A stretch of 64,000 nucleotides of DNA from Planctomycetota bacterium (GTDB lineage Bacteria; Planctomycetota; UBA8108; SXIK01), in the NCBI GenBank assembly GCA_965223845.1, contig CBDCXR010000004.1, positions 4,832,001-4,896,000 of the forward strand. Direction: 5' to 3'. The stretch's first letter is position 1, and every line of letters starts with the position of its first letter. Under the pieces are notes generated by a model. The model searched no databases. It saw only the letters and a list, made by a program, of their open reading frames with translations, and was not told where the DNA came from. The translations under genes were made by a program, and so were the position numbers. Below are positions 1-64,000 of the stretch, in pieces.

Positions 1-3000
1 CGCGGAGGAGCTCGCTCTCCAGTCGCGACTCCACGTCGTCGTGATCGACAGCGACGCCGAAGCGATCGCGGCGCTCCGGCGGCGGCTCGACGAGCTCGGA
101 CTCTACGGCTCGCGCGTCGCCGCGATCGTCCACGACCCGCGCACCGTTCAGCTTCCGGCATACATGGCGGATCTCATCGTGCTCAGGCGGTCCGAATCGA
201 TGGGCGTTTTCGAGGACGTCGAAGCGCTCCGCCGTCTCTACGAGACTCTGCGGCCGTACTCGGGCGCGTTGGTCGTTCCGTCGAGCCGAACGCAGCACAA
301 CATCCTCACGCAACTCGTCGGCAAGGCGGCGCTGGCCGGAGCGACCGAAGAACGCGCGGGGCGCCTTTCGATCTTGCGGCGTACTCGCCCCGCCGACGGT
401 GCGGCGGACTGGACGCATCAGTACGGAAGCGCGGCGAACACCGTCGCCTCCGACGACAGCCTCGTGCGGCTACCGCTCGGTGTCCTCTGGTTCGGCGGGC
501 CCTCGAACGCGCCGATCCTCCCGCGCCACGGGCACGGTCCGGCCCCGCAGGTCGTCGGCGGACGAGTTTTCATCGAAGGTCGCGACATCCTCCGTGCGGT
601 GGACATGTACACGGGGCGACTTCTTTGGGAGCGAACGCTCAAGGATGTCGGAAAGAACTACGACTATACCTCCCACGAGCCCGGAGCGAACGCACTCGGA
701 AGCAACTACGTCTCCCTTGCCGACGGTGTCTACATCGTCCACGCCGACAAGTGCCTCCGGCTCGATCCAGCGACGGGCGAAACGATGCTCACGCTCGCGC
801 TTCCCGCCGAGCAGCCGGACGATTTCGACTTCGAGATCCCGCCGCGATGGGGCTATCTCGGCGCGTGGAACAACGTCCTAGTCGCCGGCGCGAAGCCGAC
901 GGATTTCAACTCGCCGGATTTCGAGAGCGGCGACTTTTCGGGTCTCAAGGATGACCCTCTCAAGAAGGCCGTCGCGCGCGTCCGAGGCCTCATCGACTTC
1001 ACGCCGATTCCGATGGACGGTGACGAGAAGAAGCAGGAAGTCCAGCGCAAGTACGTCTTCGAGAACATGAACAAGCTCCTTCGCGAAGCCGACATGGTCG
1101 CGAAGATCCCGCTCCGCACGCGGTACCGCGTCGACGGCGAAAAGCTCGAGAAAGAGCTCGCCGACTACCTCGGGGATGAACCCGAGAAACGCTCCTCACG
1201 GCAGAAGGCTCTCGTCCTCAAGCGAAAGCTCCTCCACCTCTACTACGGCGGGGCGAAGTACGAAGAGAAACCCGCCGGCAAGTTCGACAGTCTCCGGGGC
1301 GTCGGCAGCAAATCGCTCGTCGCGTTCGACCGGCATACGGGGCGAACGCTCTGGGATCACGAGGCCCGATACCAAATGCGACACAACGCGATCGCCCTCG
1401 GCGGCGGGAGCGTGTTTTACGTCGATCGGCTCTCCGACGAGCGCGCGTCCTTCCTCAAGAGACGCGGACTGCCCGTAGACGAAGAAGCGACGGTCGGGGC
1501 CATCGACATTCGGAGCGGGGACGTCGTCTGGACGAAGAAGGAGCGCGTCTTCGGGACGTGGCTCGGCTACTCCGAAGAGCACGATGTCTTGATCCAAGCG
1601 GGAAGTAAATTCCGCGATCGCTCGAACGACGAAGTCGGGAAGGGGATCGTCGCCTACCGCGGCGCGACGGGCGACGTGATCTGGCAGTCCGACGACGAAT
1701 ACGGCGGGCCGTGCGTCATTCTCGGCGATCAGCTCTTCACTCAGGGCGACAAGGACAAGCCGGGATTCATGATCGGTCTCCTCACCGGAAAGCGAACGCA
1801 GCGTCCGCATCCGCTCACCGGGCGGGACGTCGCGTGGGGGTACACGCGAAACTACGGCTGCAACACCGCGATCGGCTCGCCGAATCTCCTCACCTTCCGC
1901 TCGGCGGCGGCGGGTTTCTACGATCTCTTAAATGACGGCGGAACCGGCAACCTCGGCGGGTTTCGGTCGGGCTGCACGTCGAACCTGATCCCCGCCGGGG
2001 GGATCTTGAACGCGCCCGACTACACGCGAACGTGCACCTGCTCCTACCAGAACCAAGCCTCGCTCGCTCTCATCCACATGCCGGACGTCGAAATGTGGAC
2101 GTTCAACGCGTATCCCAAAGATGCGCACACGATCGAACGCGTCGGCCTCAACTTCGGCGCGCCCGGGGACCGACGCGGGCCGGACGGAACGCTTTGGATC
2201 GACTATCCGAGCGTCGGCGGCACGTCGCCCGACATCTCGGTCGAAGTTCTGGGCGAGAAGCCGCGGTACTCACGACACCACTCGAGCCGCCTGCGGACGC
2301 GCGAGCTCAGTTGGGTCGGTGCGTCGGCGATCGAGACTGAAGGCGAGATCGCGATCAAGGTGAACTCGCCCGACGAGCTGATCGTCCCCGACGAGCTCGC
2401 GCGCGGCCCCGCGATCGTCGCGAAGCGCGCGAGCGTCTGGCTCGATGTTCCGGGCGGGGCCGTGCCGAAGACCGGACAGCCGAATGAACGCAGCCTCCGC
2501 AAAGCGAACGTCGCCGGCAAGCTCGAGGCAAGTCTACCCGGGCACGAGAGCCTCGCGGTCGCGAGCGTGACCGTCGAGATGTGGGGACGCGCCGACAGTG
2601 ACTTCGACTTCGTCGACGCGCGAGTGAGCGACGAAAAGAAAAAGCACGGTTTCGTTGTCGACAACCGCGAGCTGCGTGCGCGCTACTACGTTCGCAACGA
2701 GGCCGGAGACGGCGCTGAGAACGTCGTCGAGATCAAATCGAAGGAGAAGATTCCGGACAACAAGTGGGTGCACATCGCGTTCACCTACGACGACGGCACG
2801 GGGGTCGGCACGCTGTGGCTGAACGGCAAGGACGTCGGACGCCACGACGGTCCCGACCGTCGGCCGCTGTGGTGGGCGAAGAGCGCTCCGAGCTACGCCA
2901 TCGGAAAGGACGCCGAGAAAAGCGGCTGCGCGATCGACGAGCTTCGCATCTCATCGGTGGCGCTCGCGCCGAACGAATTTCTCCTCTCATCGGATCCGGT

Positions 3001-3325
3001 GGCCGAGGGAGTCGGGGGAGCCGACGCCACGGTCGGGTACTGGCGAATGACGCCCGAGCCGAAGAGCGAAGCGAAGTACACCGTCCGCCTCGTGTTCGCC
3101 GAAATCGCCGACGTCGCCGTTGGCGAGCGGGTGTTCGACGTCTGGATCCAAGGCGAGAAGCGGCTCGAAGAGTTCGACGTCACCGCCGAATCGGGCGGCA
3201 CGTGGCGAACCGTCGTTCGCGAGTGGACGGGCATCGGCGTCGACGACTACCTGCGGATCCGGCTCGCCGCCTCCGGTAGCGGCGAGCTCCTGCCGCTCCT
3301 CAGCGGTGTTCAGGTGACGCGGTAG
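1..3325 (+). CDS. PQQ-like beta-propeller protein with degenerate methyltransferase-like, LamG and malectin-like domains (5'-partial)
   Basis: Frame is open from the window edge; DWTHQYGSAANT, RHGHGPAP, GCNT/RSGC/CTCSY motifs are shared with the paralog at 29069-32125; WVHIAFTYD..LWLNGK (LamG); YTVRLVFAE..RVFDVWIQG (malectin-like). Confidence 0.85.
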   Translation, partial: AEELALQSRLHVVVIDSDAEAIAALRRRLDELGLYGSRVAAIVHDPRTVQLPAYMADLIVLRRSESMGVFEDVEALRRLYETLRPYSGALVVPSSRTQHNILTQLVGKAALAGATEERAGRLSILRRTRPADGAADWTHQYGSAANTVASDDSLVRLPLGVLWFGGPSNAPILPRHGHGPAPQVVGGRVFIEGRDILRAVDMYTGRLLWERTLKDVGKNYDYTSHEPGANALGSNYVSLADGVYIVHADKCLRLDPATGETMLTLALPAEQPDDFDFEIPPRWGYLGAWNNVLVAGAKPTDFNSPDFESGDFSGLKDDPLKKAVARVRGLIDFTPIPMDGDEKKQEVQRKYVFENMNKLLREADMVAKIPLRTRYRVDGEKLEKELADYLGDEPEKRSSRQKALVLKRKLLHLYYGGAKYEEKPAGKFDSLRGVGSKSLVAFDRHTGRTLWDHEARYQMRHNAIALGGGSVFYVDRLSDERASFLKRRGLPVDEEATVGAIDIRSGDVVWTKKERVFGTWLGYSEEHDVLIQAGSKFRDRSNDEVGKGIVAYRGATGDVIWQSDDEYGGPCVILGDQLFTQGDKDKPGFMIGLLTGKRTQRPHPLTGRDVAWGYTRNYGCNTAIGSPNLLTFRSAAAGFYDLLNDGGTGNLGGFRSGCTSNLIPAGGILNAPDYTRTCTCSYQNQASLALIHMPDVEMWTFNAYPKDAHTIERVGLNFGAPGDRRGPDGTLWIDYPSVGGTSPDISVEVLGEKPRYSRHHSSRLRTRELSWVGASAIETEGEIAIKVNSPDELIVPDELARGPAIVAKRASVWLDVPGGAVPKTGQPNERSLRKANVAGKLEASLPGHESLAVASVTVEMWGRADSDFDFVDARVSDEKKKHGFVVDNRELRARYYVRNEAGDGAENVVEIKSKEKIPDNKWVHIAFTYDDGTGVGTLWLNGKDVGRHDGPDRRPLWWAKSAPSYAIGKDAEKSGCAIDELRISSVALAPNEFLLSSDPVAEGVGGADATVGYWRMTPEPKSEAKYTVRLVFAEIADVAVGERVFDVWIQGEKRLEEFDVTAESGGTWRTVVREWTGIGVDDYLRIRLAASGSGELLPLLSGVQVTR

Positions 3326-3418
3326 CTGAACAAAAGCGCGCTTCCTCTCTAGTGAGACTTCAACGAGGCGCCTTGGTCGAGCCTTGCGACGGCAGAAGCC
3401 CGGGGGACGAAACCGCCG

Positions 3419-5023
3419 TCAGGGCACCCCGCGGCCGCGCATGCGGATCGCGACGCTGCCGGCGTTTGTCGAAATCAGTGAGGTGGCCTCGAACACGCCG
3501 GTCCGGGTCGGGTTGAACCGGTAGGTGAACTCGCAGTTCGCTCCGGGCGCGACGCCGCCAGCGCAGTTCTGCAACGCGCTGAAGTAGGGGCCGTTCGGTG
3601 CGCCTCCGGCGAAGTTCGCGAGCGTGGCGAGCCCGGTGTTCGCGATGCGCACGCTCTGGGCGGCGCTCGTCTCCCCAACGGGCACCGGGCCGAAGTCGAG
3701 TGCGAGCGGAGTCGCCCATACGCCGGCACCGATGCCCGTCCCGCGCAGCTCGATGGTGAAACGTCCCGCGTTCGTGCTGACGGTCGACGTCGCGATGGCC
3801 TCGCCGACCCGGGTTGGAGCGAAGCGGTAAAAGAACTGGCAGCTCCCGCGGACGGGGACACCGCCGGCGCAGCTTTGCGTGGCGCTAAATTGATTTCCCG
3901 TCGGCCCGCCGCCGGCGAAGTCCGTGAGGAGTTCGAAGCCGGTGTTGCGGACGGTCACGACTTGAGGCGCGCTCGTAAAGCCGACCCCGATCGGGCCGAA
4001 GTCGAGGACAAGCGGCGAAACGGACTGGCTCACGATCGCTCCGCGGTTCGAGCTGAAGCCCCGCATCGCGATCTCGAATGGTCCCGCGTTCGTACTCGAC
4101 GACGATACGGTCTCGTAGGTTCCCCGAGCGTCCGGCTCGAACGTAAACGTGTACTGGCAGCTTGCCCCCGGAGGAACGCCGCCAGCGCAGTTCTGCGATC
4201 CTTGAAACTGCGTGTCCGGAGGCACCCCACCCGCGAAGTTCGTCAACGTTGAGAGTCCGGTGTTGCGGATGGTGATCGTGTGGGACGAGCTCTTCTGGCC
4301 GACCGAGACGTTTCCGAAGTCGATGGAGAGGGGGCTCACCGAGAGCGAGGGTCCGACGCCGGTCCCGCGCATCCGGATCCCGAAGGGACCCATGTTGGTC
4401 GACGAGAGCGAGATCGTCTCGAACTCACCGACGGCGGCCGGTGTGAACGTGAAGGTGTACTGGCAGGATCCACCCGGAGGAACACCGCCGGCGCAGTTCT
4501 GCGATCCTTGAAATTGAACGTCCGGAGGCGCCCCACCGGCGAAGTTGTTCAGGGTGCGGTTGCTCCGGTTCGTGATCTGGATCGACTGGGGCGGGCTCGT
4601 CACGCCGATCCCGACCGGACCGAAGTCGATCTCGAGCGGCGTCACGCGCACGCTGGGTGGTGGATCGGGGAGACAGTGCGCGTAGGCGGCGCAGTCGAGC
4701 GCGTCGCCCGTCGGGTCGGTGCCGCAAGCGGGAAACGGTGCCGGGGGCGGTTGGAGTCCGACGAAGAGCGCGTTCAGGATGCGCAGGCCGTCGGAGATGT
4801 CCGTTTCCCCGTCGTCGTTGGCGTCCGCCGCATCGAGACACCGAAACGAGCCGATGTTCTGAAAGAGGAAGGTGAACACGTTTACCGCGTCTGCGATGTT
4901 GACCTCGCCGTCGGTGTTCGTGTCGCCTCGGATGAACTGTGTCTGCGCGGTAAGCGGTGTGAGCGCGAGCAGCGTGATGCTCGCACCGATCGTCCGCGCA
5001 GCGATCGCCCTTCGTACTCGCAT
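3419..5023 (-). CDS. Secreted dockerin-like protein with four tandem Ig-like (choice-of-anchor D/ASH-like) repeats
   Basis: ATG at 5023 with AGGAGG upstream; signal peptide; FIRGDTNTDGEVNIAD..CLDAADANDDG dockerin-like motif; 4x PLxxDFG..FAGG..QxCAGGVxxxxxC repeats. Confidence 0.8.
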   Translation of the reverse strand: MRVRRAIAARTIGASITLLALTPLTAQTQFIRGDTNTDGEVNIADAVNVFTFLFQNIGSFRCLDAADANDDGETDISDGLRILNALFVGLQPPPAPFPACGTDPTGDALDCAAYAHCLPDPPPSVRVTPLEIDFGPVGIGVTSPPQSIQITNRSNRTLNNFAGGAPPDVQFQGSQNCAGGVPPGGSCQYTFTFTPAAVGEFETISLSSTNMGPFGIRMRGTGVGPSLSVSPLSIDFGNVSVGQKSSSHTITIRNTGLSTLTNFAGGVPPDTQFQGSQNCAGGVPPGASCQYTFTFEPDARGTYETVSSSSTNAGPFEIAMRGFSSNRGAIVSQSVSPLVLDFGPIGVGFTSAPQVVTVRNTGFELLTDFAGGGPTGNQFSATQSCAGGVPVRGSCQFFYRFAPTRVGEAIATSTVSTNAGRFTIELRGTGIGAGVWATPLALDFGPVPVGETSAAQSVRIANTGLATLANFAGGAPNGPYFSALQNCAGGVAPGANCEFTYRFNPTRTGVFEATSLISTNAGSVAIRMRGRGVP

Positions 5024-5519
5024 ATCCGACCCTCCTCTGCCGCCACGACGCGGCACGGGCGCACTCTCGCCACCGCTGTACCTTTCGATCCTCATTAGAG
5101 TATCGAGACGTTCGCAGGAGGAGTCCAGCGACACGAGTACGGAGTTCGTGCATTGTACGCACGGAAGCTGAGCGCCGCTCAGACGAGCGTCGTCTTCTCC
5201 GGCATCGCGAATTCTTCGGTGGGGATATCGGGCAGGATCGAGCGCCGAGGATATTCGTACCGAGAAGAACTTCCTCCCGTTCGGCCAGATTGGATGCCGT
5301 CTCGGTGTCGGCAACGACCGTTCCGATCGCGGACGCGGGATTGGCTGCTTCGGGTTGCGGGCCTCCGATGCAGGCTCCAAGCTACGGATGCCCGACCCTC
5401 CGAGCGAACCCCGCCGTCCACATGTCCGTTCGCCGAGGCGTCGCTCAAGAAACGGTGAATGCCTTCTCCGGTGGCGAACTCGCCAATCGTCACTCGCCCT
5501 CGAAAGGAGGGTATCCTCC

Positions 5520-6434
5520 GTGCAACCTCGACGGGTACTCCCCGGCGCCACGTATCTCATCACACGGCGCTGCACTCAACGACAGTTTCTCCTTCGCCCC
5601 GAGGAGAAGGTGAATCGCGCCGCGCTCTACTGCATCGCTTATGCAGCGGCGGAAACCGGCGTCGAAATTCACGGTTATGTAGTTTTATCTAATCATTACC
5701 ACCTGATCGCCACCGACACGGAGGTTCGACTCCCGAGTTTTCTTCTTCGCCTCAACTCTCTTCTCGCTCGATGCCTGAACGCGATGCGGTCGCGATTCGA
5801 GAACCTCTTCGACTCCTCAAAGCCGAGCTATGTGCGGGCGATCGAGCCGAACGACGTGATGCGCCAGCTCGTCTACACGATCTGTAACCCGGTGTCGTCG
5901 GGGCTCGTTTCCGACGCGAAGGATTGGCCCGGGGCGCGCAGCGCGCCGAGCGACCTCGGAACGACGATCTTCGCTGAGAAGCCGGACTGGTTCTTCTCGG
6001 ACTTTATGCCCGAGGAGGTTCCACTCGCGATCACGCCTCCCCCCTGTTTCGCAAGCCGCGATCTCGAAGAGTTCAAAGCGGAGCTCGAAGAACAGGTCGC
6101 CGAGCGTGAAACCGAGTGCCGCGCCGAAGTCGAGAGGGAAGGTCCGGGGTTCCTCGGCGCGAAACGGGTTCGAAGTCAGAGCCCAACCGACTCACCCCAG
6201 AGCTACGAAAAGAAGTGGAAGCTCTCGCCGACCATCCAGGCGAAGCGACCGGAAACGAGAATCGAGGAGCTCCGGGAGCTCGTCGCGTTCCGAAAGCGCT
6301 ATCGAGCGGCGCTCGAACAGTATCGCGACGGCGTAGAGGACGCAGTCTTCCCCGCCGGGACTTACTGGATGCGCGTCTTTCATCGCCAGAAGTGTGAACC
6401 GCTCTTCTGCGGAGCCGTGCCGGCGGCGCCGTAG
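5520..6434 (+). mobile_element. HUH/Y1 tyrosine transposase, RAYT (REP-associated tyrosine transposase)-like
   Basis: GTG at 5520 after AGGAGG; TYLITRRC, YVVLSNHYHLI (HUH motif), YTICNPV..GLV..DWP. Confidence 0.85.
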
Positions 6435-6678
6435 GTCGCCCGAACGAACTCGTTCGCGTTCCGCGCGCGCCAACATCCGTCGCGCTGGCGAGGAGAGTCT
6501 GCTCACGAATCACAGAGTGGTGCTTGAGAAGTTGACGCCGGAAGGCAAGCTTTGTTGATTCGGAACGATTGGACGCGGCGGGAGCAGCTCGAGGCCGCCG
6601 CAACTCCCGTCAAAATAGTCATTTCAAACTACTCTTTGTCAGATAAACCCGGTTTCTTCGAATGATGACCGGGTTCCG

Positions 6679-6711
6679 GAGTGGCAAGAGTGGCAAAGGA
6701 GAAGAGTGGCA
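6679..6711 (+). repeat. Three direct copies of GAGTGGCA
   Basis: Copies at 6679, 6688 and 6704, read directly. Confidence 0.7.
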
Positions 6712-7004
6712 CACGGGAATGGCCGAAGTTTCTCCGTGACAAACCCAGCCTCGCGGCATTCATCCCCTAAGCGCGGACTTTTCGCCAGATCCCGCCGGGC
6801 GAGCTCCGTCGACGAACCGCCGGCCGAAAACGGCCCCCTCGGGCGGGCAAGTTGTCGCGAACCCTCGACGATTCCCCCAAAATCGCCTGCGGTTCGCGTC
6901 GCTTCGAGGATGACTCGATCCTCGTTTTCGAAACCGATTCTTGGACGGACTCCTCGCGATTCCACTCGCCCTCGTCCCACCTCCACTTCTCCCCCGGGAG
7001 CACC

Positions 7005-7874
7005 ATGGATCTCGAACGTCTTCTGCAGAACACCGAATGGCTGCGCAGTCTAGCTCTCGCCCTGGCTCGAGACGCTCACGACGCCGAGGACCTCGTCCAG
7101 GAGACGTGGATCGCCGCGCTCCGGTCCCCGCCGGCGGTAACGGACGAAAGCGCGACGGAGATCGATGCCGGCGCCGTCAACCGGAGCACTCGGGCGTGGC
7201 TGCGCCGCGTAGTTTCGAACGCCGCGCGACTCCACTGGCGGCGGGACGTCCGGCGACGCGCGCGCGAAGAAGTGGCGGCGACGAGCGAGGCGATCGACGG
7301 TCCCGACGACGCGGCCGAGCGCGCCGAGCTTCTCGAACGAATCCTCACCTCGCTCCTCGCGCTCCCGAAGCCAGACCGAACGATCGTGCTTTGGCGCTAC
7401 TTCGACGGCGAGTCGACCGCGCGCATCGCGGCGCGACTCGACATCAATCCGGGAGCGGCACGCATGCGGCTGTCCCGTGCGCTCGCGCGCATCCGCGCGG
7501 AGCTCGGCGACGACGGAAATCGGCGTCTGCGAACGATTGTCGTCGCCCGGCCCTCGGCGGCCGCTCGTCCGGCGAGCGCCGGGGCCGCGAGCTGGGCCGC
7601 TCTGCTCATCGCCGCGGTTTCGCTCGGCTTCGCCGGCGGCTGGAGCGTCGGGCCGGGCGCGGCTGACCGCGGGCCGGCGCCACTCGTCGAAGCGACGCCC
7701 GTCTCGCGCGGCGACTCCGCTGACCTCGACGCCCTCCGGCGAGCCCTCGAGGACTCCGAGGCGCGACTCGCCCAATCGAACCGGACGATCGAAGCCCTCG
7801 CGGCCGAGGCGTCCCGTCTCCAGCTTAAGCTCTTTCGCGAGAACGGCTTGGCGACTTTTTCGAACCCGAGCTGA
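7005..7874 (+). CDS. ECF sigma-70 factor with C-terminal transmembrane helix and coiled-coil extension
   Basis: DAEDLVQETW and AWLRRVVSN (region 2); LRYF-like WRYFDGESTARIAARLDINPGAARMRLSRA (region 4); hydrophobic WAALLIAAVSLGFAGGW; ATG at 7005 with GGGAG upstream. Confidence 0.85.
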   Translation: MDLERLLQNTEWLRSLALALARDAHDAEDLVQETWIAALRSPPAVTDESATEIDAGAVNRSTRAWLRRVVSNAARLHWRRDVRRRAREEVAATSEAIDGPDDAAERAELLERILTSLLALPKPDRTIVLWRYFDGESTARIAARLDINPGAARMRLSRALARIRAELGDDGNRRLRTIVVARPSAAARPASAGAASWAALLIAAVSLGFAGGWSVGPGAADRGPAPLVEATPVSRGDSADLDALRRALEDSEARLAQSNRTIEALAAEASRLQLKLFRENGLATFSNPS

Positions 7875-7963
7875 TCCGCATCGCGCTCGACTCACCCGGG
7901 CTTGCGTGTAGCATAAGATGGAAGTTCTGCGCTCCGGCGCGCTGACCCTAACCGAGGAACTCT

Positions 7964-10081
7964 ATGGCCTCCGAACTCCGCACTGAATCGCACACGTCCT
8001 GCCCGCGTTGGTGGATTGCCGCGCTCGCGCTAGCTCTCGTTGCGCCCGCGTCGCTTCGCGCTCAGCTCGAACCACCGTCGAAAGACACTCGGGAGGTCAC
8101 TCAGCTCGTCGCCCAATACCTCGAGGGCGTCCATCTCCGCGGCCGCCGACTGGACGACGCAGCGTCGAAGAACATGTTCCGAAAACTGTTCTCCGACCTC
8201 GATCCTCTCCACCTCTACTTCCTCGCGTCGGACGTCGACCAATTCCGCGCGAACGAGACGCGCATCGACGACATGCTGAAGACGGGCGACCTCGAGTTCG
8301 CCTACAAGCTCTTCAAGCGGTTCCTCGAGCGAGTCGACGAGCGCACGAAGGCCGTTGTGGAGTTGCTCGCCGCTGAGCCGGATTTCACGGTCGACGAGTC
8401 GATCGAGCTCGACCGCGAGGACGCGAGCTTTCCCGCGGACGCCGACGCCGCGAAAGAGATTTGGCGGAAGCGTATCAAGCTCATGCTCCTCGAACGCATC
8501 GCCGACGGCGAAACGCTCGAGGAAGCTCGCGATTTGTTGCGGAAGCGCTACGAAGGATTCGCGCGGCGACTCCACCAAACGGACAACGACGAGCTCCTGC
8601 AACTCTTCCTCAACGCCGCGGCGACGACCTACGACCCGCACACCGCGTATCTCTCGCCGCGGACGCTCGAGGACTTCGAAATCAGCATGCGCCTCGAACT
8701 TCAAGGGATCGGCGCGCTGCTTCAGTCGGAGGACGGGTTCACCGTCGTGAAGAGCATCGTTCCCGGTGGCGCGGCCGCGCGCGACGAACGTCTCCAGCCC
8801 GAAGACAAGATCGAGGCCGTTGCGGAAGGCGATGAGGGCGAGTTTGTCGATCTCTACAACATGAAGCTGTCGGATGTCGTCAAGCGCATCCGCGGGAAGG
8901 CCGGGACGCGCGTTCGGCTGAAGGTGATCCACGCGAACAAGGAGCGCGAGACGATCGATCTCGTCCGCGCGAAGATCGAGCTCGCGGAGAAGGCCGCCCA
9001 GGGAGAGATCCACGAGGTGAAGTCGGACGGCGGATCGACGATGAAGATCGGAGTCGTCGATCTCCCGAGCTTCTACATGGACCTCGAGGCGGCGAGCCGC
9101 AAAGAGACGAAGGACTTTCGCAGCTCAACACGCGACGTCGAAAAGATCATCCAGGGCTTCGTCAAAGAGAAGGTCGACGCCGTCGTCGTCGATCTCCGCC
9201 GAAACACGGGCGGCTCACTCACCGAAGCGATCAACATGACGGGGCTCTTCATCGACGAGGGTCCGGTCGTTCTCATCAAGGGTCCGCGGGGCGCGATCGA
9301 TCGGAAGGACGACACCAATCCCGGCATGCTGTGGAACGGTCCGCTCGTCGTGATGACCAGCCGATTCAGCGCGAGCGCGAGCGAGATCTTCGCCGGCGCG
9401 ATTCAGGACCATCGGCGCGGAATCATCGTCGGCGACTCCTCGACGCACGGCAAGGGGACGGTTCAGCACCTCGTCGATCTCTACGTACGCAACGGCGAAG
9501 CTCCGGCCGGTGCGCTCAAGATCACGATCTCGCAGTTTTACCGGCCGAACGGGCGGAGCACGCAGCTCGACGGCGTGCGGCCCGACATCGAGCTCCCCTC
9601 GTTCTCTGCGCACTTGAGCGAAGGCGAAGCGGGCGACTACGCGATGGCGAACGACAGCATCCGCGGGGTCAAGTTCACGCCCCTCGACATGGTCAACGCC
9701 GACATCGTCCGGGAGATCTCGTGGCAGTCGCGCCGCCGCCGCGAGAAGAGCGCGATGTTCCAGCGACTCGAAAGCGAGATTCGGCGCTTCGTCGAGTTCA
9801 AGAAGCGCGACCGGATGCCGCTGCAAAAAGAAAAGTTCATGGCGGCGTACAAGCTCCAATCCGCGGTCGAGCTCGCGCAGGAGTTCGGCGATGTCTCGAG
9901 CGCCGAAGGGGCCGCCGCGAGCCCCGACTCTGCTGCGGTGCGAAATGAGACGCCGAGCTCTCCTCCCGGTGAGAACGCACCCGACGGCGACTCGTCAGCG
10001 AGCGAAGGAGACGAGCGAGTGTCGGAGTACCTTCAGGAAGTTCTCGCGATCACCCGCGACTACGTGCGCGCACTGAGCTGA
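7964..10081 (+). CDS. prc: Tail-specific (carboxy-terminal processing) protease, S41 family
   Basis: Signal peptide; DPHTAY, GIGA..PDZ region, DLRRNTGG, SASASEIFAGA, GKGTVQ. Confidence 0.92.
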   Translation: MASELRTESHTSCPRWWIAALALALVAPASLRAQLEPPSKDTREVTQLVAQYLEGVHLRGRRLDDAASKNMFRKLFSDLDPLHLYFLASDVDQFRANETRIDDMLKTGDLEFAYKLFKRFLERVDERTKAVVELLAAEPDFTVDESIELDREDASFPADADAAKEIWRKRIKLMLLERIADGETLEEARDLLRKRYEGFARRLHQTDNDELLQLFLNAAATTYDPHTAYLSPRTLEDFEISMRLELQGIGALLQSEDGFTVVKSIVPGGAAARDERLQPEDKIEAVAEGDEGEFVDLYNMKLSDVVKRIRGKAGTRVRLKVIHANKERETIDLVRAKIELAEKAAQGEIHEVKSDGGSTMKIGVVDLPSFYMDLEAASRKETKDFRSSTRDVEKIIQGFVKEKVDAVVVDLRRNTGGSLTEAINMTGLFIDEGPVVLIKGPRGAIDRKDDTNPGMLWNGPLVVMTSRFSASASEIFAGAIQDHRRGIIVGDSSTHGKGTVQHLVDLYVRNGEAPAGALKITISQFYRPNGRSTQLDGVRPDIELPSFSAHLSEGEAGDYAMANDSIRGVKFTPLDMVNADIVREISWQSRRRREKSAMFQRLESEIRRFVEFKKRDRMPLQKEKFMAAYKLQSAVELAQEFGDVSSAEGAAASPDSAAVRNETPSSPPGENAPDGDSSASEGDERVSEYLQEVLAITRDYVRALS

Positions 10082-10121
10082 TCCTGAGAGCGGACGCGCG
10101 AAGAGCGGAACGAAACACGAG

Positions 10122-10154
10122 AAGACGGACGCCGACGCGTCCGTCTTTTCTTTT
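10122..10154 (+). terminator. Rho-independent terminator after prc
   Basis: 11-bp stem AAGACGGACGC/GCGTCCGTCTT, 4-nt loop, followed by TTCTTTT. Confidence 0.8.
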
Positions 10155-10180
10155 GGCTCGTGCCGCGTTACCGTGCGGCC

Positions 10181-11131
10181 ATGAGTGAAGCGACGACCTC
10201 AGACTCGCGCGCAGCGATCGACGCGCGCGACCTTCGGAAGAGCTACGGCGATGTCGTCGCCGTCGATGGACTCGATGTCCGAGCGCAGACGGGGACCTGT
10301 CTCGGCCTCCTCGGCCCGAACGGCGCCGGGAAGTCGACCACGCTCCACATCCTCGTCGGGCTCATCACCGATCATTCCGGCGATGTGACGATCCTCGACC
10401 GGGACATGCGCCGCGACGGAGATCTCGTACGCGAGCACATCGGGGTCCAGTTGCAGGAGACGCAGCTCTACGACAAGCTCACGACCCTCGAGATTCTTCA
10501 GCTCTTCCGCAGCTTCTACGCGGAGGGCCGAGATCCGGACGCCGTGCTCGGCCTCGTCGGGCTCGAAGAGAAGCGGAACGCTCGCTGCGTGCATCTCTCG
10601 GGTGGACAGAAACAGCGCCTCGCGCTCGGCTGTGCGCTCGTCAGCGAGCCGCGGATCCTCTTTCTCGACGAGCCGACGACGGGCCTCGATCCGCAGGCAC
10701 GCCGCCGCGTGTGGGAGATCGTCGAGGAGTTCAAGGCGCGCGGCGGAACGGTGCTTCTCACCACGCACTACATGGACGAGGCCGAGCGGCTGAGCGATTC
10801 GGTCCTCATCGTCGACCACGGCAAAGCGATCGCCAGCGGTCGACCGGAGGAAATCATCGACAGCCTCGGGGCCGAGAGCATCGTCGAGTTCTCCGCGGAC
10901 CCGCCGCTCGACGCGGAGACGAGCTCTCTCGCGGAACTGCCGTCCGTCAAGTCGGTTCGTGCGAGCGCGAGCGGAGTCTCCATGGAGGTCGAATCAACCC
11001 ACATCGCGCTCCCGGCGCTCCTCGACGCGATGAAACGAGAACAGGCGACGCTGACGGACCTTCGAACGCATCGCCCGACGCTCGAAGACGTCTTCGTCAA
11101 CCTCACCGGGAGACAGCTCCGCGATGGCTGA
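10181..11131 (+). CDS. ABC-2 type exporter ATP-binding protein
   Basis: GPNGAGKST, LSGGQKQR, FLDEPT, TTHYMDE. Confidence 0.93.
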   Translation: MSEATTSDSRAAIDARDLRKSYGDVVAVDGLDVRAQTGTCLGLLGPNGAGKSTTLHILVGLITDHSGDVTILDRDMRRDGDLVREHIGVQLQETQLYDKLTTLEILQLFRSFYAEGRDPDAVLGLVGLEEKRNARCVHLSGGQKQRLALGCALVSEPRILFLDEPTTGLDPQARRRVWEIVEEFKARGGTVLLTTHYMDEAERLSDSVLIVDHGKAIASGRPEEIIDSLGAESIVEFSADPPLDAETSSLAELPSVKSVRASASGVSMEVESTHIALPALLDAMKREQATLTDLRTHRPTLEDVFVNLTGRQLRDG

Positions 11132-12203
11132 CGCCCACATGTCTCCTTCTCTACCGGGTCGAAGCGGACTCCGCTGGGGCGAGGTCGCCGCGCTCACCCG
11201 CGCGCGTGTCGTCCTCTTTTGGCGCGAGCCGGAGGTCTGCTTCTGGGTGCTGATCTTTCCGCTCGCGCTCGCGCTCATCCTCGGATGGGCGTTCGCGGAG
11301 CGGGGCTCGAGTCCGGAGAACGTCGGGGTCGGGCCCGGACCGGAAGCCGACGCGATCGCGTCCCGGCTCGACGCGGAGGAGCTCCTGCAGGTTCGCCGGT
11401 TCGACTCCGCGGAGGAAGCTGAGAGGGCGCTCAGCTTCGGCCGAGTTTCGGCGCTCGTCGAGCCCGGATCGCCACCGACAGTGCGCTTCGATCCCGAGCG
11501 TCCGGAAGCTGAGCTCACGCGGTTTCGTGTGGAGGCTGCGCTCCGCGAGTCGCCTGCCGAAGGCACTCCCGCGGCGGTCGCGGTCGAGTCGACGGAGAAC
11601 ACCGGCGTCCGTTACATCGACTGGCTGTTTCCCGGGCTCCTCGGGATGAACATCCTCGGCACGGGAATCTGGGGAATCGGCTTCGGGCTCACCGACACTC
11701 GACAGCGAAAGCTCCTCCGTCGCTTCCTCGTCACGCCGATGCGACGGAGCTCGTTCCTGCTTTCGTTCATGCTCTTTCGCATGGTGTTCCTCGTCATCGA
11801 GGTCGCCGTCCTAGTCCTCTTCGCGATCTTCGTGCTCGGGATTCCGCAGCGAGGATCGTTTCTCCTCCTCGGCGGGCTTCTTCTCATCGGTGCGACTGCG
11901 TTTTACGGCCTCGGAGTGCTCGTCGCCTCGCGAGCGCGCACGGTGGAGGGCGCGTCGGGTCTCATGAACTTCGTCATGATGCCGATGTGGCTCTTCTCCG
12001 GCGTATTCTTCTCGTACGAACGCTTCCCCGAAGTCGTCCATCCGCTCATTCAGGCGCTCCCGCTCACCGCTCTCAACGACGCCCTGCGCGCGACCATGCT
12101 CGAAGGAGCCGGAGTCACCGCCGTGCTTCCCGCGGCGTTGGTGCTCGTCGCCTGGGGCGCGGGCAGCTTCTTCCTCGCACTCAGAATCTTTCGCTGGGAG
12201 TGA
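11124..12203 (+). CDS. ABC-2 type exporter permease
   Basis: Overlaps the ATPase stop; one N-terminal plus several C-terminal TM helices; LFSGVFF..LPLT motif. Confidence 0.9.
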   Translation: MADAHMSPSLPGRSGLRWGEVAALTRARVVLFWREPEVCFWVLIFPLALALILGWAFAERGSSPENVGVGPGPEADAIASRLDAEELLQVRRFDSAEEAERALSFGRVSALVEPGSPPTVRFDPERPEAELTRFRVEAALRESPAEGTPAAVAVESTENTGVRYIDWLFPGLLGMNILGTGIWGIGFGLTDTRQRKLLRRFLVTPMRRSSFLLSFMLFRMVFLVIEVAVLVLFAIFVLGIPQRGSFLLLGGLLLIGATAFYGLGVLVASRARTVEGASGLMNFVMMPMWLFSGVFFSYERFPEVVHPLIQALPLTALNDALRATMLEGAGVTAVLPAALVLVAWGAGSFFLALRIFRWE

Positions 12204-12266
12204 CTGCGGGAGCTCGGAAACGGGAACCGCGTTCCTTCACCGTGGGCCGATAGCGATCGAGGTCGA

Positions 12267-15200
12267 CTACTCGTTGAAGTCGACGTCGAGCTTCGTCTCG
12301 CGCCCCGGCTCGATCTCGACCTCGCCAAAGTCTCGCGGCGCCGAGGCGACGGCGGGCTCGCGCCAGCGCTGCTCGCGGATGCGCAATCGGTACGTTCCCG
12401 GTCGGATGCCATCCACGCGGTACTGTCCACCGCGCCCGACCCAGCCCCGGACCGTGACGTCGCCGGGTTTGGGATCGGTTCCCGCGGGATCAGTCCCGTC
12501 CTCGGCGGCCGGGGTAGAAACGAGCTCGATGGCGAAACCACCGTTGTCGAAATCGAACTCCTCGGGAGCGACGAAGCTCCCCTTGAGGCGACCGCCGAGA
12601 CGCATTTGTAGACTCAGCTCGGGGACCGCGCCGTCGACGACCGAGATCCTCGGTCGCTCATCCTCGAAGAAGTACGTCTTGTGGTTTAGCTGGACGTGGT
12701 ACTCGGCGTCGCCCAAGCCGTCGATCGAGAATCGCCCCTCGGCGTCGGTACGTCCGTTGAAGTTTTGATGGTTCGCGGCGCGCGCGACTTCGCGGTCCGC
12801 GAAGCTGAGATAGACGTTGACGTTCTCGACTGGTTGGCCGGTATCGACCGCGGTCACGATCCCGCTGACGGCCGCTCCGCGGTCGACCGCGAGGTGGACC
12901 TGCTCGTTGGCCCCCGGGTGAAGGCGAACGGTTCGTGCAGCGACAGCGTAGCCTTCGACAATCGCACTCACCACGTATTCGCCGTCGCGGACGGAGTCGA
13001 ATTCGAACTCGCCGGCGACGTTCTGAAACTCGCTCGAGTGCCAACCGTCGCGCCAGGGAGTATTCCTCCGATTTGGCTCCTTCGATTGAAGCTGAACGCG
13101 GAACTTCGGGATCGCCGACCCGGTCGCGGCATCGACGACAGTGCCTGAGATTCCGGAGAACGCCCGCAGCTCGAGATCGTCCACCGACGATCCGGCGCGC
13201 ACGCCGGTTTGGTAGGCCGGACTGAAGCCCTCGAGACGGGCCGACACCACGAGGTCGGTATCCTGCGGCAAGCGATCGAGAGTGTAACGTCCCTCCTCGT
13301 CGCTCTGCGTCGACGACAGACCGGTCCCGGACGCCGCTGCGACCTCGTAGCTGGCGGCGAGCATCGCTCGCGTGCGCTCGTCCTCTTCGGCGTCGACCTC
13401 CATCGCGGGAACGGCCGCGATCTGCACTCCGGCGAGAGGATTCCCTTCGTGATCGACGACCTCACCTTCGACGGTACCGCCGCTCTCGAGCGATACGTCG
13501 ACGCGCACCTCGTCGCCGGACACGTCGAACGTCTCGATCGTCTTCTTGGCGAACCCGAGTGCATCGACCTCGATGCGGTAGGTGCCCGAGACCACTCCCG
13601 TCAGTCGGTAGGTCCCGTCCGGTGCGGTGTACGCCGTCTTACCCGAGCTCTTCGGCATCAACTGGAGGATCATCTGCATCTCCGGGTCGTCGATTTGCGT
13701 CGACGTGACCGGGTGAAAGCGAACGGCCGCGAGCGCGATCGCACCGCCACCGTCGTCGGAGATCTGTCCGTGGACCGCCGCGCTGGGCGAGAGAACGATC
13801 TGTACGGTCTCGTCGCCCTCGTCGGCACCCGGATCTTCGGCACCCGCGGTCGGTCGACCGCGACGCCGCGAGAACCGCTCGACCATTTTCGCGGGAAGCG
13901 ACGCGCGGCCGCTCCCGAGTTTCGGGTGCACCGCGATGAGCTCCGGCGGGATCGGCGGGCCGCCGGTACTCGTCACGGTGAGACTGAACTCGCCGTTGGC
14001 GTCGGTGAAGGTAGAGAGTTCCTGGTCGGCTTCGATCAAGTAGATGATCCGCGGAATACCGGGGAAGTCCGCGACGACCTTGGCGCGACTCACGGGATTG
14101 CCATCGACATCGACGACCACTCCGCGGATGGGCGCCTGCGCCTTCATCAGGATTTCGGTCGGAGTATCGGAGTTCACCTCCGCGTTCGTCCACGTGCGTT
14201 CATAGTCGCCGTGAGACACGTTGACGTGAACCTGCCCGGTCTTATCGTCCTTGAGCCCCGCGATCACGAACTCGCCGTTCTCGTCGGTTCTCGCGCGGCG
14301 CGACACTCCCGACCAAACCTGCACCTTCGCGCCGACGATGGGATCACGCGTCTCGCGGTCCCGTACGACTCCGCGCAGATCGACTCCGCGAGCCATGCGG
14401 ATCGTGACGCCCGTCGCACCGGCCTCGAGCGTCTGCTCCTCCGGTGGAACGAGATCGTCGGCCTCGGCTCCGACGGCGTACGATCCCTCGTCGAGTCCGG
14501 AGATCTCGAAGCGTCCTTTTTCGTCCGCCGTAACCTCGATGCGACCGTCGTCGCGACCGAATCCCCGAGTCTTCCGGCTGTCCTTCGCGAACACACTCGC
14601 CCCGTCGACACCGAATCCATCCGCTCCGAGGACCACGCCGCTGATCGAGAGCGGGGTCGGCAGACGGATCTCTCCGAGATCGATCGCTCCGGTCTCGGCG
14701 TGGAGGCTCTCCTTCTTCTCCGGATGGCCTTCCAACGACACCGTGATCTGATAGAAACCGGAGGCGACGCCCCTCGCGACGAACGCTCCGTCGGAGTTCA
14801 CCGTCGTCTCGGTTCTCTTCTCACCGAGAAAATCGATGTCCATCCCCGCCATCATCACGGGATTCATCCGGCTCAGATCGGGAAGGGGAGGAGCGATCAC
14901 GACCTTCGCGCCGCCAGCGGGTTCACCAGCCGCGGTGAGCACGACTCCCGTCACCTCGACGCCGCGGTCGAGCTCGACGGTGATGTCCTCGAGCCCGGCC
15001 ATGACATTCCCGATTCGAGTGCGAGCGAAGCCCTCCTTGAACACTTTGAGATCGAAGAGCTCCGGCGTGAGACCACCGATGCGGAACGTGCCGTCCTCGC
15101 CCGAGCGAACCTCACTGCGGAGGAGGCCCTTCGCTTCGGCCACGTCCATGAGAACCTGCATCATCTTCCCCATCCCCCGCACGCTCGCCGCATCCGCGGT

Positions 15201-15863
15201 CTCGCAGGACAGCACGGCGCCGGCGACGGGCTTCCCGTCCGGATCGACCACGCGACCCGCGATCAGTTTGCCGTCGCGAAGCTCGATGTCGCGTTCCGCG
15301 GCGCCCTCTTCGTCGACGAACACCCCGACGCTTCGCTCGGGAAGGTACTGTTCGTGCGTGACGAAGAGCTCGTACTCGTTCGGCGGAAGGCTGTGGAGCG
15401 CGTAGCGTCCCTCGGAGTCGGTCTCGGCGAAGGTGAGCTTCGCCACCTTCTCGCCGAACTCACGCCGGAGCGCGGTGATGCCGGTGAAGGGATCGCGAAA
15501 GCGGTCGTCGAGGTCGCGGAGGTCTTCGACCCAGACGGCGGGCGCGACCGCCGTGACGCGAGCACCCGGAACGCCTTCGCCCTCTCGATCGATGATCCGT
15601 CCGGCGATCGAGACCGGCCCGTCCGGAACGACGGGCTCCACGGTTTCCTCCGCGGGCTCGACGGCTGCGTCGTCCGCGTTCGCGGTCACGTTCTCCGGCG
15701 TCGGGAGTTCCTCGACGTAGGTATCTTCGACTTCCGGGAGGCCGTCCCGCATGCCGGCTCCCGGATCACCGTCGATTCCGTCGGAATCATTCAGCAAGAA
15801 GACCGCGATCAGGCCGCCGATCAGAAGAACCGACAGCACGAGACTCCAGACGACGCGATTCAT
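12267..15863 (-). CDS. Membrane-anchored protein with multiple carboxypeptidase-regulatory-like (beta-sandwich) repeats
   Basis: ATG at 15863 with GGGGG upstream; N-terminal TM helix; repeated GRVVDxDGxPVAGA..TDxxGxFxIxGL..G.Y units. Confidence 0.85.
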   Translation of the reverse strand: MNRVVWSLVLSVLLIGGLIAVFLLNDSDGIDGDPGAGMRDGLPEVEDTYVEELPTPENVTANADDAAVEPAEETVEPVVPDGPVSIAGRIIDREGEGVPGARVTAVAPAVWVEDLRDLDDRFRDPFTGITALRREFGEKVAKLTFAETDSEGRYALHSLPPNEYELFVTHEQYLPERSVGVFVDEEGAAERDIELRDGKLIAGRVVDPDGKPVAGAVLSCETADAASVRGMGKMMQVLMDVAEAKGLLRSEVRSGEDGTFRIGGLTPELFDLKVFKEGFARTRIGNVMAGLEDITVELDRGVEVTGVVLTAAGEPAGGAKVVIAPPLPDLSRMNPVMMAGMDIDFLGEKRTETTVNSDGAFVARGVASGFYQITVSLEGHPEKKESLHAETGAIDLGEIRLPTPLSISGVVLGADGFGVDGASVFAKDSRKTRGFGRDDGRIEVTADEKGRFEISGLDEGSYAVGAEADDLVPPEEQTLEAGATGVTIRMARGVDLRGVVRDRETRDPIVGAKVQVWSGVSRRARTDENGEFVIAGLKDDKTGQVHVNVSHGDYERTWTNAEVNSDTPTEILMKAQAPIRGVVVDVDGNPVSRAKVVADFPGIPRIIYLIEADQELSTFTDANGEFSLTVTSTGGPPIPPELIAVHPKLGSGRASLPAKMVERFSRRRGRPTAGAEDPGADEGDETVQIVLSPSAAVHGQISDDGGGAIALAAVRFHPVTSTQIDDPEMQMILQLMPKSSGKTAYTAPDGTYRLTGVVSGTYRIEVDALGFAKKTIETFDVSGDEVRVDVSLESGGTVEGEVVDHEGNPLAGVQIAAVPAMEVDAEEDERTRAMLAASYEVAAASGTGLSSTQSDEEGRYTLDRLPQDTDLVVSARLEGFSPAYQTGVRAGSSVDDLELRAFSGISGTVVDAATGSAIPKFRVQLQSKEPNRRNTPWRDGWHSSEFQNVAGEFEFDSVRDGEYVVSAIVEGYAVAARTVRLHPGANEQVHLAVDRGAAVSGIVTAVDTGQPVENVNVYLSFADREVARAANHQNFNGRTDAEGRFSIDGLGDAEYHVQLNHKTYFFEDERPRISVVDGAVPELSLQMRLGGRLKGSFVAPEEFDFDNGGFAIELVSTPAAEDGTDPAGTDPKPGDVTVRGWVGRGGQYRVDGIRPGTYRLRIREQRWREPAVASAPRDFGEVEIEPGRETKLDVDFNE

Positions 15864-16251
15864 CTGCGTTCCCCCCTCTCCTAGGGCCGCGTCCCGATTG
15901 ACGGGAATCGAGCGGCGCTTGTTCAGTCGATGTTCGATGTCTCCGCAAAACGATCGCCGGTGTGCCGCCGCACGCGACGGCACACGCACCGCTTCGAGAC
16001 ACCCCTGTTCTACTTCGAGCCGGACCGGGAGCAAAACGCGAGCTGAGCTCGAATTCGATCGGACCAACGCGATCGCCCCGCTCGGGGCTCCATCGGAAGT
16101 CGGCCTCTTCTGCGCGGAGTTTCACCGGGAGTTCGCGCGAGATCGGATTTTCCCGAAATCGCGTTGCGAACGGAGCGACTGGGTGTCCGGAACGCGGGCC
16201 GGATGATCGCGAGCTTTCGCGCCGCCGTTTTTTTCTGGCAGCTTTTTTCTG

Positions 16252-16305
16252 GCATCCTGAGACAGCTCGTCTCAGGATGCGAACGCAAGTGAGACAGCTC
16301 GTCTC
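16252..16305. promoter_or_regulatory. Tandem palindromic operator, probably bound by the adjacent BlaI-family repressor
   Basis: GCATCCTGAGAC-N5-GTCTCAGGATGC perfect 12-bp inverted repeat (16252-16280); core TGAGACAGCTCGTCTC repeated at 16290-16305. Confidence 0.7.
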
Positions 16306-16346
16306 CACCCCGCTTCTCCAAGGTCTCCAGCGAGCCGAAGAACGCG

Positions 16347-16760
16347 ATGACTCCGAAGCGCAAAGACGTCACCGACGCGGAGCTCTCGATCCTCGAAGCG
16401 CTTTGGGACGAGGGTCCGAGCACGATTCGACGGCTGACCGAGATCCTTTACCCGCGTGGAGACGAATCCGACTACGCCACCGTGAAGAAGCTGCTCGCGC
16501 GCATCGAGGCGAAGGGCTTCGTTCGGCGTGATCGCGGTCAACTCGCGCACGTCTTCGAACCGACGCTCACGCGAGACGATCTCATCGGCCAGCGCTTGAG
16601 CGCCGTCGCCGATCACCTGTGCGGTGGTTCACGAACACCGATTCTTCTTCACCTCCTCCGCAACGAGAAATTGAGCGAAGCCGAGCTCGACGAGCTCCGG
16701 CAATTCGTGGAACGCGAGAAGAAGCGCTCGGCAAGGCGCGGAAGGGGGAAGACGAAATGA
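16347..16760 (+). CDS. BlaI/MecI/CopY family transcriptional repressor
   Basis: TDAELSILEALW..YATVKKLLARIEAKGFV..LSEAELDELR. Confidence 0.92.
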   Translation: MTPKRKDVTDAELSILEALWDEGPSTIRRLTEILYPRGDESDYATVKKLLARIEAKGFVRRDRGQLAHVFEPTLTRDDLIGQRLSAVADHLCGGSRTPILLHLLRNEKLSEAELDELRQFVEREKKRSARRGRGKTK

Positions 16761-19519
16761 CGGCGGAGCTGCTCTCGCTGGCCCTCAGTCACTGCGTAGT
16801 CGCGGCCGCGCTCGCACTCGTCGCGGCCGCCGCGGGGCTCGTGCGTCTCCACCCACGGCTCGTCCACGCCCTTTGGCTCCTCGTTCTGATCAAGCTCGTC
16901 ACGCCGCCTCTCGCTCGCGTGGAGATCCCGACCGCAGCGCACGACGAAACGCGCTACGAACCGCGCGGTGAGGACGAAGCGGCGGTCGCCGCCCTCCGAA
17001 CGAACGAACTCCGCGATGGGCATCTTCCTGAGAGTGTCGCCATTCGCGCGACGCTCGCGCCCGAAGAAGACAGCTGGGGTGGCGACGACAACGTCCCGTG
17101 GTCGGAGCTCGACGATCGGAGCCTCAGGGCGACCGAATCCGAGTTTTCGTTCGGGGAGCTGACTGCGATGCCCGAAAGGTCGGTCGACGATTCCGTCGGC
17201 GCCCCGGTTTTCGACATTTCGCGCGCCCACGCTCGGCGCGAACGGGCGAGTCGGATCGTAGAAAGCGGGGCGAACGAGTTTCTCGGCGAACCACCGCCCA
17301 GCTCTTCGGCGACAAACTCCGACCTCGCCGAGGCGTCTCTCGCGAATGCGTGGACGAATGCAGCAACCGAGCTCCGAGCGGCGTTCGCGTACGCCGCCCC
17401 GGTCGCCGCGTGGGTCTGGCTCGCAGGGATCCTCGGACTAGCTGCTCTCGACATCCGGCGCATCTCGCGGTTTCACCGGCTCGCCGCGATGGCCGAGCGA
17501 GCCTCCGACTCGGTTCAAGACACGGCCGCGCAGCTCGGCCGCCGGATGGGGGTCAGCCGCATTCCGGAGATCGCGCTTCTCCCGGGCATCGCGACGCCGA
17601 TGCTCTGGCCGATCGGAAGACGCGCGCGCGTCCTCGTACCGCGAGAACTCGTCGCGTCGCTCGAACTGCGAGAGCTCGAATCGATTCTCTGTCACGAACT
17701 CGCCCATCTGCGTCGTCGCGACCATTGGGTACGCGCGCTCGAGACGATCGTCGGATGGATCTACTGGTGGAACCCCGTGGTTCCGTGGGCGCGACGCGAG
17801 CTGCGCGAACGGGAGGAGCAGCTTTGCGATGCGCTGGTACTCGAGACCGAAGGCGTGCGAGCCGGCACGTACGCCGACGCTCTGCTCCGTACGGCAAGCT
17901 TTCTCTCCCGATCTCGCCCCGCGCTCCCTCCCACTGCGAGCGGGATCGGCCAAGCTCACTCTCTCCGAAGGAGACTGACGATGATCTTAGGAACGAAGGA
18001 TTCACGCCCGGCGGCTCCACGTTTTTCGGCGTGGCTCGTCCTCGCGATCGGTGGTTTGCTGCTGCCCTTGACACCGTCGTGGTCGGTGACCGTGGGCCAA
18101 GAGGCGGAATCCACCTTCGAAGAAGCGGAACAAGAGGAGACAGCGGCAACCGAAGCCGAGGCTGAAGCCACAATCCTCGAGGAGGCGGCAGCCGCCGCGG
18201 CGGATGCCGAGGCCGTCGCGGCAGCGGTTGCCGCGGACGCCGAAGCCGAGGCCGCGGAACGCACGGCGAGAGCCGAAGCCGCGGACGCCGCTGCGGCCGC
18301 GGACGAAGCCGAAACCGTCGCGGCGGCTCGACGGGACTCGTTCGGACTCGTTTTTGCAGACGAAGCCGCTGCGGACGTCTTCGGAACGATGCTCGACGAG
18401 ACGAAAGCCAAGAAGAAGCGATCGTCGACCGAGGAAGACCGGGCGAAGGGCGGCGCGGCGTCCAGGTCGAAGCGTAAGCGCGCTAGCTCCACTCGGCATG
18501 ATCACGATGCCGAGGAGCCGGAGGGTCACCGCGACCACGAGGACCGCGACGAGGGTCACAGTCGCGTCGATGAAGTGTACCGCCGGATCGGGCAGCTCAT
18601 GGTGGTCGGAAAACTCGACGAAGCGCGTCGGCTGGCGCAGAAGGTCGCCGAGCAGACCGCCGCTCGCTCGCAGAAACGACATCGAGAGGGCTACTCGGGC
18701 GAGTCCAATGTCCTCCGTTGGCGTCAGCGATTCGAAGACGAATTGGCGCGAGCGACGGAGCGCGTGGAATCGTTCGTCGAGCAGACGAGACACGAACTCG
18801 AACGCGAGTTCCGGCGGGCCCCCGAGCACCATCCGGGGCTTTTCGAAGCTCTACGCGAGACGGATCTCGATCAGCTCATCAAACGTCGATTGAGGAACGC
18901 GCCGAGCTACGTGCGCGATGTCATGCGGGAAATCGATCTCCAGGAGATCGTCAAGGATGCGCTGAAGCAATTCCCCCGGGCGAAGAACTTTAGCGCCCAG
19001 GAGCTCCGCCAGGCGCGGCGCGAGCTCCCCGAAAAGATCGCCGAAGCGACGGACGAAATGCGGGCGCGAATCGAAGCCAAGGTGCGCGACGCGGCGAACG
19101 AGCTCCGTCGCCTCGCCGAAAAAGCCCCGAAGGACGTGCGCGATTCCGACGAGCTGCGCGACTTCTTCCGTCGCGCCGTGGAGAATCCCGACGCCATCCT
19201 CGCGATCGCAGCCAAGAAATTGCGCGGGCCGAGTACCGAAGCTCCGGCGGGAGGACCCGCGAAGGCGAAGCGAAAGTCGGAGTACTCGACCGGATCACCC
19301 TATGAGTCCACGCAGGAAGAGCGGCGCCGCTTCCCGGCGGAATCGTACTACGGCTCCGGCCGGCCCGACGATCCACTGCGGCAGCTCGAGCGTCGATTGG
19401 ACGGACTCGAGCGGCAGCTCGGCGACGTGCTCAAGGAAATGATGGCCCTCCGGAAGCTCCGAAACGAGCTCGAACAGAAACGTACTGCGCGTCCCCGAGG
19501 GGCGAGCAACCACCGCTGA
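16757..19519 (+). CDS. M56 (BlaR1/MecR1-like) metallopeptidase signal transducer with long helical C-terminal region
   Basis: ATGA overlap with the repressor; LWLLVLIKLVTPP, HELAHLRRRD, WWNPVV..EEQLCD. Confidence 0.9.
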   Translation: MTAELLSLALSHCVVAAALALVAAAAGLVRLHPRLVHALWLLVLIKLVTPPLARVEIPTAAHDETRYEPRGEDEAAVAALRTNELRDGHLPESVAIRATLAPEEDSWGGDDNVPWSELDDRSLRATESEFSFGELTAMPERSVDDSVGAPVFDISRAHARRERASRIVESGANEFLGEPPPSSSATNSDLAEASLANAWTNAATELRAAFAYAAPVAAWVWLAGILGLAALDIRRISRFHRLAAMAERASDSVQDTAAQLGRRMGVSRIPEIALLPGIATPMLWPIGRRARVLVPRELVASLELRELESILCHELAHLRRRDHWVRALETIVGWIYWWNPVVPWARRELREREEQLCDALVLETEGVRAGTYADALLRTASFLSRSRPALPPTASGIGQAHSLRRRLTMILGTKDSRPAAPRFSAWLVLAIGGLLLPLTPSWSVTVGQEAESTFEEAEQEETAATEAEAEATILEEAAAAAADAEAVAAAVAADAEAEAAERTARAEAADAAAAADEAETVAAARRDSFGLVFADEAAADVFGTMLDETKAKKKRSSTEEDRAKGGAASRSKRKRASSTRHDHDAEEPEGHRDHEDRDEGHSRVDEVYRRIGQLMVVGKLDEARRLAQKVAEQTAARSQKRHREGYSGESNVLRWRQRFEDELARATERVESFVEQTRHELEREFRRAPEHHPGLFEALRETDLDQLIKRRLRNAPSYVRDVMREIDLQEIVKDALKQFPRAKNFSAQELRQARRELPEKIAEATDEMRARIEAKVRDAANELRRLAEKAPKDVRDSDELRDFFRRAVENPDAILAIAAKKLRGPSTEAPAGGPAKAKRKSEYSTGSPYESTQEERRRFPAESYYGSGRPDDPLRQLERRLDGLERQLGDVLKEMMALRKLRNELEQKRTARPRGASNHR

Positions 19520-19525
19520 ATCGCA

Positions 19526-19618
19526 GAACTCTGACCCCGGCGGTGCGAACGACACACGGAGAACGCTTGTTTCGCCGCTCGCAGTCTCCGATCGTCCGCA
19601 CGCGGCCGGGGTCGGTTC
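19526..19618. repeat. Long imperfect hairpin between convergent genes
   Basis: Nested pairings GACCCCGGC/GCCGGGGTC, GTGCGAACGA/TCGTCCGCAC, CGGAGA/TCTCCG. Confidence 0.65.
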
Positions 19619-19668
19619 GTCGTAGGCTCCGCCCAAGGGGCGACTTCACGCCGACGCGAGACGTCAGC

Positions 19669-21186
19669 TCACTCAGGGGGAGCCATCTCCCGCTTCGACG
19701 GCCTCGGCCGGACGCGATTCGGCAGCGGCGCGCCCGTCTCGCGGTCGAACTCGTCCGGCGTACGGAATTTCGGCGTTCGGTCGCTCGTTTCGTCGCGCCA
19801 TTCCGCGAGGGCGGTGCGCAGCTCGTCGAGCTTTGCGCGATAGCGCGGATCACCCGCGAGGTTGTTCAGCTCGTAGGGGTCCTCGACGCAGTCGTAGAGC
19901 TCCTCTTCGGGCCTCGGAGCGACGAAGCAAGCGCGCTGCGGTTCCGTGAGCGCCCCTTCGGCGCGAAGAGCCCGAAGTGCCGTGTACGTCGGACTCCGCA
20001 CGGCGTCCGCGCCCGGAGTCCCCGGCAAATCGGGATAGAAATTGCGAATGTACTTGAAGCGTTCGTCTCGTACCGCGCGACCGAAATCCTCGTAGTCGTG
20101 CCAGTGATCCTCGGCGAACGCGTAGCGACGAACTGAACGCCCCGATTCGCGCAGGAGCGGGAGAAAGCTCTTACCGCGAAAACGATGCTCCGGGGGCGCA
20201 CTCGCGAGCTCGAGCAGCGTCGGTGCGATGTCGATCGCGCTCACGAGCCGACGACAGATCGAACCCGCCGCGACGTGCCTCGGCCAGCGAATGATCCACG
20301 GTGTTTTGATCCCGCCGTCGTAGAGCGTCGTCTTGTCGCGGGGAAACGGTCGCCCGTTGTCGCTGAGGAAGAGGACGAGCGTGCTCTCGGCGACACCTTG
20401 CTCTTCGAGCTCGTCGAGCACGCGCCCGATGTTCGTGTCGAGACGTGTGATCTCGTCGTAGTACTGGCCGAGATCTTCACGCACGGCAGCGACGTCGGGA
20501 AAGTAAGGCGGCACGACGACTTCGGATTTACGGTGCGGATCCGGGATCGTGCCGGACGAATAGTCGCGGTGAGGATCCAACGCCGCGAGCCAGAGAAAAA
20601 AAGGACGGCCTCGCGGTCGGTCGCGCAGCGTCCTGATCCAGTCTCCCGCTCCACTCGGATCGCCGCTCGCGCTCATCTCGGCACGGGCAGCGTCCGCCCC
20701 CGTCGGCAAGCTGAAGCCACGTGGATCGGCCTCGCGGACGAGATCGAAGCGATCCTTCACCGCGTCTCCGAGATGCCACTTGCCGGCGGCAGCCGTCCAA
20801 TAGCCGACGGCTCGCAATCGTTCGACGAAGGTCACGCGATCGGCAGGAAGCGGCCAGTGGAGCTGCTCGGCATCGGTTTCGTGCGGGTAGAGTCCAGTGA
20901 CGATGCTCGCGCGACTCGGACTGCACGAGCTCGCGGTGAGGATCGCGTTCGTAAATCGCATCCCCGCGCGCGCGAGGCGGTCGAGCTGTGGCGTCTGAAT
21001 GTGCGGATGGCCGTAGACGCTCGTGTCATCCCAACTGAGATCATCGGCGATGATCACCACGATGTTGGGCGGCGAAGCGTCGAGGGGCGAAGCGTCCGGC
21101 CGAGGCGCGGCGCACGCCCCGAGAGTCAGCGGAGCAGCGATCCAAACGAGGACGCGCACTCGATTCGCATCGTTTCGGAAACGCAT
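19669..21186 (-). CDS. Sulfatase (N-sulfoglucosamine sulfohydrolase-like), possible lipoprotein
   Basis: NIVVIIADD, CSPSRASIVTG (CxPxR), GKWH, FLSDNG; LTLGAC lipobox-like. Confidence 0.9.
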   Translation of the reverse strand: MRFRNDANRVRVLVWIAAPLTLGACAAPRPDASPLDASPPNIVVIIADDLSWDDTSVYGHPHIQTPQLDRLARAGMRFTNAILTASSCSPSRASIVTGLYPHETDAEQLHWPLPADRVTFVERLRAVGYWTAAAGKWHLGDAVKDRFDLVREADPRGFSLPTGADAARAEMSASGDPSGAGDWIRTLRDRPRGRPFFLWLAALDPHRDYSSGTIPDPHRKSEVVVPPYFPDVAAVREDLGQYYDEITRLDTNIGRVLDELEEQGVAESTLVLFLSDNGRPFPRDKTTLYDGGIKTPWIIRWPRHVAAGSICRRLVSAIDIAPTLLELASAPPEHRFRGKSFLPLLRESGRSVRRYAFAEDHWHDYEDFGRAVRDERFKYIRNFYPDLPGTPGADAVRSPTYTALRALRAEGALTEPQRACFVAPRPEEELYDCVEDPYELNNLAGDPRYRAKLDELRTALAEWRDETSDRTPKFRTPDEFDRETGAPLPNRVRPRPSKREMAPPE

Positions 21187-21403
21187 GGCGACTCTCCTCT
21201 GGCCCTCACCTGAGCGGCTCCTCGCCCTGAAGTGCCGCTCGCCGGCCATCCTTCATACCAGGTCCACAGCCGAGCGTGGAGTCGCGATCGGAGCGTTCCG
21301 CCGGAGCGCCGCCTTCGCGGAACAAGAGAATTGAGTCCCTCCGGAGTCCCGATCTATCCTGAAGCTTAGTTGGAAGGCTCGATTCTCCGGCGGTTTCCAT
21401 CTT

Positions 21404-24400
21404 GTGACGTCCCTTCGCGCGCGAGTCGTGGTTTCGATCATCGTCGCTGGCAGCACCCTCGCGGTCGCGATCGCCGCCGACGATACGGACTCCCGGCCAG
21501 TAGATGCAGACGACATCGCGTTCTTCGAGAATCGCGTGCGCCCGATCCTCGTCGACGCATGCTTCGAGTGCCACGGCCCAACGAAGCAGGAGTCGGGACT
21601 GCGCTTCGATCGCCGAGAAGCGTTCTTCCGCGGTGGTCAGAGCGGCCCACCGGTTTCCGCCGGAGACCCCGACGCGAGCCTTCTCATCCGCGCGGTCCGC
21701 CGCCAGGGCGATCTCCGGATGCCGCCCCCCGAACGCTTGAGCGGCGAGGCGGTGCGCGCTCTCGAGGAGTGGGTTCGCCGCGGTGCACCGTGGCCCGCTC
21801 CCACGGAGGCACCGCGCGAGGAGCGCGCGGCGTCGGAGCTTTGGTCCCTCCGCCCGATCGTCGAGACGGACGTTCCCGAAGTCGGCGACCCGCGTTGGTC
21901 CGCAACGGAGATCGACCGCTTCGTGTACGCGCGTCTCCAGTCGGCGGGAATCGCCCCCGTCGGGCTGGCCGACAGAAGAACGCTGCTTCGACGCGTAACG
22001 TACGATCTCACGGGTCTCCCGCCCACACCATCCGACCTCGAAGCGTTCATCGCCGACGAGTCTCCGTTCGCGTTCGAACGCGTCGTCGATCGACTTCTCG
22101 CGACGAACGCCTACGCCGAGAAGTGGGGCCGGCACTGGCTCGACGTCGTCCGCTACGCCGACACCGCAGGCGAGACGGCCGACTATCCCGTGCGCGAAGC
22201 CTACAAGTACCGCAACTACGTCATCGAGAGCTTCGCGAGCGACAAGCCGTACGATCGGTTCGTTCGCGAGCAAATCGCGGGGGATCTTCTCGCGAAAAGC
22301 TCACCGCGCGCACGCTACGAGGAGCTCGTCACCGCGACGGGATTCGTCGCGATCTCGCGCCGCTTCGGTTTCGACATCCAGAACTACCACCACCTCACGA
22401 TCCAAGACACGATCGACACCCTCGGCCAGGCGGTTCTCGGGCTCACTCTCGGTTGCGCGCGATGTCACGACCACAAGTACGACCCCGTTTCTGCGGAGGA
22501 CTACTACGCGCTCTACGGAATCTTCTCGAGCACGAAGTACTCGTTTCCCGGATCCGAGGAGAAGCAGCGGCCCGCGGGCTTCGTCCCGGACGTCCCTCCG
22601 GCCGAGATCACGACGCGCGAAAGGGTGCACGCAGAGCGCATAGCTCAGCTCGAGGCCGAGCTCGCGCGTCTCGAAGGGGCGGGAATCGAATCCGCGGATG
22701 CCCTCGTGAAGAGCGGCGTTCCGGATCGGCTCGCCGAGGCTGGTCAGCTCGAGCGCGTCGCGCGATCGCCGGCGCTCGCGGCCATCTGGCCGAGACTTCT
22801 CCGCGACCGTGTCGATCGGGAACAGCAGCTCGACGGCGTCGCGGTGTGGCGCCGGGGCGCGCTTCCGTCCGTCGTCGTCAACTCGAGTGACGCGACCGTC
22901 AAGATCCCCGGGACGGTTCCGGCGAGTCGCGTCGCCGTACACCCCGCGGACGACGCCGGTGCCGGGATCGCTTGGTGGAGTCCGCTCTCGGGCCGGGTAC
23001 AGATCGACGGATCGGTGGCGGACGCCCACAACTGCGGCGACGGTGTCGAATGGCGGCTCGATCTCGTTCGCGAAGACGAGACGACCGAACTCGCAGCGGG
23101 CGCGGTGAATCCGAGCGAACGACAACCCTTCGCAGCGGGGGCGAGCGGCGTCCTCACGATCGACGTCCGCGAGGGCGATCTCCTCCAGCTCGCGATCCAG
23201 AAGAAGGGGGGAATCGGGTGCGACCTCACGTTGGTCGAACTCGCGGTGCGCGAGGCGGGCGGACGCGCCCGAGTCTGGGACCTCGCCGGCGATTTTCTCG
23301 ACGAACCGCTCCGAGCGAATCCGCGCGACGACCGCTACGGCAATGTTGCGGTTTGGAACCTTTTCGCCGCGGATCCGAGCGCCGGAGAAGATCGCCCGGT
23401 CGCCTCGGGCGACGACGTGCTCTTCCTCCTCGCCATCGCCGCAGAAGATACCGGTCTCGTGAAGAGCCGCATGGCGGAGCTCGGGAAGGTGCGCGCAAAG
23501 CTCGACGCACTCAAGAAGGCGGGGCCGTACGAGCTCGTCTACGGTGTCGTCGATGGTGAACCGCACGACGCTCAGTTTCAAAAGCGCGGCGAGAAGGACC
23601 GGCTCGGCCCTCGCGTCCCGCGCCGTTTCTTGGGCGCGCTCGGTGGCACCCCGCTATCGCCTGAAGCTCGAAAGACGAGCGGCCGCGCCGAGCTCGCCGA
23701 GTGGCTCGTCGGCCGCGAGAACCCTCTCACCGCACGCGTGATCGTGAACCGAGTGTGGCAACACCACTTCGGCGACGGGCTGGTGCGAACCGAGAACGAC
23801 TTCGGATTCCGCGGCGCGCGTCCGACCCACCCCGAGCTCCTCGACCACCTCGCGCTCCGGTTCGTCGAGGATGGCTGGTCGATCAAAGCACTCCACCGGA
23901 GAGTCTTGCGCTCGCAGGTGTACCGGCTCGCGAGTACGTACGACGCCGAGAGGGCACGCATGGACCCAGCGAACGAGCTTCTCTGGCGCATGCCGCGCCG
24001 TCGCCTGTCGGCGGAAGAGATCCGCGATACGATGCTCCAGCTCGCAGGAAACCTCGATCGCTCGGTCGGAGGCGCGCACCCGTTTCCCGACGTGAGCACG
24101 TGGGGATTCACGCAGCACAATCCGTTTCGAGCCGCCTACGCAACGACGCGACGGAGCGTCTACCTCATGACGCAGCGCATTCGTCGCCATCCCTTCCTCG
24201 CGCTCTTCGATGGACCCGATCCGAACGCGAGCACGCCGGATCGCGATGCCACGACCGTGCCGACTCAGTCGCTCTTTTTCATGAACAGCCCGTTCGTTCA
24301 CGAGCAGTCGCGCGCGTTCGCGCGGCGACTCATCAACACCGCAACCGCAACCGAAGCTCGGATCAGCTACGCGTTTCTACTGGCGCTCGGACGGGAGCCC

Positions 24401-24547
24401 GAGGACGATGAACGCGCGGAAACGGAGGCGTTTTTGCGCGACTACACCGCCGCCGTAAGCGCCACCGCCGCCGAGCGGGAAGAGCTCGTGTGGGCCGCCG
24501 TCGCGCGCACGCTTCTCGCTCGAAACGACTTTCTCTTCGTCGACTAA
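21404..24547 (+). CDS. Planctomycete cytochrome c / DUF1549 / DUF1553 (PSD1) protein
   Basis: CFECH, WGRHWLDVVRYAD, CARCHDHK, NRVWQHHFG, PTHPELLD. Confidence 0.92.
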   Translation: MTSLRARVVVSIIVAGSTLAVAIAADDTDSRPVDADDIAFFENRVRPILVDACFECHGPTKQESGLRFDRREAFFRGGQSGPPVSAGDPDASLLIRAVRRQGDLRMPPPERLSGEAVRALEEWVRRGAPWPAPTEAPREERAASELWSLRPIVETDVPEVGDPRWSATEIDRFVYARLQSAGIAPVGLADRRTLLRRVTYDLTGLPPTPSDLEAFIADESPFAFERVVDRLLATNAYAEKWGRHWLDVVRYADTAGETADYPVREAYKYRNYVIESFASDKPYDRFVREQIAGDLLAKSSPRARYEELVTATGFVAISRRFGFDIQNYHHLTIQDTIDTLGQAVLGLTLGCARCHDHKYDPVSAEDYYALYGIFSSTKYSFPGSEEKQRPAGFVPDVPPAEITTRERVHAERIAQLEAELARLEGAGIESADALVKSGVPDRLAEAGQLERVARSPALAAIWPRLLRDRVDREQQLDGVAVWRRGALPSVVVNSSDATVKIPGTVPASRVAVHPADDAGAGIAWWSPLSGRVQIDGSVADAHNCGDGVEWRLDLVREDETTELAAGAVNPSERQPFAAGASGVLTIDVREGDLLQLAIQKKGGIGCDLTLVELAVREAGGRARVWDLAGDFLDEPLRANPRDDRYGNVAVWNLFAADPSAGEDRPVASGDDVLFLLAIAAEDTGLVKSRMAELGKVRAKLDALKKAGPYELVYGVVDGEPHDAQFQKRGEKDRLGPRVPRRFLGALGGTPLSPEARKTSGRAELAEWLVGRENPLTARVIVNRVWQHHFGDGLVRTENDFGFRGARPTHPELLDHLALRFVEDGWSIKALHRRVLRSQVYRLASTYDAERARMDPANELLWRMPRRRLSAEEIRDTMLQLAGNLDRSVGGAHPFPDVSTWGFTQHNPFRAAYATTRRSVYLMTQRIRRHPFLALFDGPDPNASTPDRDATTVPTQSLFFMNSPFVHEQSRAFARRLINTATATEARISYAFLLALGREPEDDERAETEAFLRDYTAAVSATAAEREELVWAAVARTLLARNDFLFVD

Positions 24548-24557
24548 ACGATTCCTC

Positions 24558-25979
24558 ATGGCCGAACTCTCATCGACTTCGAGTCACTTCCCGACTCGCC
24601 GCGAAGTCCTCAACACGGCCGCGGGCGGGCTCGGCGGCATCGCTCTCGCGGGCCTCCTCGAGGACGCCGCGCTCGGCCAGCGACCGGCGCTCGATCCACT
24701 TGCGCCGAAGCTTCCGCTCGTGCGCCCGAAAGCGAAGCGGGTGATCTTCCTCTACATGACGGGCGGAGTCTCACAGGTCGAGTCCTTCGATCCGAAGCCG
24801 AAACTCTTCCGGGACGACCGGAAATCGATCCGAATCGACAACTGGCAGGGAAAGAAGGGCGACTACAACTTCTTTCTGCGGCGTCCCAACTGGGGCTTCG
24901 CTCGCGGAGGCGAGAGCGGGATCGAAGTCAACGACCTCTTTCCGCACGTGCGCCAAGTTGTCGACGACATCTGCGTGATCCGCTCGATGGAGTCGAACCA
25001 CACGAACCACTACGAGGGGACACTCGGGATGCACACGGGCTCGTGGACGTTCGCACGCCCGAGCATCGGCGCATGGGTGAGCTACGGCCTCGGCACCGAA
25101 AACGAAAATCTCCCGTCGTTCATGGTCATCGCACCGAAGTCGCCGTACGCGGGCGCGCAGACTTGGGGTTCCGACTTTCTTCCCGGCTGCCACCAGGGAA
25201 CGCGCATCGTCCCCGGCCCTGCGCCGATCGCCGACGTGCGCCCGCGAGTCTCGAGCTCCGAGCTGCAGGAGCTCGAGCTCCGGCTCATCGCGCGATCGAA
25301 TCGCCGGCATCTCGCCCGGCGCGGCGTCGACGACGCGCTCGAGGCGCGCATCCGCTCGTTCGAAACGGCGTTCGGGATGCAGCGCGAAGCGCCGGAGGTG
25401 TTCGATCTCGGCGGGGAAACCGACGCGACCCACGCGCTCTACGGACTCGAGCGCGGGAGCACAGCTGGGTTTGCGTGGCAGTGTCTCGTCGCCCGCCGCC
25501 TCGCTGAGCGCGGCGTCCGGTTCATCGAGCTCATCGATACTGGCTCGGCCGGGAACTGGGACTCGCACGGAAACATGCGGGATCACGTCGCCCTCGCGAA
25601 AAACGTCGATCGTCCGATCGCGGGCCTCCTCACCGACCTCAAGCAGCGCGGGCTGCTCGACGAGACGCTCGTCGTGTGGACGACGGAGTTCGGCCGCACG
25701 CCGTACCACGCGGATCAGAATCACCCAGGGCGGGAGCATCACCACCAGGCGTTTTCATCGTGGATGGCGGGGGGTGGAGTCCGCGGCGGCATGGTCTTCG
25801 GCGAGACGGACGACTACGGAATCGAGGTCGTCCGCGATCGCTGCCACGTGCACGACTTTCACGCGACCATCCTCCACCTCCTCGGACTCGATCACGAGCG
25901 GCTCACGTTTCGACACGCGGGGCGTGACTATCGACTCACCGACGTGCACGGGCGCGTGATTCACGAGATTCTGGGGTGA
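24558..25979 (+). CDS. DUF1501 protein
   Basis: Tat-like TRREVL; MTGGVSQVESFDPKP, ARRLAERGVRF, EFGRTP. Confidence 0.92.
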   Translation: MAELSSTSSHFPTRREVLNTAAGGLGGIALAGLLEDAALGQRPALDPLAPKLPLVRPKAKRVIFLYMTGGVSQVESFDPKPKLFRDDRKSIRIDNWQGKKGDYNFFLRRPNWGFARGGESGIEVNDLFPHVRQVVDDICVIRSMESNHTNHYEGTLGMHTGSWTFARPSIGAWVSYGLGTENENLPSFMVIAPKSPYAGAQTWGSDFLPGCHQGTRIVPGPAPIADVRPRVSSSELQELELRLIARSNRRHLARRGVDDALEARIRSFETAFGMQREAPEVFDLGGETDATHALYGLERGSTAGFAWQCLVARRLAERGVRFIELIDTGSAGNWDSHGNMRDHVALAKNVDRPIAGLLTDLKQRGLLDETLVVWTTEFGRTPYHADQNHPGREHHHQAFSSWMAGGGVRGGMVFGETDDYGIEVVRDRCHVHDFHATILHLLGLDHERLTFRHAGRDYRLTDVHGRVIHEILG

Positions 25980-26063
25980 CGCGGATTCGCGGCACGGTCA
26001 CGGTCCACCTCAAACGCGTTGGATCCGTGAATCGAAGCGTCGGATCGGGTTTCGCGAACCTCT

Positions 26064-27209
26064 CTACCGCGGAATCTCCGCGTGGAGCAGCTCGCACGGG
26101 ATGCCGCCGTTCGCTAGCTGCGTCCGCCGATCGATGTCGATTCCGAGTGCTCGCGTGAGCCGAGGGTTTCCCGACAAAAGCGCGAGGTGGTACCCACCGC
26201 AGCGCGATCGAACGCGTGCGCCGAATTCGCGATAGAGCGCCTCGAGCTCCGGGGCGTTTCCCACACGCTCTCCGTAGGGTGGGTTGGTGACGATCCACGC
26301 ATTCCAACCGCGGCGGAAGTCGAACTCGCGCGCGTCGCCCACGGTAATCTCGACGCCGCTCTCGATACCCGCGGAGGCGGCGTTCGCTCGCGCCGCGCGG
26401 GCGGCTTTCGGATCGAGATCGAGTCCGCGAAGGATGATCTTCCGGGGGGAAGCGCTCTGTCGCACCCTCTCCTTGAGCGCCGCGTAGCGGGCCGCATCGT
26501 GGCCGGGCAGACGCTCGAAGCCGAAGCCATCGCGAAACAGCCCGGGTGCAATGCCGTTCGCGATGAGGGCCGCCTCGACGAGAATCGTTCCCGAGCCGCA
26601 GAACGGATCGACGAGCGGTGAACGTCGATCCCAGCCGCCGAGAAGCACGATGGCCGCGGCCAGAGTTTCTGCGAGGTGAGCCTCTCCCGGTTCGCGGCGC
26701 CAGCCGCGCTTGTGGAGCGAAGCCCCTGAGGTGTCGATCGAAAGTGTGGCCCGGTCGCGAAAGAGGTGGAGGTGGAGCGACAGATCGGGATCGTCCTTAT
26801 CGACACTCGGCCGCACGCCGTCGCGATCGAGAAACTGATCGCACACCGCGTCCTTCGTCATCTGCGCGACGAAGAGCGAGTGGTCGAGAGTCGATTCCTT
26901 CGTCTGTGCGCTGACGACGAGAGTGCCGTCCGGCTTCAGGTACTCGCTCCAGTCGGTGGCGCTCACGCCTTCGTAAAGCTGCGCTTCGGTGCGCGCCTCG
27001 AAGACGTCGACGCGCCGGAGAACTCGGATGGCCGTCCGCAGCTCGAGGTTGGCACGCCATTCATCGACCGTCGATCCGTCGAATCGGACGCCCCCGACCT
27101 GGCGCTCGACGCGCGCGAATCGGAGCTCGCGAACCTCGCGGTGAAGGAGCGGCTCGATTCCGGGAGCGCAGGTGGCGAAGTAGGTCGATCGTCGGGTTGG
27201 TGGGGTCAC
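26064..27209 (-). CDS. rlmL: THUMP-domain RNA methyltransferase, RlmL-like (23S rRNA m2G)
   Basis: FATCAPGIE, SLHKRGWR, ETLAAAIV, DPFCGSGT, TNPPYG; single module without RlmK. Confidence 0.8.
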   Translation of the reverse strand: MTPPTRRSTYFATCAPGIEPLLHREVRELRFARVERQVGGVRFDGSTVDEWRANLELRTAIRVLRRVDVFEARTEAQLYEGVSATDWSEYLKPDGTLVVSAQTKESTLDHSLFVAQMTKDAVCDQFLDRDGVRPSVDKDDPDLSLHLHLFRDRATLSIDTSGASLHKRGWRREPGEAHLAETLAAAIVLLGGWDRRSPLVDPFCGSGTILVEAALIANGIAPGLFRDGFGFERLPGHDAARYAALKERVRQSASPRKIILRGLDLDPKAARAARANAASAGIESGVEITVGDAREFDFRRGWNAWIVTNPPYGERVGNAPELEALYREFGARVRSRCGGYHLALLSGNPRLTRALGIDIDRRTQLANGGIPCELLHAEIPR

Positions 27210-27249
27210 CGGGAAACTCAGGCGATTTGATTGGCGCTGAGGAGGTTTT

Positions 27250-27427
27250 ACACGAAGAGCGCAATGGGGACGCGAAGGAAGACGAAGGAAACGAGTTCGA
27301 AAAACAGCTTGGGGAGATTCGAGTGGACGAACGACACGGATTCAAACGAACTCGGTGCGGTCACTGTCTGAGCTCTACTACGATCTCTCATTCGTCTTCC
27401 TTCGCGTCCCCTTCGCGCTCTTCGTGT
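27250..27427. repeat. 178-bp fold-back (MITE/REPIN-like) element with 37-bp terminal inverted repeats
   Basis: Arms 27250-27286 and 27391-27427 match at 35/37 positions; inner inverted pair CGAGTTCG/CGAACTCG. Confidence 0.8.
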
Positions 27428-28685
27428 GTACTCTTCCCCTAGGGTTCAAGCACGATCGAGACAACCACCCCCACCAAGCCCCGCAGACCGCGACGACCCC
27501 GCACACGACGAGGACCGCGGGAGTTAGATCTCGGAGCACATCGAACACGTATCCGCCGGCGAGCCCGCCGAGCGAGAACGAGATCGTCATGCCGAGGGAT
27601 TCGAGGGCGTACACGCGCCCGCGAAATTCGTCGCCCACGTGCTTTTGCCAGAGCACCGTCGATCCAACCCAGAGCGTGCTACCGCCGAGGTGAGCGAACA
27701 CGACACAAGCGAAACCGAGTCCGAGCGTGGGCGCGACCGCGAAGAGGGAGTAACCCAGTGCGCCGATCACGAAGCCACCGAGCACCTGCCGCCGAAGACT
27801 TCGGTCCGTGCTGCCGAACAGCCGGCGCGAGGCGAGCGGACCCACTCCGGTACCGAGTCCGCGCGCGGCGTAGAGCACTCCCGTCGCGAACGCGACGCCC
27901 TCCGCGACCGGCGTGCCGCTGTAGCGCACTTCCGCGGCGATCGGAAGAAAGACCAGAAACCCTCCCGCGCCGCCCCAGAACGCCTTCGCGAACACGATGG
28001 GCGCCACACCGACGTCGCGGGCGTGACGGAGCGCTCGACGGAGATCGCGGAAGTACACGATGTCGCGCCATTCGAGCGGCGCCGGCGAACGTGCGGGCGG
28101 CGCCAACCGAACGCCGACGAGGAAGAGCGCGCTCAAGATGTAAGTGGCCGAATCGACCGCAAACGTCGACCGCGTGCCGATCGATTCGACGACGATTGCC
28201 CCCGTAGCCGCTCCGATCGTCAGCATCGCGCTCCAGGTCGCCGCCGAGAGCGCGTACGCGGCGTGGAGATCTTCCTTCGCGACCGTCGACGGAATCGCCG
28301 CCGAGCGCGCAGCGTCGAAAAAGATCCCGAGCCCCATCTGCGCGAGGAGAAGCAGATAGACGAATACCAGCTCACTCGATGAATCGACGAGCATGAATCC
28401 GAGGACGACGACCGCGCGGAGGAGATCGGACGCGATGAGAATCCGCCGGCGAGGAAGCCGATCCGCAAGCGGGCCGGCGATCGGACCAAAGAACGCCGAC
28501 GGCAAAAACCGAACCGCGAGCTCGAGCCCGAGGAGGAGACCCAGGCCGAGTCCCTTCGCGACATCGCCGACGTCGGTGATGAGCCCCAGCAGCGCGACTC
28601 GGTTCAGCCAATCGCCAAGCTGACTCACGACCTGGGAGAGCCAGATGCGACGAAACTTCGGATTGCGGCGGACGACGGCGAGCAT
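27378..28685 (-). CDS. MFS transporter (EntS/MefA-like H+ antiporter group)
   Basis: FRRIWLSQVVSQLGDW, GPLADRLPRRRILIASD (motif A), FRGRVYA; many TM helices. Confidence 0.9.
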   Translation of the reverse strand: MLAVVRRNPKFRRIWLSQVVSQLGDWLNRVALLGLITDVGDVAKGLGLGLLLGLELAVRFLPSAFFGPIAGPLADRLPRRRILIASDLLRAVVVLGFMLVDSSSELVFVYLLLLAQMGLGIFFDAARSAAIPSTVAKEDLHAAYALSAATWSAMLTIGAATGAIVVESIGTRSTFAVDSATYILSALFLVGVRLAPPARSPAPLEWRDIVYFRDLRRALRHARDVGVAPIVFAKAFWGGAGGFLVFLPIAAEVRYSGTPVAEGVAFATGVLYAARGLGTGVGPLASRRLFGSTDRSLRRQVLGGFVIGALGYSLFAVAPTLGLGFACVVFAHLGGSTLWVGSTVLWQKHVGDEFRGRVYALESLGMTISFSLGGLAGGYVFDVLRDLTPAVLVVCGVVAVCGAWWGWLSRSCLNPRGRVHTKSAKGTRRKTNERS

Positions 28686-28700
28686 GAGGGAGCGGGGGCG

Positions 28701-29072
28701 TCAGTCGAGCCAGAGCTCCGCCCGCTTCGCAACGAGCGTCCCCGCCGCGTCGAACACGACGCCGCGAACGTGATAGCTCGTGCTCGAGGGACTCTTCGTG
28801 TACGACCACTCTCTCCGACGGAGAGACTCCTCGTAGTCCAGTGGGCGGCCGAGGATCCGAACCACCTCCTCCCGCGTCATCCCGAGCTCGAGCGAGCAAA
28901 ACCCGCTCTCGGTGTATCCCTCCGCGTACGCCGTATCGTGACCGGCGAGACATCCGAAGACCGAATCTCGCGTCGATCCGGCCCACGGCGGGGAGACGAC
29001 GGCGATGACGAGCGAAAGCGAAAGTCCCCCGATCGCCGCCTTACCGACCCACCGCGGCCCGTCGGCCCTCAC
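28701..29072 (-). CDS. Small membrane-anchored protein with SmpA/OmlA(BamE)-like domain
   Basis: GTGA overlap with the upstream gene; hydrophobic N-terminus; LELGMTREEVVRILGRP..WSY. Confidence 0.65.
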   Translation of the reverse strand: MRADGPRWVGKAAIGGLSLSLVIAVVSPPWAGSTRDSVFGCLAGHDTAYAEGYTESGFCSLELGMTREEVVRILGRPLDYEESLRRREWSYTKSPSSTSYHVRGVVFDAAGTLVAKRAELWLD

Positions 29073-32000
29073 GGCGTCCTCCGCGGACGAAGCGCGATCC
29101 ACGAGCGATTGAGATAGCTGCAGACGCATCCCGCCGACGCGTCGGGAACGAGCACCATTCCGTGCGCGGGGATCGCGTTGATCCAGCAGCCAGGACGCAT
29201 CCCGCCGAAGTCCTTGTTCTCGGTGTTGTACTTGAGATCGAAGTATCCGAGAGTCGCCGAACGGTAGACGAGAAGATGCCGCCCCGCGGCGAGTTGGCCG
29301 CACCCGTAGGAACGCGAAAAACGAAACACCTTCGGTTCTCCCGTGAGGAGATCCCACGCGCCTCCCTGCGAGTACAGGGTCTGCTCGACGATGAGCGGAC
29401 GCGACTCGTACGCTGCGTCGTCCTTCTCCCAGAGAAGATCGCCCGTCGACGCACGGTAGACGCGAACTTTCTTGTCGAGCTCCGACGCGAGCTTGAATCG
29501 CGTATTCTGGTAGCTCATGACGAGCGCATCGTGCTCCGTGCTGAGGGCGAGAACGGTTCCGAACGCCCCGGACTTTCGCCACAACTCGGCACCGGTCACG
29601 ACATCGAGCGCGACGAGATCGCCGGGAGGCTGCGAGCCCGTCGATTTGCGCCGGCGATCGAACATCGCGAGCGCGCGATCGATCAAATGCACTCGACCCG
29701 CGCCGATCGCGATCGCATTGTGACGAATCGACTCGCGCGCGTCGTACTTCCACCGGAGGGAGCCGCTCCGGCGATCGAGCGCGAAGAGACGGCGCGACTC
29801 GGTGAGCTGCCCGCGGAGATCGCCGCCCTTGAGATACCGGTACGTGACGACGTGCTCGGGATTCGCCTCGGAGCCGAAGAGGGTGTCGCCCGAGGCGGCG
29901 ACGTACCCCCACGTTCGGCCAGCGGACGGTTCGCCGCTCGCGCGCAGAGCGAATCGACTCTGAAGCTGCCCGGTCGCGGCGTCGATGCGGAGGCAGTGGT
30001 CTCCTTCGCGAACGTACACGCTATCACCGCCGATGCAGAAGTTGCTTCCACTTCCCGCGGCGCCCATCAAGTGATCGCCGTCGTAAGCGCGAAGGATGCC
30101 CGGGAGGGGATAACGCCAGAGGACCGTGCCGTTGTAGGCATCGACGGCGACGAGGCTGTCGAGTCCCTCCGAGAAGATCCGTCCACCCGAAACGAGAGGC
30201 GCCGGGGCTCGGCCGTGGCGCTGCGGCACGGCTTGATCGACGTCGCGATACCACCCGAGCGCGAGATCGCCCTCGAGGAGGGTGTCGTCGGAGCACACGG
30301 TGTTCGCGGGGTCCGCGTATTGATGCGTCCACTCCCCGTCGCCCTCGAGCGCCCCACGACGATGGACCTTCACGGCGCCGACGCTTCCTGAGACCACCGC
30401 ACCACCGTAGGGCCGAACGAGCCGAAGCAACTCGCCGCCCGGCGGCTCGGATACGCTCGAGCGATCCGCGACCGTCGTCTCGAGGCCGCGCCTCGACACC
30501 ACGAGATTCGCGAACATCGAAGGATAGCGAGTCGCGTCGAGAGGAAGCTCGTGCACGGTGACGCGAGTTCCGTAGAGACCCGCTCGCGCGAGCTTGTCCC
30601 GCGCGGTCGCCGCTAGCTCGGGATCGGGCTCGACCGCGTAAATGCGAAGATCGCTTCGCTTCGCGAACTCGTAGGCGAGCGCGCCGTCGCCGGAGCCGAG
30701 GTCGACGCAATAGCCGCGCTTCACTTGAGTCGCGGCGAGGATCTCGGACGCCGCTCGCGCCGCGATGTCGTTTTCTCCGTACGGTGCTTCATCGCGCTCC
30801 GGCGAGACGATCGTCGCGCCCTCGGCGGGGGCTGAGTCGGCCGCACCGAGGCAAACGATCTCACCGCGATCCGTGCTCGCGAAGATTCTCCCCGCCGAGA
30901 CCGCGAGTCCGGCAACGGCGCCGTCGATATCGTGCCGCCACCGCTCCGCCCCGGTCGCGAGATCGATGCCGACGACGAGCCCGGCGCCGCCCACGATCGC
31001 GGTATCGGCTGCGACGACGAATTCGTGCGCCGTCAACTCGAGTGGCTCGGCCGCTTCGGAAGGATCCACAACGCGAGTCGGCGAGAGCGCCGGCACTTCG
31101 CGCTGATTGCCCTTCCGATCGACGAGCTCTCGCATCGTCCACCGGTAGGTCGTCAATCGACCGCGATCGAAGCGCGCGATGCCGTCCGGCAGAGCGACGA
31201 CGTGCCCACCCGCTGGCTCTTTCTCGGCGAGCCCGGCGTCGATCGTGTACGGCCGGCCGCCGTTGAAGAACCACGGTCCCGCGATCGTGATCCCGGCGCC
31301 GCCGCGATTGCCGTACTTTTGCAGGTGAAAGTAGCGAAGATCGCCGTTTGTGCGCGCGAGCGCAGCCGGAACCGCTCGACCCGTCGGAATGAAGAGCGCG
31401 TCGTCCGTCGCGGCGAGATGGCCCTGCGCCGCGACGCCGCTCCGCGCGTTCGCGCCGCCGTGCGGCTGTGCCATGAACAGAGTCCCAAGGGAATCGTTCG
31501 CCCAGTTCACCGCGCCGCTCGCGGCGTCGAGGCACGCGACGGTGACGCCCTCGGTGGGCCAAATGCCGGCAGCGATGTAGAGCTCGTCGCCGACGAGAAC
31601 CGCCCCGCCGCGAACCGGCGCGCGAGAGACGAGGCGCTCGTTCCCGAGGACGAAGTCGCGACTCGCGCCGAGTCGCCTCTTCCACGCGAGGGTGCCGTCC
31701 GAGGCGTGGAACGAGTACACGAAGCCGTCGTCGCTTCCGACGATCACGCGATCCTTCCAAGCGACCGGGGCGAGGCGGATCGGGCCATCGGTGAGCTCCG
31801 ACCAAATCTCCTCTCCGGTCGCCGCGTCGAGTGCGCGGATCGCGCCGTCGGCCGAGCTCCCGAAGAACACGCGGCCGCCGGCGACGACCGGACGGTACAC
31901 GCGATCGAACGTGAGACGCTGCGATCGCGGCCAGGCGCGCACCGGCGCCTGCACCGCTCGGTAGCGCCACTGCGCTTCGACGCTCGCGGGTACGGGATCA

Positions 32001-32125
32001 GGGGTGAACCCCGAACGCGCCGCATCGCGCCGGTACTGCGGCCAGTCGGCACGAGCGCCGGTCGACGGATCCGTCTGAACGGCGAAGGCGATCGCGAGAG
32101 AGAGAACGAGCGAGTTGCGAGGCAT
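29069..32125 (-). CDS. Secreted PQQ-like propeller / SAM-methyltransferase-fold / PQQ-like propeller protein
   Basis: Signal peptide; DWPQYRRDAARSG; ALDAATGEEIW repeats; CVDLGSGDG (SAM motif); WTHQYADPANT; GC..RPGCW..CVCSY. Confidence 0.88.
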   Translation of the reverse strand: MPRNSLVLSLAIAFAVQTDPSTGARADWPQYRRDAARSGFTPDPVPASVEAQWRYRAVQAPVRAWPRSQRLTFDRVYRPVVAGGRVFFGSSADGAIRALDAATGEEIWSELTDGPIRLAPVAWKDRVIVGSDDGFVYSFHASDGTLAWKRRLGASRDFVLGNERLVSRAPVRGGAVLVGDELYIAAGIWPTEGVTVACLDAASGAVNWANDSLGTLFMAQPHGGANARSGVAAQGHLAATDDALFIPTGRAVPAALARTNGDLRYFHLQKYGNRGGAGITIAGPWFFNGGRPYTIDAGLAEKEPAGGHVVALPDGIARFDRGRLTTYRWTMRELVDRKGNQREVPALSPTRVVDPSEAAEPLELTAHEFVVAADTAIVGGAGLVVGIDLATGAERWRHDIDGAVAGLAVSAGRIFASTDRGEIVCLGAADSAPAEGATIVSPERDEAPYGENDIAARAASEILAATQVKRGYCVDLGSGDGALAYEFAKRSDLRIYAVEPDPELAATARDKLARAGLYGTRVTVHELPLDATRYPSMFANLVVSRRGLETTVADRSSVSEPPGGELLRLVRPYGGAVVSGSVGAVKVHRRGALEGDGEWTHQYADPANTVCSDDTLLEGDLALGWYRDVDQAVPQRHGRAPAPLVSGGRIFSEGLDSLVAVDAYNGTVLWRYPLPGILRAYDGDHLMGAAGSGSNFCIGGDSVYVREGDHCLRIDAATGQLQSRFALRASGEPSAGRTWGYVAASGDTLFGSEANPEHVVTYRYLKGGDLRGQLTESRRLFALDRRSGSLRWKYDARESIRHNAIAIGAGRVHLIDRALAMFDRRRKSTGSQPPGDLVALDVVTGAELWRKSGAFGTVLALSTEHDALVMSYQNTRFKLASELDKKVRVYRASTGDLLWEKDDAAYESRPLIVEQTLYSQGGAWDLLTGEPKVFRFSRSYGCGQLAAGRHLLVYRSATLGYFDLKYNTENKDFGGMRPGCWINAIPAHGMVLVPDASAGCVCSYLNRSWIALRPRRTP

Positions 32126-32256
32126 CGAATCTCCGTGGGGCTCGGGTGGGCGGCTTTCGCATCTACCTTACCAAATCCGTTCGGCCGCACCGCTCGCGAA
32201 TCATTCGTGGTTACAATCAGAACCGCCGCCGCCACTCCCCGCGTCAAGGATCACCC

Positions 32257-33132
32257 TTGGAAATCTCGCCTCGACCCGGGCGTCTCGCCTGGATCACCGA
32301 TCCCCACTTCAACTTTGTAGACGATACGCGGTTCGAGTCTTTCCTCCGTGAGATCAGCGCGACCGGCGCCGAGCGCGTGCTCCTCGGCGGCGACATCGCC
32401 GAAGCACCGACCCTCGGCGGCTTCCTCGAAGCCCTCGTATCGCGACTCGATCGGCCGATCGATTTCGTCCTCGGCAACCACGATTTCTACCGGAGCAGCA
32501 TCGCCGGGGTTCGACGGGCGGCGCGAGAGGTGTCGCGGCGCTCTCGGCATCTCGCGTGGCTGGGCAACTCGGGCGTCGTCCCGCTCACGGAATCGACCGC
32601 ACTCGTCGGACACGACGGCTGGGGCGACGCCAGAAACGGCAACGCCGAGGAGTCGCCGATCACGCCGTTGATGACGGATCACTGGCTCATCGAGGATCTC
32701 GCGGGGCTTCCCCGCGCCGATCTCCTCGAAACCCTGCGGCGACTCGGAAGCGAAGCGGCAACCATCCTCGAAGGCTCCGTTCGCACGGCGCTCGAGAGCC
32801 ATCCGAACGTGCTCGTCCTCACGCACGTTCCGCCGTTCGCGCAGGCGGCGTGGCACGAGGGAAAGCAATCGACAGCGGATTGGCTCCCCCACTTTTCGTG
32901 CCGGGCCGTCGGCGACGCATTGCGTGGAGTGATGTCCGAACGCACCGACCGTAGGATGATCGTCCTCTGCGGTCATACCCACTCGCGCGGCGAGGCGTGG
33001 ATCCTTCCGAATCTGCGCGTGCTCACCGGCGCCGCCGTCTACGGACAGCCCGCGATCGAACGGACCTTCGATGCGGACGCGCTTTTCGCCGAAGGAGATC
33101 CACGCGAACGAGTCGAAGAGAGGAGCGCGTGA
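32257..33132 (+). CDS. Calcineurin-like metallophosphoesterase
   Basis: DPH, GGDI, GNHD, HVPP, GHTH; TTG start at 32257 chosen from AAGGA RBS (start uncertain). Confidence 0.85.
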   Translation: MEISPRPGRLAWITDPHFNFVDDTRFESFLREISATGAERVLLGGDIAEAPTLGGFLEALVSRLDRPIDFVLGNHDFYRSSIAGVRRAAREVSRRSRHLAWLGNSGVVPLTESTALVGHDGWGDARNGNAEESPITPLMTDHWLIEDLAGLPRADLLETLRRLGSEAATILEGSVRTALESHPNVLVLTHVPPFAQAAWHEGKQSTADWLPHFSCRAVGDALRGVMSERTDRRMIVLCGHTHSRGEAWILPNLRVLTGAAVYGQPAIERTFDADALFAEGDPRERVEERSA

Positions 33133-34118
33133 CGGAGACGTTCATCAGCTGCGATTGGGGAACGTCGAATCTGCGTCTTCGCTGGTGTGAGCGCGCGAGT
33201 CTCGACGTGCGGGCCGAGCTCTCGTCGAGCGACGGCGCGGCCCGCATCGGTGGCGATCGAGACGCCGCGTTGCGAGCGCGCGAGTTTCCCGCGGTCCTCG
33301 AGCGTCGCGTCACCGAGCTCGAAGACGCCGCGGGCGCGTCGCTTTCGGGTGTTCCCGTCGTGGCGTCGGGAATGGTCACGTCGTCCATCGGCTGGCGCGA
33401 GCTCCCTTACGCGTCGCTTCCGGTTTCACTCGGGGAGGATCGATCACCGGCGTCGTCGATCGAGACGTCGACCGTCGCTACGGACAATCGCCCCGTCGTT
33501 CTCGTCTCGGGTGTCTGTGGGCCGCTCGACGTGATCCGGGGCGAGGAAACACAGATCGCCGGGCTCCTCGGCGCTCCCGCGCGCACCACGCTGCGCTCGG
33601 GATGCCTCGTCATCCTTCCCGGTACGCATTCGAAGCACGTTCGGGTGGCGAGAAACTCGATCGTCGAGTTCACGACCTACATGACGGGCGAGCTCTTCGA
33701 GATCGTCGCGCAGAAGAGCATTCTCCGCGGCTCGGTCGACACACACGCGTTGCGTTCCCGCGGGCTCGACTCGGACGATCTCCGCGATGCGTTTCGAATC
33801 GGCGCTCGATTCGTGCGCGATCGTTCGCTCTCGAGCGCGCTCTTCTCGACGCGCGCCCGCGACCTGCTCGAGTCTCGACCGAGATCGTGGTGTGCCGCGT
33901 ACCTGAGCGGGATCGCGATCGGGGACGAGCTTCGGGATTTGCGCGACCGGGGCGAAGCCACGCCGATTCTCATCGCGGCGGACGCCGGGGTCGCCGCGGC
34001 GTACCGGACCGCCGCGGAGACCATCGCGCTCCGGTGCGTCGAGTTCACGGGCGCGGGCGAGCTCGACACCGCGATCGTTCGCGCTCACGCGCAGTATCTG
34101 CGTTCGATCGACGTCTGA
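33129..34118 (+). CDS. dgoK: 2-dehydro-3-deoxygalactonokinase
   Basis: GTGA overlap; DWGTSNLR, GWRELPY, DVIRGEETQ, PGTHSKH, TYMTGELF. Confidence 0.88.
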   Translation: MTETFISCDWGTSNLRLRWCERASLDVRAELSSSDGAARIGGDRDAALRAREFPAVLERRVTELEDAAGASLSGVPVVASGMVTSSIGWRELPYASLPVSLGEDRSPASSIETSTVATDNRPVVLVSGVCGPLDVIRGEETQIAGLLGAPARTTLRSGCLVILPGTHSKHVRVARNSIVEFTTYMTGELFEIVAQKSILRGSVDTHALRSRGLDSDDLRDAFRIGARFVRDRSLSSALFSTRARDLLESRPRSWCAAYLSGIAIGDELRDLRDRGEATPILIAADAGVAAAYRTAAETIALRCVEFTGAGELDTAIVRAHAQYLRSIDV

Positions 34119-34382
34119 AACTCGAGCCGTGAGGCGAACGCGGCGCCTCGAATCCAACTGGAATCGCTTCGCGCTTTTGGCGATCATGTCGCGCCGGTCC
34201 CGGATTCCTCGCCCGATCCGGTGAGCGAAGCGGCGAGCCGACGTCGGACGAAACACTGACGCCAGATCAGCGGCGCGCTGACTCGATGGAGTTCGCAACG
34301 CAGTGAGGATCGAGGTGGCGGCATCCGGTGCTCAGTTTTCGTCCTAGCGCCGCGTAGTAGAATCGGGTGGAAACTCCGGGCC

Positions 34383-36143
34383 ATGACCGAGCACGTCACC
34401 GAACATAAGCATGGCGGGCTGAAGGAGCTTCCCGCGACGGCGATCTGCGGGAACGATATCACCTCCTCGTGCCTCTACGTCTCCGCGCTCGCCATCGTCT
34501 ACGGCGGGAAGTGGGCGCCTCTCGCCCTTCTCTGCGTGGGCGGCGTCCTCTATCTCTTTCGCTCGATCTACGCCGAAGTCGTCGGCGCGCTCCCACTCAA
34601 CGGCGGCGCGTACAACGCGCTTCTCAACACGACGAGCAAGTTTCGCGCGTCGATCGCCGCGTGTCTCACGATACTCTCGTACATGGCGACGGCCGTCATT
34701 TCGGCGAGCGAAGCCATGCACTACGTAGAGACACTCGTGCACGGACTGAACGTCGCGTGGGCGACCGCCGGTCTGCTCGCGGTGTTCGCCGTGCTCACGA
34801 TCGTCGGGATCACGGAATCGGCGATCGTCGCGATCGTGATCTTCATCACGCACATCGCGACTCTCGTCCTCCTCATCTTCTGCGGCGTCATCTTTCTCTT
34901 CGGCAACGGGCTCAGCATCGCGGCCGAGAACTTCGCGGCTGCGCCGCCCGGGGGATTCGGTACTGCGCTCTTGTTCGGCTTCTCCGCCGCGATGCTCGGG
35001 ATTTCCGGCTTCGAGAGCTCGTCCAACTTCGTCGAAGAGCAGGCCGAAGGCGTCTTCCCAAAGACGCTCCGCAACATGTGGGTCGCCGTCACCTTCTTCA
35101 ACCCCGTGATGGCACTTCTCGCGCTCTCACTCATCTCGATCGACGATGTCCACGCGAACGAGCACGCGCTCCTCGCGCACCTCGGCGAAGTCTCCGCGGG
35201 GAAGTGGCTCTCGTACGTGATCTCCGTTGACGCGGCGCTCGTCCTCAGCGGAGCCGTGCTCACGAGCTTCGTCGGCGTCAATGGCCTCGTCGGACGCATG
35301 ACGCTCGATCGCTGCCTCCCTCAGCTCCTCCTCAAGAGGAACCGCCGCGGCACCACGCACCGCATCGTCATCGCGTTTTTCATTCTCTGCGTTTCGGTTC
35401 TCTTCGTCACGAGCGGCGACGATCAGATCAAAAAGCTCGCCGTCGTCTACACGCTATCCTTTCTCTCCGTGATGGCACTCTTCGGCTTCGGGAACATCCT
35501 TCTCAAGGTGAAGCGCGCGCGCCTTCCGCGTCCGGCTCGAGCGCCGTGGGCGTTCGTTCTCGTCGCGATCGCCGCCGTGATGGTCGCGATCTACGGCAAC
35601 GCGCGCATGAAAGAAGAATATCTCCGCGTCTTTCTCTTCTATCTCATTCCCGCTCTCCTCGTCGTCTCGATCATGCTTAGCCGCATCTCGATTCTGAAGG
35701 GAGTGCTCTTCATCGCACGCGGCATCCTGAAGCGCGCGGGGAAACGGGAGAGCGGGCTCGAAGCCGCGATCCAGGCGAAGATCGACGACATCAACAGCCA
35801 GCAGCTCGTCTTCTTCACCCGCGGCGACAACGTCGCGAACCTGAATCAGGCGATGCTCTACGTCTCGAACAACGAGCACACGAATCGAATCAAGATCGTG
35901 AGCGTCGTGAAGGACGAGGGCGAAGTTCCCGAACGGCTACGGCGGGACCTTCGATTCCTCGACGAGGCGTATCCGGAGATCGACATCGAGTTCGTCGTCG
36001 AGAAGGGGACGTTCGGGCCGGAACTCATCCAGGAGCTGTCGCGGCGATGGCAGATTCCGACGAACCTCATGTTCATCGGATCGCCCGGGACTCACTTCAT
36101 GTACGGGCTCGCCGAGCTCGGAGGCGTGCGTCTCATCATCTGA
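34383..36143 (+). CDS. APC-family (amino acid) permease with C-terminal cytoplasmic domain
   Basis: GNDITSSCLY, PLNGGAYN, GFESSSNF; many TM helices. Confidence 0.88.
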   Translation: MTEHVTEHKHGGLKELPATAICGNDITSSCLYVSALAIVYGGKWAPLALLCVGGVLYLFRSIYAEVVGALPLNGGAYNALLNTTSKFRASIAACLTILSYMATAVISASEAMHYVETLVHGLNVAWATAGLLAVFAVLTIVGITESAIVAIVIFITHIATLVLLIFCGVIFLFGNGLSIAAENFAAAPPGGFGTALLFGFSAAMLGISGFESSSNFVEEQAEGVFPKTLRNMWVAVTFFNPVMALLALSLISIDDVHANEHALLAHLGEVSAGKWLSYVISVDAALVLSGAVLTSFVGVNGLVGRMTLDRCLPQLLLKRNRRGTTHRIVIAFFILCVSVLFVTSGDDQIKKLAVVYTLSFLSVMALFGFGNILLKVKRARLPRPARAPWAFVLVAIAAVMVAIYGNARMKEEYLRVFLFYLIPALLVVSIMLSRISILKGVLFIARGILKRAGKRESGLEAAIQAKIDDINSQQLVFFTRGDNVANLNQAMLYVSNNEHTNRIKIVSVVKDEGEVPERLRRDLRFLDEAYPEIDIEFVVEKGTFGPELIQELSRRWQIPTNLMFIGSPGTHFMYGLAELGGVRLII

Positions 36144-36290
36144 CGCTCGAAGGGCGTACCTCCAGGCCCTCCCGGCGTTCGATTCCGCTGGGCGAGTGTC
36201 GAGCGACTCGGCACAATGATGGGACGGTCGTCGGCTCGCCGTGTGATCTTTGCGAGGCGGCGAGGAAGATCTCCCGGCGCGTCGGATCCC

Positions 36291-38906
36291 ATGAAGCTAC
36301 ATACGATCGTCCTTGTTGCCACGGCGTTGGTCGGCTCGACCGCACTCGGAAGCGACCCCGATCGGGCCGCCGTCACGGTCGAGGTCGTCGAAGGCGTTCC
36401 GAACTCTCGCAAGTGGAGCGAGCTGTCGACGGGAAGGACGACCGACACGTTCGCCGTTCCGGCCTTCGCTCTTTCGGAAGTTCCCCGAAAGTACGCCCAG
36501 GGAGGAGGCGAGGCGTCCGACGGTCAGATCGTTTCGCGCTCGAGCCCGTTTCTCGTTCGCCTGCGCGCCGATGTCGCCTTTCGCGGCGGAACCTACTCCT
36601 TTCTTCTCCGGTCGTTCGGAGGAGCTCGCCTCGTCGTCGACGGTGAGACCGTTCTTTCGACTCGGTTCAAAGCCCGAAACGCCGATGGGCACGAGGAGGT
36701 TCCACCGCAGGCGACGAAGCTCTTTCCGCAGATGCGACTTGCGCGAACGGGACACGCCGAAGCCGTCACGGATTTCGAGCTCGCGGCCGGCAGCCACGAG
36801 GTCCTGCTCGAAGCCGTCGTCGGTGGGAAGGGCCTCCGGCCGGAGATCGGGGAGCTCGGCGTGGCGTTCGCCGCGCGCGAACCGGACGGAAGCGTTCGCG
36901 TCTACCACCTCCTCCAGCCCCGAACGATCGCCGCCGAAGCGACTGACGCGAGCGATCCGTTCGGAGCGCCGCTCACGGACGACGGGTGGCGCGAGTACGC
37001 ATTCGCGCACCGCGAGCGAGTTCTGGCGCTCAACCGCAAACGCCGGCGCGATGCCTCACGTTCGAGTGACGCCTACTGGCGACAGCGTCACGCCGAAGCG
37101 GCGTTCGTCGCCGTGCGCATGCCCGTTCGGCGCGAAGCGAGTATCGACACGTTCATCGAAGAGCGTCTACGGGAGGCGGGCGCCGAGCCGAGAACGGTCG
37201 TCAGCGATCACACCTTCCTCCGGCGCGTCAGCCTCGACACGCGCGGAGTCGTGCCGACACCGGCCGAGATCGAATGGTTCTTCGCCGAGCCCGAAGAATC
37301 GCGGCGAGCGGCGTGGATCGATCGCATGCTCGAGGATCCCGGCTGGGCGGACCACTGGGTCGCGTACTGGCAAGACGTCCTCGCTGAGAACCCCGGCATC
37401 CTGAAGCCGAAGCTCAACAACACGGGTCCCTTCCGCTGGTGGATCCACGAATCGTTTCTCGACGCAAAGCCGATCGATCGCTTCGTAACCGAGCTCGTCC
37501 ACATGAAGGGGAGCAAATACGAAGGCGGCGCCGCGGGATTCGAGCTCGCGACGGAGAACGATGTCCCGATGGCGGCGAAAGCCCACATCCTCGGGACGGC
37601 GTTCCTCGGCATCGACATGAAGTGCGCGCGTTGCCACGACGCACCGTATCACCCGTACGGGCAGCGCGATCTTTTCAGCATCGCGGCGATGCTCGAAGGG
37701 AAGCCGATCAAAGTCCCGCTGACGAGCAGCGTGCCGAGGACGAAGGAAGAGATCGACGATCTCATCGTCGAGGTGACGCTGGCACCGGGGACGTCCGTCG
37801 AACCGGCCTGGCCGTTCGAAGAGATCGCGCCCGAGTACGCGGGTGGCGAGACGAGCACGAATCTCGCGAGCTCGCGCGACCAGCTCGCAGCGCGCATCAC
37901 CTCGCCGCGGAATCGCCGCTTTGCGCGGGTCGTCGTCAATCGGCTGTGGAAGCGGTATCTCGGCTACGCTCTCGTCGAGCCGGTGAGCGATTGGGACGGC
38001 GCGAAGGCGTCGCATCCCGAGCTCCTCGACTTCCTCGAGCGCGAGCTGCTGCTCGGCGGCTACGACCTAAAGCACGTCGCACGTCTGATCTTGAGCTCGC
38101 GTGCTTACCAGCGCGAGTGTGACGGCGACGCGACGAAGGTCCCGGAGCCCGAAAAACGACTCTTCCGTGGACCGGCGAGGCGGCGGCTGAGCGCCGAGCA
38201 ACTCGTCGATTCGCTCTTCCGCGTCGCCGGGAAAGCGCTCGGCTCGGAGCCTCTCTGCCTCGACGTCGACGGGCGGCGGCCGATCACGACCTTCCTCAAC
38301 CTCGGTGTCCCGCGGCGCGCGTGGGAGTTTACGTCGCTCTCGAACGAGCGCGATCGACCGTCGCTGGCGATGCCGGTTGCGCAGAGCGTCATCGACGTCC
38401 TCCGTACGTTCGGCTGGCGCGAAACGAGGCAGGATCCGATCACCGTCCGCGACGAAGAGCCGACCGTGCTCCAGCCGCTAGTCGTCGCGAATGGTGTCGT
38501 CGGGAATCGCGCGACGACGCTCTCCGATGATCACGCACTCACGCAGGTCGCGATCGACGCGCGCGACGCCCGAGCGCTCGTTCGCAGCGTCTACCTTCGC
38601 GTCCTCAGTCGGTTGCCGACTCCGCCGGAAGAAGCACTGTTCTCCGATCTACTCCGTGAGGGCTTCGACGAGCGAGTTGTCGACTCCTCGGTTGTCGACA
38701 GTGGTGAGAAAGAGGCGAGCGACCAGCGAGCGGTTTCGTGGTCGAACCATCTCTCAGCCGAAGCCAATCGTCTGAAGATCGAGCTCGAGCGCCGCGTGCG
38801 CGCGGGCGATCGACCGACGTCGCGCCTTCGACCCGAATGGCGCGAACGCCTCGAAGACGTCGTCTGGACGCTCGTCAATTCGAGCGAGTTTCTCTTCGTC
38901 CCTTGA
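36291..38906 (+). CDS. DUF1549/DUF1553 protein with PA14-like N-terminal region
   Basis: Signal peptide; FLRRVSLD, CARCHD, NRLWKRYLG, SHPELLD; ARLVVDGETVL (PA14-like). Confidence 0.88.
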   Translation: MKLHTIVLVATALVGSTALGSDPDRAAVTVEVVEGVPNSRKWSELSTGRTTDTFAVPAFALSEVPRKYAQGGGEASDGQIVSRSSPFLVRLRADVAFRGGTYSFLLRSFGGARLVVDGETVLSTRFKARNADGHEEVPPQATKLFPQMRLARTGHAEAVTDFELAAGSHEVLLEAVVGGKGLRPEIGELGVAFAAREPDGSVRVYHLLQPRTIAAEATDASDPFGAPLTDDGWREYAFAHRERVLALNRKRRRDASRSSDAYWRQRHAEAAFVAVRMPVRREASIDTFIEERLREAGAEPRTVVSDHTFLRRVSLDTRGVVPTPAEIEWFFAEPEESRRAAWIDRMLEDPGWADHWVAYWQDVLAENPGILKPKLNNTGPFRWWIHESFLDAKPIDRFVTELVHMKGSKYEGGAAGFELATENDVPMAAKAHILGTAFLGIDMKCARCHDAPYHPYGQRDLFSIAAMLEGKPIKVPLTSSVPRTKEEIDDLIVEVTLAPGTSVEPAWPFEEIAPEYAGGETSTNLASSRDQLAARITSPRNRRFARVVVNRLWKRYLGYALVEPVSDWDGAKASHPELLDFLERELLLGGYDLKHVARLILSSRAYQRECDGDATKVPEPEKRLFRGPARRRLSAEQLVDSLFRVAGKALGSEPLCLDVDGRRPITTFLNLGVPRRAWEFTSLSNERDRPSLAMPVAQSVIDVLRTFGWRETRQDPITVRDEEPTVLQPLVVANGVVGNRATTLSDDHALTQVAIDARDARALVRSVYLRVLSRLPTPPEEALFSDLLREGFDERVVDSSVVDSGEKEASDQRAVSWSNHLSAEANRLKIELERRVRAGDRPTSRLRPEWRERLEDVVWTLVNSSEFLFVP

Positions 38907-38924
38907 TCCGACACGACACGTGCG

Positions 38925-40226
38925 ATGAACGATACCACGAGACGAGAGTTTCTGGCGGGGACCGCCGCGGCGGCGCTCACCCCGCTCGCCACCGTTGGTG
39001 CGGGTCCGCTCCTCGACTCTTCCGAGCGTGCCGAGCCGCGAACGAAGCCGGCGAAGCACTGCATCTTTCTCTGGCTCGGCGGCGGCGCGTGTCAAATCGA
39101 CACCTGGGACCCGAAGCGCCGCGGTGATCCGAAGAAGAAGATCGCCGGCTCGGACTACGACGCCGTGCCAACGGCGATCCAGGGCGAGAAGGTCTGCGAG
39201 CACCTCGGGCGTTCGGCCGACGTCCTCGATCGCGCGGTTCTTTTTCGCACGGTTCACCACGACGTGATCGACGAGCACGCCGCGGCGGTGAATCGCATGC
39301 ACACGGGTCGCCCGACGAGCGGGACGGTCGTCTACCCGTCGATCGGAAGCGTGGTCGCGCACGAGCTAGGTGCCGCGGCGCGCGGCGTCCCGGCCTACAT
39401 CGTGATGGGCTATCCGAATCTCACGCGCGGACCCGGGTTTCTCGGCGCGAAGCACAGCTATCTCTACCTCACCGACACCGACTCGGGACCCGCGGCGCTT
39501 ACGCGTCCGCCCGCGGTCACGAAGAGTCGGCAGAAGAGGCGCGCCGAGCTGCTCGCCCGCCTCCGCGACCTACGCGGCCGCGAAGCGGCGGACGCGGCGG
39601 TTCGCGACTACGAAGAGGTCACCGCCGCCGCGTTCCGTCTCGCGGGGCCGGAGTTCATGGGCGCGTTCGAGCTCGAAAAGGAGCCGGCCGAGCTTCGTGA
39701 GTCATACGGCGCGGAGTTCGGTCAGCGCTGCCTCCTCGCGCGGCGCCTCGTCGAGCGCGGGGCGCGGTTCATCGAGGTGTCGCACAACCTCAACTTCATC
39801 AACGGAACCGGCTGGGACACGCACAACGAGGGACAAGCGAAGCAGCACCTTCTCATCGATGAGCTCGACAAAGCGTTCTCGACGCTCGTCCTCGACCTCG
39901 AGAAACACAAGCTGCTCGACGACACGCTCGTCGTGATCTCGACCGAGTTCGGACGCCCGGCCAAGTTCGACGGTCGAGGCGGGCGCGGCCATCAGTCGCG
40001 CGCGTTCAGCGTCGTTCTCGCCGGTGGCGGCCTTCGAACGGGGCAAGTCATCGGCGAAACGAACGAGCTCGGCGAGAAACCCGCCGCGCACCCGGTCTCG
40101 GTCCCGGATCTCTTCGCGACGATCTACCACGCGCTCGGGATCGATCCGCTGAAGGAGCTCTACGCAGGCGATCGACCCGTACCGATCACGGACCAGGGGC
40201 GGGCGGTGGCTCGAGTGTTCGGCTAG
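38925..40226 (+). CDS. DUF1501 protein
   Basis: Tat-like TRREFL; WLGGGACQIDTWDPK, ARRLVERG, WDTH, EFGRP. Confidence 0.92.
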   Translation: MNDTTRREFLAGTAAAALTPLATVGAGPLLDSSERAEPRTKPAKHCIFLWLGGGACQIDTWDPKRRGDPKKKIAGSDYDAVPTAIQGEKVCEHLGRSADVLDRAVLFRTVHHDVIDEHAAAVNRMHTGRPTSGTVVYPSIGSVVAHELGAAARGVPAYIVMGYPNLTRGPGFLGAKHSYLYLTDTDSGPAALTRPPAVTKSRQKRRAELLARLRDLRGREAADAAVRDYEEVTAAAFRLAGPEFMGAFELEKEPAELRESYGAEFGQRCLLARRLVERGARFIEVSHNLNFINGTGWDTHNEGQAKQHLLIDELDKAFSTLVLDLEKHKLLDDTLVVISTEFGRPAKFDGRGGRGHQSRAFSVVLAGGGLRTGQVIGETNELGEKPAAHPVSVPDLFATIYHALGIDPLKELYAGDRPVPITDQGRAVARVFG

Positions 40227-40250
40227 AGCATCGAGGGACGAGGTCTCGAC

Positions 40251-41528
40251 TCACGTCCGCCACGCCACCAGCACCGTCTCCATCTCCTCCGGCGTGAGCC
40301 CGCCGTGGTGCCCCCGAAATTGCTGCGGCCGCTCCGGCTTGCCGAGCCAGTACACCGATTCGTTCGCGTAGGGAAGAGCGATGAGATCCGGCATTCGGGC
40401 GTCGAAGCCCGCGCTCGCCTCCCCCGGTCCGAACATCCCGGCGTCTTCGAGTTCGGCGCGTGAGTAGACCTCCGCTCGGCCGTCGAGAACCGCGCGCAGC
40501 TCGCCCTGCACGTCGGGGAGAGAGGAGGCATCGCGTAAATAGATAAAATAGTCGCGCGACGATCCCGCCGGGGCGATCGGCCCGCCCGTGACGTCACGCG
40601 CGAACTCGCCCGCGACGCGCGGGCACTCGACGTCAAGATAGACGGTGCGCCCGGGATCCATCTCCACCTGGCCGTGATCGGCCGACAGGAGATAGAGCGT
40701 GTCGGGTCGGCCGCGGAGCGCGCTCAGGACGTGACGCTCGATCGAGCCGAAGAGCGTGCGGACGAAGCGATCGAGGCGCGTCGACGCCGGGCCGTGCTCG
40801 TGGCAGGCGAGGTCGAATCGGTCGATGTAGAAGAAACAGTACGCGGGATCGCTCTCTTCCTCGACGGTCTCGCGGAGACGCTCGAGGCCTTCGCGGAGAT
40901 TCCGGTACGGAATCGTGCGCGCGCCCCGGCAGACATGGCGCGAATACGCGCTCCGTGCGTAGAGCGCGCTTTGGAACACGTAGGACCGCACTCCCCGCTC
41001 CGCCAACCGATCATAGAGCTCTCCGCGCGGAAGGAGCGCGTCGATGTAACCCGCCATTTCGGGAAGTGAATCCCGCAGCTTGCTCGAGTACGCGCGATAA
41101 AGAAGCGGGAGGATGACTTCGCCGACGCGCGGATCGTAGTACTGCCACTCGCAGACACCCGACTGCTTGATCGGGAGCCCGGTGTGCGCGCAGGTAACGT
41201 GCACGGCTGTTGTCGACGGGAACATCGACGTCAGCTTCGAGACGACGCCGCACTCCGCGATCTCGGCGAGTAGATCGACGGACGACCGCCATCGCTCGAG
41301 GAAACGCCAGCCGAACGCATCGACAAGAAAGAACACCACCGTTCGCGCGCGCCGATCGCCGTCGCCGAACACCGACGGCGGGAGAGTCGAGAGCGGCGAT
41401 GATCCGGTGAGGATGTGTTCGATCGTGCCCGGAATCCGCGAGAAGCAAAACGACTCGTAGAGCGGCCGGAGAAAGCGCTCCGACCAGCGCGCGTCGTCGA
41501 CCGCGGCGAGGGACTCGGTGTTGAGCAC
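40251..41528 (-). CDS. Alkaline phosphatase superfamily (nucleotide pyrophosphatase/phosphodiesterase) protein
   Basis: LVDAFG, FPSTT (Thr nucleophile), DLACH, ADHG, GHHGG; start uncertain. Confidence 0.85.
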   Translation of the reverse strand: MLNTESLAAVDDARWSERFLRPLYESFCFSRIPGTIEHILTGSSPLSTLPPSVFGDGDRRARTVVFFLVDAFGWRFLERWRSSVDLLAEIAECGVVSKLTSMFPSTTAVHVTCAHTGLPIKQSGVCEWQYYDPRVGEVILPLLYRAYSSKLRDSLPEMAGYIDALLPRGELYDRLAERGVRSYVFQSALYARSAYSRHVCRGARTIPYRNLREGLERLRETVEEESDPAYCFFYIDRFDLACHEHGPASTRLDRFVRTLFGSIERHVLSALRGRPDTLYLLSADHGQVEMDPGRTVYLDVECPRVAGEFARDVTGGPIAPAGSSRDYFIYLRDASSLPDVQGELRAVLDGRAEVYSRAELEDAGMFGPGEASAGFDARMPDLIALPYANESVYWLGKPERPQQFRGHHGGLTPEEMETVLVAWRT

Positions 41529-41786
41529 GAAGAGCGTGAATTCGATCGGAGTGGACGGAACCGTCGCCGCGCTCTGCGCGCCCGACTTGCACGAGGACGC
41601 CACTTTAGCATGACACGACGCGAAAGAGACCTCCGCGCGACCCTCTGCTAACTCGGGCGCCGTCCGAAAGTCGAAGAATCGCGGTCGAACTCGCCGAATC
41701 CGGTCTGGATACCCTCCACCTCGACGCACTGGAGATCTATACTGGTTGGTGTTCGACGTCTACATCGCCAGCGAGAAGTCTTTTCG

Positions 41787-44594
41787 ATGCCGTTTTGCCG
41801 ATCGTTTCTCTGTGTATCGATCTTCGCCGGCTCAGCGGTGACCGCGTTCGCCGATGGCGACGTCTCATCCGCCGAACGGGAGTTCGCCCGATCCGTTTGG
41901 CCGGTGCTTCAGGCGAAGTGCGCGGCGTGTCACTTCGCTCCCGAGCGAAAGGGCGAGCTCGATCTTTCGTCGCGCGCGGCTCTGCTCCGCGGCGGCGAGA
42001 GCGGGCGTCCCGCGATCGTTCCCGGGAACGCGAGCGCGAGCCCGCTCTACCAGGCCGTAACGTGGGTCTCGCCCGATCTTCGGATGCCGCCGAAGGAGAA
42101 CGACCGCCTTGCGATCGCAGACGTCGTCGCGGTTCGCGCGTGGATCGACGCGGGAGCGCCGTGGCCTTCGGAGGAGCGGCTCGCCGAGCTCCGGCGTGAG
42201 ATCGAACTCGAGGACAACAGCCGCGTGCGTTGGCGGACGAGCGGCGGACTCGCGAGCGAGTGGACGGATCGTCGTTACCGCGCCGAGGATCTCTGGGCGT
42301 ATCACCCGGTCGCGAAGCCGGAAGTTCCGGACGAACCCGGCGCGCACCATCCCGTCGACGCGTTCGTCGCACGCCGCCTCCGCGCGAGCGAAATCGAGCC
42401 CGCTCCGCGTGCGGATCGACGAGCTCTGATTCGGCGCGTCACCTGGAACCTACTCGGTCTCCCGCCGACGCCAGCCGAGGTCGAGGCGTTCGTTACCGAC
42501 TCGGCCCCCGACCGCGAGGCATTCGCCCGCGTCGTCGACCGACTGCTCGCGAGCCCGCACTACGGGGAGCAAGCGGCGCGCCGCTGGCTCGACGTCACCC
42601 GCTACGCCGACACCGCGGGATTCGCGAACGACTACGAGCGACCGAACGCCTGGCGGTATCGCGACTACGTCGTCCGCGCGTTCAACGAAGACAAGCCCTA
42701 CGACCGGTTCGTTCGCGAACAGATCGCGGGCGACGAGATCGATCCGTCAAATCCCGAGCTCCTCGTCGCGACGGGGTTTCTCCGCATGGGGCCGTGGGAG
42801 CAAACAGGAATGAGCGTCGCAAAGGTGACGCGCCAGCAGTTCCTCGACGATGTGACCGAGAGTGTCGGGCAGGTTTTCCTCTCGCAGACCCTTCAGTGCG
42901 CGCGCTGCCACGACCACAAGTTCGATCCGATCCCGACGCGGGACTACTACGGCATCCAGGCGGTCTTCGCGACGACCCAGTTCGCCGAGCGTCCGGCTCC
43001 GTTTCTCGCGAGCGAGAACCGCGCGCGCTTCGAGAGCGAACGCGGTTACCTGGAAAAGCGCATCGCGCGTTACGAGGAGCAGCAGCGCGAGATTCGCGCG
43101 AAGTCCGCGCGGGCCGAAAAAGAGTGGTACAAGGAACGCGGGCGGGAGTTCGCGCCGCGCGCGGAGCTTCGTCGCCGAGGCGTCCCCGAAGACGAGATTG
43201 CACCGCGCCACGTGGGCCTCGACACGAAGGACTTCGGTCTCGAACGCATTTCGCGCAAGAACCTCACGCGCCACCGCTGGGAGCTCGATCGATTTCGTCC
43301 GCTCGCGCTCGCCGTCTACAACGGTGGAACGCGGTCGTTCAACAACGTCTCCAGTCGACTCTCGATGCCCGACAAGCCTCTAGACGAGGGAACGATCGAG
43401 ACGACGAGCATTCTCGGCGGGGGCGATCTCTTCCGCCCCGGCGAGCCGGTCGAGCCGGGAATCCTCAGCGCGGCGAGCCACGCGGCGAATTCGCCGACGC
43501 CCGCGGCAGCCCCGTTCGCCATTCCGACTTCACCCGATGGGAGACGACTCGCGTGGGCGATGTGGCTGACCGATCCGTCGCATCCCCTCACCGCGAGATC
43601 GATCGTCAATCGAGTCTGGCAGTGGAGCTTCGGTCGCGGACTCGCACCGAACGCGAACAACTTCGGTGCGATGGGACAGAAGCCGAGCCATCCGGAGCTG
43701 CTCGATTGGCTCGCCGCGAAATTCGTCGAAGAGGGCTGGTCGATCAAGCGGCTCCAGCGCTTGATCCTCACATCAGACGCTTATTGTCGAAGCTCGATCG
43801 CGCCGCAAGAAACGACTCTGACGAGCGAAGCACGCAGCGCTGGCGAGAGCGCGTACGCGCTCTTCGCGTCGCGTCGCTTGAGTGCAGAAGAACTTTGCGA
43901 TGCGATGATCGCAGCGAGTGGCGAGCTCAACCGCGAGATCGGCGGAATCCCCGTGCGCCCGGACATCCACCTCGAGGTCGCCCTCCAGCCGCGGCAAATC
44001 ATGGGCACGTACGCGCCTGCGTACCAACCCTCGCCGACACCGGCCGAGCGTAATCGCCGGAGAGTCTACGCGATGCGCATCCGCGGTCTCCGCGATCCGC
44101 TACTCAGCGTGTTCAATCAACCGACGCCGCGGACTTCGTGCGAGCAGCGCGAAACGTCGACCGTGACGCCGCAGGTGTTCGCGCTCTTCAACAGTCGCTA
44201 CGTGCACTCGCGTGCGCTCGCGTTCGCAGCTCGGGTTCGTCGCGAGGCGAACGCCGACGAGGACGCGGTCCGTCGCTCCTTCGCGCTCGCTCTCGGCCGC
44301 GCCCCAAGCGAAGACGAACTCGGCGAATCTATGGCGCACTGGATTGCGATGACCGAGATCCACGAATCCGCTCCGGCGGGCCGAAAACCCGCGAGCGAAG
44401 GCGTTCCGACCGAGGTCGTCCGCGAAGCGGTCGAAGAGATGAACGGTGAGCCGTTCACCTACCGCGAGCGTCTCGAGGTCTACGACGACTACGTCCCCGA
44501 TCTTCAGCCAGGCGATGTCGACCCGAAGACCCGAGCGCTCGCCGAGCTGTGCCTCGTCCTTTTCAATTCGAGCGAATTCCTCTACGTGCCATGA
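41787..44594 (+). CDS. Planctomycete cytochrome c / DUF1549 / DUF1553 protein
   Basis: CAACH, WLDVTRYAD, CARCHDHK, NRVWQW, PSHPELLD. Confidence 0.92.
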   Translation: MPFCRSFLCVSIFAGSAVTAFADGDVSSAEREFARSVWPVLQAKCAACHFAPERKGELDLSSRAALLRGGESGRPAIVPGNASASPLYQAVTWVSPDLRMPPKENDRLAIADVVAVRAWIDAGAPWPSEERLAELRREIELEDNSRVRWRTSGGLASEWTDRRYRAEDLWAYHPVAKPEVPDEPGAHHPVDAFVARRLRASEIEPAPRADRRALIRRVTWNLLGLPPTPAEVEAFVTDSAPDREAFARVVDRLLASPHYGEQAARRWLDVTRYADTAGFANDYERPNAWRYRDYVVRAFNEDKPYDRFVREQIAGDEIDPSNPELLVATGFLRMGPWEQTGMSVAKVTRQQFLDDVTESVGQVFLSQTLQCARCHDHKFDPIPTRDYYGIQAVFATTQFAERPAPFLASENRARFESERGYLEKRIARYEEQQREIRAKSARAEKEWYKERGREFAPRAELRRRGVPEDEIAPRHVGLDTKDFGLERISRKNLTRHRWELDRFRPLALAVYNGGTRSFNNVSSRLSMPDKPLDEGTIETTSILGGGDLFRPGEPVEPGILSAASHAANSPTPAAAPFAIPTSPDGRRLAWAMWLTDPSHPLTARSIVNRVWQWSFGRGLAPNANNFGAMGQKPSHPELLDWLAAKFVEEGWSIKRLQRLILTSDAYCRSSIAPQETTLTSEARSAGESAYALFASRRLSAEELCDAMIAASGELNREIGGIPVRPDIHLEVALQPRQIMGTYAPAYQPSPTPAERNRRRVYAMRIRGLRDPLLSVFNQPTPRTSCEQRETSTVTPQVFALFNSRYVHSRALAFAARVRREANADEDAVRRSFALALGRAPSEDELGESMAHWIAMTEIHESAPAGRKPASEGVPTEVVREAVEEMNGEPFTYRERLEVYDDYVPDLQPGDVDPKTRALAELCLVLFNSSEFLYVP

Positions 44595-46063
44595 ACGACT
44601 CAACCCGACGAGCAGAGCGAGCGTGGAGCGCGAATCTTCGCCGCCGAGAGTTTCTCTACGGGACGGCCGCCGGATTCGGCAGCGTCGCACTGACGGCCCT
44701 GCTCGCCGCTGAGGAGGCTCAGAAGGAAACCGGCTCGTCCGCCGCCGGGAAGGCTCCCGAGGGATCGAGCGGAACAACGACGACGAATCCCGGACACGTG
44801 AACGCTCGGGCGAAGTCCTGCATCTTCCTCATGATGGAGGGCGGGCCGAGTCATATCGACACGTTCGACCCGAAGCCGACGCTCCGCGATCTCCACCTCC
44901 GCCGCTTCGTTCGGAAGGGCGAAGCGAAGTCGGCGATGGAGAGCGGAACGCGCTATTTCGTCGAGAGTCCGTTCCGCTTTCGAAAAGCGGGCGAGAGCGG
45001 CGCCGATTTCGCAGAGAATTGGGTGCACCTCGCGAACGTCGCCGACGACATCTGTTTCTATCGCGGATGCCAGGGTGAGTCGGTGAACCATCCGACGGCG
45101 CTCTACCACATGAACACCGGGAACCGCTTCGGCGGCGATCCCGCGATCGGCTCGTGGGTGACGTACGGGCTCGGCTCGGAGAACTCCGATCTTCCGGGGT
45201 TCATCGTTCTTCCCGAGCTCGCCTATCCGCAGGGCGGACCGGCGAACTGGTCGAACGGCTTCCTTCCCGCGGTTTACCAGGGAACGCCGCTGCGACCGGA
45301 AGGATCGCCGATCCTCGATCTCGCACCGCCGGCGGGAGTCACACGCGAGGTGCAGCGACGGAATCTCGATTTCCTCGCGAAGCTGAACGAACGCCATCTC
45401 GCGCGCACTCCCGACCGCGACGACCTCGCGGCGCGGATCGCGAACTACGAGCTGGCGTTCCGCATGCAGCTCCAGGTGCCGGGGATCCTCGACCTCGGCG
45501 CGGAGAGCGAAGCGACGCGAGAGCTCTACGGCGTCGGCGAAGCGTCGACGGACAAGTTCGCCCGGAAATGCCTTCTAGCGCGTCGCCTCATCGAACGGGG
45601 CGTGCGCTTCGTTCAGCTCTACGCGGGGACGTGGGACTCTCACGACTATATCGCGCGGAATCACGCCGCACTCATGCGAGCGGTCGATCGGCCGATCGCG
45701 GCGCTCCTCATCGACCTCAAGCAGCGCGGCCTCCTCGACGACACGCTGGTCGTCTGGTGCGGCGAGTTCGGGCGGAGTCCGGACAACGGCATCCGCGGCG
45801 GGACCGCGTACGGCCGCGACCACAACCCGAAGGCGATGCCGATGTGGTTTGCCGGCGGCGGCGTGAACGCCGGTCACACGATCGGCGCGACGGACGAGAC
45901 GGGCGCCGAAGCGATCGACGTCGTCCGCCCGATCCGCGACGTTCACGTCACGCTGCTCCAACTTCTCGGGCTCGACGACAACCGGCTCACCTACTTCCAC
46001 TCCGGGCGCTACAAGCAGCTCTCGCAGTTCGGCGGGGAGGTGATCGGGGAGCTGTTGGCGTAG
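44591..46063 (+). CDS. DUF1501 protein
   Basis: ATGA overlap; RRREFL; MEGGPSHIDTFDPKP, ARRLIERGVRF, EFGRSP. Confidence 0.92.
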   Translation: MNDSTRRAERAWSANLRRREFLYGTAAGFGSVALTALLAAEEAQKETGSSAAGKAPEGSSGTTTTNPGHVNARAKSCIFLMMEGGPSHIDTFDPKPTLRDLHLRRFVRKGEAKSAMESGTRYFVESPFRFRKAGESGADFAENWVHLANVADDICFYRGCQGESVNHPTALYHMNTGNRFGGDPAIGSWVTYGLGSENSDLPGFIVLPELAYPQGGPANWSNGFLPAVYQGTPLRPEGSPILDLAPPAGVTREVQRRNLDFLAKLNERHLARTPDRDDLAARIANYELAFRMQLQVPGILDLGAESEATRELYGVGEASTDKFARKCLLARRLIERGVRFVQLYAGTWDSHDYIARNHAALMRAVDRPIAALLIDLKQRGLLDDTLVVWCGEFGRSPDNGIRGGTAYGRDHNPKAMPMWFAGGGVNAGHTIGATDETGAEAIDVVRPIRDVHVTLLQLLGLDDNRLTYFHSGRYKQLSQFGGEVIGELLA

Positions 46064-46091
46064 GCGGGACCTCGAGTCGTCCCGGAATCCG

Positions 46092-49000
46092 TCACCGCTC
46101 GAGCGTCCGCAAGAGCTCGATCCGATCGAACTGAGCGAGCCCCCCCATCGCCGTCGGTGCGATCCCCGTCAGCGTGAACGATCCGTTGTCCTTCCACAGG
46201 TCGACGGTGACGACCGTCCAGTCGTTCGGCGATTCTTCCGCGACGCGCTTCGCCTCCCACTTCGTCGTGTTCTTCCCGCTGTAGTAGCGACGCTGCGGAC
46301 TTTCCGCCGCCGGCCAGCGACCGCTCGCCGCGAGCTCGACCATGACGCCGTCACCCGTCGGATTCTTCCACGCGAGGCGAAGGTAGCGGTACTCGCCCGG
46401 CTCGGGTCTCTCCGCGATCGAGTAACTCCAGTTGCGAATCTGCGCGGAGTAGCGCTGGGGCGGCGTCACGGCGAGAGAACGCGTTCCCGATGGCGCTTCG
46501 CCCGCGACGATCTTCGCACGACCACCACCGTCTTTCAGAAGCGACGGAAACTCGTCCTCCTCGTCGAAGAGGACGACCGAGCCGGGAAGCTCGTCGCCGA
46601 AGGCCGAGCGGAGATGCGCGATGAGGTCGGCGATGTCCTTCGGACCGAGGAGATCGCGGAAGTTATCCGGCATGAGCGAGATCGGCGAAACGCTCATCGA
46701 TTCGATGTTCCGCCGGAGAAAGGACTCCTCGACCCCGTCCTTGAGACGAATCGTAACGCTCGTCGCCGACTCGGACGCGAGGACGCCGCTCGCGACCCGC
46801 CCGTCCTCCGTGGTCACCGTGTACGCGGCGTAACCGTCGGTGATCTGGCGACTCGGCGCGAGGATGTCCGCGAGTAGCGTTAGATCCGCCCGCTCTCGCT
46901 CCGAGGCGATGTCTGGTCCGACCGCGTGCCCTTCTTCGCCCACGCGGTGGCAGGGTAGGCAGTGCTTGCGAAAATGCGCCGCGCCGCGCTCGGCATCGCG
47001 TTCGCCTTCGAGCGCATTCACGTAGCGCGAATAGACATCGTCGGCGATTTCACCGGTCTTTTCGGTGCGTTCGAAAACACGGCGCGCTCGAGCGCGCAAC
47101 TTTTTGTCGGTGTGCTCGACGAGCTGCACGCGGCGAAACTCCCGCAGCGCAATCGGCGGCACCGCGTCGTTCTCGAGCGCGTCGAGCAGCGCAGGGAGAC
47201 GGTTCGCTCGCGCGAAAATCGCCTCGAGCGCCGCCTCGGCGACCTGCGGCGAGTACGACTCGAAGCGCCGAACAAGCACGGAACCGACGGCGTCGTCGTC
47301 TGCGGTCGAAAGCGCGGCGATCGCGGCGAGCTGAAGTGCGACGGGCACGCGCGGCTCGAGGAGCTTCTCGCACGCATCGCGCTTGGTCGCGAACGGCGCG
47401 TGAGCGAGGAGCCTCGCCGATGCGAGCCGTTCGTCGAGGCTGCGCTCGGAGTCGAGCGCCGTTCTCTCCGCGTGAGAGAAGGTCTCGCTCAGCTCCTTGG
47501 AGTCTCTCAAGTCGAGCGTGCCGACAACCTCGAACGCCGCCTCGCGAACATCGGGGGAAACCGACTTGAGTAGCGAACTGAGGGCACTCATCGCGCTCTT
47601 CTGCGTGAAGAGATCTCTCGCCCCACGCTTCAATCCCTCGGTAAGCCCGCGCAGCCCTTCGAGTTGAATAGATCTCTTCGCCGGGTCGCGGATGCGCTCG
47701 AATAGATTCAGAGCCGCTTCGACCTCTCCGCGCGTTCGACGGGCACCGATCGTCTGCGCGAGAAGCGAAACGACTCGCACGCACTCGCCCGGATCGTCGC
47801 GCTCGATCAGCCGCCGGAGAAGCGGAAGGGCGACGTGGGTCGACGAGCTGGCGATCGCAGCGGCCATCCAATTCTCGTTCCCGTGCTTCGCGGCGAGCTC
47901 GGCGAGCGCCCGGGACGCACGCGCGTCCCGCGATTCGCCGAGCGTGAGCGCGAGCTGGAGGCGGACACTCGGATCAGAATCGCGAACGAGCTCGAGCGCG
48001 CGAGCGAGAATCTCCGGATCGTCGCCGATTCGTTCGTTCGCGAGTCGGAGGGCGTACCGGCGGACGCCCCAGTGGGCATCGCGGAGCGCACTCACGACGT
48101 CGCTCGACTCGAGGGACCTGAGCCCGGCAAGCGTGGCGAGAGCTGCGAGCCGTGCCTGCGGCGTTTCGCCTCGACTCGCTCGTTCGGCGAGCGGTGCGCG
48201 TGCGCCGAGAGATCGCCGCTCGATGAGAAGTCGTCGTGCGGCTTCCCGCCACCAAACGTTTGAGTCACCGGTCAGCTGGACGAGCGCGTCGTCGCTCGCG
48301 GAACCGAGCTTCGGCGTCCTAGCTGGGGGAGCATCGCGGTGTCGAACGCGCCAGATCCTTCCCTTCGTGTTCCCCTCCGCAAGTCCGTACTGTTGCTGCA
48401 GGAACCGCGGGATCGCCGAGTAGTCTTCGATGATTTCGCGGTACATATCGACGACGTAGAGCCCGCCGTCCGGCCCGATCGCGAGGCTGTTCGGCCGAAA
48501 CCACTTCTCGCTCGAGGCGAGGAACTCGCGGTCTCGCTCATCGGGCGCGCGCCGCACTCGGTAGCCGGCTCCGTCGCGTTCGAGAATCGAGCGGTGGACG
48601 ATGTTGTTCTGCGGCTCACACGCGAAGTGATTGCCGAGATACTCGGAGGGAAAACCGTCGGCGCTGTAGATGAGCGGACTGCACGCCGACGTGAAAAGGC
48701 CGCTCGGCGTCGCTTCGTGACTGCCGTAGAAGCGAACCCAATTCGGATCCGCGCCCCGCTTTGCTCGCCAGGGATGCGGCGCGCTGATCGGGAAGATGCG
48801 CGAGTAGTTCGACGCGCCGGCGTCGCTTTTCGGTGACGGGACGTAGGGGTTGCGAAGAAGCGATCGATACGGAAGCGGCGCAGCGAAGTACGCGTGATTG
48901 CTTCCCGTGATGAGGAATCGGTCGCCAAAGTCGGTGAACCCGATGCCGAAGGTTCCGCTCCCGGCGGTTACCGGTTCGAGCGCACTTCCGTCGGGCCGGA

Positions 49001-49721
49001 TGCGGAAGTCGCTGCTCCCGAGCGAGACGGGCGTCCCAAGCTTGGGCCCTCGGATGGTGCCGCCGTGACCGCGCGCGATGTAAATCCAATTGTCGAGCCC
49101 CCAACGCGGAGAGTTGATTCCGCGTTCGAGCGGACCGAGACCAAAGCCGGAGAACATCGTCTCGCGCACCTCGGCGACATCGTCACCGTCGCGATCGGCG
49201 AGGAAGACGATGTCCGGCGCGCAAGTCACGATGAGTCCGCCGCGGGCCGGAAGAATCCCGTAGCAGGGCGGGAGTCGATCGGCCCAAACGTGCGCTCGGT
49301 CCATGCGGCCGTCGCCGTCGGTGTCCTCGAGTCGCTTCACCGTCCCATAGGTATCTTTCGCCGCGGCCTTCTTCGCTTCGGGCGGAGCCTGAATCCGCCG
49401 TACGGTGCGGTCGAGCTCTCCCGTCTTATTGAGCTCCTCGACATCGAGATGCCCCTCGAGGTTGTAACCGTGGAGCTCGCACACGAAGAGTCGACCGTTT
49501 TCGTCCCACGCAACGCCCGTCGGGTCCGCGATGAGGGGCTCGCTAGCGACGAGATCGATCTCGAAGCCGTCCTTGAGCCGGAAGAACTCTCGGCTCTTCT
49601 CGGGCGACGAAGGCTGAGGAGCGTCCGCTGCCCGTTCGATCTGTGCGGGGAGACGATGCCAGACTCCGGACACGATCGTCACGGCGATCGCGGCCAAGAC
49701 GAGAAAGATCCGCTCAGTCAT
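46092..49721 (-). CDS. PVC-type heme-binding CxxCH protein (putative membrane-bound dehydrogenase propeller + HEAT repeats + cytochrome c)
   Basis: Signal peptide; LVASEPLIADP, LEDTDGDGRMD, WGLDNWIY, FRP..GPDGGLYVVDMYR, CLPCH..GPD. Confidence 0.9.
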   Translation of the reverse strand: MTERIFLVLAAIAVTIVSGVWHRLPAQIERAADAPQPSSPEKSREFFRLKDGFEIDLVASEPLIADPTGVAWDENGRLFVCELHGYNLEGHLDVEELNKTGELDRTVRRIQAPPEAKKAAAKDTYGTVKRLEDTDGDGRMDRAHVWADRLPPCYGILPARGGLIVTCAPDIVFLADRDGDDVAEVRETMFSGFGLGPLERGINSPRWGLDNWIYIARGHGGTIRGPKLGTPVSLGSSDFRIRPDGSALEPVTAGSGTFGIGFTDFGDRFLITGSNHAYFAAPLPYRSLLRNPYVPSPKSDAGASNYSRIFPISAPHPWRAKRGADPNWVRFYGSHEATPSGLFTSACSPLIYSADGFPSEYLGNHFACEPQNNIVHRSILERDGAGYRVRRAPDERDREFLASSEKWFRPNSLAIGPDGGLYVVDMYREIIEDYSAIPRFLQQQYGLAEGNTKGRIWRVRHRDAPPARTPKLGSASDDALVQLTGDSNVWWREAARRLLIERRSLGARAPLAERASRGETPQARLAALATLAGLRSLESSDVVSALRDAHWGVRRYALRLANERIGDDPEILARALELVRDSDPSVRLQLALTLGESRDARASRALAELAAKHGNENWMAAAIASSSTHVALPLLRRLIERDDPGECVRVVSLLAQTIGARRTRGEVEAALNLFERIRDPAKRSIQLEGLRGLTEGLKRGARDLFTQKSAMSALSSLLKSVSPDVREAAFEVVGTLDLRDSKELSETFSHAERTALDSERSLDERLASARLLAHAPFATKRDACEKLLEPRVPVALQLAAIAALSTADDDAVGSVLVRRFESYSPQVAEAALEAIFARANRLPALLDALENDAVPPIALREFRRVQLVEHTDKKLRARARRVFERTEKTGEIADDVYSRYVNALEGERDAERGAAHFRKHCLPCHRVGEEGHAVGPDIASERERADLTLLADILAPSRQITDGYAAYTVTTEDGRVASGVLASESATSVTIRLKDGVEESFLRRNIESMSVSPISLMPDNFRDLLGPKDIADLIAHLRSAFGDELPGSVVLFDEEDEFPSLLKDGGGRAKIVAGEAPSGTRSLAVTPPQRYSAQIRNWSYSIAERPEPGEYRYLRLAWKNPTGDGVMVELAASGRWPAAESPQRRYYSGKNTTKWEAKRVAEESPNDWTVVTVDLWKDNGSFTLTGIAPTAMGGLAQFDRIELLRTLER
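48766..49660. repeat. Direct repeat copy 1 (895 bp)
   Basis: Matches 51778-52672 at a constant offset of 3012; differences seen only at 48927/51939 and 49043/52055. Confidence 0.95.
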
Positions 49722-49979
49722 GGAGAAAACCGATCGAAGTTTGCGGCGAGCGAAATCGCCGTTTCTGGCCCCAACACGGATCGGGTCGCGACGCCGCCCT
49801 CGGCAATCCCTCTCCCAAAAATCTCCGATATGGGAAGCGAGAAACACCGCACACAATCGATCCAGAAAAACGGCATTTATCTGTAGGCAACCATGCGTAC
49901 ACTACCTCTAAGGGGAGGTCGCAAATTCCGGCGAGCGTCGAGAAACACGCTCTCAAGATCGATGAAGGAGGCTTTAATT

Positions 49980-50861
49980 ATGTCCTTACTTCACGGATTC
50001 TATGAAAAGCTATCGAAAACAACCACTGGTGGCGAGCGAGCAGAAAAGCTCATCTACAGCAAGAAGTTCTGCGAGCACTGGAACGCCAAAAAACAAGTAG
50101 CCGCAGCGGCTGCCCAACTGATGCAAAAGCTTGAACTCACAGCCTTGACAGTGCCGGAAGGAAGTAGCGCATCAGCAATTTATGAAGAATACGTAACCAA
50201 ACGAAATGATTTACGGCCTCTTACTATTTACACTAACAATTGCGACGTTCTGCTTCACCGGACACTCGGAGAGAGCGAATCGTACGTCGAGACCTTAGAT
50301 ATTCGTATGGCTCCGGGAAAGGTCCGCGCGCGCTCCGGAGCGATTCTTGGCCAACAAACAGATGATTGGTTCTCCAAGAACATTCACGGACTATGCTTGC
50401 TCCCAGTTTCTGCATTCCACTGGGATCAGGGCCCCTGCGCTAGAGACCCCAAAGCGCGAAATATCAAGAGGCGCATTCTTGAACTCGCAGAGAATCTCCT
50501 TCTCGTGCTCGACAGTCAGAAAATGCGGAAGAACATCCTTCCGTTTCTCACACACGTAGCAGATCGAAGCGAGTGGAAAAACTGGATCAACGGGCGGTAC
50601 AACCGAAACATGTGGGTCGTGACAACGCTTAGTCCTCGAATCCATGAGCACTGGGAGTCAAGTGACGACCCGCTATGCGCAATTCGTCAATTGACGCTCG
50701 ATGAAGACGAGAAGAAAGAGCTAGCCTGCCTTGAGGAGATATGGGCGATCCTGACAAATCGGTCTCTATTGGGCAAGAAGAACGGTAAGAACAGGGCAAA
50801 GTCCAAGCGCGCTCATGATCCCACGGATCGACTAATAATCGCAGGTCCGCATTCCGCTTAA
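49980..50861 (+). CDS. Low-GC gene: DeoR/GlpR C-terminal (sugar-phosphate sensor)-like domain without an HTH
   Basis: AGGAGG before ATG 49980; AKKQVAAAAAQL, EGSS, LTIYTNN, PGKVR..GAILG, IKRRILELAENLLLVLDSQK track the DeoRC consensus; sampled lines 40-47% GC. Confidence 0.7.
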   Translation: MSLLHGFYEKLSKTTTGGERAEKLIYSKKFCEHWNAKKQVAAAAAQLMQKLELTALTVPEGSSASAIYEEYVTKRNDLRPLTIYTNNCDVLLHRTLGESESYVETLDIRMAPGKVRARSGAILGQQTDDWFSKNIHGLCLLPVSAFHWDQGPCARDPKARNIKRRILELAENLLLVLDSQKMRKNILPFLTHVADRSEWKNWINGRYNRNMWVVTTLSPRIHEHWESSDDPLCAIRQLTLDEDEKKELACLEEIWAILTNRSLLGKKNGKNRAKSKRAHDPTDRLIIAGPHSA

Positions 50862-51084
50862 TCAATTCGCTACGATCCCTCGATGCCAACAAGACGACAC
50901 GGAGAGAGCGTCCCTCGCGGAGTCGTCGGCAGACACCGAGCGTGGAAACTTGGGCGAAAGTGACCGAAGGAATCCAGCCCGAACGACGACTCTCATTGAC
51001 CTCGATCCTTGCGGCTATCCCGCATCGATTAGGCGATCTCTTTTCGCGGGCGCTCGAACACAACGAGCGCCCGCGAAAATGCGA

Positions 51085-51240
51085 TTAGTCCTCCTTCCGC
51101 AAGTGACGCGAGAGGAATCGATTGGTTCGACGTACAAATGCATCCCGAGCGGCTTGACGAGGCAGTCGCCGCCGTAGGGCGCGCCTCCTCGTCCGACCGC
51201 GACGCAGCAGAGCCCCCCGTCTTCGCGCATCACGACACAT
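51085..51240 (-). CDS. Putative 51-aa arginine-rich peptide
   Basis: CAGGAGGG 8 nt before ATG 51240; 20/51 Arg; could be an off-frame artefact. Confidence 0.3.
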   Translation of the reverse strand: MCRDARRRGALLRRGRTRRRALRRRLPRQAARDAFVRRTNRFLSRHLRKED

Positions 51241-51302
51241 AGGCGTAGCCCTCCTGAGCACCTCAAAACTCTTGGAAAGACACAGCCGAACAAGCCGACC
51301 GA

Positions 51303-51515
51303 TCAATCGTCTTCGAACATGTCCGCGTCTTCGAACGCAGAAGGGTCGTGCCCGAAGACTCGTCGGAGGCCTGCGACCTCTTCCTTGAGCTGGGACATTA
51401 CGTCGAGAAGATCCCGGACGCTGCCGGAACTCACCTCAGCTGGTCGCGCACCTCGAGCGATCTCGTCGAGCATCCACGCAGGTACGGCCGAACCGGATCG
51501 TTGGGGTCGCTTCAT
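51303..51515 (-). CDS. Small hypothetical protein (70 aa, short coiled coil, acidic tail)
   Basis: GGAGGA before ATG 51515; protein-like composition; ends FEDADMFEDD. Confidence 0.5.
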   Translation of the reverse strand: MKRPQRSGSAVPAWMLDEIARGARPAEVSSGSVRDLLDVMSQLKEEVAGLRRVFGHDPSAFEDADMFEDD

Positions 51516-51725
51516 AGCTCTACTCCTCCGAACTCGACGCTCCGAGGAACGGGCCGCCGTGGCGGCCGAAAGGGTCGCACGCGTGCACGAGTTCCTCGGA
51601 CCATTCCGAGCAAACCCGGCTGCGCGCAACGGAGGAGGAAGATTAGCCGGTGTGTTGCGCGATAACCGGCGAGACTGTCGCGATAAGCGACGACGGCGAG
51701 CGCCAACCTTCCTCAGTGGGAAGAG

Positions 51726-51753
51726 AGTTTACGCAAACATCTCCGATTGTCAA
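51726..51753 (-). promoter_or_regulatory. Sigma70-like promoter
   Basis: Minus strand TTGACA-N16-TAAACT, rare in this GC background. Confidence 0.6.
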
Positions 51754-52733
51754 GACTCTTTCGACTCACGAGCCGAACGCCAGGGATGCGGCGCGCTGAT
51801 CGGGAAGATGCGCGAGTAGTTCGACGCGCCGGCGTCGCTTTTCGGTGACGGGACGTAGGGGTTGCGAAGAAGCGATCGATACGGAAGCGGCGCAGCGAAG
51901 TACGCGTGATTGCTTCCCGTGATGAGGAATCGGTCGCCGAAGTCGGTGAACCCGATGCCGAAGGTTCCGCTCCCGGCGGTTACCGGTTCGAGCGCACTTC
52001 CGTCGGGCCGGATGCGGAAGTCGCTGCTCCCGAGCGAGACGGGCGTCCCAAGCTCGGGCCCTCGGATGGTGCCGCCGTGACCGCGCGCGATGTAAATCCA
52101 ATTGTCGAGCCCCCAACGCGGAGAGTTGATTCCGCGTTCGAGCGGACCGAGACCAAAGCCGGAGAACATCGTCTCGCGCACCTCGGCGACATCGTCACCG
52201 TCGCGATCGGCGAGGAAGACGATGTCCGGCGCGCAAGTCACGATGAGTCCGCCGCGGGCCGGAAGAATCCCGTAGCAGGGCGGGAGTCGATCGGCCCAAA
52301 CGTGCGCTCGGTCCATGCGGCCGTCGCCGTCGGTGTCCTCGAGTCGCTTCACCGTCCCATAGGTATCTTTCGCCGCGGCCTTCTTCGCTTCGGGCGGAGC
52401 CTGAATCCGCCGTACGGTGCGGTCGAGCTCTCCCGTCTTATTGAGCTCCTCGACATCGAGATGCCCCTCGAGGTTGTAACCGTGGAGCTCGCACACGAAG
52501 AGTCGACCGTTTTCGTCCCACGCAACGCCCGTCGGGTCCGCGATGAGGGGCTCGCTAGCGACGAGATCGATCTCGAAGCCGTCCTTGAGCCGGAAGAACT
52601 CTCGGCTCTTCTCGGGCGACGAAGGCTGAGGAGCGTCCGCTGCCCGTTCGATCTGTGCGGGGAGACGATGCCCCGGGCCGAACGCGATCGCAGCCGCGAT
52701 TGCGACCGAGGCGAAACAACGGCGAGTCGTCAT
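51750..52733 (-). pseudogene. Truncated 5' duplicate (327 aa) of the PVC heme protein gene with a different signal peptide
   Basis: Identical to the N-terminus of 46092-49721 apart from the signal peptide and one K/E change; breaks at HPWR, then 8 unrelated codons and TGA. Confidence 0.85.
51778..52672. repeat. Direct repeat copy 2 (895 bp)
   Basis: See copy 1 at 48766-49660. Confidence 0.95.
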
Positions 52734-53032
52734 GGAGAAAATCGATCCGTTCCAGGGCTGAATCGAGGACCCACGGCTCGGACGAACCCGTCCGCGAGTC
52801 GCGAACAGCGCCAGTGGCACCTGCGACCGGAGATTAAGGATCGACGCCGGGCGCGCGTAGACGAGTCGCCCGTCGCTTTCTCCGGCGCCGCAGAGTTCGT
52901 CCACCTCCTTGAAGGCGGTGACTGGGTCGCCTCTAGGCTTCGAGTGCGACCGAATGCATCGTAGCACGCGCCGGATCGACGAACACGCGAGACGAACGAG
53001 CCGCACGGGTTCGGAAGAGACCACTCGAATCG

Positions 53033-54106
53033 TCAACCAGCCGGTCGACGTCCTGCGACGAGCCTGATTCCGCACCCGACGACGATGATCACCAGAAGCG
53101 TGAGCGCCCCCGGGGTCAACGCGGGAACTCGGCGATCTGCCGCTTCCGCCGGCACGAGCGCGTCGTGGGCGTCCGTCGTACTGAAACCCTGGCTCGGAGC
53201 GCCGCCCGGAATGTGGATGCGGATGCCGACGACCGCCGCGCCGATTCCGTGGCGCGGGTTGGGCATCGGGGCGCGCTCCTCCCATTCGTCCTTCGCGGGG
53301 TCGTACACCTCGACTTCGGAGAAGATGCCGCGGGCGTTCTCCGGATTGCCCTCCCCGCCGAACACGAACATCTTTCCCGCGAACGCGGCTGCGGCGATGC
53401 CGGCTCGCTTTGTCGGAAGCGGAGCGAGCTCCGTCCACTCTCCCGTCGTGGGATTGAAACTCTCTAGCGCGCCGCCGGAGAGCGCACCCGCACGCCCTCC
53501 CGCGGCGTAGATGATTCCGCCGATCGCGACGGCCGCCAGGTGATTGCGAGCCGTCGGCATCTCGGTGAGCACCTCCCAGGCATCGACCGCAGGATCGTAC
53601 ACTTCGAGATCCGCGAAGCTCAGCGCTCCGCTCTGTCCTCCGGCGGCGTAGATCTTGCCGCCCGCAGTAGCAACCCCCATGGCGCCACGCGCGCGATTCA
53701 GCGAAGCGACCGGCTCCCACTCTCCGGACTCAGGCGAAAACGCGAACACCGTATCCACACCGCGGAAGGTGCTGTTCAGTCCCCCGATCGCGTACACCCG
53801 CCCCGCCGCCGACGCGGCCCCGACGTGATGGAGCCGAACGTCGTCGGGGAGCGGCGCGATCACTTCCCATTCGTTCGTTCGGACGCTGAAACGTTCGACC
53901 GCACCTACCGCAGCTCGGTTTTCCGCGATTCCGCCGATCACGTAGATTTCGCCATCGAGCTCGGCGACGCCGACTTCCTGGCGCGGCTCCGGGAGGGGCG
54001 GCAGATCGACCCAGTCGTCGGTCGTTCCCCGGCTCGGTACTCCGATCCAGCCGATCAAGAGTGCTGCGCAAAACCCGACACGAGCAGACGTAGGTTCATC
54101 GAGCAT
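53033..54106 (-). CDS. Secreted Kelch-repeat propeller with IPTL-CTERM-like anchor
   Basis: Six IYxxGG..VExY..W kelch repeats; C-terminal VPAL + TM helix + RR. Confidence 0.85.
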   Translation of the reverse strand: MLDEPTSARVGFCAALLIGWIGVPSRGTTDDWVDLPPLPEPRQEVGVAELDGEIYVIGGIAENRAAVGAVERFSVRTNEWEVIAPLPDDVRLHHVGAASAAGRVYAIGGLNSTFRGVDTVFAFSPESGEWEPVASLNRARGAMGVATAGGKIYAAGGQSGALSFADLEVYDPAVDAWEVLTEMPTARNHLAAVAIGGIIYAAGGRAGALSGGALESFNPTTGEWTELAPLPTKRAGIAAAAFAGKMFVFGGEGNPENARGIFSEVEVYDPAKDEWEERAPMPNPRHGIGAAVVGIRIHIPGGAPSQGFSTTDAHDALVPAEAADRRVPALTPGALTLLVIIVVGCGIRLVAGRRPAG

Positions 54107-54716
54107 CGGAATCCCGCCTTCTCTAGTCGCAGATTGTCCTCGAGCGCTCGGGGAGACGAATCGAAGCGCGCGCGGGAAGCGGCCGCATCGTTCGACTCAC
54201 GTCGACTCTCCGGCCGCGGATTCGCCTGGCTCGACTTTCAACGCCTGAGTTTCGCGAGTCAAGTTTCGTTCGGACGGAGATCGCGAAGAATTCATCCGCA
54301 GCCCGGTACGTTCGGCCGCCATGAACGCAAACATCATTCGCGCGGCTTACTTCGATCGTTCGGAGAGCAGGTGCGAAGGAACTAGGACCATGAGCTGATC
54401 GATGCCGACGCGACGGCGTGGTGCGCTGAGATCAACCCCGTTCTCGAGTCGGTCGAGGCCGCGACCGATGGCGAGAGAGTTCGGACCGGGCGTCCGGGAC
54501 TCGAGAAGCGGGTCTCCCAGGTGTCGATCGGTACACAACCCGTTTCACCCGTCCGCGGCCTGCTCTTACCGCGTAAGATCGACGTCGCGCTGCGACTGCG
54601 AGCGCGCGTCACGTGGAGGAGTTCATGTGCCGCGACGGGAAAGGGTCGTCATCAGCGGTGACTTGAGCGTCACGAAATTCCTAACGCCAACGGGTTCAAA
54701 AGGGTTCGAGGTCGCA

Positions 54717-55331
54717 ATGGCAGCCACGCGGGTACAGGCCATATTCGCAAGCGAGGCGCCGGTTGGATTGGTATTTTGTCGCGGGCCGAGTGACTGGTGG
54801 CAGCTCTTTCTGTGGAAGACTCGTCGCGACGAATTCGAAGCGGGGGCATGGTTTCGTGGGGTGCTTCGACCTCAACTCTGTGACTTGTCCTCCGACGGCA
54901 AACTCTTCGTTTACGCAGCGACCAAATTCCGGCGAAGTAAGGGGGAGCCGCCACGAAGCTGGACGGCCGTAAGCCGACCGCCGTGGATCAGCCCTCTCGT
55001 CGCGTGGGAGAACTGCGGATCGTGGACGGGAGGAGGAAAGTTCACTTCGAATCGTCGACTGCTCGTCGACGCCGAAGGTCCCGTCCAGCGAGGTTCCGTC
55101 GGCTGCCTCGAGGTCGAGTACGGCGACGCCCCGATGCATCAGCCGCGAAATCCCGCCGCCGCGACCGAAGACGGTGCGGACTGGATCAGCCGGGATCCCA
55201 GTGACTCGATCGTGTTCTCTCGCGGCGGCGCTCTCTACCGCCGGAGCTCGATCGGGGTAAGACTCATCCGCGAGTTCCCGGAGAAGATCCCCGACCCCAG
55301 GCCCCCTCCAAGTCATGCGACTCACTGGTAG
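54717..55331 (+). CDS. Hypothetical Trp-rich protein
   Basis: GAGG before ATG 54717; RGPSxW..GAWFRG..CDLSSDG..WTAVSRPPW..WTGGG. Confidence 0.65.
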   Translation: MAATRVQAIFASEAPVGLVFCRGPSDWWQLFLWKTRRDEFEAGAWFRGVLRPQLCDLSSDGKLFVYAATKFRRSKGEPPRSWTAVSRPPWISPLVAWENCGSWTGGGKFTSNRRLLVDAEGPVQRGSVGCLEVEYGDAPMHQPRNPAAATEDGADWISRDPSDSIVFSRGGALYRRSSIGVRLIREFPEKIPDPRPPPSHATHW

Positions 55332-55673
55332 CACCGCCGAAACATCATCTTGTCCCCCATCGTTTGTCGGTGGGCTGAGACCGCAGAGAGAGACTCGTAC
55401 GAGATTCGATGGACGCGCGGTTCTCACCCGGATCGATCCGGCCTGAGGGACTCTACTCATTTTCTGAAGGCCCGGCTGAGACGCCCCTGTTTCCCCATGA
55501 GCACCCGAGCCTGACGCTCCAATTTCCGCGCGGCAACCGGTGCCAGCCGGCACAATGATGAGACCGAAGTCTCGCTCTCATACCCGAAGCCATCGGAGTC
55601 CAGGCCCCGCTTTTCTTCTGACCTGAGAGGAGTGAGTGCGTCTTCCGGTGGTTAGCTCGAACTCAGCCACCTG

Positions 55674-56198
55674 ATGTTTCTCTGCCCCACCTGCGGCACC
55701 GAGTTGCGGCGAACGACCTACGAATCCGTGCCGCTGTTCGCCTGCGAGCGCTGCCGCGGTCATCTCATCTGCGAAGCCCGCCTCGACTCGATCCGCGAGG
55801 AGCGACGGTACGACGAAGCCGAGCTTCGGCGGCAGGCCGTGCACGAGTCGTCCGCGGAGCGGCAGAATCCGCTCCAGTGTCCCGCGTGCTGCTCGCAAAT
55901 GGACCGCCAGCACGTCTTGGACGTGATCGAGATCGATGTCTGCCTCGCGTGCGATCGGGTGTGGCTCGACGCGGGCGAAATCGCCCTTCTCCAGCTCGCC
56001 CACGAAGCATCGACCGGCGCACAGAGCGAGCGAGAAGCTCGCGCTCGCTTCGCGCGGCTCGTCCCGGACCCGAACCGCCGCGCGCGGTTAGAGGAGAACG
56101 TGTCGCGTTCCGAACCATCGGGCGTTCTCGACGCCGTCGGGGAGGTCTCATCGACGGTCGTGTCGCTCGCCCTCGAATTCCTGTTCGCGCACTGGTAA
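55674..56198 (+). CDS. Double zinc-ribbon (zf-TFIIB-like) protein
   Basis: CPTC/CERC and CPAC/CLAC pairs; VWLDAGEI. Confidence 0.85.
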   Translation: MFLCPTCGTELRRTTYESVPLFACERCRGHLICEARLDSIREERRYDEAELRRQAVHESSAERQNPLQCPACCSQMDRQHVLDVIEIDVCLACDRVWLDAGEIALLQLAHEASTGAQSEREARARFARLVPDPNRRARLEENVSRSEPSGVLDAVGEVSSTVVSLALEFLFAHW

Positions 56199-56302
56199 AT
56201 CGAGGATCCTCCGCGACGGCCACTATCGATCGTCGCTCGCGCCACGGAATCGCGCGATTCGATCGTCCGACGCAAGCGTCGCGGAGGATCTTCACAGAGT
56301 CT

Positions 56303-57697
56303 CTACCCGAGCCTTCCGGGAGCACGATCCGCCTGAGCGGCTTCGCTCGCGCCGAGGATCGCACGATTGAGCGCCCCGCCACCGACGACGAGCTCTTCGA
56401 TCGCGAGCTCGACATCCCTCTCGATCAGCTCAGTGGACTCAGCGTCTCTCTCGAGCTGGTACTGGGCGGCACGGCGCATCAGCTCCTTAATCAACGCTCC
56501 ACTCACGTTCTCGACTCGCGTCGCGGTGTGGCGAACGAGCTCGTCCGAGACGGAGAGACCCGAGGCGTACATGCGAATCAGCCTTGCTCGGCCTTCTTCG
56601 TCCGGGTACGGAAACTCGATGGCCTGATCGATCCGCCCCGGCCTCGACGCGAGCGCTCGCTCGAGAACCTCGGGACGATTGGTGGTCAGGATGAAGAGGA
56701 CGTCGGAATCGGGCTTGAGTCCGTCCATTTCGTTGAGGAGCTGGTGGAGAACCGACACCGAATTTCTATCTCGTCTCCACGCACGATCCTCGCCGACGAG
56801 GTCGACGTCCTCGATGACGACGACGCTCGGCCGGAGCAGCCGAGCCAGCGTCATGTACTCGGGAAGACGTCCCATCTCGTCGGCCGCGACGAGGAACGTC
56901 GTGTAACCCTCGAGCACCGATGCGAGATAGCGAACCGTGTGCGTCTTCCCGGTGCCGGGAGGTCCGTAGAAGAGGAGACCCTTCTTCGTCGACAGACGTC
57001 GCTCGGCGAGTTGACGCCGCGTCGCAGCGAACCGAACGACGTTCCGCTCGAGCAGCTCGAGCGTCCGGCGAGGGAAGACCACTTCGTCGCGCGCGACGGG
57101 AGGCAGCCGATGGACCGAAACACCGGTCGAAGTGCCTCCGTACGGCGTTCTAGGCTCGAGCGAGAGAACTTTCCCGCGATAGGAATCCGATCTCGCGACG
57201 GCACGTCCGAGGCGCCGGAAGAACTCCCGGGTGATTCGCACCCCCGCTTCGCTATTCGGTGCGACAAGCTGGAATTTCACCGGTCCGCACTGATGATCGC
57301 GCTTGGAAAGAAGAAGCAGACCGAACGACACGCCGTCGTGCTCAAGGAGCCACAGCCCTCGCTCGAGGCAGCGAACCGGCTGGTCCTCCCCGATGTCGAT
57401 CTCTTCGTATTCGGGAGGGATCACGTACACCCGTTCGTCATCTGGGCCGAAAGCGAGAAGACTCGAGAACGTCACCTCGCGGTGGTCCCACTGGGAGCGA
57501 AACGCCGTGAAGTACGACACCTCGTACTCCGTCTCGACCACACGATCGATAAAACGCTGAAGATCCGCACGAATGCGTCGAGGATAGCTCCTCTCGGTGA
57601 TGGCGAGATCGTTCGGCGTATTCACACCGAAGTAGCCGAGGACGAAGGAAGACAGGGTGCTCCGAGCTTCTTGAGTGTTCTGAGATTCTGTAGTCAT
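56303..57697 (-). CDS. Single-module AAA+ ATPase with N-terminal extension
   Basis: GLLFYGPPGTGKT, VVIEDVD, LLNEMDG, TTNRPE, RPGRID. Confidence 0.9.
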   Translation of the reverse strand: MTTESQNTQEARSTLSSFVLGYFGVNTPNDLAITERSYPRRIRADLQRFIDRVVETEYEVSYFTAFRSQWDHREVTFSSLLAFGPDDERVYVIPPEYEEIDIGEDQPVRCLERGLWLLEHDGVSFGLLLLSKRDHQCGPVKFQLVAPNSEAGVRITREFFRRLGRAVARSDSYRGKVLSLEPRTPYGGTSTGVSVHRLPPVARDEVVFPRRTLELLERNVVRFAATRRQLAERRLSTKKGLLFYGPPGTGKTHTVRYLASVLEGYTTFLVAADEMGRLPEYMTLARLLRPSVVVIEDVDLVGEDRAWRRDRNSVSVLHQLLNEMDGLKPDSDVLFILTTNRPEVLERALASRPGRIDQAIEFPYPDEEGRARLIRMYASGLSVSDELVRHTATRVENVSGALIKELMRRAAQYQLERDAESTELIERDVELAIEELVVGGGALNRAILGASEAAQADRAPGRLG

Positions 57698-58151
57698 GAG
57701 TCGCGCGAGATCGGTGCTCGCGATCGAAAGACAGGAAAACTAGTCATGTCCGAACATGGGTCCGACGGTCGCCGTGGCGGAGGCCCTCGCGCCCGCGGGA
57801 ACGCTCGAGGTCCTCCGGCCGATCGATCGACGCTCGCCGACGTCGGGCGAGAGTTAGGTTCGCCGTCGAGACCCCCGGGGACAGCCCCGTCCACCTGCAC
57901 GTCGACGCAGAGATACTCGAGACGCTCTTTCTCGAGACCTTGTTCCTCAAGACGATCCGGCGGACCGAACCCCGTCCTGAGGAGGAGCGCTTCTTCGTTT
58001 GAATCAAGCGTCGGAGCCGATGAATCGACTCGAAATACGAGAAGCGATGTGCTTGCTGGTCGACGAGCGGATGATTTTCCGTCGCTCGCGGAGGGTCGTC
58101 AACCACTCGCTCAGATAAACTGACGCCGTTCGTCCTCGCCGGAGCTCCGCT

Positions 58152-59783
58152 GTGTCCGCCATCGACTGGCTCATCGTCGCCGCCGTCAACCTTCTCGTCA
58201 TCGGCTACGGGTGGTATCTCGCACGCGGCACGCGGACGAGCAGCGAGTGGTTTCTCGCACGGCGGGCGCTCCCGTGGTGGGCGGTCGGGATGTCGATGTT
58301 CGCCACGAACCTCGACAACGCCGACCTCGTCTCGATCGCTGGGCTCACCTACGACGAAGGCCTGCACGTCCTCACCGTGCACACCGTCGGGAGTGTCGTC
58401 GGCGGTGTGCTCGCAGCGTTCCTTCTCGTGCCGGCGATCCACCGGCTTCGCGTGTACACGAACGCGGAGTACCTCGAGGCCCGCTTCGGCGTGTCGGTGC
58501 GCGTCCTCAGCGCGCTCATTCAGATCCAGTACCGATCGAGCATGCTCGGGCTCATGACCTGGTCGGTGTACATCCTTCTCACGAGCCCGCTCGTGGGACT
58601 CGAGAGCAGCGCCGCTTGGAGCGTCCTCGTCGCCATGGTCATCCTTGCGGCGGTCTATACGGCGTGGGGTGGACTGAGGTCGGTTGTCGGCACCGACGCA
58701 CTTCAAGCCGTCGTCCTATTCGCGGCGGCGAGCGTCATCGTCGCCGCGGTGTGGAACGCCGCCGGCGGTTGGGGCGAAATGACCGCGAGTCTCGCCCTGA
58801 TCGATGCAGAGCATCTCCCCCGCGTCAGCGGGTATCGAGGCGACGAAGGGACGACGTCGCCGCTGCTCGTCGCTTTCGGGTGGATCGTGATCGGCGGCGG
58901 ATACTGGACCGTGAACCATACGCAGACGATGCGCCTCGCCGGTTGCCGATCGCTCTGGGACATGAAGATGGCCGCGCTCTTCGGAGTCGCCCTCAGCATG
59001 CCCGTCGTGATCGGCTGCGCGGCGCTCGGCCTCTTCGGTCGCGCGCTCTTTCCCGAGTTCGACAAGCCCGACGATATCTACCCGCACCTCGCGTCGCTGT
59101 ACCTGGGTCCCGGGCTCACCGGAATCGTCGTCGCCGGCATGATCGCGGCTGCCGTGAGCACGTTCGATTCGATGGGTTCGGCGCTCTCCGCCGTGTTTAC
59201 CCGCGATGTGTACGCGCGTCTCTTCGTGCGCGACCGGAGCGACACCCACTACGTGTTCGTGGGTCGCTGCGCCACGATCGGCATCCTCGCGCTCGGCTTC
59301 CTCTATCTGCCGTTCATCATGGCGAAGGAGAAGATGCTCGACGCATACCTGACTCTCATTCCCGTGTTCGTGACGCCACTCTTCGGTCTCTACCTGGCGG
59401 GCATGTTCACGAAGGCACACCGACGAAGCGGCCTCCCGGGGCTCGTCGCCGGTTCGGTCTACGGCGTCGTCGCCCTGTGGGACCGCGAAGTCGCCAATCT
59501 CGCATTTCTCCCGGATTGGTTCACCGAACGCTGGGCGGCGTTCGCGTGGTCTCTCTTCTTCACCGGGATCGCGATGGCGGCCGCCACGATCCTCGCGAAG
59601 AGCGCGCCCGAGGACGCTTCCGCGCCGTCTGCGAGTGAGTGGCTCGCCCGGAGCCGCCGCGACATGGCTCCGCCGCGCGAGCACCCGTTCCGCGACGCCG
59701 TCCCCCTCCTTCTGCAGCCGTGGATCTGGGCGACGATTCTCGTCCTCGTCGCGTCCTCCCTCGTCTTCGTCCTCCTCTGGTGA
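58152..59783 (+). CDS. Sodium:solute symporter family protein
   Basis: FLARRALPWWAVGMSMFATN, EYLEARFG, GGLRSVVGTDALQ, AAAVSTFDS. Confidence 0.9.
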   Translation: MSAIDWLIVAAVNLLVIGYGWYLARGTRTSSEWFLARRALPWWAVGMSMFATNLDNADLVSIAGLTYDEGLHVLTVHTVGSVVGGVLAAFLLVPAIHRLRVYTNAEYLEARFGVSVRVLSALIQIQYRSSMLGLMTWSVYILLTSPLVGLESSAAWSVLVAMVILAAVYTAWGGLRSVVGTDALQAVVLFAAASVIVAAVWNAAGGWGEMTASLALIDAEHLPRVSGYRGDEGTTSPLLVAFGWIVIGGGYWTVNHTQTMRLAGCRSLWDMKMAALFGVALSMPVVIGCAALGLFGRALFPEFDKPDDIYPHLASLYLGPGLTGIVVAGMIAAAVSTFDSMGSALSAVFTRDVYARLFVRDRSDTHYVFVGRCATIGILALGFLYLPFIMAKEKMLDAYLTLIPVFVTPLFGLYLAGMFTKAHRRSGLPGLVAGSVYGVVALWDREVANLAFLPDWFTERWAAFAWSLFFTGIAMAAATILAKSAPEDASAPSASEWLARSRRDMAPPREHPFRDAVPLLLQPWIWATILVLVASSLVFVLLW

Positions 59784-59844
59784 TCGGTGCGCGAGCCCGA
59801 GTTCGCATTCGAGTTGACTTCCCCCTCCACGAAAGGACCGCCCC

Positions 59845-60717
59845 ATGACCTCCCGCGCCGCGACGGAATACCGCTACGAGAAACTCACCTGGCCGGAGAT
59901 CGGTGATGCCGTCGAGCTCGGCAAGGTCTGCATCGTCCCCTGCGGCGCCGTCGAACAGCACGGACCGCACTTGCCGCTCGACGTCGACATCGTCTGTTCG
60001 ACGGAGGTCGCCCTCGGAGCTGCGCGACGCGTGCCGGAGCGAGCGCTAGTCCTCCCGAGCGTCCAGTACGGTTACACCGGTCACGTCATGGACTTCCCGG
60101 GGACGATCAACAACCACTTCGAGCACTTCATTCACCACGTGCTCGACATCACGAAATCACTCGCCTACCACGGTTTCAAAAAGATCGTGCTCCTCAACGG
60201 TCACGGATCGAACATGCCGAATCTCGATCTCGTGGCTCGCCGGACGAATCTCGAAACCGACGCGGAGTGCGTGCTCGCGGCGTGGTGGAATCTCCTCACC
60301 GTCGACCCCGAGTTCCTCCCGCGCTGGCGCGAGAGCAAGTTTCCGGGCGGCTGCGCGCACGCGTGTGAGCTCGAGACGTCGATGTATCTTCACCTCGATC
60401 CCGAAAATGTGCGGAAGGACAAGATCGAGAGCGGAACGATCTCGTTCAACGAAGAGGAGAGCCCGTTCAGCTACGTCGATCTCTTCGCCCAGGGACCGGC
60501 GACCGTGATCTCGTGGACGAGCAGCTACTCGGAGACCGGCGTCCTCGGCGACGCCGAGCTCGCGACGGCCGAGAAGGGAAAGGAAGCCTACGAGGAGGCC
60601 GTCGCGCAGCTCGCGCGGTTCGTCGAATGGTTTCACGGGCGTCCGAAGGACGAGCGACGCGACCGGCATCGCGGGGCCCCCACGATGCCGATCCCTTGGG
60701 GACAGCGTCCGGTGTAG
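59845..60717 (+). CDS. Creatininase / creatinine amidohydrolase family protein
   Basis: GAVEQHGPHLPLDVD, FPGT, NGHGSN, HACELETS. Confidence 0.92.
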   Translation: MTSRAATEYRYEKLTWPEIGDAVELGKVCIVPCGAVEQHGPHLPLDVDIVCSTEVALGAARRVPERALVLPSVQYGYTGHVMDFPGTINNHFEHFIHHVLDITKSLAYHGFKKIVLLNGHGSNMPNLDLVARRTNLETDAECVLAAWWNLLTVDPEFLPRWRESKFPGGCAHACELETSMYLHLDPENVRKDKIESGTISFNEEESPFSYVDLFAQGPATVISWTSSYSETGVLGDAELATAEKGKEAYEEAVAQLARFVEWFHGRPKDERRDRHRGAPTMPIPWGQRPV

Positions 60718-60723
60718 CGGGCC

Positions 60724-61428
60724 TCAGCGCTCGATCGGGACCCGGCAGGCGAGGGGCGGCGTCTGCCCCGTGCGAAACCGCGGCGCTTCCGCCCGCCGTT
60801 TCTCGAGCACGTTCGCAGCGAGGAGATGATCGAGATACCAGCCGGCGAAGGTCTCGTTCGCCGCCTGAATCAAGGAGCCGTCCTTGGTCCGAGTGATCCT
60901 CCAGCGGCTACTCGGCTGAGGGTTCGCGTGGAGCGCGAGACTCCAGGCGGTGCGCGCTTCGCCTTCCTCCTCGGGGACGAACTCGGTCAAGTAGTCGAGA
61001 TACCAGTTTCGGTACCGGGTCGACTTCGCCTGAATGTACGAACCGCCCTCTGCCGACGGGACGATTCGCCAGTAGCAGTCTTCTCCCCTGGTCCGTCGCA
61101 GGTAGAGATTCCTCACGTACGGCGGCTGCTTCCCCGAAACGAAGCCCCACGACATCTGCTCGACCGGAATCGCGTCGAACGAGAGGATCGACTCATCGGC
61201 GGCGAGGTACCACCCGGCGAAGCGCCCGTTGCGCACTCGGATGAGCGAATTCTCCGGCGGACCGGTGATCCGCCACACCGATTCGGGACGCGACGCCTCG
61301 CGGAGGATCACGTTCTCGGAGAAGATGACCCGCGCGTGCTCGGTGTAATAGAGGAACCCCGCCCAGGCCGCGAGGCCGACCGCGGCGAGGCCGATCACCG
61401 AAAGCGACATCGCTCGTCGGAGTCTCAT
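60724..61428 (-). CDS. Membrane-anchored protein with three internal repeats (possible beta-trefoil)
   Basis: GGAGGT before ATG 61428; N-terminal TM helix; 3x WRI..S(L/Y)I..WYL. Confidence 0.7.
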   Translation of the reverse strand: MRLRRAMSLSVIGLAAVGLAAWAGFLYYTEHARVIFSENVILREASRPESVWRITGPPENSLIRVRNGRFAGWYLAADESILSFDAIPVEQMSWGFVSGKQPPYVRNLYLRRTRGEDCYWRIVPSAEGGSYIQAKSTRYRNWYLDYLTEFVPEEEGEARTAWSLALHANPQPSSRWRITRTKDGSLIQAANETFAGWYLDHLLAANVLEKRRAEAPRFRTGQTPPLACRVPIER

Positions 61429-61887
61429 AGACACCTCCATCTCGAACAGAAGCTGCGAGGATCGAACCCCACTAGCCGCCACGCCGAAACGCTGCGGGGA
61501 CGGCCCGAGGCTCGGCGAAAAGGGCTCATCGCCCTTGGCCACAGCCCCTAGACGTCCGCTCGCGACGGGTTCTTAGGCTAAATTCGGGGCTCGGACGCGG
61601 TGGGCTCGTCCAGGTTAAGGGTCGCGAATCGCATAGACCACTCCGGAACCGGAGAGCGCGTAGTCGCCTTCCCTCGACCGGAGTAGTTTGCGCACGACAC
61701 GACCATCCTTCGTGTCTAGGCAGTAGGCCGCTCTCGATCTCTTGGTGAAGAGTCGAGCACTGCACGGGTGCACGCTCGCGCCGCCGAGATCGCCCAGCGG
61801 AACGATAGCGGACTCGACCGCTCACGCGCGACCATCGAGCCCGGCAATCCGCCATCGTAGTGCCGGTTACCGGGCTCGACTCGACGC

Positions 61888-62598
61888 TTACTCGTTGCCG
61901 TCCTCGTCCTTCTTCTTGTTCTTTTTGTTCTTCTTGTTTTTCTTCTCGCCCGGCTTCTTCTCGCCCTTCCCAGCGGCCTTCTTGCCGCCGCCCTTCGCGC
62001 GCGTGTAGACGAACTCCATCACCTTCCGTTCGCTGCCGTCGGCAGAGACCTCGAACATCCGCATGGTGTGCGTTTTCCGCGACGTCAACTCGAGAGTCGC
62101 CTTCGTCTTCACGACGCCGTTCTTCATTTGATCGAAATGCTGACCGACGAACGTGATGACGTTTCCGCTGTCGTCGGACGTGCCCTCGCTTCGCGTAAGG
62201 TAGGTCGACATCGAATCCGCCCACGTGTAAACGTACTTCTTGAGACCCTTGTCGTATCCCTGCACGCCGATTCCGGTGAATTTCATCCCCATGATTTCGC
62301 TCGAGTACTGCTCGCGGAAGAATCTTCCGCCGAGGATTGGACGGATGACGGAAGTCGCCTGCGTCTTCATGGGGGGCGCACCGGGCGCCATATAGAACAT
62401 CCCTGCGACGTTCCACCGACCGACGCGCATTTTGAGCTTCGCGTGCTCGGGGCCGGGCTTCGTCTGCTCGAGATAGGCGGCGAACGCAGCCGCCCCGGGA
62501 TCCGCGTTCTCCTTCTCGTCTTGTGCATGGGCGAATGTACCCATCGCAACCGTCAGGCCGGCGAGACAGAGGGCTCGCATCGTGTAGAGCTTGAACAT
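61888..62598 (-). CDS. DUF1579 family secreted protein with Lys-rich tail
   Basis: GGAGGA before ATG 62598; PGPEHAKL..VGRW, GGRF, FTGIGVQGYD..YVYTWADSMST. Confidence 0.85.
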   Translation of the reverse strand: MFKLYTMRALCLAGLTVAMGTFAHAQDEKENADPGAAAFAAYLEQTKPGPEHAKLKMRVGRWNVAGMFYMAPGAPPMKTQATSVIRPILGGRFFREQYSSEIMGMKFTGIGVQGYDKGLKKYVYTWADSMSTYLTRSEGTSDDSGNVITFVGQHFDQMKNGVVKTKATLELTSRKTHTMRMFEVSADGSERKVMEFVYTRAKGGGKKAAGKGEKKPGEKKNKKNKKNKKKDEDGNE

Positions 62599-62699
62599 GG
62601 GTTCCTCCAGTGGTTGTGAACTGACCAGATCGGACATTGTCCGTCGGTATCGGGGTAGACAACAATCAGATTGGACTGGATTGTCGATCGACTCGCCGC

Positions 62700-64000
62700 T
62701 CAGCGCGCCGGCCGCGGTGTTCGCGGAAGCGTCTGCGGCACGCGGCGCCTCGCCTTGACCGGGATCTGCTGGATGCCCTCGGGCGGAGTGCTGGCCTCGG
62801 CGATTCGTTCGCGAAGCAGTTGGGCGAGACTTCTCGCCGTCGCGGCATAGGCCGAATGATCGGCGAGGTTCTTCGTCTCCCCGGGATCGCGCGAGTGGTC
62901 GTAGAGCTCGACGCCATCGGCGCCCGCCTTCCCCCACTCGGTGTAGCGATACCGCGGTGTGCGCACACTGTAACCGGTAGCGTACTGACTGAACGCAGAG
63001 CCGCGGAGCCGAACCGATGGGTCGCGCAGCGCCGGCGAAAGGCTGAGGCCGGGGAGAATCTCCGGTGCGTCTAGCCCACAGAGCTCGGCGAGAGTTGGGT
63101 AGAGATCGACCATCTCGACCGGTGCATCCGAGCTGGCTCCGGCGGCCGGGACGCCGGGGCCCGCGATGATGAGCGGCACGCGCGTCGCGTTCTCGAACAG
63201 CGTCGTCTTTTGATAGTGACCGTGCTCTCCCATGTGATAGCCGTGATCGGAAGTGAAGACGACGATCGTCGTCTCGGCGAGACCCGTTCTCTCGAGCGCG
63301 TCGAGTATGCGTCCGAGCTGTGCGTCGGCAAACGTGATCGACGCGTAGTAGGCCTGAATCGCCTTTCGGGCGACGTCGGCGGCGAGATCGACTTGCTCGC
63401 GCTTCCGGGTCAAGGCGCGCTGTGCCGGCTCGGGGAGCGTCTCTCGGTAGCCCGCCGGCACCTTCGGGACGGCGATGGTTTCGAGCGGGTACATGTCGAA
63501 GTACTTTTTCGGTGCGACATACGGAGTGTGCGGCCGGTAGAGACCGACGGCGAGAAAGAACGGAATCTTCTCGCGGGCGTATTCTTCGAGCAGTCGAACG
63601 GCGTCGGACGCCGCAATGCCGTCGGTCTGCTCGGAGTCGGTCCCCTCCGCGGCGAGCCAGCTCAGAGTGCCGCCGAAGCTGCCGGGCCTCAGGCTGAAGA
63701 TCAGGTCCTCATCGTCCTTGTCTCGGCCGCGCGGATTGATCGTATAGTCCCACGAGAAAGGATCGTCGTGTCCGCTCGTCCCGATGTGACGCGGGACGCC
63801 GTAGTGATAGAGCTTTCCGATGCGCGTAGCAAAATAGCCCTGCCGCCGGAACATCTGCGGGAGCGTCTGAACGTTCGGAACACGTTCGCGGACGTAGACA
63901 CCGTTTCGGTGGACGAGTGTCTGGTCCGGATAGAGTCCGGTGAGAAACGACGCACGACTCGGTCCGCAGAGCGGATATTGGCAATGGGCGTTTGCGAAGC
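62700..64000 (-). CDS. Sulfatase (iduronate-2-sulfatase/choline-sulfatase-like), 5'-partial
   Basis: Frame open to the window end: CQYPLCGPSRASFLTG; GKLYH, YRPHTP, TSDHGYHMGEHG. Confidence 0.9.
   Translation of the reverse strand, partial: FANAHCQYPLCGPSRASFLTGLYPDQTLVHRNGVYVRERVPNVQTLPQMFRRQGYFATRIGKLYHYGVPRHIGTSGHDDPFSWDYTINPRGRDKDDEDLIFSLRPGSFGGTLSWLAAEGTDSEQTDGIAASDAVRLLEEYAREKIPFFLAVGLYRPHTPYVAPKKYFDMYPLETIAVPKVPAGYRETLPEPAQRALTRKREQVDLAADVARKAIQAYYASITFADAQLGRILDALERTGLAETTIVVFTSDHGYHMGEHGHYQKTTLFENATRVPLIIAGPGVPAAGASSDAPVEMVDLYPTLAELCGLDAPEILPGLSLSPALRDPSVRLRGSAFSQYATGYSVRTPRYRYTEWGKAGADGVELYDHSRDPGETKNLADHSAYAATARSLAQLLRERIAEASTPPEGIQQIPVKARRRVPQTLPRTPRPAR

Follow-up and report, generated by a model that had tools for sequence, protein, structure and literature searches.

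Duplicated head of a haem-protein gene around compositionally foreign DNA in a planctomycete chromosome, consistent with insertion with long target duplication

Phage 21 and e14 are integrated into a protein-coding gene, icd of E. coli, and bring a replacement gene end with them. Another route, insertion with long target duplication, is said to have been first described by Nobusato et al. in 2000. It is documented by Furuta, Abe & Kobayashi 2010 (PMC2853133) in Helicobacter, Haemophilus, Neisseria, Campylobacter, Burkholderia, and others: restriction-modification genes lie there without mobility genes, between long direct target repeats that measure about 30 to about 420 bp in the published tables of that paper. 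A donor fragment integrating across sister chromatids produces a tandem duplication, a tested model (Johnston et al. 2013, PMC3784515), and homology-facilitated illegitimate recombination (PMC3240628) uses one homologous end and one illegitimate end. Here we describe a locus of a planctomycete chromosome that is compared with these systems. It lies in a stretch of 64,000 nucleotides (the window), from whose first letter all positions are counted.

Two heads of one haem-protein gene

The direct repeats of the locus represent the 5' part of a minus-strand gene of the DUF7133 / PVC-type haem-binding CxxCH kind, which is present in a whole and a cut copy together with the following features.

46092–49721, minus strand: whole gene, 1209 aa; DUF7133 (PF23500, profile positions 1–385 of 385), HEAT repeats, cytochrome c / TIGR02603 CxxCH domain, TIGR02604; leader L1 (MTERIFLVLAAIAVTIVSGVW)
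48766–49660, minus strand: repeat copy A, 895 bp; whole-gene codons 21–318 and two bases of codon 319
49661–49716, minus strand: leader patch L1, 56 bp; in register with L2 without indel
49717–49735, minus strand: start context copy A, 19 bp; start codon with 14 nt upstream and 2 nt downstream
51750–52733, minus strand: cut gene copy, 327 aa; leader L2 (MTTRRCFASVAIAAAIAFGPG), DUF7133 profile positions 1–249 of 385, end HPWR followed by SARESKES and the stop codon
51778–52672, minus strand: repeat copy B, 895 bp
52673–52747, minus strand: leader patch L2 (52673–52728) and start context copy B (52729–52747)
52748–53032, minus strand: upstream region U2, GC 0.656 (host-like), between the cut copy and the Kelch-repeat gene; without similarity to the insert
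53033–54106, minus strand: Kelch-repeat gene

The whole gene scored 363 bits with PF23500 (cut-off, 27), 235 bits with TIGR02604 (122), and 116 bits with TIGR02603 (68); with its N-terminal DUF7133 and C-terminal CxxCH domain above the curated cut-offs, it encodes a PVC-type haem-binding CxxCH protein. The initial annotation had described a near-identical duplication of the gene head with swapped, diverged signal peptides and a shared start context, the upstream copy breaking at HPWR and the downstream copy being full length, and position-by-position comparison bore out each of these points. Thus, 48766–49660 equals 51778–52672 over 895 bp with 2 mismatches (893/895) at an offset of 3012 bp, and the same pair was returned by a repeat search (first 300 nt of the pair). 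Past the repeat the copies stay in register: the leader patches (49661–49716 vs 52673–52728) are identical at 31/56 positions and, further out, 49717–49735 and 52729–52747 at 18/19 (GTCATGGAGAAAA[C/T]CGATC), with the start codons at equal offset; outside this 19-bp start context the identity falls to chance level. Counted with leader and start context, the repeat spans 970 bp. Its other end is the exact point at which the upstream ORF is cut and the unrelated insert starts.

The mismatch at 49043 (T/C) places AAG (Lys) in the whole copy and GAG (Glu) in the cut copy at codon 227, and that at 48927 (A/G) is synonymous (codon 265, TTT/TTC). Among four aligned relatives, residue 227 is Lys or Arg in three and Gly in one; the unusual residue sits in the cut copy, which fits, though weakly, with relaxed constraint there. 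The 895-bp repeat is unique to the locus, having only two copies in the 7.93-Mb assembly, and is neither an insertion sequence nor a gene-family repeat. Since the heads are identical at 893/895 positions and other paralogues in the genome reach at most 34–37% aa identity, both heads appear to be recent copies of one resident sequence.

The leaders differ more. By eye, L2 contains Thr-Arg-Arg-x-Phe, which we take to resemble the twin-arginine signal motif, and an Ala-rich, weakly hydrophobic core, and L1 has a single Arg and a strongly hydrophobic core; twin-arginine and other signal family models matched neither 60-aa N-terminus. Their 25 differences in 56 bp are of all kinds, and 5 of the 8 codons with an unchanged residue differ at synonymous sites. 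Compared with unrelated signal-like leaders of the same genome (null mean, 19; sd, 3.8), a similarity of 31/56 is only moderately above chance, 31 being reached in 1/353 and 2/353 leader comparisons and in 0.14% of random pairs. A search of the genome for a source of L1 or L2 returned short chance matches only. The 19-bp context occurs at the two sites of the locus and in one chance-like 17/19 match heading no gene, and it is conserved in none of 25 orthologues with an assignable start (best, 12/19). Because the 25-difference patch lies between this 18/19 context, which orthologues do not conserve, and the 895-bp repeat, either a second event or a donor with a mosaic allele is needed. Plain target duplication leaves the leader patch unexplained, and the second event that is needed in that case may have brought in a short piece of a diverged homologue. 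A diversity-generating retroelement or other targeted hypermutation as the source of the leader differences was rejected: no reverse transcriptase family was found in the ORFs scanned, the genome has no template copy, and the differences are not adenine-specific.

The segment between the heads

The DNA enclosed by the two heads contains the following features.

49736–51777, no strand assigned: inserted segment, 2042 bp; GC 0.554 vs genome mean 0.653; single copy in the genome
49980–50861, plus strand: cargo ORF, 293 aa; DeoR C-terminal sensor domain only; GC 0.50; GAAGGAGG 8 nt ahead of the ATG
51041–51079, no strand assigned: perfect 16-bp inverted repeat with 7-nt loop, between the insert's two convergent ORFs
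51303–51515, minus strand: putative 70-aa ORF (108 aa from an upstream start); codon-position GC 0.73/0.46/0.63
51726–51753, minus strand: promoter-like site TTGACA, 16-nt spacer, TAAACT (10/12; consensus match only); overlaps the cut-copy stop codon and faces the 70-aa ORF

This segment is compositionally foreign, in agreement with the initial annotation, which had called it foreign-looking: only 25 of 15,426 chromosomal 2-kb windows are equally low in GC (lowest 0.16%). For the cargo ORF (GC 0.503), 7 of 35,766 windows are as low, and its GC3 is 0.55 vs 0.76–0.81 in the adjoining genes. Leader L1, with a GC3 of 0.85 over 20 codons, is host-like, unlike the cargo ORF, so that an insert including L1 would be composite. 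The cargo ORF has 1 relative among 5.8 billion proteins, at 32% identity; a protein atlas gave a weak DeoR-C lead only (score, 0.78) and PHROGs a weak regulator match only, the predicted fold has a mean pLDDT of 32, and no DNA-binding domain was found in the protein. The 70-aa ORF is possibly a gene, as its codon-position GC resembles that of coding sequence; no relatives were found among 1.84 billion representatives. In the inverted repeat at 51041–51079, the T run is on the wrong side for a classical terminator. The insert DNA had no match in plasmid and phage collections, no Rfam family, and no PADLOC hit. A likeness of the insert ends to the native flanks was dismissed, three of four comparisons being at chance and the fourth, a gapped 24-bp GC-rich match, being equalled by 7/1396 random native pieces.

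Searches with Pfam, NCBIfam, PHROGs, and PADLOC brought up only the DeoR C-terminal domain in the insert; as had been noted at the outset, the ORFs between the copies showed no integrase or transposase family, and none appeared in 16 further ORFs scanned at 29–64 kb of the window. Likewise, no tRNA target, no inverted repeats of at least 30 nt in 46–56 kb, no terminal inverted repeats at the insert ends, and no methyltransferase, nuclease, or defence families in the insert were found. The lack of a tyrosine or serine recombinase in the insert or the 16 ORFs and of a tRNA target speaks against a site-specific integrative element (att core plus integrase), and the lack of terminal inverted repeats and transposase and the single copy of the insert speak against a transposon or insertion sequence. 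At 2042 bp and with no mobility gene, the insert falls within the range set for long target duplication (<20 kb, no mobility gene), and the flanking direct repeats exceed the 30 bp that PMC2853133 uses for such cases.

The nearest match among 5.8 billion proteins has 62% aa identity; 40 related genomes gave 46–52% where the match was full-length and as much as 66% in short fragments, and species representatives gave at best 66% over the head (80 loci kept). The 5.8-billion-protein collections, metagenome data included, held no same-species protein for the gene or the cargo. As no genome with an unoccupied site was found in these three sets, in which the nearest orthologues are at 62–66% aa, the term insertion refers to composition and anatomy only. 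The upstream neighbours of the orthologues match neither the Kelch gene and U2 nor the insert, and the downstream link to DUF1501 is retained in 2 loci only (L043 and L107); an upstream extension of homology in one relative was only apparent and proved spurious. No other kb-scale local repeats in the chromosome bracket low-GC DNA likewise, except one member of a multicopy family.

Origin of the duplication

We favour, with a rough probability of 0.55, a recent duplicative insertion of foreign DNA of the long-target-duplication type, probably homology-anchored at the gene start; the structure resembles a familiar type of scar left by recombination and not a dedicated switch. The integrase-free insertion proposed in the initial annotation is supported by a segment that is compositionally foreign and lacks a mobility gene, and by a whole copy that now stands behind insert DNA with a different leader. 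What we infer about the sequence of events, the way in which the ends were joined, and all effects on expression is as follows. About 2.0–2.1 kb of foreign DNA with the DeoR-C-only ORF and a possible small ORF, and with or without a terminal version of its own of the gene's start and leader, would have been joined illegitimately at one end, directly after codon 318 (HPWR). The other end would have joined where the gene begins, at the 19-bp start context or else, by homology, immediately past the leader. With the two joins 895–970 bp apart and in the 'wrong' order on the target, that resident stretch would now be present twice, as expected if each end was joined to a different sister chromosome or if a circle formed from the fragment first and then crossed in. 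The native promoter region U2 would now drive only the 327-aa cut fragment with L2, which is probably useless, and the whole gene would be placed behind insert DNA, carrying L1. RecA-type recombination between the repeats would delete 3012 bp and leave one whole gene with U2 and L2, and unequal exchange between them could amplify the unit.

The exact order observed, that is, resident upstream region, L2, and cut head, then cargo, then L1, head, and the remainder of the gene, would also be yielded by a single crossover of Campbell type, in which a 3012-bp circle from a same-species strain, carrying the insert and 970 bp from the beginning of the strain's own allele (start context, L1, and the head up to HPWR), was integrated by one homologous exchange within the head. 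An identity of 895 bp is ample for RecA recombination, and the shared 19-bp context would be accounted for as well. We nevertheless regard this origin as unlikely: the donor allele would need to match the 895 bp at about 99.8% and the context at 18/19 while differing by 45% in the 56-bp leader, a mosaic identity that merely shifts the leader-patch puzzle to the donor. The assembly contains no such circle or plasmid and no second allele, the three small contigs giving no match, and the circle would be without a replication gene. A diverged donor that integrated by a simple Campbell event is excluded, since the heads would then differ, whereas they are 99.8% identical. To much the same degree we doubt that an older partial duplication has been kept near-identical by gene conversion (concerted evolution) with the leader outside the converted tract. 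The sharp drop of identity at 49660/49661 with continuing in-register similarity is like the edge of a conversion tract, and the same chromosome holds a separate, mosaic tandem duplication of a HEAT and Kelch two-gene unit (1091 bp at 99.9% beside 1818 bp at 94.6%), from which recombination between nearby copies seems to be active in the genome. However, identity returns to 18/19 on the far side of the diverged stretch, in a context that the 25 orthologues do not conserve, so the divergence is a patch and not an unconverted remainder. With near-identical DNA on either side and no one-sided tract boundary, the homogenised old paralogues offered as an alternative in the initial annotation lose ground. 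Moreover, conversion requires prior high identity, 25 changes in 56 bp next to 2 in 895 are beyond what point mutation can produce, and the insert is still compositionally foreign.

An assembly artefact, whether two strain variants falsely joined in tandem or a repeat resolved wrongly, is very improbable. The assembly does include a compositionally odd 15-kb contig (GC, 0.48) and so may not derive from a pure culture, but the locus is deep within a 7.87-Mb contig, which suggests reads far longer than the 4-kb structure. Two positions distinguish the copies, their four flanks are all distinct, the assembly has no alternative contig for the locus, and any assembler needs real molecules that hold the junction of cut head and insert. 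Least credible of all is a programmed switch, a mobile 'promoter and leader' cassette in which the 3012-bp unit would be excised and re-integrated under regulation, so that the haem protein alternates between two promoters and two export signals. The twin-arginine-like L2 and the hydrophobic L1 differ in kind, and the shared 19-bp context is imaginable as a recombination core; nonetheless, no recombinase is in or near the unit, the context is confined to its two sites and the one chance match, no family model matched either N-terminus, and the genome has no second cassette. Haem c proteins normally pass through Sec in an unfolded state, and this norm also speaks against an alternation of export signals. 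The excised circle would have no visible maintenance function, and without functions for replication or integration the change would be one-way. Hardly more credible is the version in which the unit is integrase-free, homology-targeted to the gene head, and leaves and re-enters via the 0.9-kb repeats, tying a DeoR-sensor-like cargo to the choice between twin-arginine-like and Sec-like signals and between promoters. The 'one-step genetic switch' of the initial annotation is only a formal consequence of any direct repeat, and nothing found points to programmed switching; the locus raises no new question, and the suggested switch is without support.

Comparison with known systems

If the favoured insertion with long target duplication is right, the locus is a clean, unusually long planctomycete example of foreign DNA entering a chromosome without a mobile-element enzyme, with repeats of 0.9 kb vs about 0.4 kb or less in the published tables of PMC2853133. 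It would rewire a gene in one step, the intact copy gaining a new upstream region and export signal and the dead copy retaining the old ones, in a manner still reversible via recombination between the repeats. It would also extend a phenomenon described mostly for restriction-modification genes to a further phylum and to cargo outside defence.

Like published long-target-duplication cases, the locus comprises a few kilobases of DNA of odd composition in which integrase and transposase are lacking, and direct repeats that far exceed transposon target duplications, are unique, and consist of ordinary resident sequence. It differs from them in repeat length (895–970 bp vs about 30 to about 420 bp in the tables of PMC2853133), in the different 56-bp leader of the whole copy, and in its cargo, which is not restriction-modification; such cargo predominates in the published cases, but it was a criterion of the screen and is not part of the mechanism. 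The published cases are defined by an unoccupied site, whereas the present one is recognised from composition and anatomy alone. Because the duplication covers the 5' part of a gene, a cut copy and a whole copy result. Incoming DNA that was probably anchored by homology at one end and joined illegitimately at the other would resemble homology-facilitated illegitimate recombination. The repeat-bordered tandem duplication with one intact and one disrupted gene copy is like transformation-induced merodiploidy, although the unit is 3 kb here, unlike the published merodiploids of 100–900 kb, which use pre-existing repeats (PMC3784515). Finally, as with phage 21 and e14 in icd, an insert within a gene is accompanied by a partial copy that has been displaced and by an intact gene, part of which is replaced and one end of which has diverged; those elements, however, rely on an integrase with a short attachment core, and it is the 3' end that they replace, whereas here there is no integrase, the repeat is near-identical over 0.9 kb, and the 5' end is concerned.

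Two copies of one gene head

An 895-bp segment occurs twice as a direct repeat, 48766–49660 equalling 51778–52672 except at two mismatches in a base-by-base comparison at an offset of 3012, and the same pair was recovered by a repeat search. The coordinates and two substitutions given in the initial annotation were thus borne out, as was its claim that the upstream, cut copy breaks at HPWR, after which we find eight unrelated residues and a stop. The repeat makes up the 5′ portion of a gene on the minus strand.

Features of the locus
46092–49721, minus strand: whole copy, 1209 aa, domain set complete
49736–51777, unstranded: insert between the copies, 2042 bp, GC 0.554
49980–50861, plus strand: cargo ORF, 293 aa, GC 0.503, GC3 0.55
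between the insert's two ORFs, unstranded: perfect 16-bp hairpin
51303–51515, minus strand: 70-aa ORF, coding-like GC pattern
51750–52733, minus strand: cut copy, 327 aa, DUF7133 profile positions 1–249 of 385 only

One mismatch (49043) places Lys (AAG) in the whole copy and Glu (GAG) in the cut copy at codon 227; the other (48927) is synonymous (codon 265, TTT/TTC). Past the repeat, the copies match in register at 31 of 56 bp (49661–49716 versus 52673–52728) and then at 18 of 19 bp (49717–49735 versus 52729–52747), a zone containing both start codons, beyond which identity falls to chance level. At the other end, similarity is lost abruptly at 48765/51777. Because the locus lies deep within the 7.87-Mb contig, repeat and insert have no further copies in the 4-contig assembly (three small contigs included), and the copies differ from each other at two positions and have four different flanks between them, the structure looks very unlikely to be an artefact of assembly. 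The gene's other paralogues in the genome reach at most 34–37% amino acid identity. Both heads must have been copied recently from a single resident sequence; their 99.8% identity excludes a diverged donor head.

In profile searches, the whole copy showed a complete DUF7133 (PF23500, 363 bits) and TIGR02604 (235 bits), together with HEAT repeats and a CxxCH haem-binding domain (TIGR02603, 116 bits). It is a 'PVC-type haem-binding' or 'membrane-bound dehydrogenase-like' protein, of a kind common in Planctomycetota. Its C-terminal ~170 residues (46092–46620) run past the haem-binding domain and are matched in few relatives, at full length in one genome (G016), as a fragment in another (G014) and weakly at two loci (L039 and L067). 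The surroundings are ordinary planctomycete DNA with PSCyt/PSD and DUF1501 genes, a Kelch protein, transporters and a sulfatase, and neither an integrase nor a transposase turned up in 16 further ORFs scanned at 29–64 kb of the window. The PSCyt/PSD and DUF1501 pair (41787–46063) also adjoins the DUF7133 orthologue in two distant relatives (L043 and L107), in one upstream in the same direction and in one convergent as in the window, and this recurrent adjacency suggests that these planctomycete families may be functionally connected. A 309-aa ORF at 54402–55331, with lower GC3 (0.69) in a stretch dipping to GC 0.58, matched no Pfam, NCBIfam, PHROGs or PADLOC family.

Elsewhere on the chromosome contig (C4:1831810–1834245; locus L014, 1811–4246), two direct 1188-bp copies of 99.75% identity lie 60 bp apart and are another recent local duplication; the ORFs translated from them seem to be read in the wrong frame. 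The 15-kb contig C1 (locus L016, 1–15005), of GC 0.48 versus 0.65 for the genome, has genes for a PAS histidine kinase, a periplasmic binding protein and two DUF4386 proteins, along with a short integrase-like ORF; it may come from a different organism or a foreign element, and did not match the studied insert.

The segment between the copies

The insert's GC content compares with 0.653 (sd 0.021) on average for the chromosome, where only 25 of 15,426 equally long windows have values as low. The ATG of the cargo ORF is preceded by GAAGGAGG 8 nt upstream. Its sole family match is the DeoR C-terminal sensor domain, the DNA-binding part being absent, and among 5.8 billion proteins it has one relative, of 32% identity. 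Since these two have several motifs in common, the ORF represents a real but tiny family; its predicted fold is poor (pLDDT 32). The large protein search did not return the 1209-aa protein of the window itself among its matches; it did return the cargo ORF's own record. The 70-aa ORF had no relative among 1.84 billion representatives. Searches of the insert found no Rfam family, tRNA, terminal inverted repeat or defence family, and no DNA match in plasmid and phage collections; its minus strand carries two weak promoter-like matches.

Leaders and start context

Between the leaders of the whole copy (L1) and the cut copy (L2), 25 of 56 bases are different, without an indel and with the frame kept, and five of the eight codons for the same residue differ at synonymous sites. 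Each leader was compared in frame with 353 other signal-like leaders of this genome. Against a null mean of 19 matches (sd 3.8), L1 and L2 share 31, and at least 31 were reached in 1/353 and 2/353 comparisons and in 0.14% of random pairs. They are therefore probably deeply diverged homologues, though not beyond doubt. By eye, L2 (Thr-Arg-Arg-Cys-Phe, Ala-rich core) resembles a twin-arginine signal and L1 a Sec signal or anchor; family models gave no match to the N-terminus of either.

In orthologues, the 19-bp start context is matched at 12/19 at best, among 25 relatives whose start could be assigned, and an earlier set of relatives showed no motif. Within the genome it occurs at the two repeat sites, with one further 17/19 match heading no gene. 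Because this context is shared by both copies at 18/19 and unconserved in orthologues, the diverged leader is a patch bordered on each side by near-identical DNA. Elsewhere in the genome, a source was found for neither the L1 nor the L2 patch. Adenine-directed hypermutation of the leader is ruled out, the base changes being of all kinds.

Origin of the structure and comparison with known insertions

Duplicative insertion is the simplest account of the structure. One end of a foreign fragment would have joined illegitimately after codon 318 and the other at the gene's start, on two sister chromosomes or via a circularised intermediate, so that the 0.9 kb between the joins would now be duplicated. 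A start context and L1 may have come in with the fragment, out of a related lineage, and a crossover just past the leader would then give the 895-bp duplication; or 970 bp may have been duplicated, a short stretch imported from a diverged homologue then taking the place of one copy's leader patch. The same map would result had a 3012-bp circle of the same species entered by Campbell integration, but this would only shift the leader puzzle onto the donor, and we regard it as improbable.

An older duplication whose copies were kept alike by gene conversion has a precedent on this chromosome, where a two-gene unit (HEAT-repeat and Kelch proteins; C4:7276563–7283313; locus L013, ~2560–9400) is in tandem duplicate, its HEAT genes 99.9% identical over 1091 bp beside Kelch genes 94.6% identical over 1818 bp (mosaic, 75–100% per 100 bp), with unrelated spacers and Kelch-gene 5′ ends. 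Such a history, however, would account neither for a patch with identity to either side of it nor for the insert's foreign composition, and seems no likelier than the circle. A programmed form of the one-step genetic switch considered possible in the initial annotation is most improbable, as neither a recombinase nor a second cassette was found, nor any function that would maintain the circle.

If the insert arose by duplicative insertion, the cut copy would be all that the native upstream region (U2, 52748–53032) now drives, and the whole gene would sit behind insert DNA with its two weak promoter-like matches, where read-through from upstream may reach it as well. Recombination between the repeats would remove 3012 bp and leave a single whole gene that carries U2 and L2, a one-way change since the circle would not persist; the unit could be amplified through unequal exchange.

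A pattern named insertion with long target duplication is described in PMC2853133, and the present locus shares with it long direct repeats, a small insert, the lack of a mobility gene and a genome-unique repeat. Unlike in that screen, the cargo is not a restriction-modification system. By these shared features the structure is assigned to the pattern as a candidate member, the published insertions being defined by an empty site. It is also compatible with the interchromatid model tested for transformation-induced tandem duplications (PMC3784515) and with integration in which one end joins by homology and the other illegitimately (PMC3240628). Among such insertions, this locus would stand out for how long its duplication is and for the leader change that comes with it.
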